Below, in pieces: positions 1 to 64,000 of a stretch of 64,000 nt of DNA (position 1 is its first letter; the number at the start of each line of letters is the position of its first letter). Where the stretch lies: assembly GCA_047601445.1 (NCBI GenBank), contig JASGJH010000001.1:1632001-1696000 (forward strand), in the 5' to 3' direction. Origin of the DNA: Myxococcales bacterium. GTDB lineage: Bacteria > Myxococcota_A > Polyangia > Polyangiales > DASUME01. The position numbers were made by a program, and so were the translations under genes. A model generated the notes under the pieces. The model was given only the letters and a program-made list of their open reading frames with translations, was not told where the DNA came from and did no database searches.

Positions 1-2
1 CG

Positions 3-728
3 GAGCCCTGGCTCGAGCCCTATCGCCTGCACACGCAGGCCTGGGTCTCCACGCAGAGCCTGGCCGAGCGCGCCGTGCAAGCGCGCCATACACTGATCGA
101 TCACTTCCGGTGCCAGCCCGAGATCATCGAGGTCTCGGACGCGCTGTGCGGGTACGGTCTGCGCGTCCACACGCCGCGCGCGACCCGAGCGCACGAAGCG
201 CCCTTCCTCGCTGCCCCTCTCTCCTGGGTGGATCTCGAGGGCCAGCAAGAGTCCCTGGGTGGGAGCCTGTGCAACCAGGTCGAGCTGCGCGAGGTCGTCG
301 CGCTCGTGCGGCGCCTGCTCACGTGTGGCATCTCGGCCTGTGACGTCGCCGTGATCACGCCCTACCGAGGTCAGCTCGAGCTCTTGCGGCGCGCATTCGC
401 CCACGAACGCGTGCCGCTCGAATACTCACCTGAGCTCGTCGAAGGCCACGACGCGGGTAGCGCGCGGGCGAGTTCGGGCCTCGCGCTCGGCACCGTGCAT
501 CGCTTTCAGGGGGGCGAGCGCAGCATCGTGCTCTTCACCAGCGTGGTCACGCGCGCTCAGTCCCTTGGCTTCTTGAACGCCCGCCCCAACCTGCTCAACG
601 TGGCCGTATCGCGCGCACGCCATCATTTCGTGGCGCTCGGACACCGTGGCGTGATGGGACAGGGCGCACGCACGCGGCTACTAAGCGACGCGGCTCACCC
701 TCTGTCCAGGCTTGCCTACGCCACCTAG
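3..728 (+). CDS. SF1 DNA2/NAM7/Upf1-like helicase, C-terminal domain (5' end outside window)
   Basis: Motifs HFRCQPEII, VAVITPYRGQ, GTVHRFQGGE, LNVAVSRAR. The frame is open back to the window edge. Confidence 0.85.
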   Translation, partial: EPWLEPYRLHTQAWVSTQSLAERAVQARHTLIDHFRCQPEIIEVSDALCGYGLRVHTPRATRAHEAPFLAAPLSWVDLEGQQESLGGSLCNQVELREVVALVRRLLTCGISACDVAVITPYRGQLELLRRAFAHERVPLEYSPELVEGHDAGSARASSGLALGTVHRFQGGERSIVLFTSVVTRAQSLGFLNARPNLLNVAVSRARHHFVALGHRGVMGQGARTRLLSDAAHPLSRLAYAT

Positions 729-760
729 CGAGCGTGCGCGGAACTGCGCGCCGCGACTGC

Positions 761-1531
761 TCAGACGGGCTTCCGCGGACGCTCGTGATCCGGTCGCGCC
801 TTCACGCAGCGGAAGATGCAATCGTCCCACAGCCCCCAGCGGCGCGCGTCCTCCGCGTCCATGGAGCGCTGGGGCCGCAGCTCGTCCACCCGGAAGCCTG
901 GCGCACGCAGTCTCGCCAGCAGGTCGTGACCGTAGCTTCGGACGTGGTCGAATTGGCCGAAGCGCCGCGCTCGCTCGCGAGGGTCCGTGACACTGAGGTC
1001 CTCGTCCGTGCGCTGGTCGGATGCGTAGGGCACCTGGATGTACGCAATGCCCCCGGGCCGCAGCACACGGTGCAGCTCCCGGACCGCACGCTGGTCATCG
1101 GGCACGTGCTCGAGCACATGGCAACAGATCACCACGTCGAACGATGCGTCGGGCAGGTCGATGGCCGTGATGTCGCAGCGTACGTCGACCTTGGGGGCCC
1201 CCAGATCGGCGGTGACGTACCGGCGCACTCGCGCGTCCTTGCGAAAGCGGCGCTCGGCGCCCCACTCGGGCGCGAAGTGAAGCACGTCGACGAAGGGAGG
1301 AAAACGACTCCATTCGTTGGCGAGGCTGAGCTTCAGCAACCTGTGGCGCGACGCCGAGCCGCAAAAAGGACAGTTGCCCACGCTGTGGTTGCCCAGGAAG
1401 CGCGAGAACGTTCGCTCACAGATGGGGCATTCCACGCGAGAGCCGGCGTAGCGCAGCTTGGCAGCGTGCCGAAAGCCGGTGCGGTACACGTCACTCAGGA
1501 CGGGAACCCAACGATACGGTGATTGCAGCAT
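761..1531 (-). CDS. Class I SAM-dependent methyltransferase with N-terminal CxxC/CxxC
   Basis: CPIC..CPFC, VLHFAPE, DITAIDLPDASFDVVICCHVLEHV, RVLRPGG. Confidence 0.85.
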   Translation of the reverse strand: MLQSPYRWVPVLSDVYRTGFRHAAKLRYAGSRVECPICERTFSRFLGNHSVGNCPFCGSASRHRLLKLSLANEWSRFPPFVDVLHFAPEWGAERRFRKDARVRRYVTADLGAPKVDVRCDITAIDLPDASFDVVICCHVLEHVPDDQRAVRELHRVLRPGGIAYIQVPYASDQRTDEDLSVTDPRERARRFGQFDHVRSYGHDLLARLRAPGFRVDELRPQRSMDAEDARRWGLWDDCIFRCVKARPDHERPRKPV

Positions 1532-1645
1532 TCATCCCCCATGGTCGATGGGGCAAATCCGCGGATCCGCCCGGTGCGCAATCAGGAGTGAGATCCTGAT
1601 GCTTACGGGGATGGGATGTGCAGGCGTTGTGCCAGTGACGGCTAT

Positions 1646-2824
1646 TCACGCGACATAAAGCGCATCTCGCACGCGCTGAGGAAACTGCCCCATCATTCCC
1701 TCGATGGCCGTATTGGTCAGGCCCACCACCACCAGCGCACGAAGCGGGTCCACGAACCAACTGTGTCCCCAGACTCCGCCCCAGCTCCAGGTCCCCGCGC
1801 TCTGCGGCGTGCCCGCGAGCGACGGGTCGACGAGGACTGCGCCACCGTAGCCGAAGCCCCAGCCCGGCCCGAACACCACCGGCAGGTCGCCGACCTGATT
1901 CTCGAGCATCGTGCGGGCGGTCGCCGCGCTGAGCACGCCGCCCCCACCTGCGCGCACCGCCTCCAGCATGCGCGCCACGTCGCGTGCCGTGCCGTTCATC
2001 CCGGCGCCTCCCGAGGCAAAGGAGTGATCGTCGAACGCGCGCAGCGGGGACACGCTGATGCCGGACAGGCCCATGAACGGCAGCACCTGACGTCCCTCGA
2101 TCCTGACGGGCGGCGCTCCATCCGCGTAGGGAACCGCGAGACCCGCCGCGGGCACCTCGAACCCCGTGTCCAACATGCCGAGCGGTCCCGTGACGAGCGC
2201 TCGCACGGCCCCTGCCAGCCCCTGCCCACTGACGCGCTCGATCACCGCCCCGAGCACGTCGATGGCCACCGAGTAGCCCCAGTGCGTGCCGGGCGCATGG
2301 TCGAGCCCCGCCTGACTGATGCGCCGGAGCTCCTCCTCCATGCCGAGGCCCGGTTGGTCGAGTCCATCCGAGACCTGTGCGCGCAGATAGGAGCCGCCCG
2401 CGGCTTGAAAATGCCCGTACGACAGCCCCGCGGTGTGGGTCAGCAGCTGCCGCACGGAGACGGCGGGCGCGCTCCCGTCTGCGAGCCGGGGCCGAAACTG
2501 CGGCAGATAGCGCGCGACCTCGGCGTCGAGCGAGAGCTTGCCTTGCTCGACGAGGCGCAACGCCGCCACGCTCACGATGGGCTTGGTCACCGAGGCCAGG
2601 CGAAACACCGTGTCTTCCCGCATAGGCACGCGCGACTCGCGGTCGGCCCAGCCCGCCGCGTGCACGTACAACGGCCTCCCATGCTCCAGCACCACCACCA
2701 CGGTGCCCACGATGCGCTGCGCCTCGAGCGCCTCCTCGATGACCGCGTCGAGTCGGCCCTGGATGCCCCTTGCGTCGAGTCGAGTTTGCTCCCGAGTTCC
2801 CAGCCTTTGCACGTCGACACTCAT
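1646..2824 (-). CDS. Serine hydrolase, beta-lactamase class C / EstB-like esterase
   Basis: SxxK motif (LASVTKP), LLTHTAG, YSVAIDVLG, WGGVWG. Confidence 0.9.
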   Translation of the reverse strand: MSVDVQRLGTREQTRLDARGIQGRLDAVIEEALEAQRIVGTVVVVLEHGRPLYVHAAGWADRESRVPMREDTVFRLASVTKPIVSVAALRLVEQGKLSLDAEVARYLPQFRPRLADGSAPAVSVRQLLTHTAGLSYGHFQAAGGSYLRAQVSDGLDQPGLGMEEELRRISQAGLDHAPGTHWGYSVAIDVLGAVIERVSGQGLAGAVRALVTGPLGMLDTGFEVPAAGLAVPYADGAPPVRIEGRQVLPFMGLSGISVSPLRAFDDHSFASGGAGMNGTARDVARMLEAVRAGGGGVLSAATARTMLENQVGDLPVVFGPGWGFGYGGAVLVDPSLAGTPQSAGTWSWGGVWGHSWFVDPLRALVVVGLTNTAIEGMMGQFPQRVRDALYVA

Positions 2825-2912
2825 GGCGATCCGCTCCTCTTCTGGATGAACCCAATGTGGGCCGTCCCCAGGTCATATCGCCAATGCATGTTCGTCATCT
2901 ATGCTCATACCC

Positions 2913-3863
2913 ATGACGCATCTTGCCGGAGTCGACCTCAACTTGCTCCCGTTGCTCGACGCAATCCTCGCCGAGCGTCACCTCACGCGCGCCGCCCGCC
3001 GCGTGGGCCTCTCGCAGCCCGCCGCGAGCCGTGCCCTCGGGCGCCTGCGGACCTTGCTCGCCGACCCACTGCTCGTGCGTAGCGGCCCCCACTGGATCCT
3101 CACGCCGCGCGCGGAGGCCTTGCGCGGGCCCGTGCGGCGTAGCCTGGCCTTGGTCGAGGAGACGCTGGCTCCGCCTGGGGCCTTTCGTCCGGAGCTCGAG
3201 CGACGCCGACTCCGCATCGCCTGCGACGACTACTCCGAGTTCGTGGTGCTGACGCCGCTGTTCAGGCGTCTCGCGCGCCGCTCTCCTGGCATCGACGTGG
3301 AGGTGCTGCCCAACCGCGGCGACGTGCTGCAGCAGCTAGCGCGCGGTGAAGCCGACTTGGCCTTGGCTCCCCTCATGGAGCACCTACCGACCGGCGTCAT
3401 GGGCGACGTGCTCTCCGAGGACGGCTTCGTCGGCATGGTGTCGACGCGGCATCCCTTCGCTCGCAAGCGCCCTACCCTGAAGCAGTTCGTCGCGGCCCGA
3501 CACGCGCTGATCGCTCCCTCGGGAGAGCGCGGCGGCTTTGTCGACCGGGCGCTACGAGAGCTGGGGCACGAGCGCCACGTCTCGCTGATGCTGCCCCATT
3601 TCCTGGCGATGCCCTTTCAGATCGCCCATACCGACCTGGTGCTCACGATGGCCGAGCGGGTGGCCCGTGTGTTCGCTGGCTTCTTACCGGTGAAGCTCTT
3701 CGCGCCACCGCTCGCGTTGCCACGCTTTCAGACCACGCTCTACTGGCACCAGCGCGACGAGCATGACCCTGGGTCGCGTTGGGTTCGCCACCAAGCGCTG
3801 GCGCTGCGCGCAGAGCTCGAGCGCAGCGGTACACGGGCTCGCCGAACCCGCGGAGCTCCCTGA
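2913..3863 (+). CDS. LysR-family transcriptional regulator, divergent from the esterase
   Basis: VDLNLL...HLTRAARRVGLSQPAASRALGRLR HTH followed by a substrate-binding domain. Confidence 0.93.
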   Translation: MTHLAGVDLNLLPLLDAILAERHLTRAARRVGLSQPAASRALGRLRTLLADPLLVRSGPHWILTPRAEALRGPVRRSLALVEETLAPPGAFRPELERRRLRIACDDYSEFVVLTPLFRRLARRSPGIDVEVLPNRGDVLQQLARGEADLALAPLMEHLPTGVMGDVLSEDGFVGMVSTRHPFARKRPTLKQFVAARHALIAPSGERGGFVDRALRELGHERHVSLMLPHFLAMPFQIAHTDLVLTMAERVARVFAGFLPVKLFAPPLALPRFQTTLYWHQRDEHDPGSRWVRHQALALRAELERSGTRARRTRGAP

Positions 3864-3871
3864 ATGGGAGG

Positions 3872-4273
3872 CTACATGCACCTGCCGTTGGTACACGAGG
3901 TGTGACCGCAACCGAAAAAGCTGCAGTCCTTCACGTAATCACTGCAGGTCCGTGCGCACATGCCGCCATCAGAGCCCGCGTCCTTGTCGCCCCCGGCATC
4001 CTTATCGCCGTCGCCGTCGCCATCGCCCGCGTCGAGATCGCGACCGGCGTCTCCGTCGCCATCCCCGTCTCCGTCGCCATCCCCGTCTCCGTCGCCATCC
4101 CCGTCGCCGTCTCCATCCCCGTCGCCGTCACCATCTCCATCGCCGTCACCACCGGCGTCGTTGACGTACTTCGGTGCGGGCGCCGGGTCGTCGCCGCAGG
4201 CGATGATCAGCAGGCCAACGAAGAGCGCGACCAGGCCGCGCCGGAGGATTCGCGAAGACAGGGAGAAGCTCAT
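3872..4273 (-). CDS. Small lipoprotein with (Gly-Asp) tract and six-Cys C-terminal peptide
   Basis: Lipobox LIIAC, about 17 GD repeats, C-terminal CARTC..DCSFFGCGHTSCTNGRCM. Confidence 0.75.
   Translation of the reverse strand: MSFSLSSRILRRGLVALFVGLLIIACGDDPAPAPKYVNDAGGDGDGDGDGDGDGDGDGDGDGDGDGDGDGDGDGDAGRDLDAGDGDGDGDKDAGGDKDAGSDGGMCARTCSDYVKDCSFFGCGHTSCTNGRCM
4049..4150 (-). repeat. Coding hexamer tandem repeat (GGN GAY) encoding poly-GD
   Basis: Directly visible; includes repeated 18-bp unit ccccgtctccgtcgccat. Confidence 0.9.
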
Positions 4274-4350
4274 GCTGCAAGCGTTGCGGATCTTGGGGCG
4301 TTCTGCCGTGACATCCCTGGCCGCTCACGCTGCCTGATCGCGGCCAGACT

Positions 4351-4804
4351 TCACGCGCCGTCGGCGCTCCCCGTCATTCGCAGCGCCAGCTCTTCCATAT
4401 CGAGCAGCGTCAGCGGCCCATCGTCCGTCAATACCGGCTCGCCCGGCGTGAGGGCTGCGCGGAATGCCACACTGCCCACCGAGCGCGTGCTCTCCGCCGG
4501 GACGCCCAACAACCCAAGACTCGACTTGCACACCACCAACCTGCGCGTTGCGGTGGCGGCATGCAGTGGGCGCGCGACCGCGACGAGTCGTCCGCGGTCT
4601 TGAACCACCCCGAGCACCTCGCCGGCCGTTTCCGGGATCTCCGTTGGGTTCCGTCCAGGGCACGATTGAATCGACGGCGGTCGGCGCGATGCCGAGCAGG
4701 ATGGGTCCCTGCGTCAGCACCAGCAGTTCTCGTTCGCCATGCGCCGCATCCACCGCACCGACTTGCTCCGCCAGCTCGGCGAACGCAGAAAGCTCGTCAC
4801 TCAC
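4351..4804 (-). CDS. cheW: CheW-like protein, split by a 1-bp frameshift near 4645
   Basis: Joining two ORFs gives LLGIAPTAVDSIVPWTEP-TEIPETAGEVLGVVQDRGRLVAV...GLLGVPAE..LLDMEEL. GGAGG lies upstream of the GTG at 4804. Confidence 0.6.
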
Positions 4805-5113
4805 TCGCACTACCTCCGAGCCCGCGATCTTACCGTTTTGCGAGCTGCGCCACGCGCGAAGCATCGCTGACATTACACGTATTTTTGAGGCGCTTTTGTC
4901 TGCCTGCAGACAACGCCAAAACTGTTGCCTGCGAACGCATCACCCCTTTACGATTCAGCAACATTCGATCCGAATCGCCCACAGCGCCTGGGGAGGCTCT
5001 GCGGGAATCACTGGATCGAGAAGTCTCTACATCGGGGGAGACATCGCGAGCTCCAACGAGCTGCGTGGATGGCATGGGTTTGCCGTGTGAACGAACGGCG
5101 GGCAGGGGAAAAC

Positions 5114-6150
5114 ATGAAGAAGGTCACGAGCGCTCTCTAATGCTTGGGTTGGTAGGTTCGGCTTGCGGTGGCGATGACGGTGACAAAACCGTGCGCGAGA
5201 ACACCGGCAAGCTCCGCGTTGGCTTCGTCAATTTCCAGGAAATCAGCGTTTGGCGCGACGAGGAGAACCGCAGCGTGCAGGCCGAGGCCGAGAAGCGCGG
5301 CTACGAGCTCGTGTATCGCAACTCCGTCGACGAGTCGCGCCAGGCGGACGACATCGAGGAGCTGGCCGCGATGGGCCTCGACGGCATCTTCCTCGCTCCG
5401 AAGGTCGTGTCGCTCGCTTCCTCCGTCGTGAGTGCGAGCAAGGCCGGCGTGCCGATCATCCTGCTCGACCGCGGCGTGGACGAAAGCGTGGCCAAGCCCG
5501 GACAGGACTACCTGACACTCATGTCCTCTGACTTTGCGCTCGAAGGTAAGATGGTCGCCGAGTGGGTCAACGACCACTTGGGCGAGTTCGAGGCCAAGTG
5601 GGGCGCGATGCCGGCGGGTGGCTGGCCCGCGCTCGAGCTCGAGGGCAGCATGGGTGCGGACCCGGCCATCAAGCGCAAGCAAGGCTTCGACGCCGAGATT
5701 GCCGCCAACGGTGGCGGCAAGGTCAATATCGTCGCCTCGATCACGGCGAACTTCGACGACGCCAAGGCCAAGGAAGTCACCACCGCCCAGCTGGCCGCTC
5801 ACCCGGACCTCAAGATCATCTACACGCACAACGACGGCATGGCGATGGGCGCCATCAGCGCCATCGAAGCCGCCGGCCTCAAGCCGTCCGACTTCATGAT
5901 CGTCTCCATCGACGGCGCCAAGATGGCCACCCAGGCGATCTTCGACGGCAAGATGAACCTGACGGTGACCTGTAACCCGAGCTTCGGCCCCTCGGCCTTC
6001 GACAAGCTCGAGGCGTTCCTGGCCGGTCAGAGCCTGCCCACGCACATCGTCACCAGCGACGTCGCCTGTGACCTCGCCGCGGTGATGCAGGCGTTCGGGA
6101 ACACCGACGACGCCCACGAGCCCTGCGACGGCTTCGGGTCCGCCAACTGA
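5114..6150 (+). CDS. Sugar-binding periplasmic lipoprotein (RbsB/YtfQ-like), frameshift near 5138
   Basis: MKKVTSAL/LMLGLVGSAC signal, AGVPIILLDRGV, IYTHNDGMAMGAI, IVSIDG. Confidence 0.85.
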
Positions 6151-6224
6151 TTTAGGTGCGCGAGACGGCTCACGGGCCGGTGCGAGCCCCCGTGAGCCCG
6201 AGATTGGATACGCCGGCGAAGACG

Positions 6225-7472
6225 ATGCGCAATTTCTCTGTGACGATCCTCCGCTCTAGCCTGCTCCTGTGTTTGTTGCATGGCTGCTCGGACCCCGCCC
6301 CTGCCGATACGGTCTCGTTCGGTCTGGCGTTGCCCTTTACGGGCGCGAGCGCCCAGCGCGGCGTGAACATCGAGCGGGCCATGATCACCGCTGGCGACGA
6401 GATCAATCGCGCCGGAGGTGTGCTCGGACGTGAGGTGCATTTCCGTGCCGTGGACACGCACTCCACCACGTACGAGGGGATGCGTGCAGCGACTCCGCTG
6501 TTTTCGGACGGCGACGCCGTGGCGGTGCTCGGGCCCGACAGCAATGACCTCGCCCTGAGTCTGGCCCCGGTTGCCCACAGCTCGGACAAGCTCCTGGTGA
6601 CGCCCAGCGCGACGCCGCGCAGCGTGGCCGTGTCCAAAGACGAGCGCGACCACTGGCTTCGCCTCAACCCATCGGTGTCCCTGCTGGCCGACAAGCTCGC
6701 CGAGCAGATCATCGCCGACGACCGCAGGCACGTGCTCATCGTACACGTGGTGGATTCGCTGATGGTGGCGTTGAAGGATCAGATCACCAGCCGGCTGGTC
6801 CGCGACACGCAGACGCGCGTGCCGGCCGCCGTGGCGATCACGCCCGATCGTTTTCCCGACAATACCGCGGTGATCGAGGCGCTTGCGCATGCCGGAGACA
6901 CCTACGACGCCGTCGTCGTCCTGGCCTATCCCAACCGCGCCGCGAGCATCGTGAACGACGTGGTGCTCTCCTATGCACCCGCGCGCCGCAAGGCCATCGG
7001 CTGGTACTTCTCGCATACCGTGCGGAGCCCCGAGTTCCTCGAGCACGTGCTGACCGAGTACATCGAGGGTGGCACCGGCGTGGCCTTGGCCGTCGGCCAG
7101 GATGCCGCGGCATTCCGTGAGCTCTTCCGCGAGCGCTGGTTCGGCGATGAGCCCACCGAGGAGGCCTACTACTACGTCGACGCGCTCAACCTGCTCGCGC
7201 TGGCCACGGAGGCGACGGGCGCCGACGACCCCAGCGAGGTCGCGGCCGCCACGCTGAGCGACAACATCCGCAAGCTCGCGCAGGCGGGCGGGCAAGAAGT
7301 GCGCTGGAACCAGCTCGACGCGGGCCTCGAGGCGGTGCGCGCGGGCAAGCCGGTTACCTATCTCGGACTCACTGGAAATCTGCAGCTGATGGGAGGCGAG
7401 CTTCAGCGTGAAGTGGTCGACGCATCGTTGTGGCGAATCGAAGGAGGGAAGTATGCGTCCTTCACGCGCTAA
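6225..7472 (+). CDS. LivJ/LivK-type periplasmic binding lipoprotein
   Basis: Lipobox LHGC, FGLALPFTG, EINRAGGVLGR, YLGLTGNL. Confidence 0.85.
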   Translation: MRNFSVTILRSSLLLCLLHGCSDPAPADTVSFGLALPFTGASAQRGVNIERAMITAGDEINRAGGVLGREVHFRAVDTHSTTYEGMRAATPLFSDGDAVAVLGPDSNDLALSLAPVAHSSDKLLVTPSATPRSVAVSKDERDHWLRLNPSVSLLADKLAEQIIADDRRHVLIVHVVDSLMVALKDQITSRLVRDTQTRVPAAVAITPDRFPDNTAVIEALAHAGDTYDAVVVLAYPNRAASIVNDVVLSYAPARRKAIGWYFSHTVRSPEFLEHVLTEYIEGGTGVALAVGQDAAAFRELFRERWFGDEPTEEAYYYVDALNLLALATEATGADDPSEVAAATLSDNIRKLAQAGGQEVRWNQLDAGLEAVRAGKPVTYLGLTGNLQLMGGELQREVVDASLWRIEGGKYASFTR

Positions 7473-9867
7473 GTCGGTGCGCTCTCGAAGTCTTCTTCTG
7501 TTGGCCGGCTCCTTGGCCATGTGTGCGAGCGCGGTGCACGCACAAGACGCGGCCTTGCCGCCGTCCGAGCCAGCCACGTTGCCTCAGGCTCCCGTCGAGC
7601 CGCCTGCGCAGGTCCCCGAGCAAGTCGGTGAGACTGCCCCCGTGGCAGCACCCGAGCCTGTCCTTGTCGATGCGACAGCCGGTCAGCCGGCGCCCGAGCA
7701 GCCCGCGGCAGCGGCCCCAGCGGCACCGCCAGCCGACGAGGCTGGTTCCGAGGCACCCGTAGAGCCAGCGTCCGAGGACGCGGTGCCAGCAGACGGATCG
7801 ACCGACGAAGCGGAGCTCGCGGAGCTGAGCCTCGAGCAGCTCCTCAGCCTGGAGATCGTCTCCGCCACCAAGGACAAGCAGCGTCTCGAAGAAGCCCCCG
7901 CCATCATGACCGTCCTCACGCAGGACGACATGCGCAAGTGGGGCTATCGCACGGTGGTCGACGCGCTCAAGCACGTGCCCGGCTTCTATGTGGTCGACGA
8001 CGGCACCATCCCCAACGTCTCCACGCGCGGCATGGGCGGAAGCCTGCATGCCGAGAGCGGTGGCATCAAGGTCTTGATCAACGGCACCGCTGCCACCTAT
8101 CGCAGCACGGGTGGCCAGTGGCTCGACTCGGCCAACCTGCCGGTGGCTGCCATCGAGCGCATCGAGATCATCCGGGGACCGGCCTCAGCGCTCTACGGCG
8201 CCGACGCGTTCCTGGGCGTCGTCAACATCGTGACGCGGCAGTCCTTCAGCAGCACCGATGTCGGCGAGCTCACCGTGGGTGGCCGGCACCGCTTCGCGAC
8301 GGACAACAACGGTGGTGACGGCTCGTTCGCGGTAGGCCGGAACGAGGAGCGCTATCGCTTCATGTTCTCCGGCAACTACGACCGCGACGACCGCTCCGGC
8401 CTCAAGCTGCCTTCGAGTTCCCCGGCTCCCAACACCGGCGAGCGCGACGCGCACAGCCTGCGCTCACAACAGCATCAGGACTCCGCCTCGTTCTACGGGC
8501 GCGGTGAGTACAACGCGTCCGACACCGTCAAGCTCAGCCTGGCCGGCTACTACGCTCAGCTGCGGCGCGACGACGAGTTCTCGTACCTGACCCAGTTCGC
8601 CAACATCACCGACGAGAATGGGCGCCCTTCTCGCAACCAAATCGCGCGGCAAAACGCCTTCGTGACCGCGCGCGCCGACTGGGCCGCCACCGACAAGGTG
8701 AACCTGTCCCTGGACAGCACGTTCTTCGAGGGCCAGCCCCTCAAGGGCGACCGCACCGAAAACGGCGACGAGTTCTACTACTACCAGAAGCGCCATCGTT
8801 CGCGTGGCAACCAGACCAGGCTCGAGGGACAGTGGAAGCTCGAGCGCGTGTCGCTCACCGTGGGCGCGGAGTCCATCTACGACATGGAGCTGCTGCCGCA
8901 GGTCACCGTGCGCTCGAAGGTGCCCGCCGGCACCATCGAGCCCGGCGAGACCGTCGCCTCCCACACGCAGGGCGAAAAGGCCTTCGTGAACTTGGCCGCC
9001 TTCAGCCAGGCGCAGTGGAAGGTGTGGGACCAGTACCTGACCCTGACCGGTGGTGCACGTTACGACCACCACAACATCTACGGTGGCCAACCGAGCGGCC
9101 GCATCGGCGCCGTCTCGTCGCCGGTCGAGAGGCTCTCGATCAAGGCCCTGTATGGCACCGCTTTCCGGGCACCGACGCCGGAGCTCCTGTACGCCATCCC
9201 TGCGGCTCCCGGTGACATCAGCGGTAACCGCGGCCTCGCTCCGCAGCGCGTGCACACCATCGAGGGAGAGGTCTCGTACCGCTTTACCCCGAACTTGATG
9301 GCCACGACCGGCCTCGCCTACAACATCCTGCAGCACGGCGCCGAGTTCGTTCAGGTCGGAGCGTTCAAGGAAGCGTTGAACCTCACCAGCTTGAACAGCC
9401 TCTCCTGGGAATCGTCCGTACGCCTACGTTACCCGGACAACATCGAGGCCTACGCGAGCTACGAGCTCAACCACACCGAGCGTGACGTGGGCGGCTCGAG
9501 CTACCAGTCATCGCTAATCGGCAAGGACGGCGTCATCTATCCGCGCATGCAGCTCCACACGGGCGTGAACAAGGCGTTCCCGAGCCTCTACTTCCGGGTC
9601 TTCGGTGAGTTCACCTTGATCGGCAAGCGTCGGGCCAGCGTGGACAACATTCTCGAGAAGGGCGCGTCCTACTACCTGAGCCAGTACTACTTGTTCGACT
9701 GCGGCGTGAGTACGATGAAGCTGCAGGCCCTCGAGGGTCGCGACACCGATATCTCGCTCTTCGTTCGCAACGCGTTCGGCGCCAACTCGCCCGACCCAGG
9801 CTTCGGCGGCGTCGACTATCCCCGCCTGCCGCTCACTGTTTTCCTCCAACTTCGTCAGAAGATCTGA
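7453..9867 (+). CDS. TonB-dependent receptor (YfiR-associated type) with Pro/Ala-rich N-terminal linker
   Basis: LAELSLEQLLSLEIVSATK..EAPAIMTVLT plug, IERIEIIRGPASALYGADA..GVVNIVT, YGTAFRAP. Confidence 0.92.
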   Translation: MRPSRAKSVRSRSLLLLAGSLAMCASAVHAQDAALPPSEPATLPQAPVEPPAQVPEQVGETAPVAAPEPVLVDATAGQPAPEQPAAAAPAAPPADEAGSEAPVEPASEDAVPADGSTDEAELAELSLEQLLSLEIVSATKDKQRLEEAPAIMTVLTQDDMRKWGYRTVVDALKHVPGFYVVDDGTIPNVSTRGMGGSLHAESGGIKVLINGTAATYRSTGGQWLDSANLPVAAIERIEIIRGPASALYGADAFLGVVNIVTRQSFSSTDVGELTVGGRHRFATDNNGGDGSFAVGRNEERYRFMFSGNYDRDDRSGLKLPSSSPAPNTGERDAHSLRSQQHQDSASFYGRGEYNASDTVKLSLAGYYAQLRRDDEFSYLTQFANITDENGRPSRNQIARQNAFVTARADWAATDKVNLSLDSTFFEGQPLKGDRTENGDEFYYYQKRHRSRGNQTRLEGQWKLERVSLTVGAESIYDMELLPQVTVRSKVPAGTIEPGETVASHTQGEKAFVNLAAFSQAQWKVWDQYLTLTGGARYDHHNIYGGQPSGRIGAVSSPVERLSIKALYGTAFRAPTPELLYAIPAAPGDISGNRGLAPQRVHTIEGEVSYRFTPNLMATTGLAYNILQHGAEFVQVGAFKEALNLTSLNSLSWESSVRLRYPDNIEAYASYELNHTERDVGGSSYQSSLIGKDGVIYPRMQLHTGVNKAFPSLYFRVFGEFTLIGKRRASVDNILEKGASYYLSQYYLFDCGVSTMKLQALEGRDTDISLFVRNAFGANSPDPGFGGVDYPRLPLTVFLQLRQKI

Positions 9868-9901
9868 GCACTCGCACCTGGTGGCGTCCAAAGCCGCACC
9901 C

Positions 9902-10270
9902 ATGAACATCCTCATCATCGACGACAGCGAGCTCTCCCTGCAGGCCATGGAGACGACCCTGAAGGCCCATGGCCACCGGGTGGTCTGCACGTCGTCCCCC
10001 ATTGGGGCCACGCGTCTCATCCTCAACGAGAAGATCGACGTGGTGGTGGTGGACGTGAATCTGCCCAGTATGCGCGGAGACAGCCTGGCTGCTCTGTTCC
10101 GTAAGCAGCCGCGCATGCAGCACGTCGGTGTCGTCTTGGTCTCGGGCGTCGAGCCGGAGGAGCTCAAGCGACTCACCGACGAGAGCAAGGCCGACGCCAT
10201 GTGCAACAAGCAGGACGTGCGCGAAGGACTCCATCCAGCCGTGATGACGGCTCGCCGAGCCCGCAAATGA
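9902..10270 (+). CDS. Single-domain response regulator (CheY-like)
   Basis: ILIIDDS, VVVDVNLP phospho-acceptor Asp, conserved Ser and Lys. Confidence 0.9.
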   Translation: MNILIIDDSELSLQAMETTLKAHGHRVVCTSSPIGATRLILNEKIDVVVVDVNLPSMRGDSLAALFRKQPRMQHVGVVLVSGVEPEELKRLTDESKADAMCNKQDVREGLHPAVMTARRARK

Positions 10271-10620
10271 CTCAAGTGTTGACCTTCATCCATCGCAGCG
10301 TTCGGGCTGCCATCCCGGCCCAACAAGCCGACGGCCTGGCCGCCAGTGACGCAGGACTCGAGCGCATCGCGTTGTGGCGCGGCGGCTCCGAGGTCATCGA
10401 GCGTTGGTTGCGCCTGCGCGCTGCGCGCGGTCATTTCGGCCTGAGCTGCAGCGAAGTCGAGCTACTCGAGGTTCCCTCGCGCGAGCTCATTCCCATCAGC
10501 GGCGTACTGGCCGCAGCGCTCAAACTCCCGCACGTCGTGGGCTTCGCCACGATCGCACACAAGCCGACCTGGTTGGTCGACGTAACCCGCCTCACGGCCA
10601 ACAACGCACGGGTAGAATAG
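10267..10620 (+). CDS. Small divergent CheW-like protein
   Basis: ATGA overlap with the regulator; C-terminus LPHVVGFATIAHKPTWLVDVTRL resembles the CheW end. Confidence 0.45.
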   Translation: MTQVLTFIHRSVRAAIPAQQADGLAASDAGLERIALWRGGSEVIERWLRLRAARGHFGLSCSEVELLEVPSRELIPISGVLAAALKLPHVVGFATIAHKPTWLVDVTRLTANNARVE

Positions 10621-10647
10621 GTTATGGGTACTCGCGTCCGGGTCGCT

Positions 10648-11211
10648 ATGGAGAAGCGCCCTCGAGTCCAATGGAGCCGCACCGCGCGAGCGTGCCTGCT
10701 GCTTACATGCCTGGCGCTGCCGTGCATCGCACTGGCTCAGCAGGTCCCCGCCGCCATTCGGGCTGCGATTCTGCTCCGTTCGTTGTCCTACGAAAAGGGC
10801 TTCGCTGCCGGCACCGGCCCCGCCACGGTGCTGGTTCTGAGCGGCTCCAACGGGACCAGCGACGGCAACGAGACGGCCGCCTCCATGAAGAAGCTGGCGA
10901 CCAGCGGCGGCTCCACCCGTCAGCTGCGCGTGGAGACCTCGAGCTCCGACGCGAGTGCGGCCGAGGCGAAGCGGACCAAGGCCCAGGTGGTGTATGTCGC
11001 CAGCGGCAACGAGCGGGCCCTGTCGGAGCTCTCCGAGCTCCATCACATCATCGTGCTGTGCGGCGATCCCGCGGGCATCGGCAAAGGCTGCGTGCTGAGC
11101 GTCGAAGTCTCCGGGACGAGCTCGCGGCTCGTCATCGACTTGGCCCGCGCGACCAAGCTGGGATTGCAGCTCGACGCGCGCATTCTCCGCCTCGCGCGCG
11201 TGGTCCGCTGA
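10648..11211 (+). CDS. yfiR: YfiR/HmsC-family periplasmic protein
   Basis: Signal peptide, IRAAILLRSLSYE, C-terminal LVIDLARATKLGLQLDARILRLARVV matching the YfiR INLxAAxxAGLxISSxLLxLA pattern. Confidence 0.8.
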   Translation: MEKRPRVQWSRTARACLLLTCLALPCIALAQQVPAAIRAAILLRSLSYEKGFAAGTGPATVLVLSGSNGTSDGNETAASMKKLATSGGSTRQLRVETSSSDASAAEAKRTKAQVVYVASGNERALSELSELHHIIVLCGDPAGIGKGCVLSVEVSGTSSRLVIDLARATKLGLQLDARILRLARVVR

Positions 11212-11233
11212 GCCGCTGGCTCGACGAGGAATC

Positions 11234-12754
11234 ATGGGTACGTTCATCTCGATTCGATTCAAGATCGCCGCGTTGATCGCCTTGCTGGGCTTCGCGTTGG
11301 CAGGTTTGGGAGCCGCCGCACTGCCGCGCTACGCGGCGAGCGCCGAGCGCGAAGGTCTGGAGCAACGCGCCGCGGGCGCCGCGGCCATGCTCGCAGGAGC
11401 CGTCTCGCCGGCCCTGGAGTTCGACCAACCCGATACGGCGCGCGAGATCCTGGAGGTGGCCCGCGAGGATCGCCTGGTGCGCTGGGTGGCTGCCTACTCG
11501 GATAGCGGCAAGCTCGCGGTGGCCGTGGGACGCGGCGCACTCGATCGCGTCGAAAAGGTCGACTCCGCGCGCCTGCTGAGCGGAGACAATGCCAGCATCG
11601 TGACGCTCGCCCCCTCGCGCTCCCAGGGCAAGGTGGTGGGCGCTGTCGTGGTGGCCCTCGACTCCCGCGGCATCGGCCTGCGTGAAGAGCAGACCCGACG
11701 CGCGATCCTGCTGCAGGCCACCGTGCTCAGCGCGGTGTTCGTGCTGCTCTCCATCTGGTTGTCCGGCCGCATGACCCGCGTACTCGGTAAGATTGCCGCG
11801 GCGGCGGAGCGCATCGCGCGCGGAGACGTGACCGAGGACTTCGCGCTCGAGCATCCGAACGACGAGCTGGGCAAGATGGCCCACGAGTTCGTCCGGATGG
11901 CGCACCGGCTGCGCGAGCTGCAGCAGAACGCGGCCCGCGTGGCGGCGGGCGACCTCGACGTGAGACAAACGGGCGACGGCGAGCTCTACGTCTCGTTCCG
12001 CACCATGGTGAACAACCTGCGCACCCTGGCGGCCCGCATCGGTGCGAGCTCCGACGCGGTGGCCCAAGCCGCCGCCGCGCTGTTCTCCGCCACGCGTGAG
12101 CACGAGGCCTCGGCAACGCAGCAGACGGCCTCGGTGGAGGAGATGCGGCGCACGCTCGAGTCGTTGGCGTCTTCGGCCGAGCGCGTCAATGCCGACGCCG
12201 GTCAGGTGCGCGACATGGCCGAGCGCAGCTTGCACAGCTCGCAGCAGACCGCCGACCAGACCAAGCTCGTGAGCACCCACTCGGACCGCATCGGCGAGAT
12301 CCTCACCTTGATCCAGGACATCGCGGACAAGTCGGATCTGCTCGCGCTCAACGCGGCCCTCGAGGGCACCAAGGCGGGCGAAATCGGGCGCGGTTTCTCG
12401 CTGGTGGCCGCCGAGATGCGGCGTCTCTCCGAGCACGTGGTCGACTCGGTGCGCGACATCCGCAAGCTGGTCGCGGACATGCGCACGGCGTCCCACGCAT
12501 CGGTGCTGGCCACCGAGGAGAGCATCAAGCTCGCCAAGGAGGCCGCCACCTCGGCGGGCAAGATCACGAGCGCCGTGGGACAACAGCGGGAGGGCACCTC
12601 GCAGGTCAAGGGCGCAGCCGAGGAGATCGTGCGCGTGGTCAACACGTCGCTCGATGGCACGGCCCAGATCACGCGCTCGGCCGAGTCATTGCTGCAGCTT
12701 TCGCACGAGCTCAAGGACGCAGCGAAGGCCTTCCGGCTCAACGCGGCGGCGTGA
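11234..12754 (+). CDS. Methyl-accepting chemotaxis protein with CHASE8-like sensor and HAMP domains
   Basis: Two TM helices, SPALEFDQPDTAREILE..AAYSDSGKL, DELGKMA HAMP, LLALNAALEGTKAGEIGRGFSLVAAEMRRLSE. Confidence 0.93.
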   Translation: MGTFISIRFKIAALIALLGFALAGLGAAALPRYAASAEREGLEQRAAGAAAMLAGAVSPALEFDQPDTAREILEVAREDRLVRWVAAYSDSGKLAVAVGRGALDRVEKVDSARLLSGDNASIVTLAPSRSQGKVVGAVVVALDSRGIGLREEQTRRAILLQATVLSAVFVLLSIWLSGRMTRVLGKIAAAAERIARGDVTEDFALEHPNDELGKMAHEFVRMAHRLRELQQNAARVAAGDLDVRQTGDGELYVSFRTMVNNLRTLAARIGASSDAVAQAAAALFSATREHEASATQQTASVEEMRRTLESLASSAERVNADAGQVRDMAERSLHSSQQTADQTKLVSTHSDRIGEILTLIQDIADKSDLLALNAALEGTKAGEIGRGFSLVAAEMRRLSEHVVDSVRDIRKLVADMRTASHASVLATEESIKLAKEAATSAGKITSAVGQQREGTSQVKGAAEEIVRVVNTSLDGTAQITRSAESLLQLSHELKDAAKAFRLNAAA

Positions 12755-12757
12755 AGC

Positions 12758-14891
12758 GTGCCCAGCCTCGACGAGCTCGTCCGCACCTTCCTGCGCGGGC
12801 TGCCGGACCGCATCGTCACGGCCACCGACCTGTGGCTGGACTTCGAAGAAGGCCGGCGCCCGGAATCTGACGGCGCTCAAGCGCGTCCTCCACACCGTGA
12901 AGGGCGAAGCCCACATGCTGGGGCTGTCGGCCACGGGCGGGCTCCTACAAGAGCTCGAAGGGCTGGTGGTCAAGGCGCAAGCGGCGGGTGTCGCAGGCCG
13001 CTCCGCGGGGTCGTCGGTGCTCGAAGCACTCGATGCACTGTCGGTGCTGTCGGGGACCCCCGAGCAAGGAGAGGCGACGTTCGACCTCGGACCGGTGCTA
13101 GACAGCCTACGCCATTCGGCCGCGGCGCTCGTCGTGGCCCCTTCGCAGGCCCCCGTCGCGCACCCCGAGGCTGACGCAGGAGCTTCGCCGCCGGATGGCG
13201 TCCAGGGAGCCGCCCGCCACGACGATGACAGCGACGACAGACGCTCGGTGAATCAGGTGCGGGTCGATGAGATTCAGCCCACCATTCACGATCTGCGACG
13301 CCTCTTCGAAGAGCAAGCGCAGACCCAACGACGTCTGCGCGAGGTACAGCGGATCCTGCGTGCGGTGGTGGCCGAGATTGATCCCGCGCTGCCCCCTGCC
13401 GTGCTCGGCGAGCGTGTGATCAAGACCCTGGGTGCCACGGCCGACCTCGAGCGTCGCTTGTCGGCCATCCGCAGCGAGTGGTCCGCCAACGCTTTCGCGA
13501 CCGGCCTCGCGCTCGACCATCTCTCCGACACCACGCGCCGCGCCGCAGTGGTGAGCGTGGCGCGCCTGCGCACGAGCTTGGAGCGCACCCTCCGTAGCAC
13601 CAGCAAGTCGCTCAAGAAGGAAGTCCAGATGCGCGTCGAGGGCGACGCGTACATCGACGCCGTGATCGCCCAGCGCCTCGAGCCCGCGCTGCTGCACGCC
13701 GTCCGCAATTCCGTGGATCACGGCATCGAAGAGCCGGCGGAGCGGATCGCCCGGGGCAAAGCCGCGAGCGGCATGATCGAGGTGCGCATCTCCCAGCTGG
13801 TCTCCATGGTCCAGGTCATCGTTCAGGACGATGGACGTGGGGTCGACGTGCGTGCCTTGCGCCGGCGCCTCCAGGCCGCAGAGGACCTGAGCGATACCCA
13901 GGTGCTCCACATGCTTTTTCGAAGTGGCGTATCGACACGGGATCAAGTGAGCGACATCTCGGGCCGAGGCGTCGGACTCGACGTGGTCGCGCGCGAGGTG
14001 GCCGCGGTGGGTGGATCGGCCCAAATCGAGACCACGCCAGGCCTTGGATTTCGGCTCATCCTCACGCTTCCCTCGGTGCTCCGCGCCGACCTCGTGGTGC
14101 CGATCGGAATCGGCGACAAGCGGCTGGCCCTGCCCTGTCGCAGCGTCGAGGGCTTCTCGCGCATCGCGCGCATCGAGGACACGACGCGCGGCCTGTACGC
14201 GCGCGTGCGCTCGGGGGACCAGGACGTGTCGTTGCCGGTGTACAGCCTCGCCAGCGTGTTCGGCCATAGCGCCGCTCCCAGCTCGGGTGCCCGGGGTGTT
14301 TTGGTCGTACACGAAGGCTTTCGGTTCGTCCTGGTGGTGGACCAGCATGAGAACCCGCGTACGCTGCCCTTTCAGCCCATCTCGGAGCTCGCCGTGCGCT
14401 CACGCGTGGTGCGCGCCGTGGCCCCCAGCCCCGAAGGCGTACGCCTCCTGCTCGACGTGGGCGCCCTGGTGCGCGCGCTGCAGGGCTCGACCCTCAAGGT
14501 CAGCACCGAGCAATCGCGCGGCACGGCGCGCGTCGTCGTGGTGGAGGACGCACCGGTCGCGCGCGAGCTCCTGTGCGGCATCTTGCGTTCGTTCGGGCTC
14601 GAGGTGTTCGAGGCAGCGCACGGGCGCGAGGGGCTGGCCGTGATCCGGGAGCGGGCGCCGAACCTCGTACTCAGTGACGTCGAGATGCCCTTCCTGAGCG
14701 GGCTCGACATGGTGAGTACGCTTCGGCAGGAGGCGCGCTTCGCCGATCTGCGCGTGATCTTCCTGACCACCGACACCAGCGAAGTCACGCGCCGCAGAGC
14801 CGGCGCCCTGGGTGCCGTGGGCTTTCTCTCCAAGCAACGCTTCGTTGAGGACGAGCTCAGGAGGTTGGTCGACTCGTGCCTGGCACTCTGA
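12758..14891 (+). CDS. cheA: Hybrid CheA (Hpt-HATPase-CheW-REC), frameshift near 12862
   Basis: LHTVKGEA Hpt, HAVRNSVDHGIE, DDGRGVD, STRDQVSDISGRGVGLDVV, C-terminal REC (VVEDA..SDVEMP). Confidence 0.92.
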
Positions 14892-15841
14892 TCTCGGCCC
14901 CAGTGCGCGTGGTGATCGCGGACGACTCCGCCATCGCTGTCTCGCGCCTGGCTCAGCTCCTATCCGAGGAGGCCGGCATCGTAGTGGTGGGAACCGCAAA
15001 CAGCGCCGACGAACTCGAGGCGCTGGTCGACAAGCTCAAGCCCGACGCGGTGACCCTGGATATCCTGATGCCGGAGCGTCCCGGCTTGTCTGCCATCCGC
15101 GGGCTCTCGACGCGCACGCAAGTGGTGGTCGTGAGCGACATCGAATCCGGCTCGGCCCTGGCGGGGGAGGCGCTCGCGCAAGGAGCTGCGCTGTTCGTGT
15201 CCAAGCGCGAGCTCGGCAGCCCCGCAGGAGCAGCGCGGCTGGTGAGGGCGCTGCTACAGCACGCGCAGGCGCCCCGGCCGCTGCAGCTGGTGGCGATCGC
15301 AGGTTCCACCGGAGCCATGCCGGCCCTCGAGCAGATCATCCCGGACCTGGCAGATTGTCCGGCCGCCTTCGTCATCGTCCAGCACCTCCCTGCTGCGCGC
15401 ATGCCCGCATTCGCCGAGTGGATCTGCGAGCTCGGACTGCCGAGTGAAACGCTGCCGGGCGCGCGTGCGCTGCGTCCCGGTATGGCCTGGGTCGCCCCTG
15501 GTGACCGACACCTGCGAGTGGTGGGCTCCCATGCGACCCTCGACGATGGTGAGCCCGTGATGGGACACAAGCCTTCGGCCACCGTCATGGTGTCCTCGCT
15601 CGTGCGCCTGGCCGCGCGCACCACGCTCATCATCCTCTCCGGCATGGGCAGCGACGGCGCCTCCGCCGTGCCTGCATTCGTAGCGGCCGGAGGCAAGCTC
15701 GTGGTGCAGCAGCCCAGCACCTGTGCAGTCCCCGGAATGCCCGAGGCAGCATTGGCGGCCAGCCCACGCTGCCACGAGCTCGGGCCTCGGGAGATCGGTC
15801 GCTTCGTCACCGGCAGCCTGAGCGCGCGCCGCCATGTCTAA
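14876..15841 (+). CDS. cheB: CheB methylesterase with REC domain
   Basis: VIADDS/TLDILMP receiver; catalytic GSTG, VQHLP, SGMGSDG. Confidence 0.92.
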   Translation: MPGTLISAPVRVVIADDSAIAVSRLAQLLSEEAGIVVVGTANSADELEALVDKLKPDAVTLDILMPERPGLSAIRGLSTRTQVVVVSDIESGSALAGEALAQGAALFVSKRELGSPAGAARLVRALLQHAQAPRPLQLVAIAGSTGAMPALEQIIPDLADCPAAFVIVQHLPAARMPAFAEWICELGLPSETLPGARALRPGMAWVAPGDRHLRVVGSHATLDDGEPVMGHKPSATVMVSSLVRLAARTTLIILSGMGSDGASAVPAFVAAGGKLVVQQPSTCAVPGMPEAALAASPRCHELGPREIGRFVTGSLSARRHV

Positions 15842-16937
15842 GTCGCTCGACCAACTCCTGACTGGCTTGCTCCACGAGCGCCTCGGACACATGGGACCAT
15901 GGCCGGCCCACGTGCGGCGCTTCGTGAGGGAGCGCGCCGAGGCTGCCCGCCTGTCGGAGCTCGAATGGCTCGAGCGTGTGAGAGGTCGACCCGACGAACT
16001 GTCGGCCCTCGTGGACGCGGCCACGGTGAACCACACGTCGTTCTACCGGCATCGCGAGCACTTCACACAGCTCGCGGCCAGCTTGCCGCGCCTACTGACG
16101 CGCAGAGCTCCGCTCCGCGTTTGGTCGGCGGGTTGCTCGACCGGCGAGGAGACCTGGAGCATCGCCCTCACCCTAGCGGCCCACGGCGCACCGTTCCACC
16201 TGCTCGCCACGGATGCCTGCTCCCGCGCAGTCAGCGTGGCTCGGCGCGGGCACTATGCGGCCGCCCTGACCCACGGCCTGCCGGGGCACGACGGCGGGCT
16301 GGCGTTCACCGCGCCGGCCGACTTGCGCAAGCACGTGCGCTTCGAGGTCGGCACGCTGCTCGACGAGCTGCCGTCCGGGATTCGCGGCCCCTTCGACATC
16401 ATCTTCTGCCGCAACGTGCTGATTTACGTGTCGCCAGAGTATCTCCGGCGCGCCTGGGGCCGCTTCGTCTCGTTGCTTTCGCCCTGGGGCGTGATGGCGG
16501 TCGCTCCCGTGGAGTCCTTGCACGGGGTCCCCACGTCGCTGCGACGCCGGGGTCCGCTCGGCTGGCTCGAACCGTCGGAGACCGCGGCCCCCTCGCAAGC
16601 TCCTGCGGAACCTCGCCCACGCGCAGTGGCCGCTCCTGTCAGACCCGCCGAGCTGCCGAACGACGCGGAGGCGGCCGATCCCTCACTCGCCACGGTCGAA
16701 CACTACCTGTCGACCGGCGACCTGGGAGCCGCCGAAGATGCACTCCACGAGTTGCTCGCGCGCAACGACGACGGAGTCGCGTGGTTCCTGCTCGGAGAGG
16801 TGTGCGCCAAGCGCGGCGCGACGGCGCAGGCGAAGGTCGCTTTTAATCGTGCCAGCACGGCAACCTGGACCTCGGGCAGCAATGACCTGGAGACCATCCG
16901 TGCAGCCGCCAAGCGTCGGGCTCGACAGTGTGGTTGA
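15834..16937 (+). CDS. cheR: CheR methyltransferase with C-terminal TPR
   Basis: NHTSFYR, VWSAGCSTGEE, DIIFCRNVLIY, TPR-like AWFLLGEV..AKVAFNRA. Confidence 0.92.
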   Translation: MSKSLDQLLTGLLHERLGHMGPWPAHVRRFVRERAEAARLSELEWLERVRGRPDELSALVDAATVNHTSFYRHREHFTQLAASLPRLLTRRAPLRVWSAGCSTGEETWSIALTLAAHGAPFHLLATDACSRAVSVARRGHYAAALTHGLPGHDGGLAFTAPADLRKHVRFEVGTLLDELPSGIRGPFDIIFCRNVLIYVSPEYLRRAWGRFVSLLSPWGVMAVAPVESLHGVPTSLRRRGPLGWLEPSETAAPSQAPAEPRPRAVAAPVRPAELPNDAEAADPSLATVEHYLSTGDLGAAEDALHELLARNDDGVAWFLLGEVCAKRGATAQAKVAFNRASTATWTSGSNDLETIRAAAKRRARQCG

Positions 16938-17055
16938 CAATCTGAAGCCTTCAACCCGTGTGCGAACTCAGAACTCCTGCGGAGCCACCCGACCGCATAC
17001 GCGGAGCCGACGCCCAGGCTAGACAACCCCTGAGAAAGCGAGGATGCTCCCGCGC

Positions 17056-17976
17056 ATGCGCAGCCCGAGCCTACTTCTCGCCTTGTCGCTAGGAGCCGCC
17101 TGCAACGCTGGCTCGGATCCAGGCCACCTGGATGCAGGCCTCGCCCCAGACGATGCGGGCATGCAGGCACAAATGGACGCGGCGACGCACGCGGACGCCA
17201 GCGATCACGAGCGCGATGCTTCGCAGCCAGGCAAGCATGGCGACGCCGGCACCGACGCCGCGGTCGACCTGGCTCTGCCTCCCATCAACGCCGGCTTCGA
17301 CTACCAGTTGGGCGGCGGCTATCCACCGCCCAGTGGCGTGGGCATCGTGTCGCGGGATCGCACGGACGAGCCCGCCAAGGGACTCTTCAACGTCTGCTAT
17401 GTCAACGGTTTTCAGGTCCAGCCAGGCGAGGAGCAACGCTGGGCACAGGACCTCATCCTGCGTGACGCAGCCGGCAACGCCATCATCGATCCGGACTGGA
17501 ACGAAGCCCTGCTCGACGTGAGTACGGCGGACAAGCGCACGCGCATCGCGGCCATGCTGAACGGCTTCATGGACGGCTGCGCGAACGCCGGCTTCGATGC
17601 GGTCGAGATCGACAACCTCGACAGCTATGCGCGCTCCAAGGGCAAGCTCACGCAAGCCAACGCGGTGGCACTGATGGCATTGCTCTCCGGGCACGCGCAC
17701 TCGCGCGGCCTCGCCATCGCTCAGAAGAACAGCACCGAGCTGCTCGCGCGCCGCGCCGAGATGGGCACCGACTTCGCCGTGGCCGAGGAGTGCAGCCGCT
17801 ACGATGAGTGCAAAGACTACGTGGATGCCTACGGGTCCCACGTGTTGATGATCGAATACCGGAAAGCCGACTTCGACAAGGGCTGCAAGGCCTACGGCAG
17901 CACGCACTCCATCGTGTTGCGCGACCTCGACCTGGTTCCGAAGGGTCAGGCGGGCTATCTGTTCGACGACTGCTGA
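17056..17976 (+). CDS. GH114 endo-alpha-1,4-polygalactosaminidase-like lipoprotein
   Basis: FDYQLGGGY, VCYVNGFQVQPGE, GFDAVEIDNLDSY, AQKN, AVAEEC. Confidence 0.85.
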   Translation: MRSPSLLLALSLGAACNAGSDPGHLDAGLAPDDAGMQAQMDAATHADASDHERDASQPGKHGDAGTDAAVDLALPPINAGFDYQLGGGYPPPSGVGIVSRDRTDEPAKGLFNVCYVNGFQVQPGEEQRWAQDLILRDAAGNAIIDPDWNEALLDVSTADKRTRIAAMLNGFMDGCANAGFDAVEIDNLDSYARSKGKLTQANAVALMALLSGHAHSRGLAIAQKNSTELLARRAEMGTDFAVAEECSRYDECKDYVDAYGSHVLMIEYRKADFDKGCKAYGSTHSIVLRDLDLVPKGQAGYLFDDC

Positions 17977-18053
17977 GCGCTCGCTCTCCCGACGCTCGCT
18001 ATTCTGCGACCGGTCGCCAGTTCGCGCGCGAGGCTGAGGTTGGTCCTCTGCCC

Positions 18054-19551
18054 TCAATGTTCTCCGTGCTGCAGCTCTCGCGCGAGCTTGTCGGCAGCGC
18101 GGGCCGCGAGCGCCATTGCGGTGAGTACGGGGTTCTTCTCGGGTCCGGTGGTGAATACGGCAGAGTCCGCGACCACCACGTTGCGTACGCCGTGCACGCG
18201 TGAGTAGGCGTCGACCACCCCCAGCGCAGGTGAGGCGTGCATGCGACACGTCCCCCCGTAATGCACGGAGTTGCCCGGCGCCTCGAGCTTCCACAGCTCA
18301 ACCTTCGGTGCCCACCCTGCGCGAGCGAGCACCTCGAGCAGCTCTTCCCGCGCCCGCTCCAGCGTCTCGCGTGCCAACGTCGGGTGTCGCAAGTGTACCC
18401 GCACGCGCGAGCGTCCCCCACGGCCGACCCCGGGCGCGAGCTCCACGAAGTCGTCGCGACTGGGTGCCATCGTCCCAAACACACTGAAGCCGAGCGAGCT
18501 CGAACGACCAGGCCGTCCGCGCAGCGCGCTCCGCAACAGGGCGGGGGTGCCACACCACTGCATGAATGCGGCCGCATAGAGCGGCTCTGCACGTTCGAGC
18601 GCAGGCCGCGTGATGTAGCTGGCCGGATAGATCGACACCGGACGAGCCAGTTTGACGATCAACTTGGCGAGCGGATGATCGTGGAGATAGCGCCCCACGA
18701 CGCCATGTTGGTTCCCAAGCCCCGCGGGAAACTCGGCATTCTTCGACTCGAGCAAGATCTGCGCGCTGCCGAGGGCACCGGCCGCCAGCACCACCGCGCG
18801 ACAGGCGAGCCGCTCGGTGCGCCCGGTCCCCTGGTCACGAACACGCAGCGCGACCACCCGCCGCTCTTCGCGCGACCACTCGAGACCAAGCACCTGAGCG
18901 TCGTGGCGAATCGCGAGGTTACCCACGCGCAACGCAGGCAGCAGCAGCTGGTTGAATGCATTGAAGGCCGTCGCGCTGCGCGTGAGGAGCGAGCTCGCAC
19001 CATTGGCGTAGGGCATCACGACCACCGAGCGTCCGAAGTCCGCGGCGCTCTGCTCCACGCCCTGCCATTCTCGGCCGAGCTCCCAGGCGGTGCTTGCCCT
19101 CCCCGCAGGAAGCTGCGCTAGAATCGCGTGAGCCGGCCGCGATCCGCAAGAGTGGCTCCACCCGATCGTACCAAGGAGCGACGTCGGCGTAGTCGATGGG
19201 CCACGTGTAGGCCTCCCCGGCGCGCCGCGCGTCCAGGAAATCTTCTTCGGCAAAGCGCGGTACGGCGCACGCCCAATGGTTGGAGAGCCCACCCGGAGCG
19301 AGCGCCTCGTAGAGTTCGAGCGAGGGATCGCCGCTCGCCACGAAGTCATCGCGCTGTCGAAGCGAAGCGCGAAGCTTGGCCAGCGTGATGCCGCGCAGTC
19401 TGGCGGTAAAGCCAAGCGGGGCGTCGGCAGCCCCTGCTTCGAGCACCAAGGTCTCCACGCCGGCGCGACTCAGGAACAAGGCCGCCGCTGCGCCAGCCGG
19501 CCCGCTACCGACCACGACCACGGGCACACGGGGTTCGGAGGGCGATGACAT
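18054..19551 (-). CDS. GMC-family FAD oxidoreductase, frameshift near 19125
   Basis: VVVGSGPAG, APGGLSNHW, VVLAAGALGS, GRYLHDH, HYGGTCRM, NPVLTAMALA spread over two frames. Confidence 0.85.
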
Positions 19552-19835
19552 GACAGGCAATCCATGCAGCAACGATGCCGACCAGGGTTCCGCTCGCTTT
19601 GGCCTCTTGCGCTACGGCCATTCGTGACACCTGGCGCGAGGCGGCTCTTCCCGGTCGCCCGTAGAGGCCGCGAGCACGCGCACGATTTATCCAGGCTGCC
19701 TGCGTCCACGCAGATTTTTCGCGAAACTCGCGCACTTGGCCCGTTCACCTCGGCCGTCCGAGCACGTCACGCTGGCGCCAAACTTGCAAACTCCGCATCG
19801 CGCCCCTGTTCGCGCATGCCCAAGGACCCCACCGA

Positions 19836-20654
19836 ATGTCGCTGCCGTCTCCGGTCGAAGGTACACGCCCGCCCTGGTCGATTCCCCCATCCACGGCAGG
19901 ACTCGCCGGTGCGTTCGCGCGCGACGGCTACCTGGTGTTGCGCCGTGTGGTCGATCGCAGGCGCCTGGCATCCCTCACCGAGGAGCTCGTGGCCGAGTTC
20001 TCACGCGCCAGCGCCGCCGGCGAACTGTTCTCCGGCGGCGGTCTCCTGAGCGGACACCTCAACTGCTTTCCGGGGACCCCGTCGCGCTTCGCCTTCGATG
20101 CCTTGCGTGAGCGAGGCGTGCTCAAGCAAGTACGCGAACTGTGGCCAGACGCCACGCGCCTACCGAACATCGGCTGTAACTTCAACCTCCCGGGAAGCTG
20201 CGAACAGAACGTTCACGTCGACGGCTACGCCGCCCGCCCGTTCATCGTGGCCAACGTAGCGACGGTGGACACCACCCTCGAGAACGGCGCCATGGAGGCG
20301 ATCCCAGGAAGCCATCTGCGCCCCTATAAGTACTGGCAGCTCGCGTTGTCCGACCTGCCCCGCGTCCGCATCGAACTCGAGGCAGGCGACGTGCTCATCC
20401 GCCCGTCCACGCTCTGGCACCGCGGCATGCCCAACCGCACCCGCGCCTGCCGTCCCATGCTCGCCTTCACCTGGGAAAACGGCGGCAGCGAGCTCGCCGA
20501 TCCCTACGCACGCAACGCCGGGCGCATTACCTTCCTCCCCAACCGCTACACCCGAGACTTGAGTGGAAACATGCGCGAGTTTGCATTCGCGGCGCTGCCG
20601 CGGGTCGGCTCTGCCTATCTCTTTTTGCGGTCTCTCTTCTCCTCCTCCCACTAA
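19836..20654 (+). CDS. PhyH-family Fe(II)/2-oxoglutarate dioxygenase
   Basis: FARDGYLVL, HxD (QNVHVDG), IPGSH, LWHRGMPN. Confidence 0.85.
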   Translation: MSLPSPVEGTRPPWSIPPSTAGLAGAFARDGYLVLRRVVDRRRLASLTEELVAEFSRASAAGELFSGGGLLSGHLNCFPGTPSRFAFDALRERGVLKQVRELWPDATRLPNIGCNFNLPGSCEQNVHVDGYAARPFIVANVATVDTTLENGAMEAIPGSHLRPYKYWQLALSDLPRVRIELEAGDVLIRPSTLWHRGMPNRTRACRPMLAFTWENGGSELADPYARNAGRITFLPNRYTRDLSGNMREFAFAALPRVGSAYLFLRSLFSSSH

Positions 20655-20678
20655 CTTCTCCCCTCCGCCCCGATGCGC

Positions 20679-20754
20679 TCCCTTGGTTGGCGCCCCGCAG
20701 CGCCGGCCAGAACCAAGGGAACGCACGGGACAGGAGGACGCTGAGCAAAGGAGG
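20679..20754 (+). repeat. Partial third copy of the palindromic repeat element
   Basis: gccccgcagcgccggccagaaccaagg matches 24862-24888; hairpin tcccttggtt/aaccaaggga. Confidence 0.6.
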
Positions 20755-20792
20755 CCGTCGAGAAGGCACAGCTATGGTAGGGTGCACTCACC

Positions 20793-21593
20793 ATGAACTC
20801 GACCAACTCCAGTCGTAGTCAAACGGCGCTCGTAACGGGCGCCTCCACTGGCATCGGAGTCGACCTCGCCGAGTGTTTTGCGCGCGACGGCTACGATCTG
20901 ATCCTCGTCGCACGCAGCGACGGACCGTTGCGCGAGGTGGCCAGCCGGCTCGCCAGCGCCCACGGCGTGCGCGCCGTGCCCATCGCGCAAGACCTCGCAA
21001 AAATCGGCGGCGGCAGCGAACTCGCGCGCTCCGTGGCGAGCGCGGGCTTGCAGGTCGACGTCTTGGTGAACAACGCGGGCTACGGCGACGCAGCCCCTCT
21101 CGCCGAGTCCGAACTCGACACCCAGCTCGGCATGGTGGATCTGAACATTCGCGCGCTGCTCGAGCTCACGCACCTGTACTGGCCCAGCATGCTCAAGAGC
21201 GGCCGCGGTGGCGTGCTGAATGTCGCGTCCACGGCCGCCTTCCAGCCCGGCCCCTTCATGGCCACCTACTACGCCTCCAAGGCCTTCGTGCTCTCCTTCT
21301 CGGAAGCGCTCTGGGAGGAGGCGCGTGGCACGGGTGTGCACGTGAGTTGTCTCTGCCCCGGACCCACGGTCAGCCAGTTCCGTCAGCGCGCCGGCACCGA
21401 CAAGAAGAAGCTCAGCCAGGCCGCGACCCCGATGAGCTCCGCCGAAGTCGCCGAGCTCGGCTACCAGGCCTTCAAGCACAACAAGCGCGTCGAGATCACG
21501 GGACTGCGCAACCGAGCCCTGGCCGCAGCCGTACCCTTCGTGCCTCGCAAGACGCTGCTGGGCATGGTGCGCAATCTCCAATCCCCCATCTGA
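20793..21593 (+). CDS. Short-chain dehydrogenase/reductase
   Basis: TGASTGIG, NNAG, YYASKA. Confidence 0.93.
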   Translation: MNSTNSSRSQTALVTGASTGIGVDLAECFARDGYDLILVARSDGPLREVASRLASAHGVRAVPIAQDLAKIGGGSELARSVASAGLQVDVLVNNAGYGDAAPLAESELDTQLGMVDLNIRALLELTHLYWPSMLKSGRGGVLNVASTAAFQPGPFMATYYASKAFVLSFSEALWEEARGTGVHVSCLCPGPTVSQFRQRAGTDKKKLSQAATPMSSAEVAELGYQAFKHNKRVEITGLRNRALAAAVPFVPRKTLLGMVRNLQSPI

Positions 21594-21773
21594 GACCTAC
21601 TAGTGCGCTCCTTGTTTGTGGCCGGCGCTGCGGGGGCGCAGGGGCGTCGTGGCTGCCAGAGGGCGCTTTGTCGGTCGGTGGGAGCGCTTCGATGGGAGTC
21701 GGTGGCGGTTCGATGGCCGGCGCACCTGTGGGGATGAAGTTCCCCCGGTTCCGTTGACACGCAGGAGAGACCC

Positions 21774-22112
21774 ATGCGTGTTCAGAAGCAGCAGCGCTAC
21801 ACAGATGAGTTCAAGGCAGAGACGATCGCGCTGATGAAGCGAGACGACCGGACTTTCGCGCAATTGGCCGCGGATTTGGGGATAAACAAGTGGACCCTGC
21901 GGGAGTGGTACAACAGGGACCAGATGGCCAAGAAGAGCAAGCGAAAGCCGGGAGCACCTGTAGCTCCGGCTCCCTCTCAGGAGACGGCAGAGGAGAAGGC
22001 TGCGCGGCTGGAGCGTGAGAACGAGCGGCTGCGCAAGAAGGTCGAAACCCTCGAGATGGACCGCGAAATCCTAAAAAAAGCGGCAGCCTTCTTCGCGAAG
22101 GAAAGCGAATGA
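21774..22112 (+). CDS. IS3 transposase OrfA
   Basis: YTDEFKAETI HTH, leucine zipper, ILKKAAAFFAK; A7G slippery site 22073-22080. Confidence 0.95.
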   Translation: MRVQKQQRYTDEFKAETIALMKRDDRTFAQLAADLGINKWTLREWYNRDQMAKKSKRKPGAPVAPAPSQETAEEKAARLERENERLRKKVETLEMDREILKKAAAFFAKESE

Positions 22113-22984
22113 GGTTCGCCTTCATCCACGCGGAGAAGGCGAACTTCCCGGTGTCAGCGCTGTGCCGGAACCTGCAGGTGACCCGGCAGGGGTACTACGC
22201 GTTCGCGAGTCGCCCGCCGAGTCCCCGTGCGGACCAGGACCGGGCCCTCTTGGAACGGGTCGGCCAGGTGCACGCGGAGAGCCGCAACGCCTACGGAAGT
22301 CCGCGAGTTCGAAAGGAACTCCGACGTCGTGGCATTCGGGTCGGCAAACGCCGGGTGGAGCGCGCCATGCGGAGCTTGGGGCTCTGCGCCCGGCCTCGTC
22401 GCCGGTTCCGTGTGACCACCGCTGCAAATCCGCGGCATCCAGTCGAGCCTAACGTGCTCAACCGCGAGTTCCGCGCCGAACGTCCCAATCAGCGCTGGGT
22501 GACGGACATCTCGTACGTCTGGACCGACGAGGGCTGGTGCTACCTCGCTGTCATCATCGACCTGTTTTCCAGGACCGTCGTGGGCTGGGCGCTGGACGCC
22601 ATGCTCTCGACCCAGCTGCCCCTCGCAGCGCTGGACATGGCGCTTCGGCGCCGTCGTCCCGACGCAGCAGGCCTGCTCCACCATTCTGACCGGGGCTGCC
22701 AGTACACGAGTCAGGAATACCGCTCTGAGCTCGCCCAGCGTGGGCTCTCGGTCAGCATGAGCCGCAAAGGCAACTGCTGGGATAACGCGGTCGCCGAGAG
22801 CTTCTTTTCAACCATCAAGGCCGAGCTAATTCATGGTCGACGTTGGGCCGGGCGCCTTGAGCTTCGGTCGGCGGTCTTCGAGTACATCGAGGTCTTCTAC
22901 AATCGGCGGAGGCTTCATTCGTCACTGGGGTATCGAACCCCAGCCGAGTTCGAGAAGGACTACACTGCGGCTCAGGCCGCCTAA
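22109..22984 (+). CDS. IS3 transposase OrfB (DDE)
   Basis: WVTDISY, HHSDRGCQY, CWDNAVAESFF, YNRRRLHSSLGY. Confidence 0.97.
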   Translation: MRFAFIHAEKANFPVSALCRNLQVTRQGYYAFASRPPSPRADQDRALLERVGQVHAESRNAYGSPRVRKELRRRGIRVGKRRVERAMRSLGLCARPRRRFRVTTAANPRHPVEPNVLNREFRAERPNQRWVTDISYVWTDEGWCYLAVIIDLFSRTVVGWALDAMLSTQLPLAALDMALRRRRPDAAGLLHHSDRGCQYTSQEYRSELAQRGLSVSMSRKGNCWDNAVAESFFSTIKAELIHGRRWAGRLELRSAVFEYIEVFYNRRRLHSSLGYRTPAEFEKDYTAAQAA

Positions 22985-23292
22985 GCAGGTGTCAACGGAT
23001 TCGAGGGAAGCTCAGGGACGCATGTTCGACAAAGCGCGCACTCTCTTCGCCACGACGCCCCTGCGCCTCCTCGCGCGACCCGAGTTCGCAGGAGCGAACT
23101 CGGGCGGTTGGGAGAGTTGGAGGCGTTCGATTTAGCGAACGCAAAGCAGGGCGCACAGGGCGCGCTGGATGAAATCGGCGGCCGCTTTGCTTGGTGTTTT
23201 TCCCAAGTGAACGGTCGTGAGTACCAGACCATTTGTGGACTCGAGTCCACTCGAGCACAATCCAAGCCCTTTCGAGCGCAACAGCAACCAGC

Positions 23293-23328
23293 GAACCCGA
23301 TCACCTGACGGAACCCGATCACCTCACG
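23293..23328. repeat. 18-bp tandem duplication gaacccgatcacct(g/c)acg x2
   Basis: Directly visible in the spacer between the two palindromic elements. Confidence 0.8.
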
Positions 23329-23533
23329 GTCAACGCGCAGCCCCCCACTCTTTGCGTTCGTCGAACCAACGCCCTCACTTCTCCTCAACGTTCCCGGCCC
23401 CAGTTCGCTCCCGCGAACTGGGGTCGCGCGAGGAGGCCCAGGGACGCTATGGCGGAGCGAGCGCTTTGTCGAACATGCGTCCTCACAGGTGCGCTGAAGC
23501 TCCCCCAGTTCCGTTGACACGCAGGAGAAACTG

Positions 23534-23872
23534 ATGCGTGTTCGGAAGCACAACAAGTACACCGATGAGTTCAAGGCAGAGACGATCGCGCTGATGAAGC
23601 GGGACGACCGCAGTTTTGCCCAGTTGTCCGTGGATTTAGGCATCAGCAGCTGGACCTTGCGGGAGTGGTACAACAGAGACGAGATGGCCAAGAAGAGCAA
23701 GCGGAAGCCGGGGGTACCGGTCGCTCCGGTACCTGCTGCTGAAACGGCAGAGGAGAAGGCGGCCCGGCTGGAGCGGGAGAACGAGCGGTTACGCAAGAAG
23801 GTGGAGTCGCTCGAAATGGACCGCGAAATCCTAAAAAAAGCGGCAGCCTTCTTCGCGAAGGAAAGCGAATGA
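23534..23872 (+). CDS. IS3 transposase OrfA
   Basis: Paralog of 21774-22112; A7G at 23833-23840. Confidence 0.95.
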   Translation: MRVRKHNKYTDEFKAETIALMKRDDRSFAQLSVDLGISSWTLREWYNRDEMAKKSKRKPGVPVAPVPAAETAEEKAARLERENERLRKKVESLEMDREILKKAAAFFAKESE

Positions 23873-24744
23873 GGTTCGCCTTCATCCACGCGGAGAAGGC
23901 GAACTTCCCGGTGTCAGCGCTGTGCCGGAACCTGCAGGTGACCCGGCAGGGGTACTACGCGTTCGCGAGTCGCCCGCCGAGTCCCCGTGCGGACCAGGAC
24001 CGGGCCCTCTTGGAACGGGTCGGCCAGGTGCACGCGGAGAGCCGCAACGCCTACGGAAGTCCGCGAGTTCGAAAGGAACTCCGACGTCGTGGCATTCGGG
24101 TCGGCAAACGCCGGGTGGAGCGCGCCATGCGGAGCTTGGGGCTCTGCGCCCGGCCTCGTCGCCGGTTCCGTGTGACCACCGCTGCAAATCCGCGGCATCC
24201 AGTCGAGCCTAACGTGCTCAACCGCGAGTTCCGCGCCGAACGTCCCAATCAGCGCTGGGTGACGGACATCTCGTACGTCTGGACCGACGAGGGCTGGTGC
24301 TACCTCGCTGTCATCATCGACCTGTTTTCCAGGACCGTCGTGGGCTGGGCTCTGGACGCCATGCTCTCGACCCAGCTGCCCCTCGCAGCGCTGGACATGG
24401 CGCTTCGGCGCCGTCGTCCCGACGCAGCAGGCCTGCTCCACCACTCTGACCGGGGCTGCCAGTACACGAGTCAGGAATACCGCTCATCGCTCGCCCAGCA
24501 CGGGCTCTCGGTCAGCATGAGCCGCAAGGGCAACTGCTGGGATAACGCGGTCGCGGAGAGCTTCTTTTCGACCATCAAGGCCGAGCTAATTCACGGCCGA
24601 CGTTGGGCCGGACGCCTTGAGCTCCGGTCCGCAGTCTTCGAGTACATCGAGGTCTTCTACAATCGGCGGAGGCTACATTCGTCACTGGGGTATCGGACCC
24701 CAGCCGAGTTCGAGAACGATTACACTGCGGCTCAGGCCGCCTAA
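23869..24744 (+). CDS. IS3 transposase OrfB (DDE)
   Basis: Near-identical to 22109-22984. Confidence 0.97.
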   Translation: MRFAFIHAEKANFPVSALCRNLQVTRQGYYAFASRPPSPRADQDRALLERVGQVHAESRNAYGSPRVRKELRRRGIRVGKRRVERAMRSLGLCARPRRRFRVTTAANPRHPVEPNVLNREFRAERPNQRWVTDISYVWTDEGWCYLAVIIDLFSRTVVGWALDAMLSTQLPLAALDMALRRRRPDAAGLLHHSDRGCQYTSQEYRSSLAQHGLSVSMSRKGNCWDNAVAESFFSTIKAELIHGRRWAGRLELRSAVFEYIEVFYNRRRLHSSLGYRTPAEFENDYTAAQAA

Positions 24745-24926
24745 GCAAGTGTCAACGGATTCGAGGGAAGCCCATGCGCCGGCCATCAAACCGCCACCGA
24801 CTCCCACCCAACCGCTCCCCACGACCGACAAAGCGCCCTCGCGCAGCCATAGCGTCCCTGGGCCCCGCGGCGCCGGCCACAACCAAGGAGCCCACCAAGT
24901 AAGGGGACGTTGAGGAAAGAAAGGCG

Positions 24927-25457
24927 TCACCAGCGGAGCATGGGAAACGGATTGCCGTGGCGCAGCAGCTGCCGGATGGAGAGCTGCACCAGGCGCCCAT
25001 GAAACCCCGCATCGGGAAAAGCCGCGAACAACTCGCGGACGAAGCCGTAGCGCGTGCCAAAGCGCCAGAGTCCCAAGCTAACGTCGGTCCAGTCTGCGCG
25101 GCGAAACGGCTCCACGAGCCCTGCGTGCTGACCGCGATAGGAACGCAGCTTGTGGTGTTCGCCGATCATGGCCTCGATCTCCGGCACCCAATCGGCGCGC
25201 TGACCCGGTGTCAGGTAGCCGCGCGCCAGAGCAACCGAAGGCCCGAGGTAGTCGAAGGTACCCGCTGTCCAGATGCCAATATCGTGGAACGCGGTGGCGA
25301 TGGCGACCTTCTCGAGCTGCGCTGCGCTGCCTGCTCCTTGCGCGGCGCACAGGTTGAGCACCCGATAGGCGTGGTTGCGGTACGCCGTGAAGTCGCGGCC
25401 GAGCGCATGCGCGTGAGCATTCAGGAGTTCGTCGAGGAGCGCGACTTGAGTGAGCAT
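24927..25457 (-). CDS. HD-domain phosphohydrolase-like protein
   Basis: YRNHAYRV, FHDIGIW, EHHK, FRRADW. Confidence 0.75.
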   Translation of the reverse strand: MLTQVALLDELLNAHAHALGRDFTAYRNHAYRVLNLCAAQGAGSAAQLEKVAIATAFHDIGIWTAGTFDYLGPSVALARGYLTPGQRADWVPEIEAMIGEHHKLRSYRGQHAGLVEPFRRADWTDVSLGLWRFGTRYGFVRELFAAFPDAGFHGRLVQLSIRQLLRHGNPFPMLRW

Positions 25458-25491
25458 GGGTGGACTTCCCTGTGGGTTTGACGCGCGGCGC

Positions 25492-26448
25492 TCAAGGCGA
25501 GGCGAACACCGACTCGAGCAAGGGATTGATGATCTCCGGTCGCGTGAAGTGCATCATATGTCCGCCCTCCACTTCGCTGAAACGCACGTCTCCGCCAGCG
25601 AGCCGCATGATCTCGAAGAGGCGACGGGCATAGGCAAGACCGACCAAGGCATCCGCACGCGCGTGGATGAACCAGACGGGTACCCGCACGCGGGATGCGT
25701 ACTCGGCGACCTTGCGGCATGGATCGTCACCCGCAAGCCGCGCCATGGTTCCGAGCACATGGGGCGGCATGCCCAGGCTCTCCGCCACGACAGACGGCGA
25801 CACGGGATCGGGGGCGAAGCTGGTGCGCATGGCCGCTCGGAGCACCCAGGCTAGCGAGCGCTCCTTCAAGCCGCCCGGCGCGGCGCGAACGGCCGCCGCA
25901 TCGAGCCCTGCCGTCGCGAGATCTCGAATGGGCGCCAGCAGATTGGCCAGCGAGACCAACACACGTTCGAGCCCGGGCAAGGCGAGCACACGATAGGCAA
26001 GGTGCGCAGGCGTACCGCCGGTCCCCAGCAGCACCACGCTTCGCACGCGCTCGGGCGCCCGGGCCGCCAGCGCCAGGGCGACCATGCCTCCGTGGCTCTG
26101 GCCGATGACGTCCACCTGCTCCTCCCACCCCACGCGGTCGAGCAGCGCGAGCGCGATATCCGCGCTGCGCTCCAGGCTGTGTCGTGAGTCGGCAAAGTCG
26201 TCGCTACGCCCCAGACCCGGCTGGTCGTAGGCCAGCACGTGGGCGTGTCGGCGCAGGGCGGGCACGTTATGGATCCAGTGATCGAGATGGGATGGATTGC
26301 CGTGGATCAGCAGCACCCGTCGTGGAGCGCTGACGCCGCGCTGCGGTGCAAGCTGCGTGAAGCACAGACGCACCGGTCCCGTCGGCTCCGCGCCCACCAG
26401 CGCATGGCCCGCAGAGGAGTAGAGGCTGACGCACTGGAGCGAGGACAC
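25492..26448 (-). CDS. Alpha/beta-fold hydrolase
   Basis: LLIHGNP, DQPGLGRS, GQSHGG nucleophile elbow, GGHM. Confidence 0.88.
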   Translation of the reverse strand: MSSLQCVSLYSSAGHALVGAEPTGPVRLCFTQLAPQRGVSAPRRVLLIHGNPSHLDHWIHNVPALRRHAHVLAYDQPGLGRSDDFADSRHSLERSADIALALLDRVGWEEQVDVIGQSHGGMVALALAARAPERVRSVVLLGTGGTPAHLAYRVLALPGLERVLVSLANLLAPIRDLATAGLDAAAVRAAPGGLKERSLAWVLRAAMRTSFAPDPVSPSVVAESLGMPPHVLGTMARLAGDDPCRKVAEYASRVRVPVWFIHARADALVGLAYARRLFEIMRLAGGDVRFSEVEGGHMMHFTRPEIINPLLESVFASP

Positions 26449-26549
26449 CCGGCTACTTTACCCAGCCCATGCAGCCAGGTCACGGGCACCGTCGCCTAAA
26501 CGTCGCTTGGCGGTCGATCGATCCATCGATGCGCTCGAACCAGCCGGCC

Positions 26550-27272
26550 CTACGGACACGCCTTGCCAGAGTTGTTGCGGAGGGGCTCGACCGGGCCAGA
26601 CGCCACGCCATTTGCGATCAACTGCAGACGCAGCGCCTCGAGGTCGCATGCCGACACGGCGGTGTCCTGGATGTCCGCCCAATCCAGCTCGGTGATGTGG
26701 CCGAGCGCGCTCACGTCGTGGAGCAACGGCGCGCCGTCGAAGTGGATCATCGAGAGCGATCGCAGGTGCTCGAGCCCGCGCAGCGTTTCAAGCTTGGCCG
26801 CGTCGAAGACCTCCAGGTCGCCGTCGATGGTCTCCAGGCATCCGAGGTCCTCCAAGCTCTTTAGATCGTCGGCCGTGATGGTCACCCAGGCCGCCTTGGT
26901 ATATCCGCGTAGCTTGAGCGCGTCGGCGGCGGACTTGATCTGTGCGGTGCTAGAACCGTAGTCACCCTTGTCGCAGGCAAAGCTCGGCTTGGGCGGCTTG
27001 GGCGTATCTCCACCGGGTCCCGCGTCTCGTGGGGTCTCTCCGGCGTCGTGCGCGCCCCCAGCGTCCTGCCTACCCTTGCCGCCATCCTGAGGACCGCGGC
27101 CTGCATCTTCGTCGTCCTCTACTTCGGCGTCCCCGGTATCCGGCCCCGCGTCGAGGCCCTCGTCGCCATGCTGCGTTCGACCCGCGTCGAGTGGCCCGCG
27201 CGTCGGCGAATCGCCGCCGTCGCCGCAAGCCGCGAGTGCCAGAGTGAGCGTGATGAGTGAAAGGGTTCGCAT
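26550..27272 (-). CDS. Lipoprotein with DAG linker and receptor-L/LRR-like C-terminal domain
   Basis: LALAAC lipobox; LKSLEDLGCLETIDGDL..LETLRGLEHLRSL repeats. Confidence 0.65.
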   Translation of the reverse strand: MRTLSLITLTLALAACGDGGDSPTRGPLDAGRTQHGDEGLDAGPDTGDAEVEDDEDAGRGPQDGGKGRQDAGGAHDAGETPRDAGPGGDTPKPPKPSFACDKGDYGSSTAQIKSAADALKLRGYTKAAWVTITADDLKSLEDLGCLETIDGDLEVFDAAKLETLRGLEHLRSLSMIHFDGAPLLHDVSALGHITELDWADIQDTAVSACDLEALRLQLIANGVASGPVEPLRNNSGKACP

Positions 27273-27581
27273 CGACATGGACGCGATCTGGCTCACCAAA
27301 CTAGGCCCTCGCAAGGCCAGATCACCCCGAGCGACGCCTTGGCACCAACAAGAGCGGACGCCCGATCCAAGACGTGGCGAGCTCCACACGCAGGGTCCAT
27401 AGCCGCAGGCGCATGCCCCATAGCCGAAGGCCGAAAGCACAGCGTTCGAGGGCGCTCATGGCTCCCCTCGCCCGGAGGCCGAGCCGCGCCTGGAATTGAG
27501 GTGCGATTGCATGGGAGGACGCTAGCAAGCATTGCGGACAGGAACGGTCCGCAATGAAAAGGCCCTAGGACGACGTCTCGG

Positions 27582-28463
27582 TCACGCCGCTTCGCGCTCC
27601 TTGCGTGCGACGATGAACCAGGTGCTCGAAGGAAGGAACACTCCTTCCTCGCGCAAATGCGGCAGAAACAGTTCCCGCAAGCGCGCTCGAATTTCGGGTA
27701 GCAGCCGCTGCCCCTCGGCCCCCGCCTCGCGAACAATCTCCCCGGAAGGCCCCACGAGGATCTGATAGTCGATGGCCTCTTCCAACGTCGTACCCACGCA
27801 GATGTCCGCATCCACCTGCTCGAAGCGCTCCACGGTGTGAAAGCCGGCAGCCCTCAGCATCGCGCGGTCGGTCTCCTCATCGGACCACGCGAAGGGCCCC
27901 GGTCCACAGGTCTGCGCTGCGTCGCCCGGAGGCGGCAGAAACTCGCGCACCACGGCCTTCGCCGCACCCCATGCAGGATTGTGCGCCAGGGATCTCCACA
28001 CCAACAGCGCCAGCGTTCCGCCCGGCACCATGGCCCTGTGAATGTTGCGCAGCGCTCGCACGCTGCTGTCGAAGAACATCACGCCGAAGCGAGCATAGGC
28101 GAGGTCATAGTGCGCCGACCGCAGCGGATGCACCTGAGCGTCGCCGAGTTCGTAACGCACATGGCCAACCCCCGAGGCGAGGCGCTCGCGCTCCGCGATG
28201 TCGAGGAATGCCTGCGTGCAGTCCAGGCCCAAGACCTCGCCGGCAGGCCCGACCCGTTGGCCGAGTTCGAGAGTGGTCTCACCGAAGCCACAACCGAAGT
28301 CGAGCACGCGCGCCCCCGCTTTCACGGGCAGCGACGGCATGGTGAGCTCGCTATGGCGTTGGCCGTTGCCCGAGAGCAGGTGACGAAAACGGATCCATTT
28401 GGGCGTCAGGATCTCGTTCCAGCAATGGATGAACTCGGTGTTTTCTGGGGCCCAGGTGCTCAT
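27582..28463 (-). CDS. Class I SAM-dependent methyltransferase
   Basis: VLDFGCGFG, ARFGVMFF, PGPFA. Confidence 0.9.
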   Translation of the reverse strand: MSTWAPENTEFIHCWNEILTPKWIRFRHLLSGNGQRHSELTMPSLPVKAGARVLDFGCGFGETTLELGQRVGPAGEVLGLDCTQAFLDIAERERLASGVGHVRYELGDAQVHPLRSAHYDLAYARFGVMFFDSSVRALRNIHRAMVPGGTLALLVWRSLAHNPAWGAAKAVVREFLPPPGDAAQTCGPGPFAWSDEETDRAMLRAAGFHTVERFEQVDADICVGTTLEEAIDYQILVGPSGEIVREAGAEGQRLLPEIRARLRELFLPHLREEGVFLPSSTWFIVARKEREAA

Positions 28464-28628
28464 TGGCTCTCCTCGCCACCCCACGTGGGCGGCTCGCTGA
28501 GAGCATGTACGCGCCCCCCGACCTCGCGTCCCTTGCCGTCCGTCCGGAACGCATACCCCATTCACCGGCAGTGACGGCGACGCTCCGAAATCGCGGCTCC
28601 TGCCCGCTTTACCGCCGGTGGCGCACGC

Positions 28629-29561
28629 CTAGCCCGGCCACGGCCCCCGCTCGGCCGACAGCTCGATGACCGCCTCACGCGCGATGTAGGGCACGTAACG
28701 GAAGTCGCGAATCAGGGCCACGCGCTCGTCGACGAGGGTGAGCTCCACGAAGTAGCCGGGCCGCATGTCCTCGGCACGCCGAAACACGGCGATGACTTCG
28801 CGTCCCTCGAGCATCGCAGGCACCATGTGCCAGTCGTGCTTGGTGGCGTAGTTGCTGGTGTAGCTCTCCACCTCGCGCCCGCTGCGGCGAGCCCTCGAGA
28901 CCAAGTCGAGCCGGACATCCTCGGCGAGCAACGCGCGCACACCTTCCCAATCGCGCGCATTGAACAGGCGCGCGTAGCGTGCGACCACAGGCGAAGGCGC
29001 AGACGGTTTGGCCGGTCCGTTCGACTCCGCTGCCTCTTGCTCCTGCCGCAGCCGTGCGCGTCCGCGATGTAAGGCGGCCTTGACCGCAGGCAGACTCAGC
29101 TCGAGCAACTCCGCGATGTCATCGAGCGAGTGACCGAGCACGTCCTTGAGGATCACCGCGCTGCGTTGGGCGGGCGGCAACTCCACGAACACCGAGATGG
29201 CTGCGTGCACGGCCTGGTCCTGCGACAGCGCTTGCTCCGGATCAGCGGCCCCATCGGCCACCGACTCGTGCACCACCTCGAGCGGCCGTCCCATGCGCCG
29301 GTCGTAGCGACGCAGATGATCGATGGCGCGGCTGTGGGCGATGCGAAACAGCCACGGACGCAGGGCCGGCAGCGACTCGAGCTCCGAGAGCCCATAGTAG
29401 GCGCGCGCAAGCGTCTCCTGCACCAGGTCCTCCCCGTCCGCCACGGAGCCCGTCATGCGCGCGCAATAGCGATGGAGCTCGGGGCGCACCTCTGCCACGA
29501 GCTCCAAGAAGCGCTCCCGTCCTTGCTGACGATCCTCGGTGAGCGAGCGGAAGTCGGTCAT
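28629..29561 (-). CDS. ECF sigma-70 factor with SnoaL-like C-terminal extension
   Basis: DGEDLVQETL, WLFRIAH, LPPAQRSAVILKDVLG, region 4 HTH, FNARDWEGVRALLAEDV. Confidence 0.9.
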   Translation of the reverse strand: MTDFRSLTEDRQQGRERFLELVAEVRPELHRYCARMTGSVADGEDLVQETLARAYYGLSELESLPALRPWLFRIAHSRAIDHLRRYDRRMGRPLEVVHESVADGAADPEQALSQDQAVHAAISVFVELPPAQRSAVILKDVLGHSLDDIAELLELSLPAVKAALHRGRARLRQEQEAAESNGPAKPSAPSPVVARYARLFNARDWEGVRALLAEDVRLDLVSRARRSGREVESYTSNYATKHDWHMVPAMLEGREVIAVFRRAEDMRPGYFVELTLVDERVALIRDFRYVPYIAREAVIELSAERGPWPG

Positions 29562-29564
29562 GGT

Positions 29565-30314
29565 TCAACCATCGAGCGAGAGGATACCCGTGTCGCCTTT
29601 CACGCCAAAGGCCGTGATGCTTTCGTAGCGAGGTTCGGTCAGGATGCTGATCACGTGTTGGCCGAACTCCCGCGGAGACATCGGCTTGCCGAAGCCCGCC
29701 AAGAATTCCTCCACCGTGATGCCCTTCTTCGTGGCGTAGGCCGTCGCACAGGCTCGCCCATGATCGGTGGCACCCATCATCTGACGCGGCACAATGGCCT
29801 GGAAGCGCAGGTCGAGCCCGCGTTCCGCGGCAACGCCATTGGCGTAGTGCGCCATCATCCAGATCATCCGCTTGGCACCGCCGTGGCCACCCGAGAGCGG
29901 GGACCCCGACACGGCCGCGCCGCTGGATCCCAGCAGCACGCGGCTGCCCTTCTCGAGCGGCAATCGAATGGCCGCCTGGGTCCACTGCAGTGCTGCGCGG
30001 GTATCGGTGTTCCAGGTTGCGCTGAAGTCCTCCCATGAAATCTGGTCGATGGCCCGCATCGGCGGCGTCACGCCCGCGTTGAGGACCAAGACCGCAGGTC
30101 GAACCTCACGCAGGGCCCGGCCGGGGAGTTCGGGATCCGCGATGTCCCCCGCGATGGTGGTCACGCCCAGGCGTTGCGCGAGCTCCGCGAGCCGCCCTGG
30201 ATGGCGAGCGATCACAGTGACTTCGGCTTCGGCTTCCAGCAAACACTCGACCAGTCCCAGGCCCAGACCTCGGCTTCCGCCCGTCACGAGCACGCGCTTT
30301 CCTCGGAGCTGCAT
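29565..30314 (-). CDS. SDR-family oxidoreductase (atypical active site)
   Basis: TGGSRGLG, VLNAG; HGGAK in place of YxxxK. Confidence 0.85.
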   Translation of the reverse strand: MQLRGKRVLVTGGSRGLGLGLVECLLEAEAEVTVIARHPGRLAELAQRLGVTTIAGDIADPELPGRALREVRPAVLVLNAGVTPPMRAIDQISWEDFSATWNTDTRAALQWTQAAIRLPLEKGSRVLLGSSGAAVSGSPLSGGHGGAKRMIWMMAHYANGVAAERGLDLRFQAIVPRQMMGATDHGRACATAYATKKGITVEEFLAGFGKPMSPREFGQHVISILTEPRYESITAFGVKGDTGILSLDG

Positions 30315-30364
30315 GGCTGCGATTTCCTTTGTAGCGATGGACCACGTTGGTTCATCGAGGAAAG

Positions 30365-30389
30365 GACGATCGAGCCCCCCAAAAGGATG
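30365..30389 (-). promoter_or_regulatory. Possible ECF-type promoter (CATCC-N16-CGTC) for the SDR-sigma operon
   Basis: CGTC -10-like element 16 nt from CATCC, upstream of 30314. Confidence 0.35.
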
Positions 30390-30424
30390 CGGAGGTGGCG
30401 CAACGAGCCGACAGTGAGCGTAGC

Positions 30425-31588
30425 TCAGGGGCGGTGCACGGTGGCGGCGACCCAGTCTGCGTTGACCTCGAGCGCGAACGCCGCGCGCGAGTCCGGGTCG
30501 ACCCAGTTGGGCTCCAGGGTCTCCGTGTTACCCAGACAGTTGATCTTGTCGAACCAACAGTGGTCTGCCGCGGTGAGCTGGCAGTCTGCCTTCTGCACGA
30601 GCACCCAGCCGCTACCGTCCGCCCGCAAGCACTCGGTACGACCGTCGTTGGGGCACTGGGCCGCGCTGAAGCCCACCGTCTTGTTCAACGTGGCCACGTC
30701 CGCGTTCATGCCGTCGGCCGCACCGTTGACCACACGCAGGCGATTCTTGGGCAGGGCCGCAGCGTCGAAGCCCCCGTAGCCCGTGGTCCACACGGCGCGC
30801 ACCCGCGGGTCGAAGTTGGCCGCGATGTGGGCCGCGAGCGCGCCCTGGCTGTGCCCCCAGGTCGCGATGCCCTTGTCGCAGTCGACCTCGGGCAGCGCGC
30901 AGGCGATGGAGAGCAGGTCCGCGTCGCCGTTGTTGTACGCGCACTTGAGCTTGTTATCGAAGGCGAAGGTCAGGCTGTTGTCATACTGAGCGGAGAGCGC
31001 CACGAAGCCACGGCGCGCCATCGCCTCGGTCACCGCCAGCGCGGCCTTGCAGTCGTAACGTGAGCCCTCGTCGTCGGCCGTCACCGAGGTGCCCACGAAG
31101 TACAGGAAAAGCGGGTAGCGCGCGCTACTGTCGCCCTTCGGCATGTGCCCGATGGTCGCGTACTTCTGCGAGCATGTGGCGCCCCCGTTGACGCTGCCCA
31201 AGTAGGTGGGCGGATTGGCGAACGGCTTGGCCTCGAGCAAAGCGGCGCCCCCATCCGGTTGCCACGAGCCGCCGCCATCCACCGGGCCACCGCCGTCGTA
31301 TCCCGGAGCGTCGTCGCCATCCCCCCCGCGTCGCCTGCCAGGTCCCCGTCGCCGTCTCCAGCCCCCGTCGCGTCGCCATCCCCGTGGTGAGCGCCCGGCT
31401 TATCTCCGTCGCCCTGCCCTTCGCCATCGTCGTCGTCCCCGTCACCCGCAGACGTGGAATCGCCCCCTGCGTCCAGACCGCGACCTGCGCCAGGCGACTT
31501 CCCGCTGTCGCAGGCCGCCAAGAGCAAGAGTCCCAACCACGCAACCTGGCGGATTCTTGTTCTGACTGCGGCGCGTGGTGGTCATCAT
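30425..31588 (-). CDS. Secreted Cys-rich alpha/beta hydrolase lipoprotein, frameshifts near 31570 and 31325
   Basis: LLLLAAC lipobox, GD-rich linker, WGHSQGA motif; 7-C homopolymer at one break. Confidence 0.65.
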
Positions 31589-31782
31589 GGGGCAGGCTCC
31601 GTCGGGAGCCTCGCTTTTGACCACGTCCCGAGCCAGCGAAGCAATGGCCTCAGGGACCCCGAGAGAGGCCCTGGCGCCCGCTCTTGCTCACAAATCCCGT
31701 GAAGCCTGGATTTTTCTCGCGTAGAAGCTCGCAAAACGCACGCGTGCCCCCGGCGTTGGCTCAAGCGCGACGAGCTTCGCGC

Positions 31783-33045
31783 TCAGCGCAGCTGCACCAT
31801 GTTGTAGGAGCTGCCCTGGATCTTGAAGCCCTTGATGGCCTGCCCACTCACGACCTCGTAAGCGGTGGTCTCCGAGTAGTCCGCGTTCGGCACCATGAGG
31901 AACGTGCGTTCACCGACTTTGACGTCCGTGTAGCCGCCAGCCTTGAAATCGAGTCCCTCGAGTGGACCCCCCGTCTTCGTGTTCAGGTCGATTTCCCACA
32001 GGCGCCAGTTCGCGGTGTTCGCGAGTTCCTGGGCGTCGGTGTTGGCGTCGATGGTCACGCGCTCGGCGTGGAATACGTCGAGCAGGGCTTTGCCGCCCCC
32101 GAGGTAGCGCAGCACCGCCGCCTCACGGCCGCCCGTAATATCTGCGGCGAAGTTCAGCTGGAAGCTCGCATCGAAGGTGTCCTCACCGTTCTTCACGCGG
32201 AGCGCACAGCTCTTGGGGTAGTCGCTGGTGAGGGACAGCCCAACGGTCCATGCCCAGCCGCTGAAGTAGATGTCGCCGCTTTCGTCGGCGAACGGTCGGC
32301 TGTACAGCTGCGGGCAGCGATGGTCCTCCACCAGACTGAGCAGCTTGTCGCTCTCGACGTCGTACACCGCGAGATACTGCGGGGCAGCCAAGAAGTCCCA
32401 GGTGTCGTAGTTGAGGAGGGTGAAGATGCGGTACATGCGATTGCCGCGCACGATCGCAACGCTCTCGAACTTGTAGCCCTCCTGCACGATGTCGGGTCCG
32501 GCAATCTCGCCGGTGATTTGCAGCGTGGTCGGGTTCCAGGCGATGTGACTGCCGTCGCTGCCGTTGAAGATGTAAGCCTTCTGCTCGTTGACGAAGACGG
32601 CGCCCCAGTCGTCGATCGCGAAGAACTCGGGCACGCCGTAGTTCATGAAGTTGAGGCTGCCCGCAGGCTTGAGCAAGCCGTCGTCCGCGAGCTCGAAGCG
32701 CTCGACCACCGGCGCACTGGAGCTGGCGATGAAGAAGTACTTGCCCACCGCGTGCACGCTGGCGCGACCGTTCACCTCGCGCGCGCTGGCCAGGCTGATC
32801 TCCGGCACGTCCAGCGAAGGCACGAGCGGGACGTAGCTCGTGGAGGTCGCGAAATCCGCTCCATAGACTTCAGTGGGCACCGCGAAGACATGGCCGCTAC
32901 CGGCGTCGCCGTCGCCGGGCGTCTCGGAGTCGTCGTTCTTTCCCTTGGACGTGTCGTCGCCGCACGCCACCATCGGCGCGAGCGCCGCCGTCAACAGCGC
33001 CACCGACCACCAGCAGCGCGCTCCCTTGTTCATGTCCTGTTGCAT
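31783..33045 (-). CDS. MxcI-like iron-uptake-associated lipoprotein
   Basis: MVAC lipobox, TSYVPLVPSLD, WNPTTLQITGEI, GDIYFS; directly downstream of the TonB receptor. Confidence 0.7.
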   Translation of the reverse strand: MQQDMNKGARCWWSVALLTAALAPMVACGDDTSKGKNDDSETPGDGDAGSGHVFAVPTEVYGADFATSTSYVPLVPSLDVPEISLASAREVNGRASVHAVGKYFFIASSSAPVVERFELADDGLLKPAGSLNFMNYGVPEFFAIDDWGAVFVNEQKAYIFNGSDGSHIAWNPTTLQITGEIAGPDIVQEGYKFESVAIVRGNRMYRIFTLLNYDTWDFLAAPQYLAVYDVESDKLLSLVEDHRCPQLYSRPFADESGDIYFSGWAWTVGLSLTSDYPKSCALRVKNGEDTFDASFQLNFAADITGGREAAVLRYLGGGKALLDVFHAERVTIDANTDAQELANTANWRLWEIDLNTKTGGPLEGLDFKAGGYTDVKVGERTFLMVPNADYSETTAYEVVSGQAIKGFKIQGSSYNMVQLR

Positions 33046-33067
33046 CGTGTTTCTCCTGTGAATCCCC

Positions 33068-35491
33068 TCAAAGCGAAGCCGTCGCCTTGAAATAGAAAGC
33101 TCTCCCCGGGCGCAGCACGCCGTAGAAGTCGTAGGCCGCCTGGTCGGTGAGGTTCTGCACCTCGCCCGTGAAGCTCAGGGCCCGCGCCTCGTTCCGGACC
33201 TCGTAGATCAGCGCCAGCGAGTGCAAGAGCTGCGCGTCGACGCCGAGCTTGTTGGTGCCGATACCCTCCCAGCCGCGCAGAAACCCGTGCACGTAGCGCG
33301 TGGTCCAGGCCAGCGAGAGTTGGTCTCGGGTCGCGACCACGTTCTTGGTCTGCAGCCGCGCACTCCCGTTGCCGAAAAGGTAAGGCCGGTTGGGGATGCG
33401 GTCGCCCTCATTCTCGGCGAACGCGCCCTTGGTGGAGGTATTGCGGAAGTCCACGTAGGTGACGTTTCCATCGAGCGCCACGTACTCGCGCTTCGACGTC
33501 CAGCCGGCAGCCGCCTCCACGCCGAGCGAGCGCGCGCTGTACACGTTCTGGTAGGTCGCGGTCTGCTCGTCGCCCACCAGCACGATCAAGTCGTCAGCCT
33601 TGCGCAAGAAGCCGTTCACGTTGGCGCGGAGCTGCCCTGCGCGTGTGTCGCGCGCGTCGACGTTGAGCCCGAGATTCACGTTGTGACTCACTTCGGGCGC
33701 GAGCTTCAGGTTCGGTCCCACGGGGAAGGCGTTGCCGAAGATCTCGTCGGCGCGTGGCAGGCGCGTGGCCCACTCGTAGGAGGACTTGGCGTAGATCCAA
33801 TCGGCCCACGCGTAGCGCAAGGAGTCGCCCCAGCCGAAGCGATGGGTCGCGCGGTCCTGGCGCCGGATCAGCCCGTTCGAGAGCGGATCCTCGGAGCGCA
33901 GCACCTGCAGGTAGTCCTTGGCGAACAACGCGTTCTCGAGGCGCCCGCCGAGCAGCGATGACTGGTACTCGAGCCCGCTCACCAGGCCGTACAAGTGGCG
34001 CTCCACGTCGAGCGGATCGCGTGCCGCGGGGTTGACCTCCCGGCGCTCGTCGCCGTCGCGTCCGGTCAAGGTGGGAGAGAGCGATGCCCGCAGCGCGTGC
34101 ACGGTCGAGAGCTTCCACGCCAGCGTGGCGCGACCGTACACACCGTTCTCCTCGTACAGCTGGTCCTGAGCGCGGCCGACGCGCTCGCCAGGCTGAGGGC
34201 GCATGCGAAGGCACTGGCCAAACCAGTCGTAGACGCAATCGCCCAAATCACGATAGTGCGTGAGCCTGCGCGCGTAGCCCGCGACCGCGTTCAGCGTGAC
34301 GCCGCGCGCGAAGGTGTTCTCGTAGCGCAGCGTGGCGCCTCCGGAGAGTTCCTTGAGGTCCACGTCCCCGTACGGACTAAAGGTCATCAGCAAGTTGTGC
34401 TGAATCTGCTTGTCGTACTGGGTGAAGAACCCGCGCACGAGCAGGCGCTCCGCCCAGGGCTTGCCCACGACCCCCGTCTCGAGGTTCGCGCCTCCCGCGC
34501 GGTATCCGTCATGGAAACGGTACACGCGAGTGAGCCGCTCGCGGCCCTGGGCGTCCGCGATCTCGATGTTCATGGGATAGTTGTTGTCGGCCGAGTCGAA
34601 GAAGCCATTCACCCGCGTGAACCAGCCGCTAGGCTCGTGCAGGTGACGCGCGCTCGCCGTCAGGCGCTGGGTGCCGAACGACCCCAGCTGATAGGAGCCG
34701 GACGCGTGAGTGCCGCGCACGCGCTCGTCGCTCACCAGGTTGACCGCGCCGCCCAGCGCGTCGGCCCCAAAGCGAATCGGCACCACACCGCGATAGATCT
34801 CCACGCGCTCGACTAGGTTCACCGGCACGTTGGCGATGCCGAACGGATAGCCCGTGAACTCCAGCGGCACGCCGTCCAGGTAGAAGCGCACTTGGTCGTC
34901 AGTCAGCCCGTTGAGTGAGAACCTGGTGTCGGAGCCGAGCCCGCCCGCGCGCTGCACGCCCACGCCCTGCGTACGGGCCAGCACCTCACCGAGGTCGGCG
35001 CTTTGACGCTGCGCTTGCGCCGTCTCCACCACGTGCACCGCTTCCGCCGAGCGCCGCGCGGTCTCTGCTTTGGAGCGGCCGCGCACCGTCACTTCGAGCT
35101 TGGTGGTTTCCTGGTACGCAGCCCCACTGTCGCTCTGCGGAGGTGCGACTGGCGCAGGTGGTGCGAGCGGTGGATCTGGCGGCACAACCTCCGGTGGCAG
35201 CGCCGGCTCGAAGGGCGCCACTGGCTCCGACGGCGCAGGTTCCCCACCAGGAACCGCTGCGTCGACTTCGCGAGAATCGTCTACGAGAGCGGGCGCAGGC
35301 ACTGCACCTGCGTCGGCGTCGGAAGCCGACGCATCGGTTGGCGCTGGCTCGAGGGGACTCTCTTGAGCGAGTCCCGCGGCACTGCTGAACACCACCAGCG
35401 TGGCCATGAGCCATTGGGGCCAGCCCGAGCGAGCAGGCAGACGGATGCATCGCGACGTGACGTCGCTGGATTTCGCGGAGGGTGAATGCAT
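33068..35491 (-). CDS. TonB-dependent siderophore receptor, MxcH-like (start uncertain)
   Basis: GVQRAGGLGSDTRFSLNGL, VERVEIYRGVVPIRFGADALGGAVNLV, RPGRAFYFK. Confidence 0.9.
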   Translation of the reverse strand: MHSPSAKSSDVTSRCIRLPARSGWPQWLMATLVVFSSAAGLAQESPLEPAPTDASASDADAGAVPAPALVDDSREVDAAVPGGEPAPSEPVAPFEPALPPEVVPPDPPLAPPAPVAPPQSDSGAAYQETTKLEVTVRGRSKAETARRSAEAVHVVETAQAQRQSADLGEVLARTQGVGVQRAGGLGSDTRFSLNGLTDDQVRFYLDGVPLEFTGYPFGIANVPVNLVERVEIYRGVVPIRFGADALGGAVNLVSDERVRGTHASGSYQLGSFGTQRLTASARHLHEPSGWFTRVNGFFDSADNNYPMNIEIADAQGRERLTRVYRFHDGYRAGGANLETGVVGKPWAERLLVRGFFTQYDKQIQHNLLMTFSPYGDVDLKELSGGATLRYENTFARGVTLNAVAGYARRLTHYRDLGDCVYDWFGQCLRMRPQPGERVGRAQDQLYEENGVYGRATLAWKLSTVHALRASLSPTLTGRDGDERREVNPAARDPLDVERHLYGLVSGLEYQSSLLGGRLENALFAKDYLQVLRSEDPLSNGLIRRQDRATHRFGWGDSLRYAWADWIYAKSSYEWATRLPRADEIFGNAFPVGPNLKLAPEVSHNVNLGLNVDARDTRAGQLRANVNGFLRKADDLIVLVGDEQTATYQNVYSARSLGVEAAAGWTSKREYVALDGNVTYVDFRNTSTKGAFAENEGDRIPNRPYLFGNGSARLQTKNVVATRDQLSLAWTTRYVHGFLRGWEGIGTNKLGVDAQLLHSLALIYEVRNEARALSFTGEVQNLTDQAAYDFYGVLRPGRAFYFKATASL

Positions 35492-35570
35492 GGGTGACTC
35501 GCGCCGAACCGCGGAGCGCCGTCAGCGAACGAACAGGACGGCAACTTCAGCAGGGCTGGCGAAGCCTACT

Positions 35571-35598
35571 GCAATTGACAATCACATTCAACAATTGC
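35571..35598. promoter_or_regulatory. Fur-box-like palindrome upstream of the siderophore receptor
   Basis: GCAATTGACAATCACATTCAACAATTGC, an AT-rich palindrome in GC-rich DNA. Confidence 0.7.
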
Positions 35599-35800
35599 CG
35601 AGATTTTTCTCACCGAGCGCGTCTCATCGCGAGCCCGGGTGCGCGCGGACCCGCGAGCGTCCGGTCCGGTCGTGGCAAGCAAAGCCAAAGCATTTGCGAG
35701 CAATTTTGCCGCGTCGAATCGGACCTTGGGGGCAGAGAAGCCGACCTCTCAAGCCTGAGGAGGACCTTCTCGGAATCGATCACCGACGCCGCAAAACGAT

Positions 35801-35820
35801 GTTGAAAATTGATTTCATGA
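35801..35820. promoter_or_regulatory. Second Fur-box-like site
   Basis: GTTGAAAATTGATTTCATGA. Confidence 0.55.
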
Positions 35821-35861
35821 TGTAGCCGACGAGCTGCATCAGCCAACGCGAGGGGTCGCGC

Positions 35862-36503
35862 TTACTGGAGACAGCCGCAGGCGATGCGGGCGCTGACGCC
35901 GCTATCGTCCGGGTCGAATCCTTGGCCGAGCCCATTGAGCCAGTAGTTGATGCCCGTGGACCATTGGTGGCAGCCCAAGCCGAGCTCGTCTGGCCGCGTC
36001 GACGCGACGACGTTCCCCGTTGATCCGAGCGCACTCAAGACCGCGTGACAATTCTCGGCGCTGCCGCCCTGCGCGCTCGAGCCAACGAAGGTCGGGGTGC
36101 GCGCGTCGTATCCCCCGTGCGCTTCGCAAGTCTGTCGACAGCTCTGCCCGTAGGCGCCGAGGTACCAACACACGCCCAAGAGTGACGTGTCGCAGGCGAC
36201 GGAATCGGTGTCTTCTCCCTGGTCCCCATTGTCGTCGGCGGGAGGCGTGAGCATTGCTCCCTCCGCGCGGCCCGCGAGGGCCCCATCCTGCAGCCCCTGC
36301 GCTGCGCCATCCCCCTCGCCTGCTGCGCCCGAGTCGCCCGAGGAGCCGGGGTCGAAGGCGGCGCCGTCGTCCAGCACGCTGTCGCCTGCGTCTGGCGCTT
36401 CATCTGAGCGCGCGTCTCGTCCGTCGTAGCCGATGAGAACGCACCCCGGCTGTGCGACCGCCAACAGAAACAGCGAAGCCATGACATGGGAGCGAAAGGA
36501 CAA
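35862..36503 (-). CDS. Hypothetical lipoprotein with Cys-rich C-terminal domain
   Basis: AQPGC signal, acidic linker, CWYLGAYGQSCRQTC..CGCLQ. Confidence 0.65.
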   Translation of the reverse strand: MSFRSHVMASLFLLAVAQPGCVLIGYDGRDARSDEAPDAGDSVLDDGAAFDPGSSGDSGAAGEGDGAAQGLQDGALAGRAEGAMLTPPADDNGDQGEDTDSVACDTSLLGVCWYLGAYGQSCRQTCEAHGGYDARTPTFVGSSAQGGSAENCHAVLSALGSTGNVVASTRPDELGLGCHQWSTGINYWLNGLGQGFDPDDSGVSARIACGCLQ

Positions 36504-36627
36504 CGTTCACCACCCGACGACTCCTTAAACGCTATCACGCTCCGAACCTGCCGCGTCGAGGACTCACCTCAGATCGCAGCGGCGAACACGCTGAATGCCC
36601 GACATCCGCGCCCACGCACGGAGTCTG

Positions 36628-37932
36628 CTACGCGGCGACAGCCGGCTCTTCGACCACGCGGACCTTTTGTCGCGCGTCCGGCTGCTTGGTCGCGCGCTTC
36701 TCGCGCTTACGCCACCAGATCCACACGCCGCTCGCGCTGAGTGCGGCGACGACGAGGCCCATCAGCAGCACGAACACGCGGTACCAGGTGCCGAACACGG
36801 CTGCGAAATGCAGCCCGAACAGCCAGTTGGTCACGCTGTTGCCCGCGCTCATGCCGGTGGGCGCGTCGAAGCCGATTAGGTGACCGTCCTTGGCGTCGAA
36901 GTACACCTGCGTGTGCGGGTTCTTGAAGGTGATGTCGAGGCTGCTCTCCACGCCATACACGAAGGCGCCGTGATCGGCCGCGTAGTGCAGCCAGAGCTCG
37001 CGCTTGATGTCGAACTTGCGTAGCGCCGCCTGCTCCGCCATGAGTCGCTTGCCCACGGCGTGCGCCGCACGCGTGTCCATCCCCGGCGCGGGATGAGGCG
37101 GCTCGAGTTCGGGCAAGCTGTCGTGGACACTCGGCCGATAGCCGAGCACGCTCATCACGGGCGCGTACACCGGCTGCAAGTTGAGCGCCACGGCGGACCA
37201 AGCGAACACCAGCAGCATGGCCCAAACCCAGAGGCCGCTCGCGCGGTGCCAGCTGAAGATGAGGCTGAAGAGTCGCGACGTGTTCAGGAGCCAGGCGGGC
37301 AGCCAGCGCGCGAACCAGCTGCGAGAAGAACCGCGCTCGCGGGTCACCGCCCTCGGTAACGTAAGGTAGGCCCCCACGAAGCAGTCCAGGGTCCAGAGCA
37401 ACGCCACGATGCCGAACAACCAGCTGCCCACCTCGCCGAGCGCGAGCGAGTAGTGCAAGCGATAGACGAACGGCATCACGTTGACGAGCCCCTCCGAGAG
37501 ATCGCCCCAGCTGCGTGAGCCGAGCACCTCCCCGGTGTAAGGATTGGCGAACCACTGCCGCCAGCGTCCAGGCGTCTCCTCGATCCAGATGCTCAGGGCG
37601 CGCTCCGGCTCGTGCGAGAAGAACACGGCGTGGTGATTCGAATCGGCAGGAAGGTGCTGCCTCACGCGCTCGTCCACCTCGAAGGGATCGAGGCGTGTGA
37701 CGCCCGGAGCCGGCAACGCAACGCGGTGGAGCTTGGGACTCAGCGCGCCGTCGAGCTCTTCGTTGAACGCGAGCAAGCTGCCGGTGAGCCCGGCCAGGAG
37801 CAGGAACACCGACAGGCAGAGCCCCACGTAGCGATGGGCGAGAATGGCCACCCCTCGGATTCCGAGCGCTGCTGGACGACGGAAGACCTTGGGTTCGAGC
37901 GGAGTTCCTGCGATCGCCGGTGCGTCTTCCAT
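36628..37932 (-). CDS. PepSY-associated TM-helix protein (iron-regulated, ferri-siderophore reductase-like)
   Basis: HRYVGL, LTGSLLAF, NPYTGEVLG, YRLHYSL, WHRASGLW, GLHF. Confidence 0.92.
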   Translation of the reverse strand: MEDAPAIAGTPLEPKVFRRPAALGIRGVAILAHRYVGLCLSVFLLLAGLTGSLLAFNEELDGALSPKLHRVALPAPGVTRLDPFEVDERVRQHLPADSNHHAVFFSHEPERALSIWIEETPGRWRQWFANPYTGEVLGSRSWGDLSEGLVNVMPFVYRLHYSLALGEVGSWLFGIVALLWTLDCFVGAYLTLPRAVTRERGSSRSWFARWLPAWLLNTSRLFSLIFSWHRASGLWVWAMLLVFAWSAVALNLQPVYAPVMSVLGYRPSVHDSLPELEPPHPAPGMDTRAAHAVGKRLMAEQAALRKFDIKRELWLHYAADHGAFVYGVESSLDITFKNPHTQVYFDAKDGHLIGFDAPTGMSAGNSVTNWLFGLHFAAVFGTWYRVFVLLMGLVVAALSASGVWIWWRKREKRATKQPDARQKVRVVEEPAVAA

Positions 37933-37997
37933 GGGGGCGCTCTTTCGCGGGCCAGACCACGAGGGGGGCCACGCACGCGACCCTACGGCACCATCGG

Positions 37998-38021
37998 GAT
38001 AATGCAAGGCATTTTCAATAA
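37998..38021. promoter_or_regulatory. Fur-box-like site upstream of the PepSY gene
   Basis: GATAATGCAAGGCATTTTCAATAA. Confidence 0.6.
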
Positions 38022-38124
38022 CACGCTTGGGGAACGCCTCGGCTGGGCCAAGGCTCTTTCATCCAGCGGCTGAACGCGACGCGCGGGCTCGCTCTTCTCC
38101 GCGATCCAGGCGGATCCCCGACTC

Positions 38125-38700
38125 TTACTTGAGCTTCTTGGCAGCCGCCGCGATGGCGGCCTTCAGCTCCGTGAGGCGCTTGTTGACGTCGGCCTTGACG
38201 GTCTTGAAGGTGTCCAGCGTGGCGTCATCGAATTCACCGATGCTCTTGCTGAGCTCCTTCTGCAGCCGCGTGACCTCCTTCAAGCTCGCCTGAGCCGCGG
38301 TCTTGGCCTTGCCCGTGGCCTTCGCCGCATTGGCCTGCAACTCGCGCGCGTCTTCATTCAGCGCGTTGAGCTTGGCCTTCGCCTCGGCCTTGTAGCCCTC
38401 GCGAGCTTTGCTTACGGCCCGGTTGGCATCCTTCTCGGCCTGTTCCGCGCTCTCCTGGGCTTCGCGAATCGCGTTCTGGGCCTCCGCGCGCGCCTGTTCG
38501 GCGGCCGCGGTCACCTGGGCCTTGAGGGACTCCACCTGTTGCTGCGCTTCGGCGAGCTTCTCATTGGCCTGCTTCTGCACCAGGGCGACGCGCTCGTCGG
38601 CCTGCTTCTGCACGGCGGCGAGGGCTTCGGTGTTGTCGCAGCCAGTCCAGAGCGGGCTGGCAAGCACGCACAGGAGGCCGAGCACTGCGGGGTGCTTCAT
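38125..38700 (-). CDS. Coiled-coil lipoprotein
   Basis: MKHPAVLGLLCVLASPLWTGC followed by an Ala/Lys/Glu/Gln-rich helical body. Confidence 0.75.
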   Translation of the reverse strand: MKHPAVLGLLCVLASPLWTGCDNTEALAAVQKQADERVALVQKQANEKLAEAQQQVESLKAQVTAAAEQARAEAQNAIREAQESAEQAEKDANRAVSKAREGYKAEAKAKLNALNEDARELQANAAKATGKAKTAAQASLKEVTRLQKELSKSIGEFDDATLDTFKTVKADVNKRLTELKAAIAAAAKKLK

Positions 38701-38981
38701 CTCGGATGGGCGGTCGTTTCGCTGAGCTTGGATGGGATGCGGCATAGGGCGCAAGGCTAGCCCGAGTTGGGACCCGGGGCCCAATTGGCGGCCCCCTCGG
38801 GGTGAGGCACGCGCATCCTGCGCGGCGCGGCGGCGGCCGCCCTGTCGGCAACCTATCGAAACCGATCCGGGTGGGCGACAGCGCAAATCACCCCCAACGC
38901 GCCCCGCTCCGACTGGCTCGAAGCCGGTGGTATCGTCCATCTTCAAGCGACTCGAGACGTCGCCTCCGGAATCGCGAAGTT

Positions 38982-40054
38982 GTGTCCAAACTCCCCTACT
39001 CCATCCTCGCCAAGCTCCTCCTCGCTGTGGCCTTCCACGCTTTCGTCATGGGCGCCGCGGCCGCCTGTGGTCCAGCGGAGACCGAGAATCGTGGTGGTCG
39101 TACAGGCCGAAGCGAGCCTCGTGTCCGAGCTGCAAGCCGTCGAGGCCGAAACCGACCACGAGCGCAGCGTGGTCGCGCGGGCCCGTACGGGTAAGCCCGT
39201 CCGCTTCCCGCTCTCGTTCACCCTCCGGCAACACAAGAAGCCCGTGACGCGTCTCAGCGTGCGCGCCCTGCGCGGCGATGTGGTGCTCTCCGAGCGCAGC
39301 GCGGACGTACGCTTCGAGTCCGGGCGTCAATTGGCCTGGTACGTCTACCTCAGCGCGCACTGTTCCAGCGGTTGTGCCGGCGAACATAGCTGCGACGCCT
39401 GTGGCGTGTGTGCTCCGAATCCGGCTTGCTCCGCTCGAGCGCGCCCCCAGCGATGACGACATGGCTGCGCCCTTCCCGCCGCCCATGTGCGATTCGAGCG
39501 GCGCGCTCGACGCGGGCGGCGACGCGAGCCAAATGAGCACGCCTTCGGATGACGCTGGCTCCCATCACGTCGGCTCCGATGACGCGGGTCAGGTCAACGT
39601 CACGCCGGACCGCGACGCCGGCTCGGATGCAGCGCAGACGCCGGCTGCGCCCGACGGCAGCGTTCCCCCGGACGGTGGATCGGACGCGCATGTGCCTGAG
39701 GTGATCGATGCCGCGTCGTTCTTCTGGCAATGCGTGAGCGGCCCCTGCGCCTGGGGTACCGAGGGCAACGCCTACGGCGTGGCCTGGCCAGCGGAGCTCC
39801 ACCCCCAAAACGCCCGCATGCTCTACAGCAACTCGGCCCCCATCTATCTCGGCGCGACCGCAGCCGAGGGCATTACCCTGCATGGGGTCGAAGGCAGCGC
39901 CGGCATCTACGCAGGCAGCACGAGCGCGGAATCCCACCGTCCCCTGGGTACCATCGGGCCCGGCATCTCCTTGACCATCACGAACCTGCAGCCCGACGAT
40001 TTGGTCAGCGTGCAGAGCGATTCGCCCTTCAGCTACACGCTCGAGCTGCCGTAG
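38982..40054 (+). CDS. Hypothetical secreted lipoprotein, two frameshifts (near 39083 and 39418)
   Basis: Signal ..AAAAC, FPLSFTL domain, Cys cluster, DAG linker and C-terminal beta domain across three frames. Confidence 0.5.
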
Positions 40055-40061
40055 ACCGCGT

Positions 40062-40751
40062 CTACGCCGGATTGGTGCGGGCCCCGCGCGATGCCTCGTA
40101 CACCGCGATCGTGCGTTGGCCGCTCTCGACGCCGACCGACCACTTGGCGAGCGACACGCGCCAGCCGTGCTGCTCCATCGCTTCGAGCATGGGCAAGCTC
40201 TGCGCGCGAAACGGGTCGGCGAACAGGGCGGTTCCTGCGGGCGCGAGGTAGCTGTTACAGAGCGCGCGCAACCGGTCGTGCATCGTGGTCACGTACAGCA
40301 CGTCCGCGCCCAAAATGAAGTCGAAGGGCTCGTCGCTGTGAAAGGTCTCCCACTCCGCGATGCGCGCTTCCAGCTGCGCCACGCGGTTGCGCTCGGCATT
40401 CATGGTGCACAGGTGCAGCGCCACCTCACTGCGGTCCACCTGCAGCACCTTGGCGCCGAGGGAGGCGGCGACGACGCCCGGCAATCCGGTGCCGGCCCCC
40501 AGCTCCAACACGCGCTTGCCGCGCAGCTCCTCGGCGCGGGAGACGAGCTCATGGGCCAGCGCAATCGACGAAGGCCACAGCATGGCGCCGTAGGGCAGCC
40601 GCCCTTCTTCGCGGGCCAGGTACTCCTGCTCTTGGTCCATGGTGACGATCAGGCCGGTGTGGAGAAACGACCAGCTGCGCCCGCCGAGCGCGAGGCGATA
40701 CTCGTGGAGGGCAAAGTCACCGACCGATGTGGAAAGCGTGGACGAGGTCAC
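40062..40751 (-). CDS. Methyltransf_16-like (protein lysine/nicotinamide) methyltransferase
   Basis: PYGAMLWPSS, VLELGAGTGLPG, ILGADVLY. Confidence 0.88.
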   Translation of the reverse strand: MTSSTLSTSVGDFALHEYRLALGGRSWSFLHTGLIVTMDQEQEYLAREEGRLPYGAMLWPSSIALAHELVSRAEELRGKRVLELGAGTGLPGVVAASLGAKVLQVDRSEVALHLCTMNAERNRVAQLEARIAEWETFHSDEPFDFILGADVLYVTTMHDRLRALCNSYLAPAGTALFADPFRAQSLPMLEAMEQHGWRVSLAKWSVGVESGQRTIAVYEASRGARTNPA

Positions 40752-40835
40752 GCTGCGTTATACACCGCGCGGGGCCCTTCCCTCCGACCCCGTCATCAGG
40801 AACCGCGATTTCTCGCACGGGCAGCGGTGGCGGGT

Positions 40836-41429
40836 TCATGGGCGTAGCGAGACCGAAGCGCTCCCCATCCAACGTTCGTCGATCACCGTCGAGCTCAGCG
40901 CGAACACGCAGGAGTCGGCACCATGCCGCAGGCACTGCGTCTGTTCGATGTTGACGGTGCATCCCATGGCCGCGATGGCCTCGGCGAGGATGCCTTGCTC
41001 CATGCCGCAGTGGTGTGGGGTCGTCTTCTCGAGCACCGCCTGCCCTTGCTCGAACTGCAGCACGCGCCAGCCACCGATGCCCACGCCGCGGTTGGCGAAG
41101 CGATACATACCGTCGATGCCGTACACGATATCGCGCGCCGATCGCGCCACCTCCTTGACGCGTCGCTCGTGGGAGAGCTGGAAGAGCTTGCGCCCCATCT
41201 GCACGAGTCCGTAGTGACCCACGGCACGATCGAGGGTGTCCATCAGCTCGAGCAACCACGCGATGGGATACCAGGCGTTGGCGTCGACGCGCGCGAGCTT
41301 GTCTGCTTCGTCCTTGCCGAGCACCTGCTCCGGCATGCGCAGCACCTTGAGCACCGCGAGAATGTCCGAGCCGATGGTGACGTGATCGACGCCCCGGTAC
41401 CCTCGCGGGCTCTTGCGTGTCGGCCTCAT
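40836..41429 (-). CDS. V4R-domain-like protein
   Basis: AWYPI, HCGMEQGIL, QCLRHGADSCVF. Confidence 0.65.
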   Translation of the reverse strand: MRPTRKSPRGYRGVDHVTIGSDILAVLKVLRMPEQVLGKDEADKLARVDANAWYPIAWLLELMDTLDRAVGHYGLVQMGRKLFQLSHERRVKEVARSARDIVYGIDGMYRFANRGVGIGGWRVLQFEQGQAVLEKTTPHHCGMEQGILAEAIAAMGCTVNIEQTQCLRHGADSCVFALSSTVIDERWMGSASVSLRP

Positions 41430-41609
41430 GGCCGCAGTGTAAGGGGCCCTTGAAGCGCGCCACCAGCGCCGAATCGACCACGCAAAGTCGTGGTCGGCAG
41501 CTGCATTCCAACGCGCGGTGACCGTCCCGGGAGCTTGCGTCCCCTTCGATGGAATCGAGTATTTCTTGCGCCTACGGTCTCCAACGTGGGAGTCGGCTTG
41601 GCCTCTGCC

Positions 41610-41933
41610 TCAATGATGGGCGGCAGCCTGCGCCGCTGCTTGCTGCGACGCCGCCTGCATCGCCACGATGGCCGCGGAAGTGCTCGCCGCCGTGCCCGAT
41701 GCTCCCACCGACGACCCCGCCGTGCGCGGCATCTCGCAGACACAGGCGGAAGCACCGCCGCCGCTACGCCCCTGATCGCCGACGCCCACCATGCCGGTGA
41801 GCTCCATGCCCCAGGCCTTGCACATGGCCAGGCACTGCGGAGGGCCGCCTTGAACCTTCCATGGACTCGGGCACCCAGACAGACTCGCGACCATTCCGAG
41901 CATCCAACACCAACCTGCCAGCGACCGACCCAT
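41610..41933 (-). CDS. Small Cys-containing lipoprotein
   Basis: SLSGC lipobox, CLAMC..ACVC, Ala/Gln tail. Confidence 0.55.
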   Translation of the reverse strand: MGRSLAGWCWMLGMVASLSGCPSPWKVQGGPPQCLAMCKAWGMELTGMVGVGDQGRSGGGASACVCEMPRTAGSSVGASGTAASTSAAIVAMQAASQQAAAQAAAHH

Positions 41934-42163
41934 ACCCACCTCCGAAGCAAGCGATGCTATCGAAGGCGCGTTTGTCGGCCACTTTCTGCAACATGCGCGA
42001 TCACCCCGACACACAGAGCGAGCCTGGCAGTCGCCCTCAGCGACTTGCCTCCGAGCGATGGCTGCCGCTGTGCGAGCCCCAAAACGCTGAGTCGGAGAGG
42101 GATTCACCCCGAATCCCCTGACGACGGGTTGAACCGACAGGGCTCTAGCGTCACGAACGGCGG

Positions 42164-42712
42164 ATGGTTCGTTGGTTCCTCCTGTTGTTCCCCCTCCTCT
42201 GCTGCACTCTATCGAGCGCGCAGGTCGCCGCGCAGAGCGCGACCTCGGAAGGAGCAGCAGGCGTCGAACCAAGCGCGACCACCACACAGCGTCCCCCTCC
42301 GGGCACCTTCTTGCGTCCCAACGCGCGAGCCAATGGTTCAGCACGCCTGGTGCTCGATGAGCCGATCCACGCGGAGGCCAAGGAACTGCCCCCCCTGTGG
42401 CCCCCGATCGTGCTGATCGCGACGGGAGGCTGTGGCGCAGCCATCGGAGCCAGCATGGTGCTCGTCAACGTGTTCCCGTATGTGGGTCCACACTCCAGCG
42501 ACGAAGTCGATCCCAGCGAGCGCAACGCGGCACTAATTGGCCTCGGCCTTCTCGCCGTGGGCGGCGGCACACTCGTGGGGGGGTTGGTTTGGCTCAAGCA
42601 CCGCTCGCATGAACGGCTCCTGCGCTCACGCATGGTACGGCTCATGGATCCCCAGGCGCCCGCCTCGGTGCGGCTGATGGGTGCGGGCCTACGCGTGCAA
42701 TTCCGGATCTAG
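42164..42712 (+). CDS. Hypothetical exported/membrane protein
   Basis: Signal peptide and two Gly-rich hydrophobic segments. Confidence 0.55.
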   Translation: MVRWFLLLFPLLCCTLSSAQVAAQSATSEGAAGVEPSATTTQRPPPGTFLRPNARANGSARLVLDEPIHAEAKELPPLWPPIVLIATGGCGAAIGASMVLVNVFPYVGPHSSDEVDPSERNAALIGLGLLAVGGGTLVGGLVWLKHRSHERLLRSRMVRLMDPQAPASVRLMGAGLRVQFRI

Positions 42713-42870
42713 CCCACGCGCTGGACATCCCTCTCAGCAGCTCGCGCACGGCCCGTCGCAAGCCTTGCGACGCGCTGTGAGGCGTGCTGTCTTTCTCTGT
42801 GGGCACGCCCTCTTCACTCGCGGGAGCGGCCGTGCGACGGCGCCTCGACGCGCTGCTTCGCTCGGGCCGA

Positions 42871-43758
42871 TCAGCGCTTCCGCTGCGCCGTTGGCGAGGT
42901 TGGGCTCGCGTAGCGCGCCGCCATCTCCGACAACATCAAGTAGGCGCCCACGAGAAAGCAGACGGCTCCGACGAGTGTCCACAACGAGGACTCGAATGGA
43001 CTGAGCATGTGCCCGCCCGCAGCGACGTAGGAGCCCACTGCGGAGAGCCCAAACGCGACAGACCCCAACAGATTGATGAAGACGACCCACCAGGAGATGT
43101 TGCCGGGCAGGAGCCGAAACCAGCGGTGACACACTTCGGCAAAGGCCATGTAGCTGGCCACCAGGAAGCACAGCGACCCCACCGCATCGGGCGCCCACAC
43201 CAACACGTCTTCCTCGACGGGGTTCAACGTCCGCATGCCTTCGAAGGTGTTTCGATTGAACAGGAGCGTGCCACAGAACTGGATCAGACATGCCCACCAG
43301 GCGAGCTTGCGCGGCTGAAAGCGCCACCATGCAAACGCCGGGTACCGCTTGGTGACGGGGTCGCGCTCGTTGATGACCTCTCCAAGCTGGAGGTAGGCGG
43401 CGCTCGAGAAGAACAGCGATCCCACGAAGTACGTCGCGGCGCAGTAGGCGCCGGCGTGGGGGCGCGAGAGGTCCACCGCCGAAGCGAGCGCAAAGAGCGC
43501 AGAACCCACCATGAAGAGCACAGCGATCCACCAGCTGAAACTGCGCGGCTCCATGGGTAGCGCCCGCTGCGGCGCGGCACGTGTGGCTTCCTGCTCGGGC
43601 TCCGCATCGAGGCCCTTGCGGTTGCGCCGCGACTCGCGAACGCGGTGCTCTCCACTGGGCTCCTCGACGAGCCACTCGGTCACGAAGGGCCCCGGCCCTC
43701 GCACCCGCAAGAGGGTGTCGGGCGATCCCGCGTGCTCGTCTCGTTCGACCTCGTTCAT
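42871..43758 (-). CDS. Multi-pass membrane protein (YrhK-like)
   Basis: WWIAVLFMVGSALF, YFVGSLFFSSAAY, INLLGSVAF; about six TM segments. Confidence 0.75.
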   Translation of the reverse strand: MNEVERDEHAGSPDTLLRVRGPGPFVTEWLVEEPSGEHRVRESRRNRKGLDAEPEQEATRAAPQRALPMEPRSFSWWIAVLFMVGSALFALASAVDLSRPHAGAYCAATYFVGSLFFSSAAYLQLGEVINERDPVTKRYPAFAWWRFQPRKLAWWACLIQFCGTLLFNRNTFEGMRTLNPVEEDVLVWAPDAVGSLCFLVASYMAFAEVCHRWFRLLPGNISWWVVFINLLGSVAFGLSAVGSYVAAGGHMLSPFESSLWTLVGAVCFLVGAYLMLSEMAARYASPTSPTAQRKR

Positions 43759-45232
43759 GACTGCGAACTCGGGTGTGCGCACGCGTGTGCTAGGCGCGCG
43801 CCGCAGGGCTCCATTCACGATAGCAGCCTTCGTCGCGCTCTGGAGTGTCGTGCTCCTGTTCGAGTGCAACCCCGCACACGCGTATCCGCCCGAGGAGCCT
43901 CCCCACATGGGACGGCGCGCAAAGGCCAACCCGTGGGCGTACGAGCAAGTCCCGACAATCGCGCCCAGCAGCGCCGATTCGAGCGCGATCCTCCCGCTCG
44001 AGGAAGAGACCATTCCCACCATCATCGGGGACGGCTGGCGCAACGGGCGCGCCGAGGTCGACGACGGTCAAGGCATCCTGGGCAAGCTCTATCCGCACGG
44101 AATCGAATGGCTTGCGGAGCACGGTGTGCAGCTCTTCGGCTGGTACATGATCGCCACGCAGGGCAATCCCGTGGGCGGCCAGGACCGCGCCTTTCGCTAC
44201 ACGGGCCTGTGGGACTTCGGCTTGGACCTCGACATGGGGACCATGGCCAACTTGCACGGCCTCTGGATCCACGTCTCGGGCTCCTGGGCGAGCGGCAAGA
44301 ACCTCAGCACGGACATCGGGACCTTTGCGCCGGTCAACACGGTCTACAGCGGGAAATCGATGCGCTTCTTCGAGGCGTATCTGGAGCAGCGCATGTTCGG
44401 TGACCGCCTCTCGATCCGCGTGGGCAGAGTGTCCGTCGGCTGGGAATACGGCCTCGAGTACGAATACTTCACGCAGTACCTGAGCGGCGTCTTCCGTCTG
44501 AATGTATTCTCACTTGCCGCGGCCACCCCGAACTTCGCCGAAATCCCCTACTCCAACTGGGGCATGCGCGTGCGCTACACCCCCAACCTGCACTGGCGCC
44601 TACAAGCCTCGTTCATGAACGGCTACCCGCAGGACTTCTCCGCCCCCAACAAGCACGGGCTGGACTTCAAGTTTCAGCCGCAAAAGGGCTCCTTCTTCAT
44701 CGTGGAGGGCAGCTATCAATGGGTGCCGTCGGACGAGGAACGCAATCGCAATCCCGGGCGCCTCCCGGGCCGCCTGATCTTGGGTGCCTACTACGACACC
44801 GGGCCCTTCGATCTGGTGAACGGCACGATGGGCACCGACCGCGGCCTCGCCACCGGCTACGCCATCGTGCGCCAAAAGCTCTGGGAACCAGCGCTCGATT
44901 CGAGCAGGGGACTGGTGGGGTGGACCTCAGCCACGGTGAGCGGCAAGCAGAACATCGTCGAGCTGCCGTGGTTCTGGAGCGGCGGCCTGGTCTGGACGGG
45001 TCTCATTCCGCGTCGGCACAAGGACGTCCTCGCGTTCGGCTTCGCCAATGAGTTCTTCAGCAAGGATGTGCCCAACCAGAGCTACGAAATCACGCTCGAG
45101 GCCGCCTATTCGGTCAACGCGACCACCTGGATCACGCTGACGCCGGACTTCCAATACATCGTGAATCCAGGCGGAACCCACACCACCGACAACGCATTCA
45201 TCGCAGGCATGCTCACGTACCTGACGTTCTGA
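43757..45232 (+). CDS. oprB: Carbohydrate-selective porin, OprB family (start uncertain)
   Basis: GNPVGG, FFEAYLEQ, LSIRVG, LTPDFQYIVNPGG, terminal Phe. Confidence 0.88.
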   Translation: MTANSGVRTRVLGARRRAPFTIAAFVALWSVVLLFECNPAHAYPPEEPPHMGRRAKANPWAYEQVPTIAPSSADSSAILPLEEETIPTIIGDGWRNGRAEVDDGQGILGKLYPHGIEWLAEHGVQLFGWYMIATQGNPVGGQDRAFRYTGLWDFGLDLDMGTMANLHGLWIHVSGSWASGKNLSTDIGTFAPVNTVYSGKSMRFFEAYLEQRMFGDRLSIRVGRVSVGWEYGLEYEYFTQYLSGVFRLNVFSLAAATPNFAEIPYSNWGMRVRYTPNLHWRLQASFMNGYPQDFSAPNKHGLDFKFQPQKGSFFIVEGSYQWVPSDEERNRNPGRLPGRLILGAYYDTGPFDLVNGTMGTDRGLATGYAIVRQKLWEPALDSSRGLVGWTSATVSGKQNIVELPWFWSGGLVWTGLIPRRHKDVLAFGFANEFFSKDVPNQSYEITLEAAYSVNATTWITLTPDFQYIVNPGGTHTTDNAFIAGMLTYLTF

Positions 45233-45274
45233 CATCGGAGCTCAGGCGGCTTCGATGGCCGACCACATTCAGCG

Positions 45275-46975
45275 TCAGTGCCCTGCGATGCGGCTCAGAC
45301 AGCGAGCGTGATCGAGGGGACGACCGAGCTCGGCGTAGCGCGCGGCGGCCTCGCTCAAGCCGGCCAGGGCGCGCGCGTCGTTCCCTTGGGCGCGGCGCAG
45401 CACACCGCGAGCTTCCCAGATCGCAGCGACCCAGGGCCCTCCATTCCACATTCCGGCGAGACGCTCGGCTTCATCGAGGCGTCGGCTCACCTGCTCGAGC
45501 TGTCCAGCCTCGGCGAGCGCGATCGCCGACACCGTGCGAAAGCCCATCGAGCACGGCTGGCACAACGTGCCCGCGGAGAGCAGGCCATCGCCCTCCTGGA
45601 TGGCGCGCAGCACGTCCTCCGAGGTCTCGGCGGCCATCACCTCGAGCGCCTTGATGCGGATGCGCAGATGCGGCGCGAGCCAGGTGGTGTTCATGATGGC
45701 AGCGGCCTGGCGGATCAGTTCCCGCGCGGACGCCTTATCGCCGCGAGCCAGGGCCAGCTGCGCGAGCTGCTCCAGCACCAGCACGCTCCCGGCGACGGCA
45801 CCGGTCTCGGCGTGGTGTTGCTCGGCCTCCAACAGCAGCTGCTCCGCTTCCACGAGACGGCCCGCGCAGAGCGCCAGAGCGCCGAGCATGAACTTGGCGA
45901 GACCGCGCCCCGGGATGGAGCCCGCCTGTTCCGCGAGCGCCAGCAACTCACGCGCCGCGGTCACCACCTGGTCGTGGCCATCCGGGCTGGCCATGCAGAA
46001 CTGGGCGAAACAGATGTGGCCGTCGAAGACGTTCGAGGTAAAAGCCGGTGCCGCCCGCACCCACTCCACCACTTCCTCGCGAAACAGCGCGCTCCAGCGT
46101 CCCTGCATGTGCGCAACCATGCCGAGCAGCGCCGTGGCCTCCCCCATCTCCCGCCCAAGCCCCGCGCCCAACGCGAGCTCACGCGTGTCGCGCGCCACGC
46201 GCTCGGCCTTCTCGGGCTCTCCGCTGTGAAGGTGCACGAGCCCCCAGGCGAGCGAGGCGCGAATGCGATCGACGAGGTCCACTGGCTGGAGGGCCGGTGT
46301 TGCCAGTGCGCGGTCATGCAGGGCCACGGCTGCCTTACTCGGTCCGATCCCAAGGTCGACCCGCAAGCGCTCCCGCAGCGCCTGGAACAGACGGATGGCT
46401 TCCCCGCGCCGACCGGCATCGAGGGCGGCTTGCATGAGGGCGCACTGCGCCTGCTCGTCGGTCGGATCGATGGCGATCAACCGCTCCCACAGCTTGCCAG
46501 CCCGCAACACCCGCACATATCGCTGCTGCAATTGCTTGCGCGGCTCTTCGAGCCACTCGACGTAGCGATCGTCCGGTAAGAGCTCTCCGCGGTACAGATC
46601 CGCAGCCCGCTCGCAGGCTGCGGCGTCGGATCCTGCGAGGGCCAGCTTGGCCGCCTCTTCGAACGCCCTCACGTCCACGACGAGCTCGACGTCGGACGCG
46701 AGCGCGATGACTTCACTGGACTCGATCACCTCGTGCTCACCGAGCGTACGCCGCGCGAAGTGCACTGCCTTGCGCAGGTTGGCGCCCGCAGCATCGGGAT
46801 CCAGGTCCGGCCAGAACCGATCCATCACCTGCTCACGGTGCAGTCGGCTTCCCGGGGTCAGGGCCAAGAGCTTCACCAACGCGGCACTGCGCTCACGTCG
46901 CCAGGCCTCGGAGGGGATCACACGATCCTCAATAGTTACGCGGAATTGGCCAAGTAGTTCGATCTGCAGCCGCAT
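45275..46975 (-). CDS. BTAD/SARP-like transcriptional activator with TPR-like C-terminus
   Basis: IELLGQFRV, LVKLLAL, FWPDL..ANLRKAVH, LYRGELLP, LRVDLGIGPS. Confidence 0.88.
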   Translation of the reverse strand: MRLQIELLGQFRVTIEDRVIPSEAWRRERSAALVKLLALTPGSRLHREQVMDRFWPDLDPDAAGANLRKAVHFARRTLGEHEVIESSEVIALASDVELVVDVRAFEEAAKLALAGSDAAACERAADLYRGELLPDDRYVEWLEEPRKQLQQRYVRVLRAGKLWERLIAIDPTDEQAQCALMQAALDAGRRGEAIRLFQALRERLRVDLGIGPSKAAVALHDRALATPALQPVDLVDRIRASLAWGLVHLHSGEPEKAERVARDTRELALGAGLGREMGEATALLGMVAHMQGRWSALFREEVVEWVRAAPAFTSNVFDGHICFAQFCMASPDGHDQVVTAARELLALAEQAGSIPGRGLAKFMLGALALCAGRLVEAEQLLLEAEQHHAETGAVAGSVLVLEQLAQLALARGDKASARELIRQAAAIMNTTWLAPHLRIRIKALEVMAAETSEDVLRAIQEGDGLLSAGTLCQPCSMGFRTVSAIALAEAGQLEQVSRRLDEAERLAGMWNGGPWVAAIWEARGVLRRAQGNDARALAGLSEAAARYAELGRPLDHARCLSRIAGH

Positions 46976-46997
46976 GGCGGGTACGAAATTAGCACCC

Positions 46998-47017
46998 GGG
47001 GAACGCTTGGGGAACGC
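46998..47017 (+). promoter_or_regulatory. Direct repeat GGGGAACGC x2 with 11-bp period, probable BTAD-regulator site
   Basis: Lies in the divergent intergenic region; one-helical-turn spacing is typical of SARP/OmpR wHTH sites. Confidence 0.6.
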
Positions 47018-47094
47018 CGGCTCTCTAGAGTGTTCTCCAGACGCGACCCGAGCAGGTCCGCAGCCCGAAACACCAACCCGAAAGGCACACCACC

Positions 47095-47763
47095 ATGGCA
47101 CTCCGCATCAACGACATCGCCCCCGACTTCCAGGCCGATACCACCGAGGGCCCCCTCTCGTTTCACGCCTGGCTGGGCAATAGCTGGGGCATCCTCTTCT
47201 CGCATCCCAAGGACTTTACGCCTGTATGCACCACCGAGCTCGGCTACGTGGCCAAGCTCAAGCCCGAGTTCGACAAGCGCGGGGTCAAGGTGATCGGTCT
47301 GTCCGTGGACGCGGTCGACCGGCACCAGGGCTGGGCCAAGGACATCGAGGAGACCCAGGGCACGGCGCCGAACTTCCCCATGATCGGGGATCCGACGCTC
47401 GCCGTCTCCAAGCTCTACGACATGTTGCCCGCGGAGGTCGCGGGCGAAGCCGCAGGCCGCACCGCCGCCGACAACCAGACCGTACGTACGGTCTACGTCG
47501 TGGGTCCCGACAAGCGCATCAAGCTGATGATCTCCTATCCGATGACCACCGGTCGCAACTTCGACGAGATCTTGCGCGTCATCGATTCGATGCAGCTCAC
47601 GGCCAAGCACAAGGTGGCCACCCCCGTGAACTGGAAGCAGGGCGAAGACGTGATCATCGTCCCGGCCGTATCGAACGACGACGCCAAGGGGCTCTTCCCG
47701 AACGGCTGGAAGGAAATCAAGCCCTACCTGCGTTTGGTGCGTCAGCCCGGGGCCAACAAGTGA
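47095..47763 (+). CDS. 1-Cys peroxiredoxin (Prx6)
   Basis: FSHPKDFTPVCTTELG, GRNFDEILR. Confidence 0.95.
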   Translation: MALRINDIAPDFQADTTEGPLSFHAWLGNSWGILFSHPKDFTPVCTTELGYVAKLKPEFDKRGVKVIGLSVDAVDRHQGWAKDIEETQGTAPNFPMIGDPTLAVSKLYDMLPAEVAGEAAGRTAADNQTVRTVYVVGPDKRIKLMISYPMTTGRNFDEILRVIDSMQLTAKHKVATPVNWKQGEDVIIVPAVSNDDAKGLFPNGWKEIKPYLRLVRQPGANK

Positions 47764-48896
47764 AGAAGCGGGTCCTCATCCTGGGCGCCGGCTTTGCTGG
47801 TCTCGAGCTCGCAACCTCCCTCTCGGAGACCCATGGCGATAGCATCGAGATCACCATCCTCGACAAGTCGGACGCCTTCATCTTCGGCTTCGCGAAGCTC
47901 GACGTGATGTTCGGAAAGGCACCGCTGGAGAGCGTGCGCCTGCCCTATCGGGCGCTGAACAAGCCGGGGGTCACGTTCAAGCGCGAGGCGATTTTGGCCA
48001 TCGATCCCGCCACACGGTGCGTGACCACCGACGCGGGTGTCCACCAAGCGGACATGCTGGTGATCGCGCTCGGCGCGGACTACGACGTGTCCGGCACCCC
48101 CGGCATCATCCTCGGCGACAACGAGTTCTATTCGGTGCCCGGCGCCAGACACCTGGCCGACGTCTTGCCCAGCTTCACCAAGGGCCACGCCGTGATCGGC
48201 GTGTGCGGCGCGCCGTACAAGTGCCCGCCGGCCCCGAGCGAGTGCGCCCTGATGTTGCATGATTACCTCGTGGCTCGCGGCGTGCGCACGGAGTGTCACA
48301 TCACCTTGGTGAACCCCCTGCCGAGCCCGGTGCCGCCCTCACCGGAGACCTCCAAGGCCCTCATCGCAGCCTTCGCGGAGCGCGGCATCGAGTACCTGCC
48401 GAATCACCGCGTCGCGTCGGTGGATCGCGGACGCAACATGGTGACGCTGGAGGACGGGCACGAGCTGCCGTGCGATTTGTTCCTGGGCGTCCCCAAGAAC
48501 CGGGCGCCCGACGTGGTGGTCGCCGCCGGACTCACCGTCGATGGTTGGGTCACGGTGGATCCGCGCACACTCGAGACCAAGTTCCAGGGAGTCTACGCCG
48601 TGGGCGACCTGGCCAACACGGGCGCCCCCAAGGCCGGCGTGTTCGCGGAAGGCGCTGCGCGAGCCGTCGCCGCCAATCTGACGTCCATCCTGCGCGAGCA
48701 AGAACCCACGGCGAAGAACCCGGGAGCGGGCTCCTGCTACATCGAGTTCGGCGCCAACCGGATCGCCCGTGTCGACGTGGACTTCTTCTCGGGTCCCAAG
48801 CCGACGGGGACCTTCCATGCCCCGAGCGAGGCCCTGCGCGCAGACAAGCAGAGCTTCGGTGCGACGCGACGTGCACGCTGGTTCGGCCAAGGGTGA
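47760..48896 (+). CDS. Sulfide:quinone oxidoreductase-like flavoprotein
   Basis: GTGA overlap, ILGAGFAG, YKCPPAPSE, VYAVGD, PKAGVFA, CYIEFG. Confidence 0.85.
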   Translation: MKKRVLILGAGFAGLELATSLSETHGDSIEITILDKSDAFIFGFAKLDVMFGKAPLESVRLPYRALNKPGVTFKREAILAIDPATRCVTTDAGVHQADMLVIALGADYDVSGTPGIILGDNEFYSVPGARHLADVLPSFTKGHAVIGVCGAPYKCPPAPSECALMLHDYLVARGVRTECHITLVNPLPSPVPPSPETSKALIAAFAERGIEYLPNHRVASVDRGRNMVTLEDGHELPCDLFLGVPKNRAPDVVVAAGLTVDGWVTVDPRTLETKFQGVYAVGDLANTGAPKAGVFAEGAARAVAANLTSILREQEPTAKNPGAGSCYIEFGANRIARVDVDFFSGPKPTGTFHAPSEALRADKQSFGATRRARWFGQG

Positions 48897-49007
48897 TGCC
48901 GACCGGAGCCAGCGAGCACGTGCGCCATGCCGGGGTGAGGCCGTGAAAGCGCCTTTCCTTTTTTGAAGGCGTCGCGGTAATCATGGACCCCTTTTCGGGG
49001 GGATTCC

Positions 49008-52000
49008 GTGACGACACGAGCTTGCATGGCGTCAGCGCGCCATTGGGCGGCGATCTGCATTTTTGCGCTCGGCTGCAGCACCGCACCGGACCAGGAACCA
49101 GAACCCAAGGCTTCAACGAGCGGCAGCGGCGGCGGGACGACCGCTAGCGCGCCTCGCACTTCGGGCGAACCTGGTACGGTGCTCGCGGACGCACACGAAG
49201 CTCCACCTCTCCAGGTGCTCGGGCCCCTCGGCAGCGGCGAGCCCATCGATCTGGCTGCGTTGTTGGATCGCGCGAAGTTGCCGCACGACCAGAGCGTCCG
49301 CGTCTGGCTCGACGTCGACCACGACGGTCGCTTCACGAACGACGAGGTCACCTACGAGGGCGCTGCCACCCACGCGCTCGATGGCATTCGTCTGTCCGAG
49401 AGCCAACGGCGCTCCCTGCACCGGGACGACCCGCGGACCGTCAGGCTACGGCTCGCGTCTGGTGGACGCAGCTTCGATTTCGGCCTCATCGCCATGCCCC
49501 GCACACGGGCCGTGACCCCGATTCGCCTACGTAGCGGCCGCATCGACGCCGAGGCGCTTCCGGAGCCCATTCGCATCGAGAGCGGCCGACACCATGTCAT
49601 TCAGTTCGCCCGCATCCCCAGCGCCGACGAGAAAGCCGAGCTCGAAGAGCTTGGGGTCGCGCTGCTGGGCTACATCCCTGACCGCAGCTTCTGGGCGCGC
49701 ATCGAGGGCGAGCCGGAGCGCGTGCGTCAGACCTCCATCGCGGGCGGCCTCGTGTTGGCTCGACCTGCGACCGCCGACGTGAAGCTCGACGCATCGTTGT
49801 CCACGGCCGACGACGCTTCCCAGCAGCTCGCGGTGCACTTCTTTGCCGACGCGTCCCAGGATGAAATGACGCGCGTGTCGGCCCTCTTGGCGAAGGCGTC
49901 GATCAAGCGTTGGGAAAGCGACTACGCCGTCATCGCGCGGCCGAGCTTCGCCCTCGAGCAGCTCACCGGGCTCGAAGGCGTGCAGTGGGTGGAGCCCTAT
50001 GTGGAGGACACCCGACTCCACTCGGCCGCCGGCAATCTGCAGCACCGGGTCACACCGCTGAGGTCGGCACCGTACTCACTCGACGGAACCGGTGTGAAGG
50101 TGGCCGTGTTCGACGCGTTCTGGATCGACGGTACGCATCCCGACCTGGCTCCGCGGATCATCACCTCCGACCAATCCCTGCTCGCCAGCAACGGCATCCC
50201 GGTCGGAAGCCTCAATCGCGTCGGCGCCCATGCGACGCATATGGCGGGCGTGATCGCCTCGAGCGGCGCTGGAAACGCGGACGCCATCGGCGCAGCGCCG
50301 CAGGCGGTCTTGTACAGCTACCTCGAGGCGTACACCTACCAGAACCCGAATGCGACGATCCTGGCGCAGTCCAGCGCGCTCGGGTGGCGCATCATCAATC
50401 ACTCCTACGGGAGCGGCTATCCCTGCGCGGACCCGTCCACCGAGCCGTGCAAGAGTGATCCGCACTGGGCGAGCTACATCCAGCACGCGGCCGATGCGGA
50501 CACCTGGGCCACGCAAGCAGGCGTAATCTCCATCTACTCGGCCGGCAACGACGGCGCGGTCAAGCAATACCCGGACAACTGGCCCGACGAGAACTGGCAG
50601 ACGATCTACAGCGGCGCCGTGGCCAAGAACGTGATCGCCACCTGTGGCGCCTCCAAGATCGCCAACGCCGGCGAGACCTACTCGATCCGCGTGGATACCT
50701 CCAAGGGCCCCACCAGTGATGGACGCGTCAAACCCGATTTGTGCGCGGTCGCCGTCCCGGTGGTCGATGGCGGCATCGTCTACACCACCGAGCTCAACGG
50801 TGGCTACACCACCACGCAAGCGACCTCGGGTGCTGCGGCCCAGGTGACGGGCATCGTCGCCCTGCTCATGCAGGCGTACCGCAACGCACTCGGCCAGCCC
50901 GAGGCTCAACTGCCCCCTGATCTCGCGCGCGGCCTCCTGATCCACAGCGCCGACGACATGACCGAGCAGAACGCCTACCACGAGTGGTACGGCATCTTCG
51001 ACAGCCACGCAGCTCCTGGTCCCGACTACACCACGGGCTGGGGCTACGCGAACGCCCAGGCCGCAGTGGACCTTCTGCGTGCGAGCACGCATAGGGGATC
51101 GCAGCGCTTGTTCAACGGCCAGCTCCATGAATACGAGGTCACGGTGCCCGCCGGCCAACCCCTCAAGGTCACGCTTGCCTGGACCGATCCGCCTGCTTCC
51201 GTGGGTACGGGCCGCGCGCTCGTGAATGACCTGGATCTCAGTGTCAGCGAGGTCGGATCCGGCGCGACCTACTATCCCTGGGTGCTCGACAAGGACCAGC
51301 CCATGCAGCCGGCCACCACCGGCATCAACGTGGTGGATAACGTCGAGCAGGTGGTGCTCACCAACACGACCAACGCGGCCCTCACCTATCGGATCGCGAT
51401 CCGAGCTTCGGCGGTACCTCAGGGGCCCCAGGCCTACCAGCTCCTCACGGACTACGACCTCAGCTTCGACGGTCCCCCACCCGCGACCTTGCCTCCCAGC
51501 GCAAACTTCAGCGTGCTCTGTGCCAGCCTCGAGTGCGACTTCACGGACGCGAGCACGGATCCCGACGGCAGCGTGGTGACCCGCCTCTGGAACTTCGGCG
51601 ACGGCACCACCAGCCAGCAACGAAACCCCAGGCACCTCTTCGCGGCACCTGGCAGCTACAACGTCACGCTGACGGTCACCGACGACACGAACCTGACCGC
51701 GACGCGCAGCAGCGCCACGGGCGTGACCTCCTGCTTCACGGCCGTCAACTCCGCTCACTACACGGCCGGCCGGGCGACTCGCACGGGCTTCTTGAGTTAC
51801 ACCTACTACGCCGTCGGAAGCGGGACAAAACTCGGCGCGGCTAGCACCAGCACGTCGCTGCAAGGCGGGAATGGCTCCTTCGATCTCGTGTCGAGCTGCC
51901 CAGCTCCCCTCCCCGCTCCGCCCACCGTAAGTTCCATCAGCGCCTCGGTGAGCAACGGCGTCGTGACGGTGTCTGGCACGGCCTCGGACATCAACAACAA

Positions 52001-52382
52001 CGTGAGTCGCGTGGAGGTGGCCATCGTCGCTGGCGCCGCCGAGACCCGCTCCACCGCGACCGGAACCAGCTCCTGGAGTCGCAGCATCTCGGGGCTCGCC
52101 CCTGGCAGCTACAGCGCCTACGCCCAGGCCTTCGACAGCACGAACTTGATGAGTACCCCGAGTGCCAGCGTACCCTTCACGATCCCCGTCCCGACGCCCG
52201 AGCAGTGCTTCACGGCCGCGAACTCGGCGCACTACAGCGCCGGACGTGCCACGCGCAAGCTCCAGTTGTTCACGTACTACTACTTCGCCGTGGGCTCGAA
52301 CGAATCGCTCGGCCAGGCGAGCACCACCACCTCCCTGCGCGGCACGCCAGGCAACTGGCGAGTCGTAACGAGCTGCCCCTGA
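49008..52382 (+). CDS. S8 subtilase with PKD, Ig-like and two PHB-depolymerase-type substrate-binding domains
   Basis: VAVFD, HATHMAG, SAGN, DGRVKPDL, ATSGAAA; PKD WNFGDG; two C..NSAHY.AGRA..AVGS..LG..SCP repeats. Confidence 0.85.
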   Translation: MTTRACMASARHWAAICIFALGCSTAPDQEPEPKASTSGSGGGTTASAPRTSGEPGTVLADAHEAPPLQVLGPLGSGEPIDLAALLDRAKLPHDQSVRVWLDVDHDGRFTNDEVTYEGAATHALDGIRLSESQRRSLHRDDPRTVRLRLASGGRSFDFGLIAMPRTRAVTPIRLRSGRIDAEALPEPIRIESGRHHVIQFARIPSADEKAELEELGVALLGYIPDRSFWARIEGEPERVRQTSIAGGLVLARPATADVKLDASLSTADDASQQLAVHFFADASQDEMTRVSALLAKASIKRWESDYAVIARPSFALEQLTGLEGVQWVEPYVEDTRLHSAAGNLQHRVTPLRSAPYSLDGTGVKVAVFDAFWIDGTHPDLAPRIITSDQSLLASNGIPVGSLNRVGAHATHMAGVIASSGAGNADAIGAAPQAVLYSYLEAYTYQNPNATILAQSSALGWRIINHSYGSGYPCADPSTEPCKSDPHWASYIQHAADADTWATQAGVISIYSAGNDGAVKQYPDNWPDENWQTIYSGAVAKNVIATCGASKIANAGETYSIRVDTSKGPTSDGRVKPDLCAVAVPVVDGGIVYTTELNGGYTTTQATSGAAAQVTGIVALLMQAYRNALGQPEAQLPPDLARGLLIHSADDMTEQNAYHEWYGIFDSHAAPGPDYTTGWGYANAQAAVDLLRASTHRGSQRLFNGQLHEYEVTVPAGQPLKVTLAWTDPPASVGTGRALVNDLDLSVSEVGSGATYYPWVLDKDQPMQPATTGINVVDNVEQVVLTNTTNAALTYRIAIRASAVPQGPQAYQLLTDYDLSFDGPPPATLPPSANFSVLCASLECDFTDASTDPDGSVVTRLWNFGDGTTSQQRNPRHLFAAPGSYNVTLTVTDDTNLTATRSSATGVTSCFTAVNSAHYTAGRATRTGFLSYTYYAVGSGTKLGAASTSTSLQGGNGSFDLVSSCPAPLPAPPTVSSISASVSNGVVTVSGTASDINNNVSRVEVAIVAGAAETRSTATGTSSWSRSISGLAPGSYSAYAQAFDSTNLMSTPSASVPFTIPVPTPEQCFTAANSAHYSAGRATRKLQLFTYYYFAVGSNESLGQASTTTSLRGTPGNWRVVTSCP

Positions 52383-52449
52383 GCGTGCGAGCTCGTTCGC
52401 TTCGCACGCTCACCAGGCACTGGCGTCGTTCTTGCTGACGCTCTGGTCC

Positions 52450-53244
52450 ATGACCGAATGGGACGCAGGGGCCTACGTACAGCGCTCGGGCTTGCAACAG
52501 AGGATGGCGGTCGAAGTGCTGGCCTTGCTCACGCTCGAAGGCGATGAGTCGGTGCTAGATGTCGGCTGTGGCGATGGCCGGATCACGGCCGCGGTGGCAC
52601 GCCGCGTTCCTCGAGGGCGTGTCGTGGGGGTGGACGCATCGCAGCGAATGGTGGACTTTGCCCGAGCCCACCTCGAGACGGACCAACCGAACCTCCACTT
52701 CCAGCGCGCCGACGCCCGCGACCTGCCCTTTGAGGCCGAGTTCGACCTGGCTCTCTCTTGCAACGCCCTGCACTGGATCCCCGACCAGGAGACCGCACTC
52801 GCCGCCATGCACCGCGCCCTCAAGCCCCGGGGTCGCGCCCAGCTCCGGCTCGTGCCCGCAGGAGAGCGCAAGAGCCTCGAGCAAGTGATTGAGGAGACAC
52901 GTCGCAGCCCGCGCTGGGAATCGAGCTTTGGGGGCTTCTCCAATCCCTACCTGCACAAGACGCCGGAAGACTATGCCGAACTGGCCCGGCGCAGCGGCTT
53001 TCGCGTGTTGCAGCAGCAGGTCTCGGACAAGGTCTGGGATTTTGGTTCGCATGAGGCGTTCGGCGCGTTCGGTGACGTGACCTTCGCCGCCTGGACCGAG
53101 CGGTTGCCGGACGCCGAGCGCCACGCCTTCGTGGAGGACGTGTTGCGGAGATACCGGAGCGTTGCGATGAAGCGAGAAGGCGAAGACAACTGCTTTAGGT
53201 TCTACCAAATGGATCTCGCGTTGGAGGTCTCCTCGTCCCGCTGA
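52450..53244 (+). CDS. Class I methyltransferase (Tam-like)
   Basis: WDAGAY, VLDVGCGDG, SCNALHWI. Confidence 0.88.
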   Translation: MTEWDAGAYVQRSGLQQRMAVEVLALLTLEGDESVLDVGCGDGRITAAVARRVPRGRVVGVDASQRMVDFARAHLETDQPNLHFQRADARDLPFEAEFDLALSCNALHWIPDQETALAAMHRALKPRGRAQLRLVPAGERKSLEQVIEETRRSPRWESSFGGFSNPYLHKTPEDYAELARRSGFRVLQQQVSDKVWDFGSHEAFGAFGDVTFAAWTERLPDAERHAFVEDVLRRYRSVAMKREGEDNCFRFYQMDLALEVSSSR

Positions 53245-53320
53245 CGCGTCCCTCGCCATCGACTTGCCAGAACAGGCCTCCTCCAAAAGAATCGGGGCAC
53301 GCATGAGCGTGGGGAGTCCA

Positions 53321-54572
53321 ATGGCACGAGAGGATCGAGAGTTCGACATCGCCTTGTTCGGCGCGACTGGCTTCGTCGGCAAGTTGACGGCGCAATACCT
53401 GGCGAAGACGGCCCCTGCCGGTGCCCGCATCGCGTTGGTGGGACGTTCGCTCGCCAAGCTCGAGGCTACGCGAGCCGAACTCGCATGCCCCGCAAGCTGG
53501 ACCCTGGTTCGTGCCGACTCGCAGAACCTCGAAGACATGCGCGCGCTGGCACGCGACGCCCAGGTCGTGGTCAGCACGGTGGGTCCCTATGCACGCTACG
53601 GGTCGCTCCTCGTCCAGGCCTGCGTGGAGGCAGGAACGGACTACGCCGACCTGACCGGCGAGCCGCTCTGGGTGCGCGACATGATCGAGCAGTGGCACCT
53701 GGCGGCCATCGCCTCGGGCAGTCGCATCGTCAACTCCTGTGGCTACGATTCGAATCCCCTCGGACCTCAGCGTCTACGCGTTGTCCAGGCAAGCAACCGC
53801 CGACCGAACCGGTGCCCTCGAGAGCGCGACGCTCGTGGCCGCCTGGAAGGGAGAAGCCAGCGGCGGCACCATCGACTCCGGGCGCGCCATGTTCGAGGCC
53901 ATCGCTGCCGACAAAGCCCTGCGAGCCGACGTGACGAACCCGTACTTGCTCAGCCAGCAGCCGGAGCTCGAGCCCGATCTCGGCAAGCAATCGGACTCTG
54001 CACTGGGGCGTGCATCGTCGATCGATCCGAGCCTCAAGGGTTGGTACGGCAGCTTCGTCATGGCGACGCACAACACCAAGTTGGTGCGGCGTTCCAACGC
54101 GCTGCTCGGCCATGCCTACGGCAAGAGACTCAAGTATCGAGAGGTGATGAGCGCAGGCAAGTCCGCGCTCTCGCCCGCCATCGCGCTCGCAATGGCAGGC
54201 GGCCTCGCCTGCTTCAATCTCATCGGCCCGAGCCTCACCAAGGGGCTCGGCAAGCGCATCTTCGACGGCCTGGCTCCCAAGCCCGGAGATGGCCCCGACC
54301 AAGCTTCCCGCGACGCCGGCTGGTTCCGCAGCGAGACGTTTGCCCAGACCGAAAGCGGAGCACGCTACAAAGCGACGTGCGCTGCCAAGGGCGACCCAGG
54401 CTACGCAGCCACGGCCGTGATGCTCGGTGAGAGCGCCCTGTGCTTGGCCTTCGACCGTGACCAGCTGAGCACCGTCACCGGCGTCGTCACGCCCGCGGCC
54501 GTGATGGCCGAGCCGCTCGGACGGCGTCTGCGCGCCGCAGGGATGACCCTGCAGGTCGAGCGCCTGCGCTGA
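53321..54572 (+). CDS. Saccharopine dehydrogenase-like / trans-acting enoyl reductase, frameshift near 53755
   Basis: FGATGFVG, STVGPY, YADLTGE, CGYDS/IPSDL, GDPGY. Confidence 0.88.
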
Positions 54573-54683
54573 GCCCAACCGCCGCGCGTCTAATTCGCGG
54601 CCACAAACCAGGTCACGCACCCGCCGCCGAACGACGGCCCCGCAACTGGCTCGATCAAGCCGGCACGTCGTTGACTTGCGGCA

Positions 54684-54720
54684 TTGACACGAGCTCCACA
54701 TCGGGTAACCATTTGGTTAC
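54684..54720 (+). promoter_or_regulatory. TTGACA -35 element and ArsR-type operator GTAACC-ATTT-GGTTAC
   Basis: Perfect 6-4-6 palindrome at 54705-54720 immediately before the ArsR start. Confidence 0.75.
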
Positions 54721-54723
54721 TCA

Positions 54724-55047
54724 ATGAGCGCAGCACGCCATGCCGAAGCAGACGTCTTTCGAGCCATCGCCGACCCCACGCGGCGAGCGATTCTCGATCG
54801 CCTGCGTGCCGGCCCAGCACCGGTGAACGCCCTCGCCGCCGACTTCGATCACACGCGACCTGCTATTTCCAAGCATCTTCGCGTGCTCAAGCAGGCCCAT
54901 CTCGTGAGCGAGCAGCGTCATGGACGCGAGCGCCTTTATGCCCTCGAGCCCCTCGCGCTGCAGAAGGTGGCCGGCTGGCTCGAGGGCTACCGCGCGTTCT
55001 GGCAACGCAGCCTCGGCAACTTGAAGCGTCACCTGGAGGGCACATGA
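54724..55047 (+). CDS. ArsR/SmtB-family regulator
   Basis: FRAIADPTRRAIL, ISKHLRVL, GRERLY. Confidence 0.93.
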   Translation: MSAARHAEADVFRAIADPTRRAILDRLRAGPAPVNALAADFDHTRPAISKHLRVLKQAHLVSEQRHGRERLYALEPLALQKVAGWLEGYRAFWQRSLGNLKRHLEGT

Positions 55048-55821
55048 CAAAAGGTACTTCGGCACGATCCATCGCTGACCTGCACGGCGGCACCATCCTC
55101 GCGACCGTGGAGATCGCGGTCCCCCCGGAGCGCGTATTCCGGGCCCTCACCAGCGACGAGGTGACGCTCTGGTGGGGCTCGGACGACACCTACCGCACGA
55201 CCGGCTTCGAGTCGGAGCTGCGCGTCGGCGGACACTGGCGCTCCACCGGCGTAAGCAACGAGGGCAAGGCGTTCTCGGTGGGCGGCACATACCTCGAAAT
55301 CGAATCCGCCACGGCGCCTCGTGCAGACCTGGGAGCCCGATTGGGACGCTGGCAACTCGACTCGGCTCACCTACCTGCTCGACCCCACGCCCGCGGGTAC
55401 GCGCGTCACTGTGCGGCACGAGGGCTTCGCCGGGCGCCCCGACTCTTGCGCGGGCCACGCGGCGGGCTGGGAGCGCGTGCTCGGCTGGCTCACGGGACAT
55501 CTGCGAGCAGCGGAACCGCCGAAGCACTACTTCGTGGTCAAGCTCATCACGCCGCGCCCTTCCTTCATGGCCGACATGGACGCGGAAGAGCGCGCCGCCA
55601 TGATGGCCCACGTCGGGTATTGGACCGAGCTCCTGCGCAGGGGTCACGCCGTAGCGTTCGGCCCGGTCGCCGACCCAGCCGGCCCTTACGGACTGGGCGT
55701 TCTCTGCGCCCGCGACGAGGGCGAACTGGCGGCGCTCCTGGCGAAGGACCCGGCCATCCTCGCCGAGCGCGGCCTACGCCACGAGGTCGCCCCGATGCTG
55801 CAAGCGATGGTCCGCGAGTAG
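55044..55821 (+). CDS. SRPBCC/AHSA1 plus YciI fusion protein, frameshift near 55308
   Basis: PPERVFRALT..WWG, LVQTWE..GWERVL, then RPSF..MMAHVGYW..FGPVADP..DPAI. Confidence 0.75.
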
Positions 55822-56062
55822 CCGCTCACAGGTCCCCTCGCTGGATCTCTGACAGGTAGGTCGACCGCGTGCGCAGCCATCTGAGTTCCAGCTCACAGTC
55901 CGAAGGAACACCGCTGCGCCGCCCGACTGGCTGGTCGGTCGAGCGTCGCGCAAGCGGCGCGTTCGTCGCCACGTGGCGGTCGGCCTCGTCGATGGCGCAC
56001 TGCGCAAAGCCATTCCGTTCCCCATTTCAATCATGGTAATAGTCAAAAGGTTCGGGGGGAAC

Positions 56063-56503
56063 ATGGAAGGTCGCGTGGTGCAGGCCCATTTCGCGATGGC
56101 GCGCGTGGGCAGTGTGTTGGTAACGGCAATCGGACAGGGCGACCTGACGGACGACGAGATCGGCGAGATGATCAAGCGCTTCGACGTCAAGGACTTCCAG
56201 ACCTTGCTGTTCGCTGCGCGCGGCGCCGGGCCCAATTCCAAACAGCGCGGGCGCATCGCGGACTACTGGAAGAAGAGCTGGGCCAAGACGCCGCGCACTG
56301 GGTTGGTGACGGACTCCACGGCCGCGCGTTTCGTGGCCCAGGCGTTTGCATGGCTGCTCAACAACGAGATGAAGGCCTTTCCTTCGGCGGAGCTCGACGC
56401 GGCGGTCGCGTACCTGGCGAGCACGGCATCCGTCGCGGAAGTTGCGGGCGCCATCGCAGCACTGCACACCGCCGTCGAGTTCAAGCAGCGACGCGCGGGC
56501 TGA
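56063..56503 (+). CDS. Hypothetical STAS/SEC14-like protein
   Basis: GPNSKQR, GLVTDS, MKAFP..LDAAVAYL. Confidence 0.55.
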   Translation: MEGRVVQAHFAMARVGSVLVTAIGQGDLTDDEIGEMIKRFDVKDFQTLLFAARGAGPNSKQRGRIADYWKKSWAKTPRTGLVTDSTAARFVAQAFAWLLNNEMKAFPSAELDAAVAYLASTASVAEVAGAIAALHTAVEFKQRRAG

Positions 56504-56624
56504 GACTTCAGGGGCTGAACGGCAGCGCAATCAGTCTCTCAGGCTCCTCTCGTCGTCCCGCATCACGCCGTGGCACCGCTGCGGACCGTCCGGTCCACGA
56601 GCCGTGCCGTGGTAGCGTGGGGCC

Positions 56625-57158
56625 ATGCCCACCGAGCCCCGACTCTGCATTCCCAGGCCGCGAGCGCGCGGGCTGCTCGGCCTGGCGCGCCGGCTGTGGA
56701 CCGCGCCCACCAGCGTGCTCGGTTATCTCCTGGCCAGCCTGCTGGGCTGCGGCCGTGGTGAACGCGTCGGCGGTGAAGCCGTCTGCGCCTGGCTCTACCG
56801 TCTGCCTGAAGGACGCATGCGTGGGCTTGGTGCCATCGCGATCGGCCACGTGATCATCGTGGAACCTCGATTCCTGGCGGGACGAGAGGCGTGGGTCCTC
56901 GCCCATGAGCTCTCCCATGCCCGCCAGCACGACTGGCTCGGTCCCACCTACCTACTCGTGCACCTCGTCCTGCAGCTCGTGAGCGCCCTCGCCTCCCTGG
57001 GTCGGCGTCGCTCCGGCTTTCCGCCGCAGCACGCTTACAATCCCCTGGAGCGCGGTTTTCTCTGCGTTCCCTTCGACGTGTTGACCTTGCCGCAGGCGCC
57101 AGTGGGCGTTCAGGCCAGTCAGGTCTTACGAGCATTTGGACTGGCGGGGCCGGCGTAG
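56625..57158 (+). CDS. HExxH zinc-metallopeptidase-like hypothetical protein, copy A
   Basis: AIAIGHVI, LAHELSHARQ, YNPLE. Confidence 0.7.
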   Translation: MPTEPRLCIPRPRARGLLGLARRLWTAPTSVLGYLLASLLGCGRGERVGGEAVCAWLYRLPEGRMRGLGAIAIGHVIIVEPRFLAGREAWVLAHELSHARQHDWLGPTYLLVHLVLQLVSALASLGRRRSGFPPQHAYNPLERGFLCVPFDVLTLPQAPVGVQASQVLRAFGLAGPA

Positions 57159-57171
57159 TACCAGTTCGGCC

Positions 57172-57804
57172 ATGCGCCCCGTAATCGTCGTCCATGGCAT
57201 CTTCGACCCGGCGGTGCGCATCATGCCATTGGTGCATGCCCTGCGTCGTCGCGGAATGCCCCGCGTACGGCGAGCCCGCCTACCCGCGCTCGGCACCACG
57301 CGGATCGAGGTGATGGCCCAGCTGCTCGCGATGCGCGTCGCCCATGTGAAAGCCGAGTACCGCTGCGCGCGCGTGGACCTCGTGGGCTTCAGCATGGGCG
57401 CCCTGGTGGCCCGAGCCTACCTGGAGCTCGCCGCGGGCCACGAGCACATCCGTACCTTCGTCTCCATTTCCGGCCCGCACCGCGGCACCCTGACCGCCCA
57501 TGCCCTCCCGTTCGTGGGCGTGCGACAGATGCGCCCGCGGAGCGAGCTGCTGCGAGCCCTCGGCGACGACGTCGGCCATTTTCCAGACGTGCGCGTGCAT
57601 TGCCTCTACACGCCCTTCGACGCCATGATCGTGCCACCCACGAGCGGAGTCCTGAAAGGCGCCACCAGCGTGCACTGTCTGCACGACATCCCGGCCCACC
57701 ACCGCATGCTGCACGACCCGCGGGTCCACGACCTGGTCGCCCAGCTCCTCCAAGCGGACAACGGCGACCCGCAGCAGCGGGCTGATGTCATCTTGACGGC
57801 CTAG
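57172..57804 (+). CDS. Small lipase/esterase
   Basis: VVHGI, VGFSMG, SGPHRGT, DAMIVP. Confidence 0.85.
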   Translation: MRPVIVVHGIFDPAVRIMPLVHALRRRGMPRVRRARLPALGTTRIEVMAQLLAMRVAHVKAEYRCARVDLVGFSMGALVARAYLELAAGHEHIRTFVSISGPHRGTLTAHALPFVGVRQMRPRSELLRALGDDVGHFPDVRVHCLYTPFDAMIVPPTSGVLKGATSVHCLHDIPAHHRMLHDPRVHDLVAQLLQADNGDPQQRADVILTA

Positions 57805-58318
57805 GCGCGGCCGAAGGCGGCAACGGACAGGGCACGTCTTTGGGAGAGGGTTGACACTGGGCGACCCAGCTCCACGAAGCGCTCACACACTGGTCCATGA
57901 AGCGTTGAATGATCCATGTCACCTCGGGCTCCACCTGCTTCGCCCGAGCCGCGTTCCAGCCATTCATCGCATCGCCTGAAACCTCGAGCGACCAAGCCGG
58001 CCCGTGACCGACGTACAGGCTAAAGCCATAATTTCCGCGCGATACGTAGTTGCCCGGCGGTCCAAATCTCGCGGGCAATTCGACATGGAAGGAGCTGAGG
58101 TCGAGCTTCTTTCCGCAGCCATCGTCATGAGTCAGCTGCGCAGTGACCTGCTCGTAGCGTTCTTGAAGAAGTGATTGCATGCACGCGTGCGGCGCAGCCT
58201 GACCCGGCTGGAGTTGAAACGGCACGGTGATCGACCAGTGGTCCGGCGGGCACCCCGTGAGCACGACAGCCAGGGCGAGCGCGAAGCTCAGGATGGACGC
58301 GGGGCGGGCGCGCTTCAC
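57788..58318 (-). CDS. Hypothetical lipoprotein
   Basis: VVLTGC lipobox; directly downstream of the RCC1 gene. Confidence 0.5.
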   Translation of the reverse strand: MKRARPASILSFALALAVVLTGCPPDHWSITVPFQLQPGQAAPHACMQSLLQERYEQVTAQLTHDDGCGKKLDLSSFHVELPARFGPPGNYVSRGNYGFSLYVGHGPAWSLEVSGDAMNGWNAARAKQVEPEVTWIIQRFMDQCVSASWSWVAQCQPSPKDVPCPLPPSAAPRPSR

Positions 58319-58341
58319 GTGGAAAAGTGCGCGGTGGATCG

Positions 58342-61170
58342 CTAGTCCCACACCACAATCTCGGGCTGAGTGGCGTACGGGAGTCCACGGAAACCAAGGC
58401 GGCCGCGATCGATGAGCCCCCAGCAAGCAGTCGTGCCGTCGGCTCGTACGGCGCATGCGTGCTGGACGCCGCCGCCGACGGTGACGGCGTCGCTGACGCC
58501 TTGCACTTGGATCGGCTGGTAGTTGCTGCCCGGAACCGCGGTGCTGCCGAGCTGCCCCGAGTCAGAGGATCCCCAACACCATACCGTCCCATCGCGCCGC
58601 ACAGCGCATGCGAAGCCCTGCCCCATGCCGATGGAGCGCACGTCCCCCAGCCCCAGCACCTGCGCTGGGGGCTGGTTCCAGTTGTCCCACTTGCCCCAGC
58701 ACCACACGGTGGAATCCGCTGCGATCACGCAACTAGCATAGGTGCCCGCGGCCAGGGCCACCGCCAGCGGGAGCCCATTCACCACCGCCGGGGCCGTCAG
58801 GCCCGAGTCGCTGCCGGTGCTCTCTCCCCAACACCATACGGCTCCGCTCTCCAGGAGGGCGCAGCCGTGCACCGTTCCCGCAGCCACTGCGATCACATCC
58901 GAAATTTCGGTGACCGAGTGCAGCCGAACGTCCACATAGCTGCCTAGCGCTTCATGCTCATTCGAGCCCCAACACGTCACGAGGCCGTTCTCACCTAGCG
59001 CACACGTGTGGTTATCCCCCGCTGCAAGCGATGCGATTCCGCTGAGCCCCGCAATGGCCTCCGGCGCGCGGCGTACCTGCGTGTCATCGACGACAATTTG
59101 ATCATCGTGGGTGTCGCCCCAGCACCAGACGCTGCCATCACTGCGGACGGCGCATGCGTGCAAACGCCCCACCGCGAGGTCCTTGGCGTCCGCGATGTTG
59201 AGGACCTCCATGGGGCTCTGCGAAGAGGCATAGATGCCCGTACCGAGCTGCCCAGCCTCGTTGTCTCCCCAACAGGCGATGGAGCCGGCGTTCCGCAGCG
59301 CGCAGCTCGAGGCCCAACCAGAGTCCACCTTCCGAGCGTCCGCAAGATCCGTCACGGTGACAGCGGGCTGAGTCCTCAGGCTGAGCTGATTGTCCTGATT
59401 CTTTCCCCAGCAGAAGAAGCGTTCATCCTCCTCCTGAGCACAAGTGTGGTACGCCCCGCGAAACAGGGACACGGCTGCCGCCAGTCCGTTCACCTGAACC
59501 GGCTGTGTCCGCTGCGTCGTGGTTCCGTCGCCGAGTTGGCCAAACTCATTGCTACCCCAGCAAACCACACTCCCGTCGTCCTTCCGGGCACAGCTGTGGG
59601 TCTGTCCCAAGACGATTTCGACGACGTCGCTCAAGCCCTCCACTGCCTGGGGCGTCGCCCTACTGGTGGTCGTGCCATCACCAAGCTGGCCACGATAGTT
59701 CGAGCCCCAACACCACACGGTCTTGTCTTCACGGAGAGCACAGGTGTGACGCTCGCCGATCGCGATCTGCACCACGTCCGCCAGGTCGTTGACCAATGCC
59801 GGCGTTGGCACGTCCAGAGGGCGGTCCTGAGCGCACTCCCCCTCGTTGTTGTACCCCCAGCACCACACCATGCGGTCTTCTAGTAATGCACAGTCATGCC
59901 CACCGCCCACGGCGAGATCGATGGCCGGGCCCAGATCGGCTTGCACGGGCGGCACGGTCGGAGCCTGCTGCGGAGCGGTGCCGTCGCCCGGAAAGCCGTA
60001 GCCCCAACACCAGACCTCTCCTTCGCTGCTGAGCACGCAGTACTGGTTGCCCCCACCGACTAGCCTCGCGGCCATCGGCAACCCGTCCATCTCTGCGGGA
60101 GTGGCGAGCCATGGCTTCTGCTCGTCCACGACGGGAAAGCCCAGCTGCCCGAGGTAGTTCGACCCCCAGCACCAGACGGTCCCATCCTGCCGGCGCGCAC
60201 ACGTGTTGCCCAGGCTCGTAGCGAGCTCGTTCGCATCGTCTATCCCGAGAACATCCGCGTGCGAGAAGGTCGGGTCTTCCGATCCGTTCCCCAGGACGCC
60301 AAAAGAGTTCGTGCCCCAGCACTCCACGCGTCCATCCGAGCGTCTGGCACAACCGTGGTTGGCGCCGCCGACGATCTGCGCCACCGCGGCTCTGCAGGTG
60401 GCATCGGTGGTGTCCGTCCCTCGCGATGCGTAGCCTTGAGTGCACTCGGCCTTGGCGACACAAGCAGTGCTCGGATCCGCGTCGTGATCCCACTGCTTGG
60501 ACGAACAAGCAGCAGCCGGCAGCGCTCCACCGCTGCAGAAATTCCCGGCCGCACACTGAGCGCACAGCGTTGGCGCCTTGGCGGAACCGACGCTTTGAAT
60601 CGAGGTCCCCGGCGCGCACACGAACTGGAGTTCGCAGCTGCCCTGATTGATGTCGTCAGCGAAGTAACCGTCCGGGCAGGGCTCGCAGGCGCGGTCCCAG
60701 GTAGGGCCCGGATCATGGGTCACGAAGGTGCCCGTCGGGCAATCACGCCACGGCTCGCAGGTGGGCGCACCCGCGGAGAACGTACCCTCCGCACATGGCT
60801 GACAAACTCGGTTCGCGACGGGCGTCCCTTCCACGGCGATGAACTCGCCTTCGGAACAAGGCGTCCACCGCGCGCACGCGGTCGCGGGATTGCCATCATG
60901 ATCGAAGGTCCCCGAAGCGCAGGTCGGCTCGCTCGTATCGCCGGCGTCGTGATCGCCCGCTCCGGTGTCGGCCTCGCCGCCTGCGCCGCTGTCAGAAGCG
61001 TCTGCGCCAGCGTCGCCGGGCGGTGTGTATCCCCCCGCGTCAGGCGTGACCTCGGCCCCATCGGCGCCGCGGTCCGGGGTGCCACATGCCGCCGCCAACA
61101 ACATCGCCGCTAGCGCGAAGAACGACGTTCGAGCGCCGCCGCTGCCGCGAACGGAGCTGGTGTGGGCCAT
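58342..61170 (-). CDS. RCC1-repeat lipoprotein with TNFR-like Cys-rich repeats
   Basis: LAAAC lipobox, C..GTF/CxPWxxC repeats, more than ten HxCA..DGxVWCWGxNxxGQLG repeats. Confidence 0.9.
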   Translation of the reverse strand: MAHTSSVRGSGGARTSFFALAAMLLAAACGTPDRGADGAEVTPDAGGYTPPGDAGADASDSGAGGEADTGAGDHDAGDTSEPTCASGTFDHDGNPATACARWTPCSEGEFIAVEGTPVANRVCQPCAEGTFSAGAPTCEPWRDCPTGTFVTHDPGPTWDRACEPCPDGYFADDINQGSCELQFVCAPGTSIQSVGSAKAPTLCAQCAAGNFCSGGALPAAACSSKQWDHDADPSTACVAKAECTQGYASRGTDTTDATCRAAVAQIVGGANHGCARRSDGRVECWGTNSFGVLGNGSEDPTFSHADVLGIDDANELATSLGNTCARRQDGTVWCWGSNYLGQLGFPVVDEQKPWLATPAEMDGLPMAARLVGGGNQYCVLSSEGEVWCWGYGFPGDGTAPQQAPTVPPVQADLGPAIDLAVGGGHDCALLEDRMVWCWGYNNEGECAQDRPLDVPTPALVNDLADVVQIAIGERHTCALREDKTVWCWGSNYRGQLGDGTTTSRATPQAVEGLSDVVEIVLGQTHSCARKDDGSVVCWGSNEFGQLGDGTTTQRTQPVQVNGLAAAVSLFRGAYHTCAQEEDERFFCWGKNQDNQLSLRTQPAVTVTDLADARKVDSGWASSCALRNAGSIACWGDNEAGQLGTGIYASSQSPMEVLNIADAKDLAVGRLHACAVRSDGSVWCWGDTHDDQIVVDDTQVRRAPEAIAGLSGIASLAAGDNHTCALGENGLVTCWGSNEHEALGSYVDVRLHSVTEISDVIAVAAGTVHGCALLESGAVWCWGESTGSDSGLTAPAVVNGLPLAVALAAGTYASCVIAADSTVWCWGKWDNWNQPPAQVLGLGDVRSIGMGQGFACAVRRDGTVWCWGSSDSGQLGSTAVPGSNYQPIQVQGVSDAVTVGGGVQHACAVRADGTTACWGLIDRGRLGFRGLPYATQPEIVVWD

Positions 61171-61424
61171 GGTGCAAGAGCTGCGCAAAACGGGCATGGG
61201 ACGCGCCATCGTAGGTCACGGAGCGGGGGGCCGCAGGGGATTCGCGGGCCAAGCCCTCGTTCTCACGGGGTGAAGGCCTGCGCCGGACCCGGATGTGTCG
61301 GTGAGCACACAGTGGGACCTCTTGGGAGCCGCCACCGCCTGGCACGGGCCAGCCCCGCGTTGCCCAGTCGATCTCGGGAACCTCCACAGCCCCGCGGTGT
61401 CCGACTGAACGCGGAGGCTCCACC

Positions 61425-61898
61425 ATGTTCGAACTGCTGTTGGCCGCCCAGCTGCTCTGTTGTCCTGTGTTGGTCGCGATTTTCCTCCAGACGCTGAGGG
61501 CCTTGCCCGAGGCGCCCGAGCTGGAGCTGGGACAGCGCGCCTGGGTGGCGGCGCGCTTCAGCATGGGCCAGGCGAACGCGCTGGGGCCGCTATTCAAGCA
61601 CCTGGTGCGGGCGTCGCGTCATGGATTGCAGCTGGCGCACGAGATCCAGGAGAGCATCCGTCAGGAGCGCATCGCGAGGCAGCCGTCGGGCACCCTGGCC
61701 CCTCTGCTTTCGCTGTGGCAGCGCCGCCAGTTCCAGCAGAACGCAGAGCTGGCCGACCTGGCGCACCTCGTCGAACAGCTCGAGCAAATGGGATGCATCC
61801 TCGCGCGCTACCGCGCAGGTGCCGGCCGCTTGATGGAACTGAGGCTGCCGCTCAGCTGTCTGAACGCAGAGCTGCACGCGCGAGAGCAAAGGCCGTGA
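61425..61898 (+). CDS. Hypothetical protein with N-terminal TM segment
   Basis: GGAGG RBS, hydrophobic N-terminus, helical body. Confidence 0.5.
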   Translation: MFELLLAAQLLCCPVLVAIFLQTLRALPEAPELELGQRAWVAARFSMGQANALGPLFKHLVRASRHGLQLAHEIQESIRQERIARQPSGTLAPLLSLWQRRQFQQNAELADLAHLVEQLEQMGCILARYRAGAGRLMELRLPLSCLNAELHAREQRP

Positions 61899-61910
61899 TA
61901 GCGGGCCCGC

Positions 61911-62617
61911 ATACCCACCGAGACACAGCTCTGCATTCCCAGGCCGCGAGCGCGCGGGCCGCTTGGCATGCTGCGGCGGATGTGGACTGACCCCACCAGT
62001 TTGCTCGGGCATCTACTCGCGCTGCTCGTGGGCTGCGGCCAGGGCGAGCGCGTGGGCGGCAAAGCAGTTCCCGCATGGCTCTATCGTCTGCCCAAAAGCC
62101 GCCTGCAGGGCTTGGAGCCATCGCCATCGGGCACGTCATCATCGTGGAGCCACGATTTCTAATGGGTCGAGAAGCGTGGGTGTTGGCCCACGAGCTCTCC
62201 CATGGGCGCCAGCACGACTGGCTCGGTCCCACCTATCCGCTCTTGCACATGGTCTTGCAGCTGCTGAGCGCCCCCGTCGCGTTGGTCAGACCGCGCAGGG
62301 GCTTTCCACCCGAGCACGCTTACAATCCCCTTGAGCGCGGCTTTCTCTCCATTCCGTTCGACGTGCCGACCATGCCGCAAGCACCGTCGGATATTCGTGC
62401 CGGCGAGGTCTTGCGCGCGTTTGGAATAGCCCCCCGGAATCCAGCCGAACACACGCGCGGCGAACGAGCTGCGGAGACTCCCGCGACGCACGTGACGCTG
62501 ATCTCAGCGCTTGCGAGTCCGGCCCGCGGGGCTCGCTGCGATGCCCCGCAGGAGCAACTGAATCGCCGAGCGCGCTGCGCGCTGGATGTCGTCCACATCG
62601 GGCAGGACAGGCGCTAG
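61911..62617 (+). pseudogene. HExxH protein copy B (ATA at the start position, frameshift near 62110)
   Basis: Colinear paralog of 56625-57158. Confidence 0.6.
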
Positions 62618-63163
62618 CGCACCGTCGGCGTGCAACGACGCGAGCCCGTGAACGAGGGACCAGCTCGCGAGCGCGATGTCGCCCGGATTGCCGCTCAGTT
62701 CACCGGCTCCATGGCACGCCTGGATGGCCGCCAGCAGAACCCCGAAGGCCTCTTCGCCAGCCGCTTGCAGATCCGGATGGGACGCCTTGTCGCACTCCGG
62801 GCCGAACATCAGCCGGTAGATGGAGGGATGCTCTGCCGCGAAACGCACATACGCGAGCCCCACGCTCTGCAGCGCCGCCAGCGACGAGCCTGCGCCCTTG
62901 CGAGCCTCTTCGGTGCAGCGCGCGAGCTCCCGAAATCCCTTCGCCAGCACGGCCGCCAGCAGGGCTTCCTTGTCGGTAAAGTGGCGATAGGGGGCCGCCA
63001 CGCTGACGCCCGCTCTGCTCGCCACCTGCCGCAAGGTCAGCTCACTCGGCCCATCCGTTTCGATCATGCGCTCGGCAGCCTCGATCAAGGCACGCCGCAA
63101 GTCCCCGTGGTGATAGCTGGTTTTTGCGGGTTCGCCGCGGGACTTGGTGCGGGGTTTGGCCAT
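62504..63163 (-). CDS. TetR-family regulator (WHG-type C-terminus)
   Basis: YHHGDLRRALI, LRQVASRAGVSVAAPYRHF, WSLVHGLA. Confidence 0.93.
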   Translation of the reverse strand: MAKPRTKSRGEPAKTSYHHGDLRRALIEAAERMIETDGPSELTLRQVASRAGVSVAAPYRHFTDKEALLAAVLAKGFRELARCTEEARKGAGSSLAALQSVGLAYVRFAAEHPSIYRLMFGPECDKASHPDLQAAGEEAFGVLLAAIQACHGAGELSGNPGDIALASWSLVHGLASLHADGALAPVLPDVDDIQRAARSAIQLLLRGIAASPAGRTRKR

Positions 63164-63191
63164 GCCCGCCACAAGATAGCGATCCGGATCG

Positions 63192-63236
63192 ATGTTGACA
63201 ACGTTAGCATGAGGCCTATGTTAACAACGTTATCAT
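63192..63236. promoter_or_regulatory. Two TetR operator palindromes overlapping -35 (TTGACA) and -10 (TATGTT)
   Basis: ATGTTGACAACGTTAGCAT and ATGTTAACAACGTTATCAT. Confidence 0.8.
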
Positions 63237-63261
63237 CGTCCATTTGAGGAGGAGGTCATCC

Positions 63262-64000
63262 ATGAAGGCGAAGCATCGCCGCACGGCGCTCGTGACAGGC
63301 GCGTCGCGCGGAATCGGACTCGAGTTGGCGCGTGCGCTGGCCGCGCAAGGCCACGACCTCGCACTGGTGGCACGCGATCAGGAGGCGCTCACGGGCGTCG
63401 CACAAGAGTTGGCGCGCACGGGTGTCGCGACCCACGTGATCCGCGCCGATCTCTCCGAGACGGCTACGCCGCGCGCACTCCTGGAGGAGCTCTCGCAGCG
63501 CGGCCTCACGGTGGATCTCTTGGTCAACAACGCCGGCTTCGGTGTGTTCGGCCCCTTCGCAGACAGCGACGTCGACCGCACCCTCGACATGTTACGCGTC
63601 AACATCGTGACGCTCACCGCGCTGACGCGCTTGCTCTTGCCTGGCATGATCGCGCGGGGTCGGGGCGGAATCTTGAACGTTGCCTCGTCGGCAGCCTTTC
63701 AGCCGGGCCCCCTGATGGCCAGCTACTACGCCAGCAAAGCGTATGTGCTCTGGTTCAGCGAAGCGCTCGCGGTGGAGCTGCGCGGCAGCGGCGTCAACGT
63801 GTGCGCCCTTTGCCCCGGGCCCACGCACTCGAGCTTCGTCGACGCGGCAGCCATCCCGGCGTCGAGCTTGTTCGATCGCAACCGTTTCGAGGATGCCAGC
63901 GAGGTCGCCCGCCAGGGCCTCCGTGCACTCGAGCGCGGACAGGTCGTGGCGGTCACGCGCCTGCGTTATCGCTTGCTCGCGTTCGGCAATCGATTTCTTC
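63262..64000 (+). CDS. SDR oxidoreductase (runs off the window end)
   Basis: GGAGG RBS, TGASRGIG, NNAG, YYASKA. Confidence 0.92.
   Translation, partial: MKAKHRRTALVTGASRGIGLELARALAAQGHDLALVARDQEALTGVAQELARTGVATHVIRADLSETATPRALLEELSQRGLTVDLLVNNAGFGVFGPFADSDVDRTLDMLRVNIVTLTALTRLLLPGMIARGRGGILNVASSAAFQPGPLMASYYASKAYVLWFSEALAVELRGSGVNVCALCPGPTHSSFVDAAAIPASSLFDRNRFEDASEVARQGLRALERGQVVAVTRLRYRLLAFGNRFL

Follow-up and report, generated by a model that had tools for sequence, protein, structure and literature searches.

The stretch of DNA analysed here (64,000 nucleotides, hereafter the window) comes from a myxobacterium of the order Polyangiales and contains, at 4351..16937, a cluster of 11 genes in which a chemosensory (Che) pathway is encoded together with a YfiR-like protein, a TonB-dependent receptor and two periplasmic binding proteins (Table 1). 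All eleven genes that a sequence-only reading of the window had named are present where it had placed them, nine being directly supported by Pfam and the other two recognized through orthologues or the predicted fold.

Table 1. Genes of the cluster, with coordinates in the window and the evidence for each product.
Product	Coordinates	Strand	Evidence
Divergent cheW	4351..4873	-	About 147 aa in orthologues; stop codon 4351-4353; orthologue alignment in two frames
Sugar-type periplasmic binding protein (Peripla_BP_4), putative lipoprotein	5114..6150	+	Pfam PF13407 116.6 bits
Type I (Liv/ANF-receptor type) periplasmic binding protein, putative lipoprotein	6156..7472	+	PF13458 62.6 bits, PF01094 53.1 bits
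TonB-dependent receptor	7453..9867 (ORF from 7408)	+	Pfam Plug 72.8 bits, barrel 63.4 bits
Single-domain response regulator (CheY-like)	9902..10270 (ORF from 9881)	+	Pfam Response_reg 49.5 bits
Mini CheW-fold protein, 117 aa	10267..10620	+	AF2 model and Foldseek; conserved family
YfiR-like (DUF4154, YfiR/HmsC-like) protein, putatively periplasmic	10624..11211	+	Pfam PF13689 37.8 bits (gathering cut-off 24.9)
MCP chemoreceptor	11234..12754	+	MCPsignal 83.5 bits, HAMP 49.8 bits, CHASE8 19.6 bits (cut-off 27)
CheA with C-terminal receiver	12758..14891	+	Pfam Hpt, HATPase, P5/CheW, REC
CheB methylesterase with receiver domain	14876..15841	+	Pfam CheB_methylest 130.6 bits, REC 53.8 bits
CheR methyltransferase with C-terminal TPR-like tail	15834..16937	+	Pfam CheR 107.2 bits; TPR_16 22.0 bits, under cut-off

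The core of the Che pathway is complete and comprises the MCP, CheA and CheW-type coupling proteins (identified by Pfam, fold and orthologues), with cheA and the canonical cheW frameshifted in this assembly. An adaptation set is also encoded, consisting of CheB, CheR and a consensus methylation site in the MCP (SATQQTAS, residue 293), and a methylation motif occurs at this site in 15 of the 21 MCP orthologues. The CheR orthologue of So ce26 (locus L034) has a tail that passes Pfam (TPR_19, 28.4 against a cut-off of 25). The start of the CheY-like gene was placed by orthologue alignment, and relatives keep this gene beside the cluster.

Neither CheW-type gene gave a profile match in the window (Pfam and NCBIfam for the fragments of the divergent cheW; Pfam, NCBIfam and PDB profiles for the mini-CheW gene). 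The divergent gene is orthologous to genes that reach the Pfam CheW cut-off in other loci (L034, L044, L038, L017, L050, L029 and L035), and CheW was found in 23 of the 24 Polyangiales loci described below. The 117-residue protein, which the earlier reading had likewise called CheW-like, has no sequence match, yet its predicted fold is that of CheW: the AF2 model (pLDDT 90, pTM 0.84) retrieves only CheW or CheA entries at Foldseek ranks 1-17 (CheW and CheA-P5 structures, E from 3e-5). It belongs to a conserved family of 19 sequences that is present in 17/24 Polyangiales loci, and is, going by the modelled structure, a second, highly diverged coupling protein.

Three genes of the cluster contain an apparent frameshift in the assembly, i.e., the divergent cheW near 4650, the sugar-binding protein gene near 5138 and cheA near 12855. 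Because each of them is split over two reading frames, N-termini taken from ORF tables alone are wrong for these genes. In the gene of the sugar-binding protein, the signal peptide (ATG 5114) and the mature part lie in different frames, and the frame of the divergent cheW is split near 4645-4660, with the L015 and L016 orthologues aligning in two frames. The shift in cheA puts the first ~35 CheA residues in a different frame from the remainder; this N-terminus is continuous in an orthologue, and tblastn matches the window gene in two frames. Three apparent frameshifts inside 12.6 kb would fit strain-specific decay, with cheA, the canonical cheW and the sugar-binding gene being true pseudogenes. 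This is unlikely, as both frames flanking the shifts are well conserved relative to orthologues (65-70% for CheA, 47-53% identity for CheW); in addition, an AHSA1 domain outside the cluster (at about 55.3 kb) is likewise split and this single-contig genome was scored with 5.4% 'contamination', which fits assembly indels.

The MCP has a first transmembrane segment (TM1), a CHASE8-like periplasmic sensor of ~125 residues, a second segment (TM2), a HAMP domain and the MCP signalling domain, which is the output domain of the cluster; Pfam gave no GGDEF match in this protein. The CHASE8 profile (PF17152) is covered from position 2 to 101 of 102 at a score under the Pfam cut-off (Table 1), and CHASE8 is matched at E<=0.01 in nine of the 21 orthologues (best 1.4e-6), while precomputed Pfam annotation in the database assigns PF17152 to three relatives. 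A protein-language-model (ESM) look-up puts the sensor equally near the sCache_3, sCache_4 and CHASE8 clusters. The NCBIfam model for YfiR-like protein-associated sensor histidine kinases (NF053592) aligns end to end with MCP residues 6-225 (53.6 bits, E 2e-14, under cut-off). Judged from these sequence comparisons, the MCP sensor is homologous to YfiR-associated sensors.

The assignment of a YfiR-like product to 10648-11211 (here extended to 10624-11211) is borne out by a Pfam DUF4154 match above the cut-off and by a YfiR fold. The match spans profile positions 2-143 of 143, and a whole-genome search identified this protein as the sole DUF4154 member of the genome. A family profile matches the solved YfiR 4zhu (E 0.0045), and Foldseek of the AF2 model (pLDDT 88) retrieves the YfiR chains 4yn9, 5eb1, 4zhu and 4xjy (E 5e-4 to 1e-3, TMt 0.62-0.68); the top match is 5z6v, a half-size binding protein. 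The translation begins with a hydrophobic segment ending ALA-QQ, and residues 18-36 of the model form a helix, which would fit a putative N-terminal signal sequence and a periplasmic location.

The TonB-dependent receptor has a Pro/Ala/Glu-rich, low-complexity N-terminal extension of ~100 residues, the plug beginning at residue 160 as counted from the ORF start at 7408. Plug and barrel are the only Pfam families matched in it, and both are found in all eight receptor ORFs scanned from Che-linked loci. The ECF sigma gene of the window lies ~19 kb away, adjoining another receptor. Both binding proteins are putative lipoproteins on account of their Cys-containing N-terminal signal sequences; the Liv/ANF-type protein likely starts near 6225, and the sugar-binding protein matches the NCBIfam YtfQ, RbsB and allose-binding models far under their cut-offs. 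The earlier reading assigned no function to these two proteins, which recur together with the receptor.

Homologous loci, whose existence in other myxobacteria had been considered possible, do occur: 24 Polyangiales loci with an orthologous MCP were compared (Sorangium, Polyangiaceae and Sandaracinaceae MAGs). The YfiR-like gene is present in 23 of them, the exception being on an 8,983-base contig, and it is retained in rearranged gene orders; it follows cheR on the opposite strand in Sandaracinus, and in L017 and L022 it belongs to a block transcribed opposite to the MCP-to-CheR genes. The linkage of YfiR, MCP and Che genes, on which the earlier reading depended, is thus conserved over the Polyangiales. 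Adaptation by methylation does not extend to the whole family, because five Sorangium loci gave no cheB, cheR or mini-cheW match. In a wider survey, the 30 best DUF4154 loci from a 401-genome sample of the phylum were inspected and the output was resolved in 21 of them. A CHASE8-MCP adjoins the DUF4154 gene in 13 of the 30 and a CHASE8 histidine kinase in six, and none of the 21 resolved loci has a cyclase output. Contrary to the earlier reading, a cyclase or a histidine kinase is therefore not the usual end of such cassettes in this phylum sample, and the combination of YfiR with a CHASE8-MCP is not rare. The yfiR gene directly follows a receptor barrel in seven of the 30 best loci, in independent branches of the phylum and with MCP and kinase outputs alike. 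No experimental study of such a TonB receptor-YfiR-MCP system was found in the literature.

The reading we favour, to which we give a probability of about 0.55, is that of a conserved Che operon in which the YfiR-like protein likely restrains the CHASE8-like MCP sensor, and the outside signal is predicted to come from the receptor and the two binding proteins. We infer the order receptor, YfiR, MCP for this wiring, in which the receptor would stand in for YfiB, as the earlier reading had proposed. By analogy with YfiBNR, free YfiR would bind the MCP sensor and in this way set CheA activity, and a ligand-dependent event at the outer membrane receptor, ligand-loaded binding proteins, or both, would titrate YfiR or alter its binding. 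Phosphoryl transfer from CheA to its own receiver and to the stand-alone CheY would follow, with CheB and CheR adapting the chemoreceptor via methylation. Polyangiales are non-flagellated, and therefore the pathway would act on gliding or pilus motility, on polysaccharide production or on gene expression. Against this reading counts the weak sequence likeness to YfiR, the protein scoring 37.8 bits in Pfam, 27.9 bits with NF053591 (cut-off 125) and a pairwise E of 0.09 with a canonical member of the NCBIfam trio discussed below. So do the CHASE8 score of the window MCP under the Pfam cut-off, the equal nearness of its sensor to the sCache clusters, the Sorangium loci without a cheB or cheR match and the three frameshifts.

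Part of the evidence on the receptor would also suit a sensor made up of YfiR and the MCP only, next to which the receptor and the binding proteins form an ordinary nutrient-uptake unit by chance. The window receptor lacks an STN signalling domain and is not strictly co-inherited with the Che genes, since in three of five other genomes (So ce26, So ce56 and G444) the gene that matches it best is located away from the Che locus; its subfamily varies by lineage, the Sorangium loci having a different one from that of the window, and L046 and L048 yielded no receptor. Moreover, yfiR-yfiN pairs with no outer membrane partner are among those described by Malone et al. (PMC3375315). What counts against a chance neighbourhood is that a receptor is detected in 16/24 Polyangiales loci despite rearrangements and immediately precedes yfiR in the seven loci mentioned above, which belong to other families of the phylum, even if cheY and mini-cheW intervene between the two genes in the window. 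In two other genomes the closest paralogues of this receptor also adjoin sensor kinases, and a receptor/YfiR-like protein/kinase trio has been curated in NCBIfam. Nor is an ABC transporter gene annotated beside the binding proteins in the window, L041, L044, L038 or L050, with L034 having FtsX/MacB-type genes upstream of them. We consider the uptake unit possible but doubtful.

This shortage of annotated transporter partners, L034 aside, would equally suit binding proteins that themselves sense the ligand and dock directly on the MCP, leaving the receptor to import the ligand only and YfiR to act as a secondary modulator. In E. coli, the maltose-, ribose- and galactose-binding proteins dock on Tar and Trg. 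Related binding proteins adjoin the receptor in 9/24 loci according to tblastn (Pfam-confirmed in five, L034, L041, L044, L038 and L050), and the YfiR fold is itself half a binding protein. However, the MCP sensor is conserved, in contrast to the type of binding protein, which differs among loci (Peripla_BP_6, Peripla_BP_4, SBP_bac_1, DctP), and nine loci compare poorly with the 23 that encode YfiR, which makes direct docking quite improbable. Returning to the reading in which YfiR restrains the MCP, a tentative and rather speculative extension is a TonB-energised chemoreceptor: the receptor would capture a substrate too large for porins and pass it to the lipoprotein binding proteins, whose occupancy shuttling of the YfiR-like protein might relay to a methylation-adapting array. 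Non-flagellated myxobacteria could use such sensing through the whole envelope to direct their motility or development towards polymers or prey products, and the receptor-YfiR-CHASE8 input might serve Che pathways and histidine kinases throughout the phylum as a general plug-in.

Several known systems resemble this cluster in part. TonB-dependent transducers of cell-surface signalling of the FecA-FecR-FecI type have an N-terminal STN domain and are associated with an anti-sigma/ECF sigma pair. The window receptor shares with them its location in the outer membrane, an N-terminal extension and a proposed signalling function towards an inner membrane sensor. It is not identified as such a transducer, however, as its extension is of low complexity, only Plug and barrel are matched, and the cluster gives no Pfam match to an anti-sigma or ECF sigma factor. 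Among characterised Che clusters, the closest found is Che3 of Myxococcus xanthus (Mcp3A/B, CheA3, CheW3, CheB3, CheR3, CrdA and CrdB), with ~33% identity over the MCP signalling domain (residues 222-505); from its gene content, which includes all Che3 features, we infer that the Myxococcus locus of our set (L058) is Che3. This system also has CheA-REC, CheB and CheR, and envelope signals have been proposed to reach it through a periplasmic accessory protein (PMC3147164). In contrast to the window cluster, Che3 has twin MCPs without a CHASE8-like sensor, the OmpA lipoprotein CrdB and the NtrC-type CrdA, and it lacks CheY; the window has a single MCP, YfiR, the receptor, the binding proteins and a stand-alone CheY, and no Sigma54_activat (NtrC-like) or OmpA match among the annotated genes of the cluster and its flanks.

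The same three-part input, a receptor, a YfiR-like protein and a CHASE8-type transmembrane sensor followed by HAMP, is found in the NCBIfam trio of NF053590 (TOL_0244 family receptor), NF053591 (TOL_0243 family YfiR-like protein) and NF053592 (kinase), all three models of which match window proteins. These matches are far under the curated cut-offs (92.2 against 645, 27.9 against 125 and 53.6 against 194 bits, respectively), so that the window proteins are rejected as members of these equivalogs and are distant relatives, and the output is a kinase in the trio and an MCP here. Cassettes of the trio type with a kinase output occur in relatives, and no experimental paper on the trio was found. 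In YfiBNR of Pseudomonas aeruginosa and E. coli (YfiN is also known as TpbB or DgcN), to which HmsCDE of Yersinia is related, a DUF4154 protein, periplasmic there and putatively so here, is likewise encoded beside an inner membrane protein with a small periplasmic sensor between two transmembrane segments followed by HAMP. YfiR represses YfiN via the periplasmic domain of the latter, and YfiR is sequestered by the outer membrane protein YfiB (PMC4887326, PMC3375315). The differences are that the output is GGDEF there and an MCP signalling domain within a full Che operon here, that the cluster and its annotated flanks contain no OmpA/Pal-like YfiB gene and have the receptor and two binding proteins instead, and that similarity of the window protein to solved YfiR is weak at the level of family profiles. 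A wide distribution and a modular build have been described for the YfiR-YfiN[PAS] core (PMC3375315), and the form with an MCP output has been known in silico since 2012 from a one-line entry on Polaromonas, in which an MCP-output YfiN is paired with a YfiR homologue (Malone et al., 2012, Table S4; PMC3375315). That entry shares YfiR and the MCP-output sensor with the window and mentions neither a receptor nor binding proteins nor a surrounding Che operon. The cluster described here is a real and conserved variant of this modular YfiR-YfiN core.

The chemosensory cluster, in a window of about 67% G+C, comprises eleven genes, all of them confirmed and all named by the sequence-only reading; nine, all on the + strand, are recognized by Pfam and two, the CheW-type genes, by other evidence (see table). 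MCPsignal matches in the genome of the window number five, and for the Sorangiineae a count of only 2-5 MCPs per genome is given by PMC6194562.

Coordinates in the window and domain evidence for the cluster genes and neighboring features
Feature	Coordinates	Strand	Evidence
Whole cluster	4351-16937		
Divergent cheW	ends at 4351; frame split near 4645-4660 (region 4640-4665)	divergent	orthology
Sugar-type binding protein	frame split 5114-5145 (ATG 5114)		Pfam Peripla_BP_4 116.6 bits
Type I binding protein			Pfam Peripla_BP_6 62.6 bits, ANF_receptor 53.1 bits
TonB-dependent receptor			Pfam Plug 72.8 bits, barrel 63.4 bits
CheY (single-domain receiver)	9902-10270		Pfam
Mini-cheW	10267-10620		fold
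YfiR/HmsC-like protein	10624-11211		Pfam DUF4154 37.8 bits (gathering score 24.9)
MCP			Pfam MCPsignal 83.5 bits, HAMP 49.8 bits; CHASE8 19.6 bits (gathering score 27)
CheA (Hpt, HATPase, CheW, REC)	frame split 12758-12870 (GTG 12758); ORF 12654-14891		Pfam
CheB			Pfam
CheR			Pfam
GH114 glycoside hydrolase	17044-17976	as cheR	
IS3-type transposase pair, two copies	21738-22981 and 23498-24741		HTH_Tnp_1 ORF, then rve integrase ORF
Second receptor locus	28632-38058		
ECF-type sigma factor	28632-29564		
Second TonB-dependent receptor	33071-35521	minus	Plug domain only
PepSY_TM protein	36631-38058		
AHSA1 domain, frame split	about 55255-55320		

In seven other loci, the CheW orthologous to the product of the divergent gene (about 147-169 amino acids) reaches the Pfam cut-off. 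The other CheW-type gene, mini-cheW, codes for 117 amino acids, shares its first four bases with the 3' end of cheY and belongs to a conserved family of 19 sequences. Foldseek ranks 1-17 for its AlphaFold model (pLDDT 90, pTM 0.84) are solely CheW and CheA-P5 structures (E from 3.2e-5, TMq 0.56-0.72), and as modeled the product is a minimal CheW-fold protein. Neither gene of the window matches anything in Pfam or NCBIfam, so that the name CheW-like, given earlier to the 117-amino acid gene, holds for its fold but not at the level of these domain models. The family profile found no match among PDB sequences, and a 123-amino acid ORF of the Myxococcus Che3-like locus was ruled out as a relative (probability 0.3). 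The occurrence of a second, conserved minimal CheW-fold protein raises a question about the architecture of the receptor array. In this family of clusters, the CheY-like receivers (that of the window and its orthologues) have in common an unusual conserved stretch, SPIGATR ... DVxxPxxRGD, near the phospho-acceptor.

The 9.5-Mb genome of the window has a single DUF4154 gene, which encodes the YfiR/HmsC-like protein. The mature protein spans about residues 39-195 and has a conserved C-terminal face (LLRLARVVR region). Its earlier assignment as YfiR-like is upheld, since it passes the Pfam cut-off and matches solved YfiR both by profile and by fold: a profile from ten relatives aligns with 4zhu over the whole length (E 0.0045), and the model (pLDDT 88) matches several YfiR crystal structures at TMt 0.62-0.68, its top structural match being a half-size substrate-binding protein. 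Judged from sequence, the similarity to YfiR is distant. The equivalog model NF053591, built by NCBIfam for the YfiR-like member of trios formed by a receptor, a YfiR-like protein and a CHASE8-type sensor, scores 27.9 against a cut-off of 125, and a canonical DUF4154 protein encoded in a different family of the phylum aligns with 30% identity at a pairwise E of 0.09. A pair of cysteines spaced by about ten residues (LCGDPAGIGKGC in the window) is conserved among the 15 closest YfiR-like orthologues and missing from the five more distant ones (alignment A6); solved YfiR has a functionally important disulfide in the region of this pair. A 204-amino acid ORF in L101, a locus of another genome (G444), was ruled out as YfiR-like (hhalign probability 0.2).

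In the MCP, residues 6-225 comprise a first transmembrane helix, a periplasmic domain of about 125 amino acids, a second transmembrane helix and HAMP. This region is matched end to end by NF053592, the NCBIfam model 'sensor histidine kinase, YfiR-like protein-associated', with 53.6 bits (E 2e-14), under the cut-off of 194. CHASE8 is matched at E<=0.01 in nine of 21 MCP orthologues, and a language-model look-up places the sensor region among single-Cache/CHASE8 plus HAMP clusters. These comparisons support a kinship of the MCP sensor, at most CHASE8-like, with YfiR-associated sensors. A consensus methylation site at residue 293 is kept in 15 of the 21 orthologues. The MCP N-terminus found a match at E<=1e-10 in two of 401 genomes of the phylum, which is weak evidence of rarity as at most seven candidates were scored per genome, and a homologue search with the sensor region, which carries little information on distribution, returned nine to ten close MCP relatives, including that of the window, and otherwise weak matches, mostly to HAMP-containing kinases.

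In the assembly, apparent single-base shifts split three cluster genes over two reading frames, namely cheA, the divergent cheW and the gene of the sugar-binding protein. In cheA, the first ~35 residues from the GTG match the N-terminus of the orthologue and the remainder lies in the frame of ORF 12654-14891, and in the sugar-binding protein the signal peptide and the mature part are read in different frames. It is reasonable to ascribe these splits to indel errors in the assembly, because an AHSA1 domain ~40 kb from the cluster is split likewise (profile positions 2-58 and 55-122 in two frames) and the single-contig genome has a 'contamination' score of 5.4%. One DNA sequencing run, with 7% of the words, was listed for the region, its contigs leaving the cheA site uncovered, and no RNA run was listed. 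Directly 3' of cheR lies a GH114 glycoside hydrolase gene; in seven other Che-linked loci, no GH114 is among the genes annotated after the cluster. About 5 kb beyond the cluster, an IS3-type transposase pair is present in two adjacent copies. Farther along, a second TonB-dependent receptor is accompanied by an ECF-type sigma factor and a PepSY_TM protein, and this region looks like an ordinary uptake or cell-surface signaling locus.

The YfiR-like protein was matched in 12 genomes among 61 relatives, and in seven of the 12, counting that of the window, it occurs together with an orthologous MCP. Most of these seven loci also hold CheA, CheB, CheR, CheY and mini-CheW, and the other YfiR-like matches lie in loci that also matched a receptor, a kinase ATPase domain or a receiver. 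A scan with one genome per species yielded 24 loci with a near full-length orthologous MCP (47-77% identity), from Sorangium cellulosum So ce56 and So ce26, other Sorangium, and Polyangiaceae and Sandaracinaceae MAGs; four of them are on the same contigs as loci from the comparison of 61 relatives. The synteny proposed from sequence recurs here, with a YfiR-like gene in 23 of the 24 loci (the exception is a contig of 8,983 bases). Canonical CheW is likewise found in 23, mini-CheW in 17, CheB in 16, a TonB-dependent receptor in 16 (tblastn) and the type I binding protein in nine. The yfiR-MCP linkage persists through rearrangement: in Sandaracinus yfiR comes after cheR and is encoded on the other strand, in L017 and L022 it belongs to a block transcribed opposite to the MCP-to-CheR genes, and in L050 it is found on the far side of the receptor gene and two binding-protein genes. 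Culturable Sorangium strains keep the cluster. In five Sorangium loci of the So ce56 type (L031, L032, L035, L037 and L047), mini-cheW, cheB and cheR found no match; these loci retain the receptor, CheW, CheY, YfiR, MCP and CheA, and that of So ce56 itself (L035) has an OmpA-like ORF, under the Pfam cut-off, downstream of cheA.

The receptor and the binding proteins recur, yet not as one co-inherited set. Plug and barrel were confirmed by Pfam in all eight receptor ORFs scanned from Che-linked loci, and one locus (L041) has the same set of Peripla_BP_6, Peripla_BP_4 and receptor as the window, whereas others have SBP_bac_1 or DctP-type proteins instead. The best match of the window receptor lies outside the Che locus in So ce26, So ce56 and G444, and only in genome G443 is it the cluster's own receptor. 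Both outside copies inspected adjoin sensor kinases, one of them also with a Peripla_BP_6 protein and a TonB gene. In G444, a Peripla_BP_6 protein, a receptor close to that of the window, a 1049-amino acid HAMP/Hpt/HATPase protein and a TonB gene lie together (L101:6834-15984), and this set could represent a further sensor linked to a receptor, in which a membrane sensor and a CheA-like kinase are fused. In the Sorangium loci the receptor belongs to another subfamily and its gene lies immediately upstream of cheW, and no receptor was found in L046 or L048. In the window and the other loci the plug starts at ORF residues 72-336, and the receptors therefore have N-terminal extensions; that of the window receptor is Pro/Ala/Glu-rich, and Pfam detects no STN domain in this protein. 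ABC permease or ATPase genes are not annotated beside the binding proteins in the window or the other annotated loci; L034 has FtsX/MacB-type genes upstream.

Of 401 genomes sampled from the phylum, 69 encode a DUF4154 protein. In the 30 best-scoring DUF4154 loci, a small sample in which kin are not independent, the neighbor of yfiR is a CHASE8-HAMP-MCPsignal protein in 13 (five families, eight loci from one of them), a CHASE8 histidine kinase in six (six families) and a CHASE8-HAMP-GAF protein in one; it lies beyond the locus end in one and was unassigned from the chosen ORFs in nine. A receptor barrel is directly upstream of yfiR in seven of the 30, with both MCP and kinase outputs. An MCP output beside yfiR is clearly not exceptional in the phylum, and the cluster of the window is a diverged Polyangiales branch of this architecture.

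In the YfiBNR system, YfiR represses the cyclase YfiN and the outer-membrane lipoprotein YfiB sequesters YfiR (PMC4887326, PMC3375315). By analogy, and starting from what is established (the gene set and its conserved linkage, the folds and the homology of the sensor), the YfiR-like protein would bind the periplasmic sensor of the MCP and set CheA activity, and once the receptor and the binding proteins capture ligand, YfiR would be titrated or its binding changed. CheA would then phosphorylate the stand-alone CheY and its own receiver, with CheB and CheR adapting the MCP at its methylation site(s). We give this whole picture, a YfiR-like protein that gates the MCP with receptor and binding proteins feeding the signal, a probability of about 0.55. 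The YfiR-like protein probably acts on the MCP; the TonB-dependent receptor is a tentative upstream input, at slightly less than even odds. Because members of the Polyangiales are not known to be flagellated, gliding or pilus motility, polysaccharide production and gene expression are the candidate cellular outputs. If this wiring is true, it would provide a route for signals outside the outer membrane into the Che pathways of non-flagellated bacteria, and a function for a large, catalogued class of receptor/YfiR-like/sensor cassettes.

To our knowledge, YfiBNR, with c-di-GMP as its output, is the sole studied YfiR-controlled sensor. The YfiR-YfiN[PAS] core is reported to occur widely and to be highly modular, its outputs including GGDEF-EAL, HPT and histidine kinase, and Table S4 of the same study includes Polaromonas with an 'MCP output domain'; TonB is not mentioned in its supplements (PMC3375315). 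Literature searches on YfiR-like and DUF4154 proteins and on CHASE8 chemoreceptors returned no study of a receptor-YfiR-MCP system. The cluster is real and conserved, a variant of the known modular YfiR-YfiN kind that is not rare and has already been noted in silico. In Myxococcus, Corallococcus and Archangium loci the MCP match is confined to the signaling domain (~33% identity, residues 222-505). The Myxococcus locus L058, with an NtrC-type regulator, an OmpA lipoprotein, CheW, two MCPs, CheA-REC, CheB and CheR, fits the Che3 cluster by its predicted gene set, and the Che3 lipoprotein CrdB has been proposed as a relay of envelope stress (PMC3147164). The sequence-only reading named no characterized example of the proposed wiring, and none was found here; Che3, the closest characterized Che cluster found, differs in sensor, accessory genes and output. 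The logic of a YfiR-type periplasmic repressor appears in the window together with a complete, adapting Che pathway, a TonB-dependent receptor and binding proteins.
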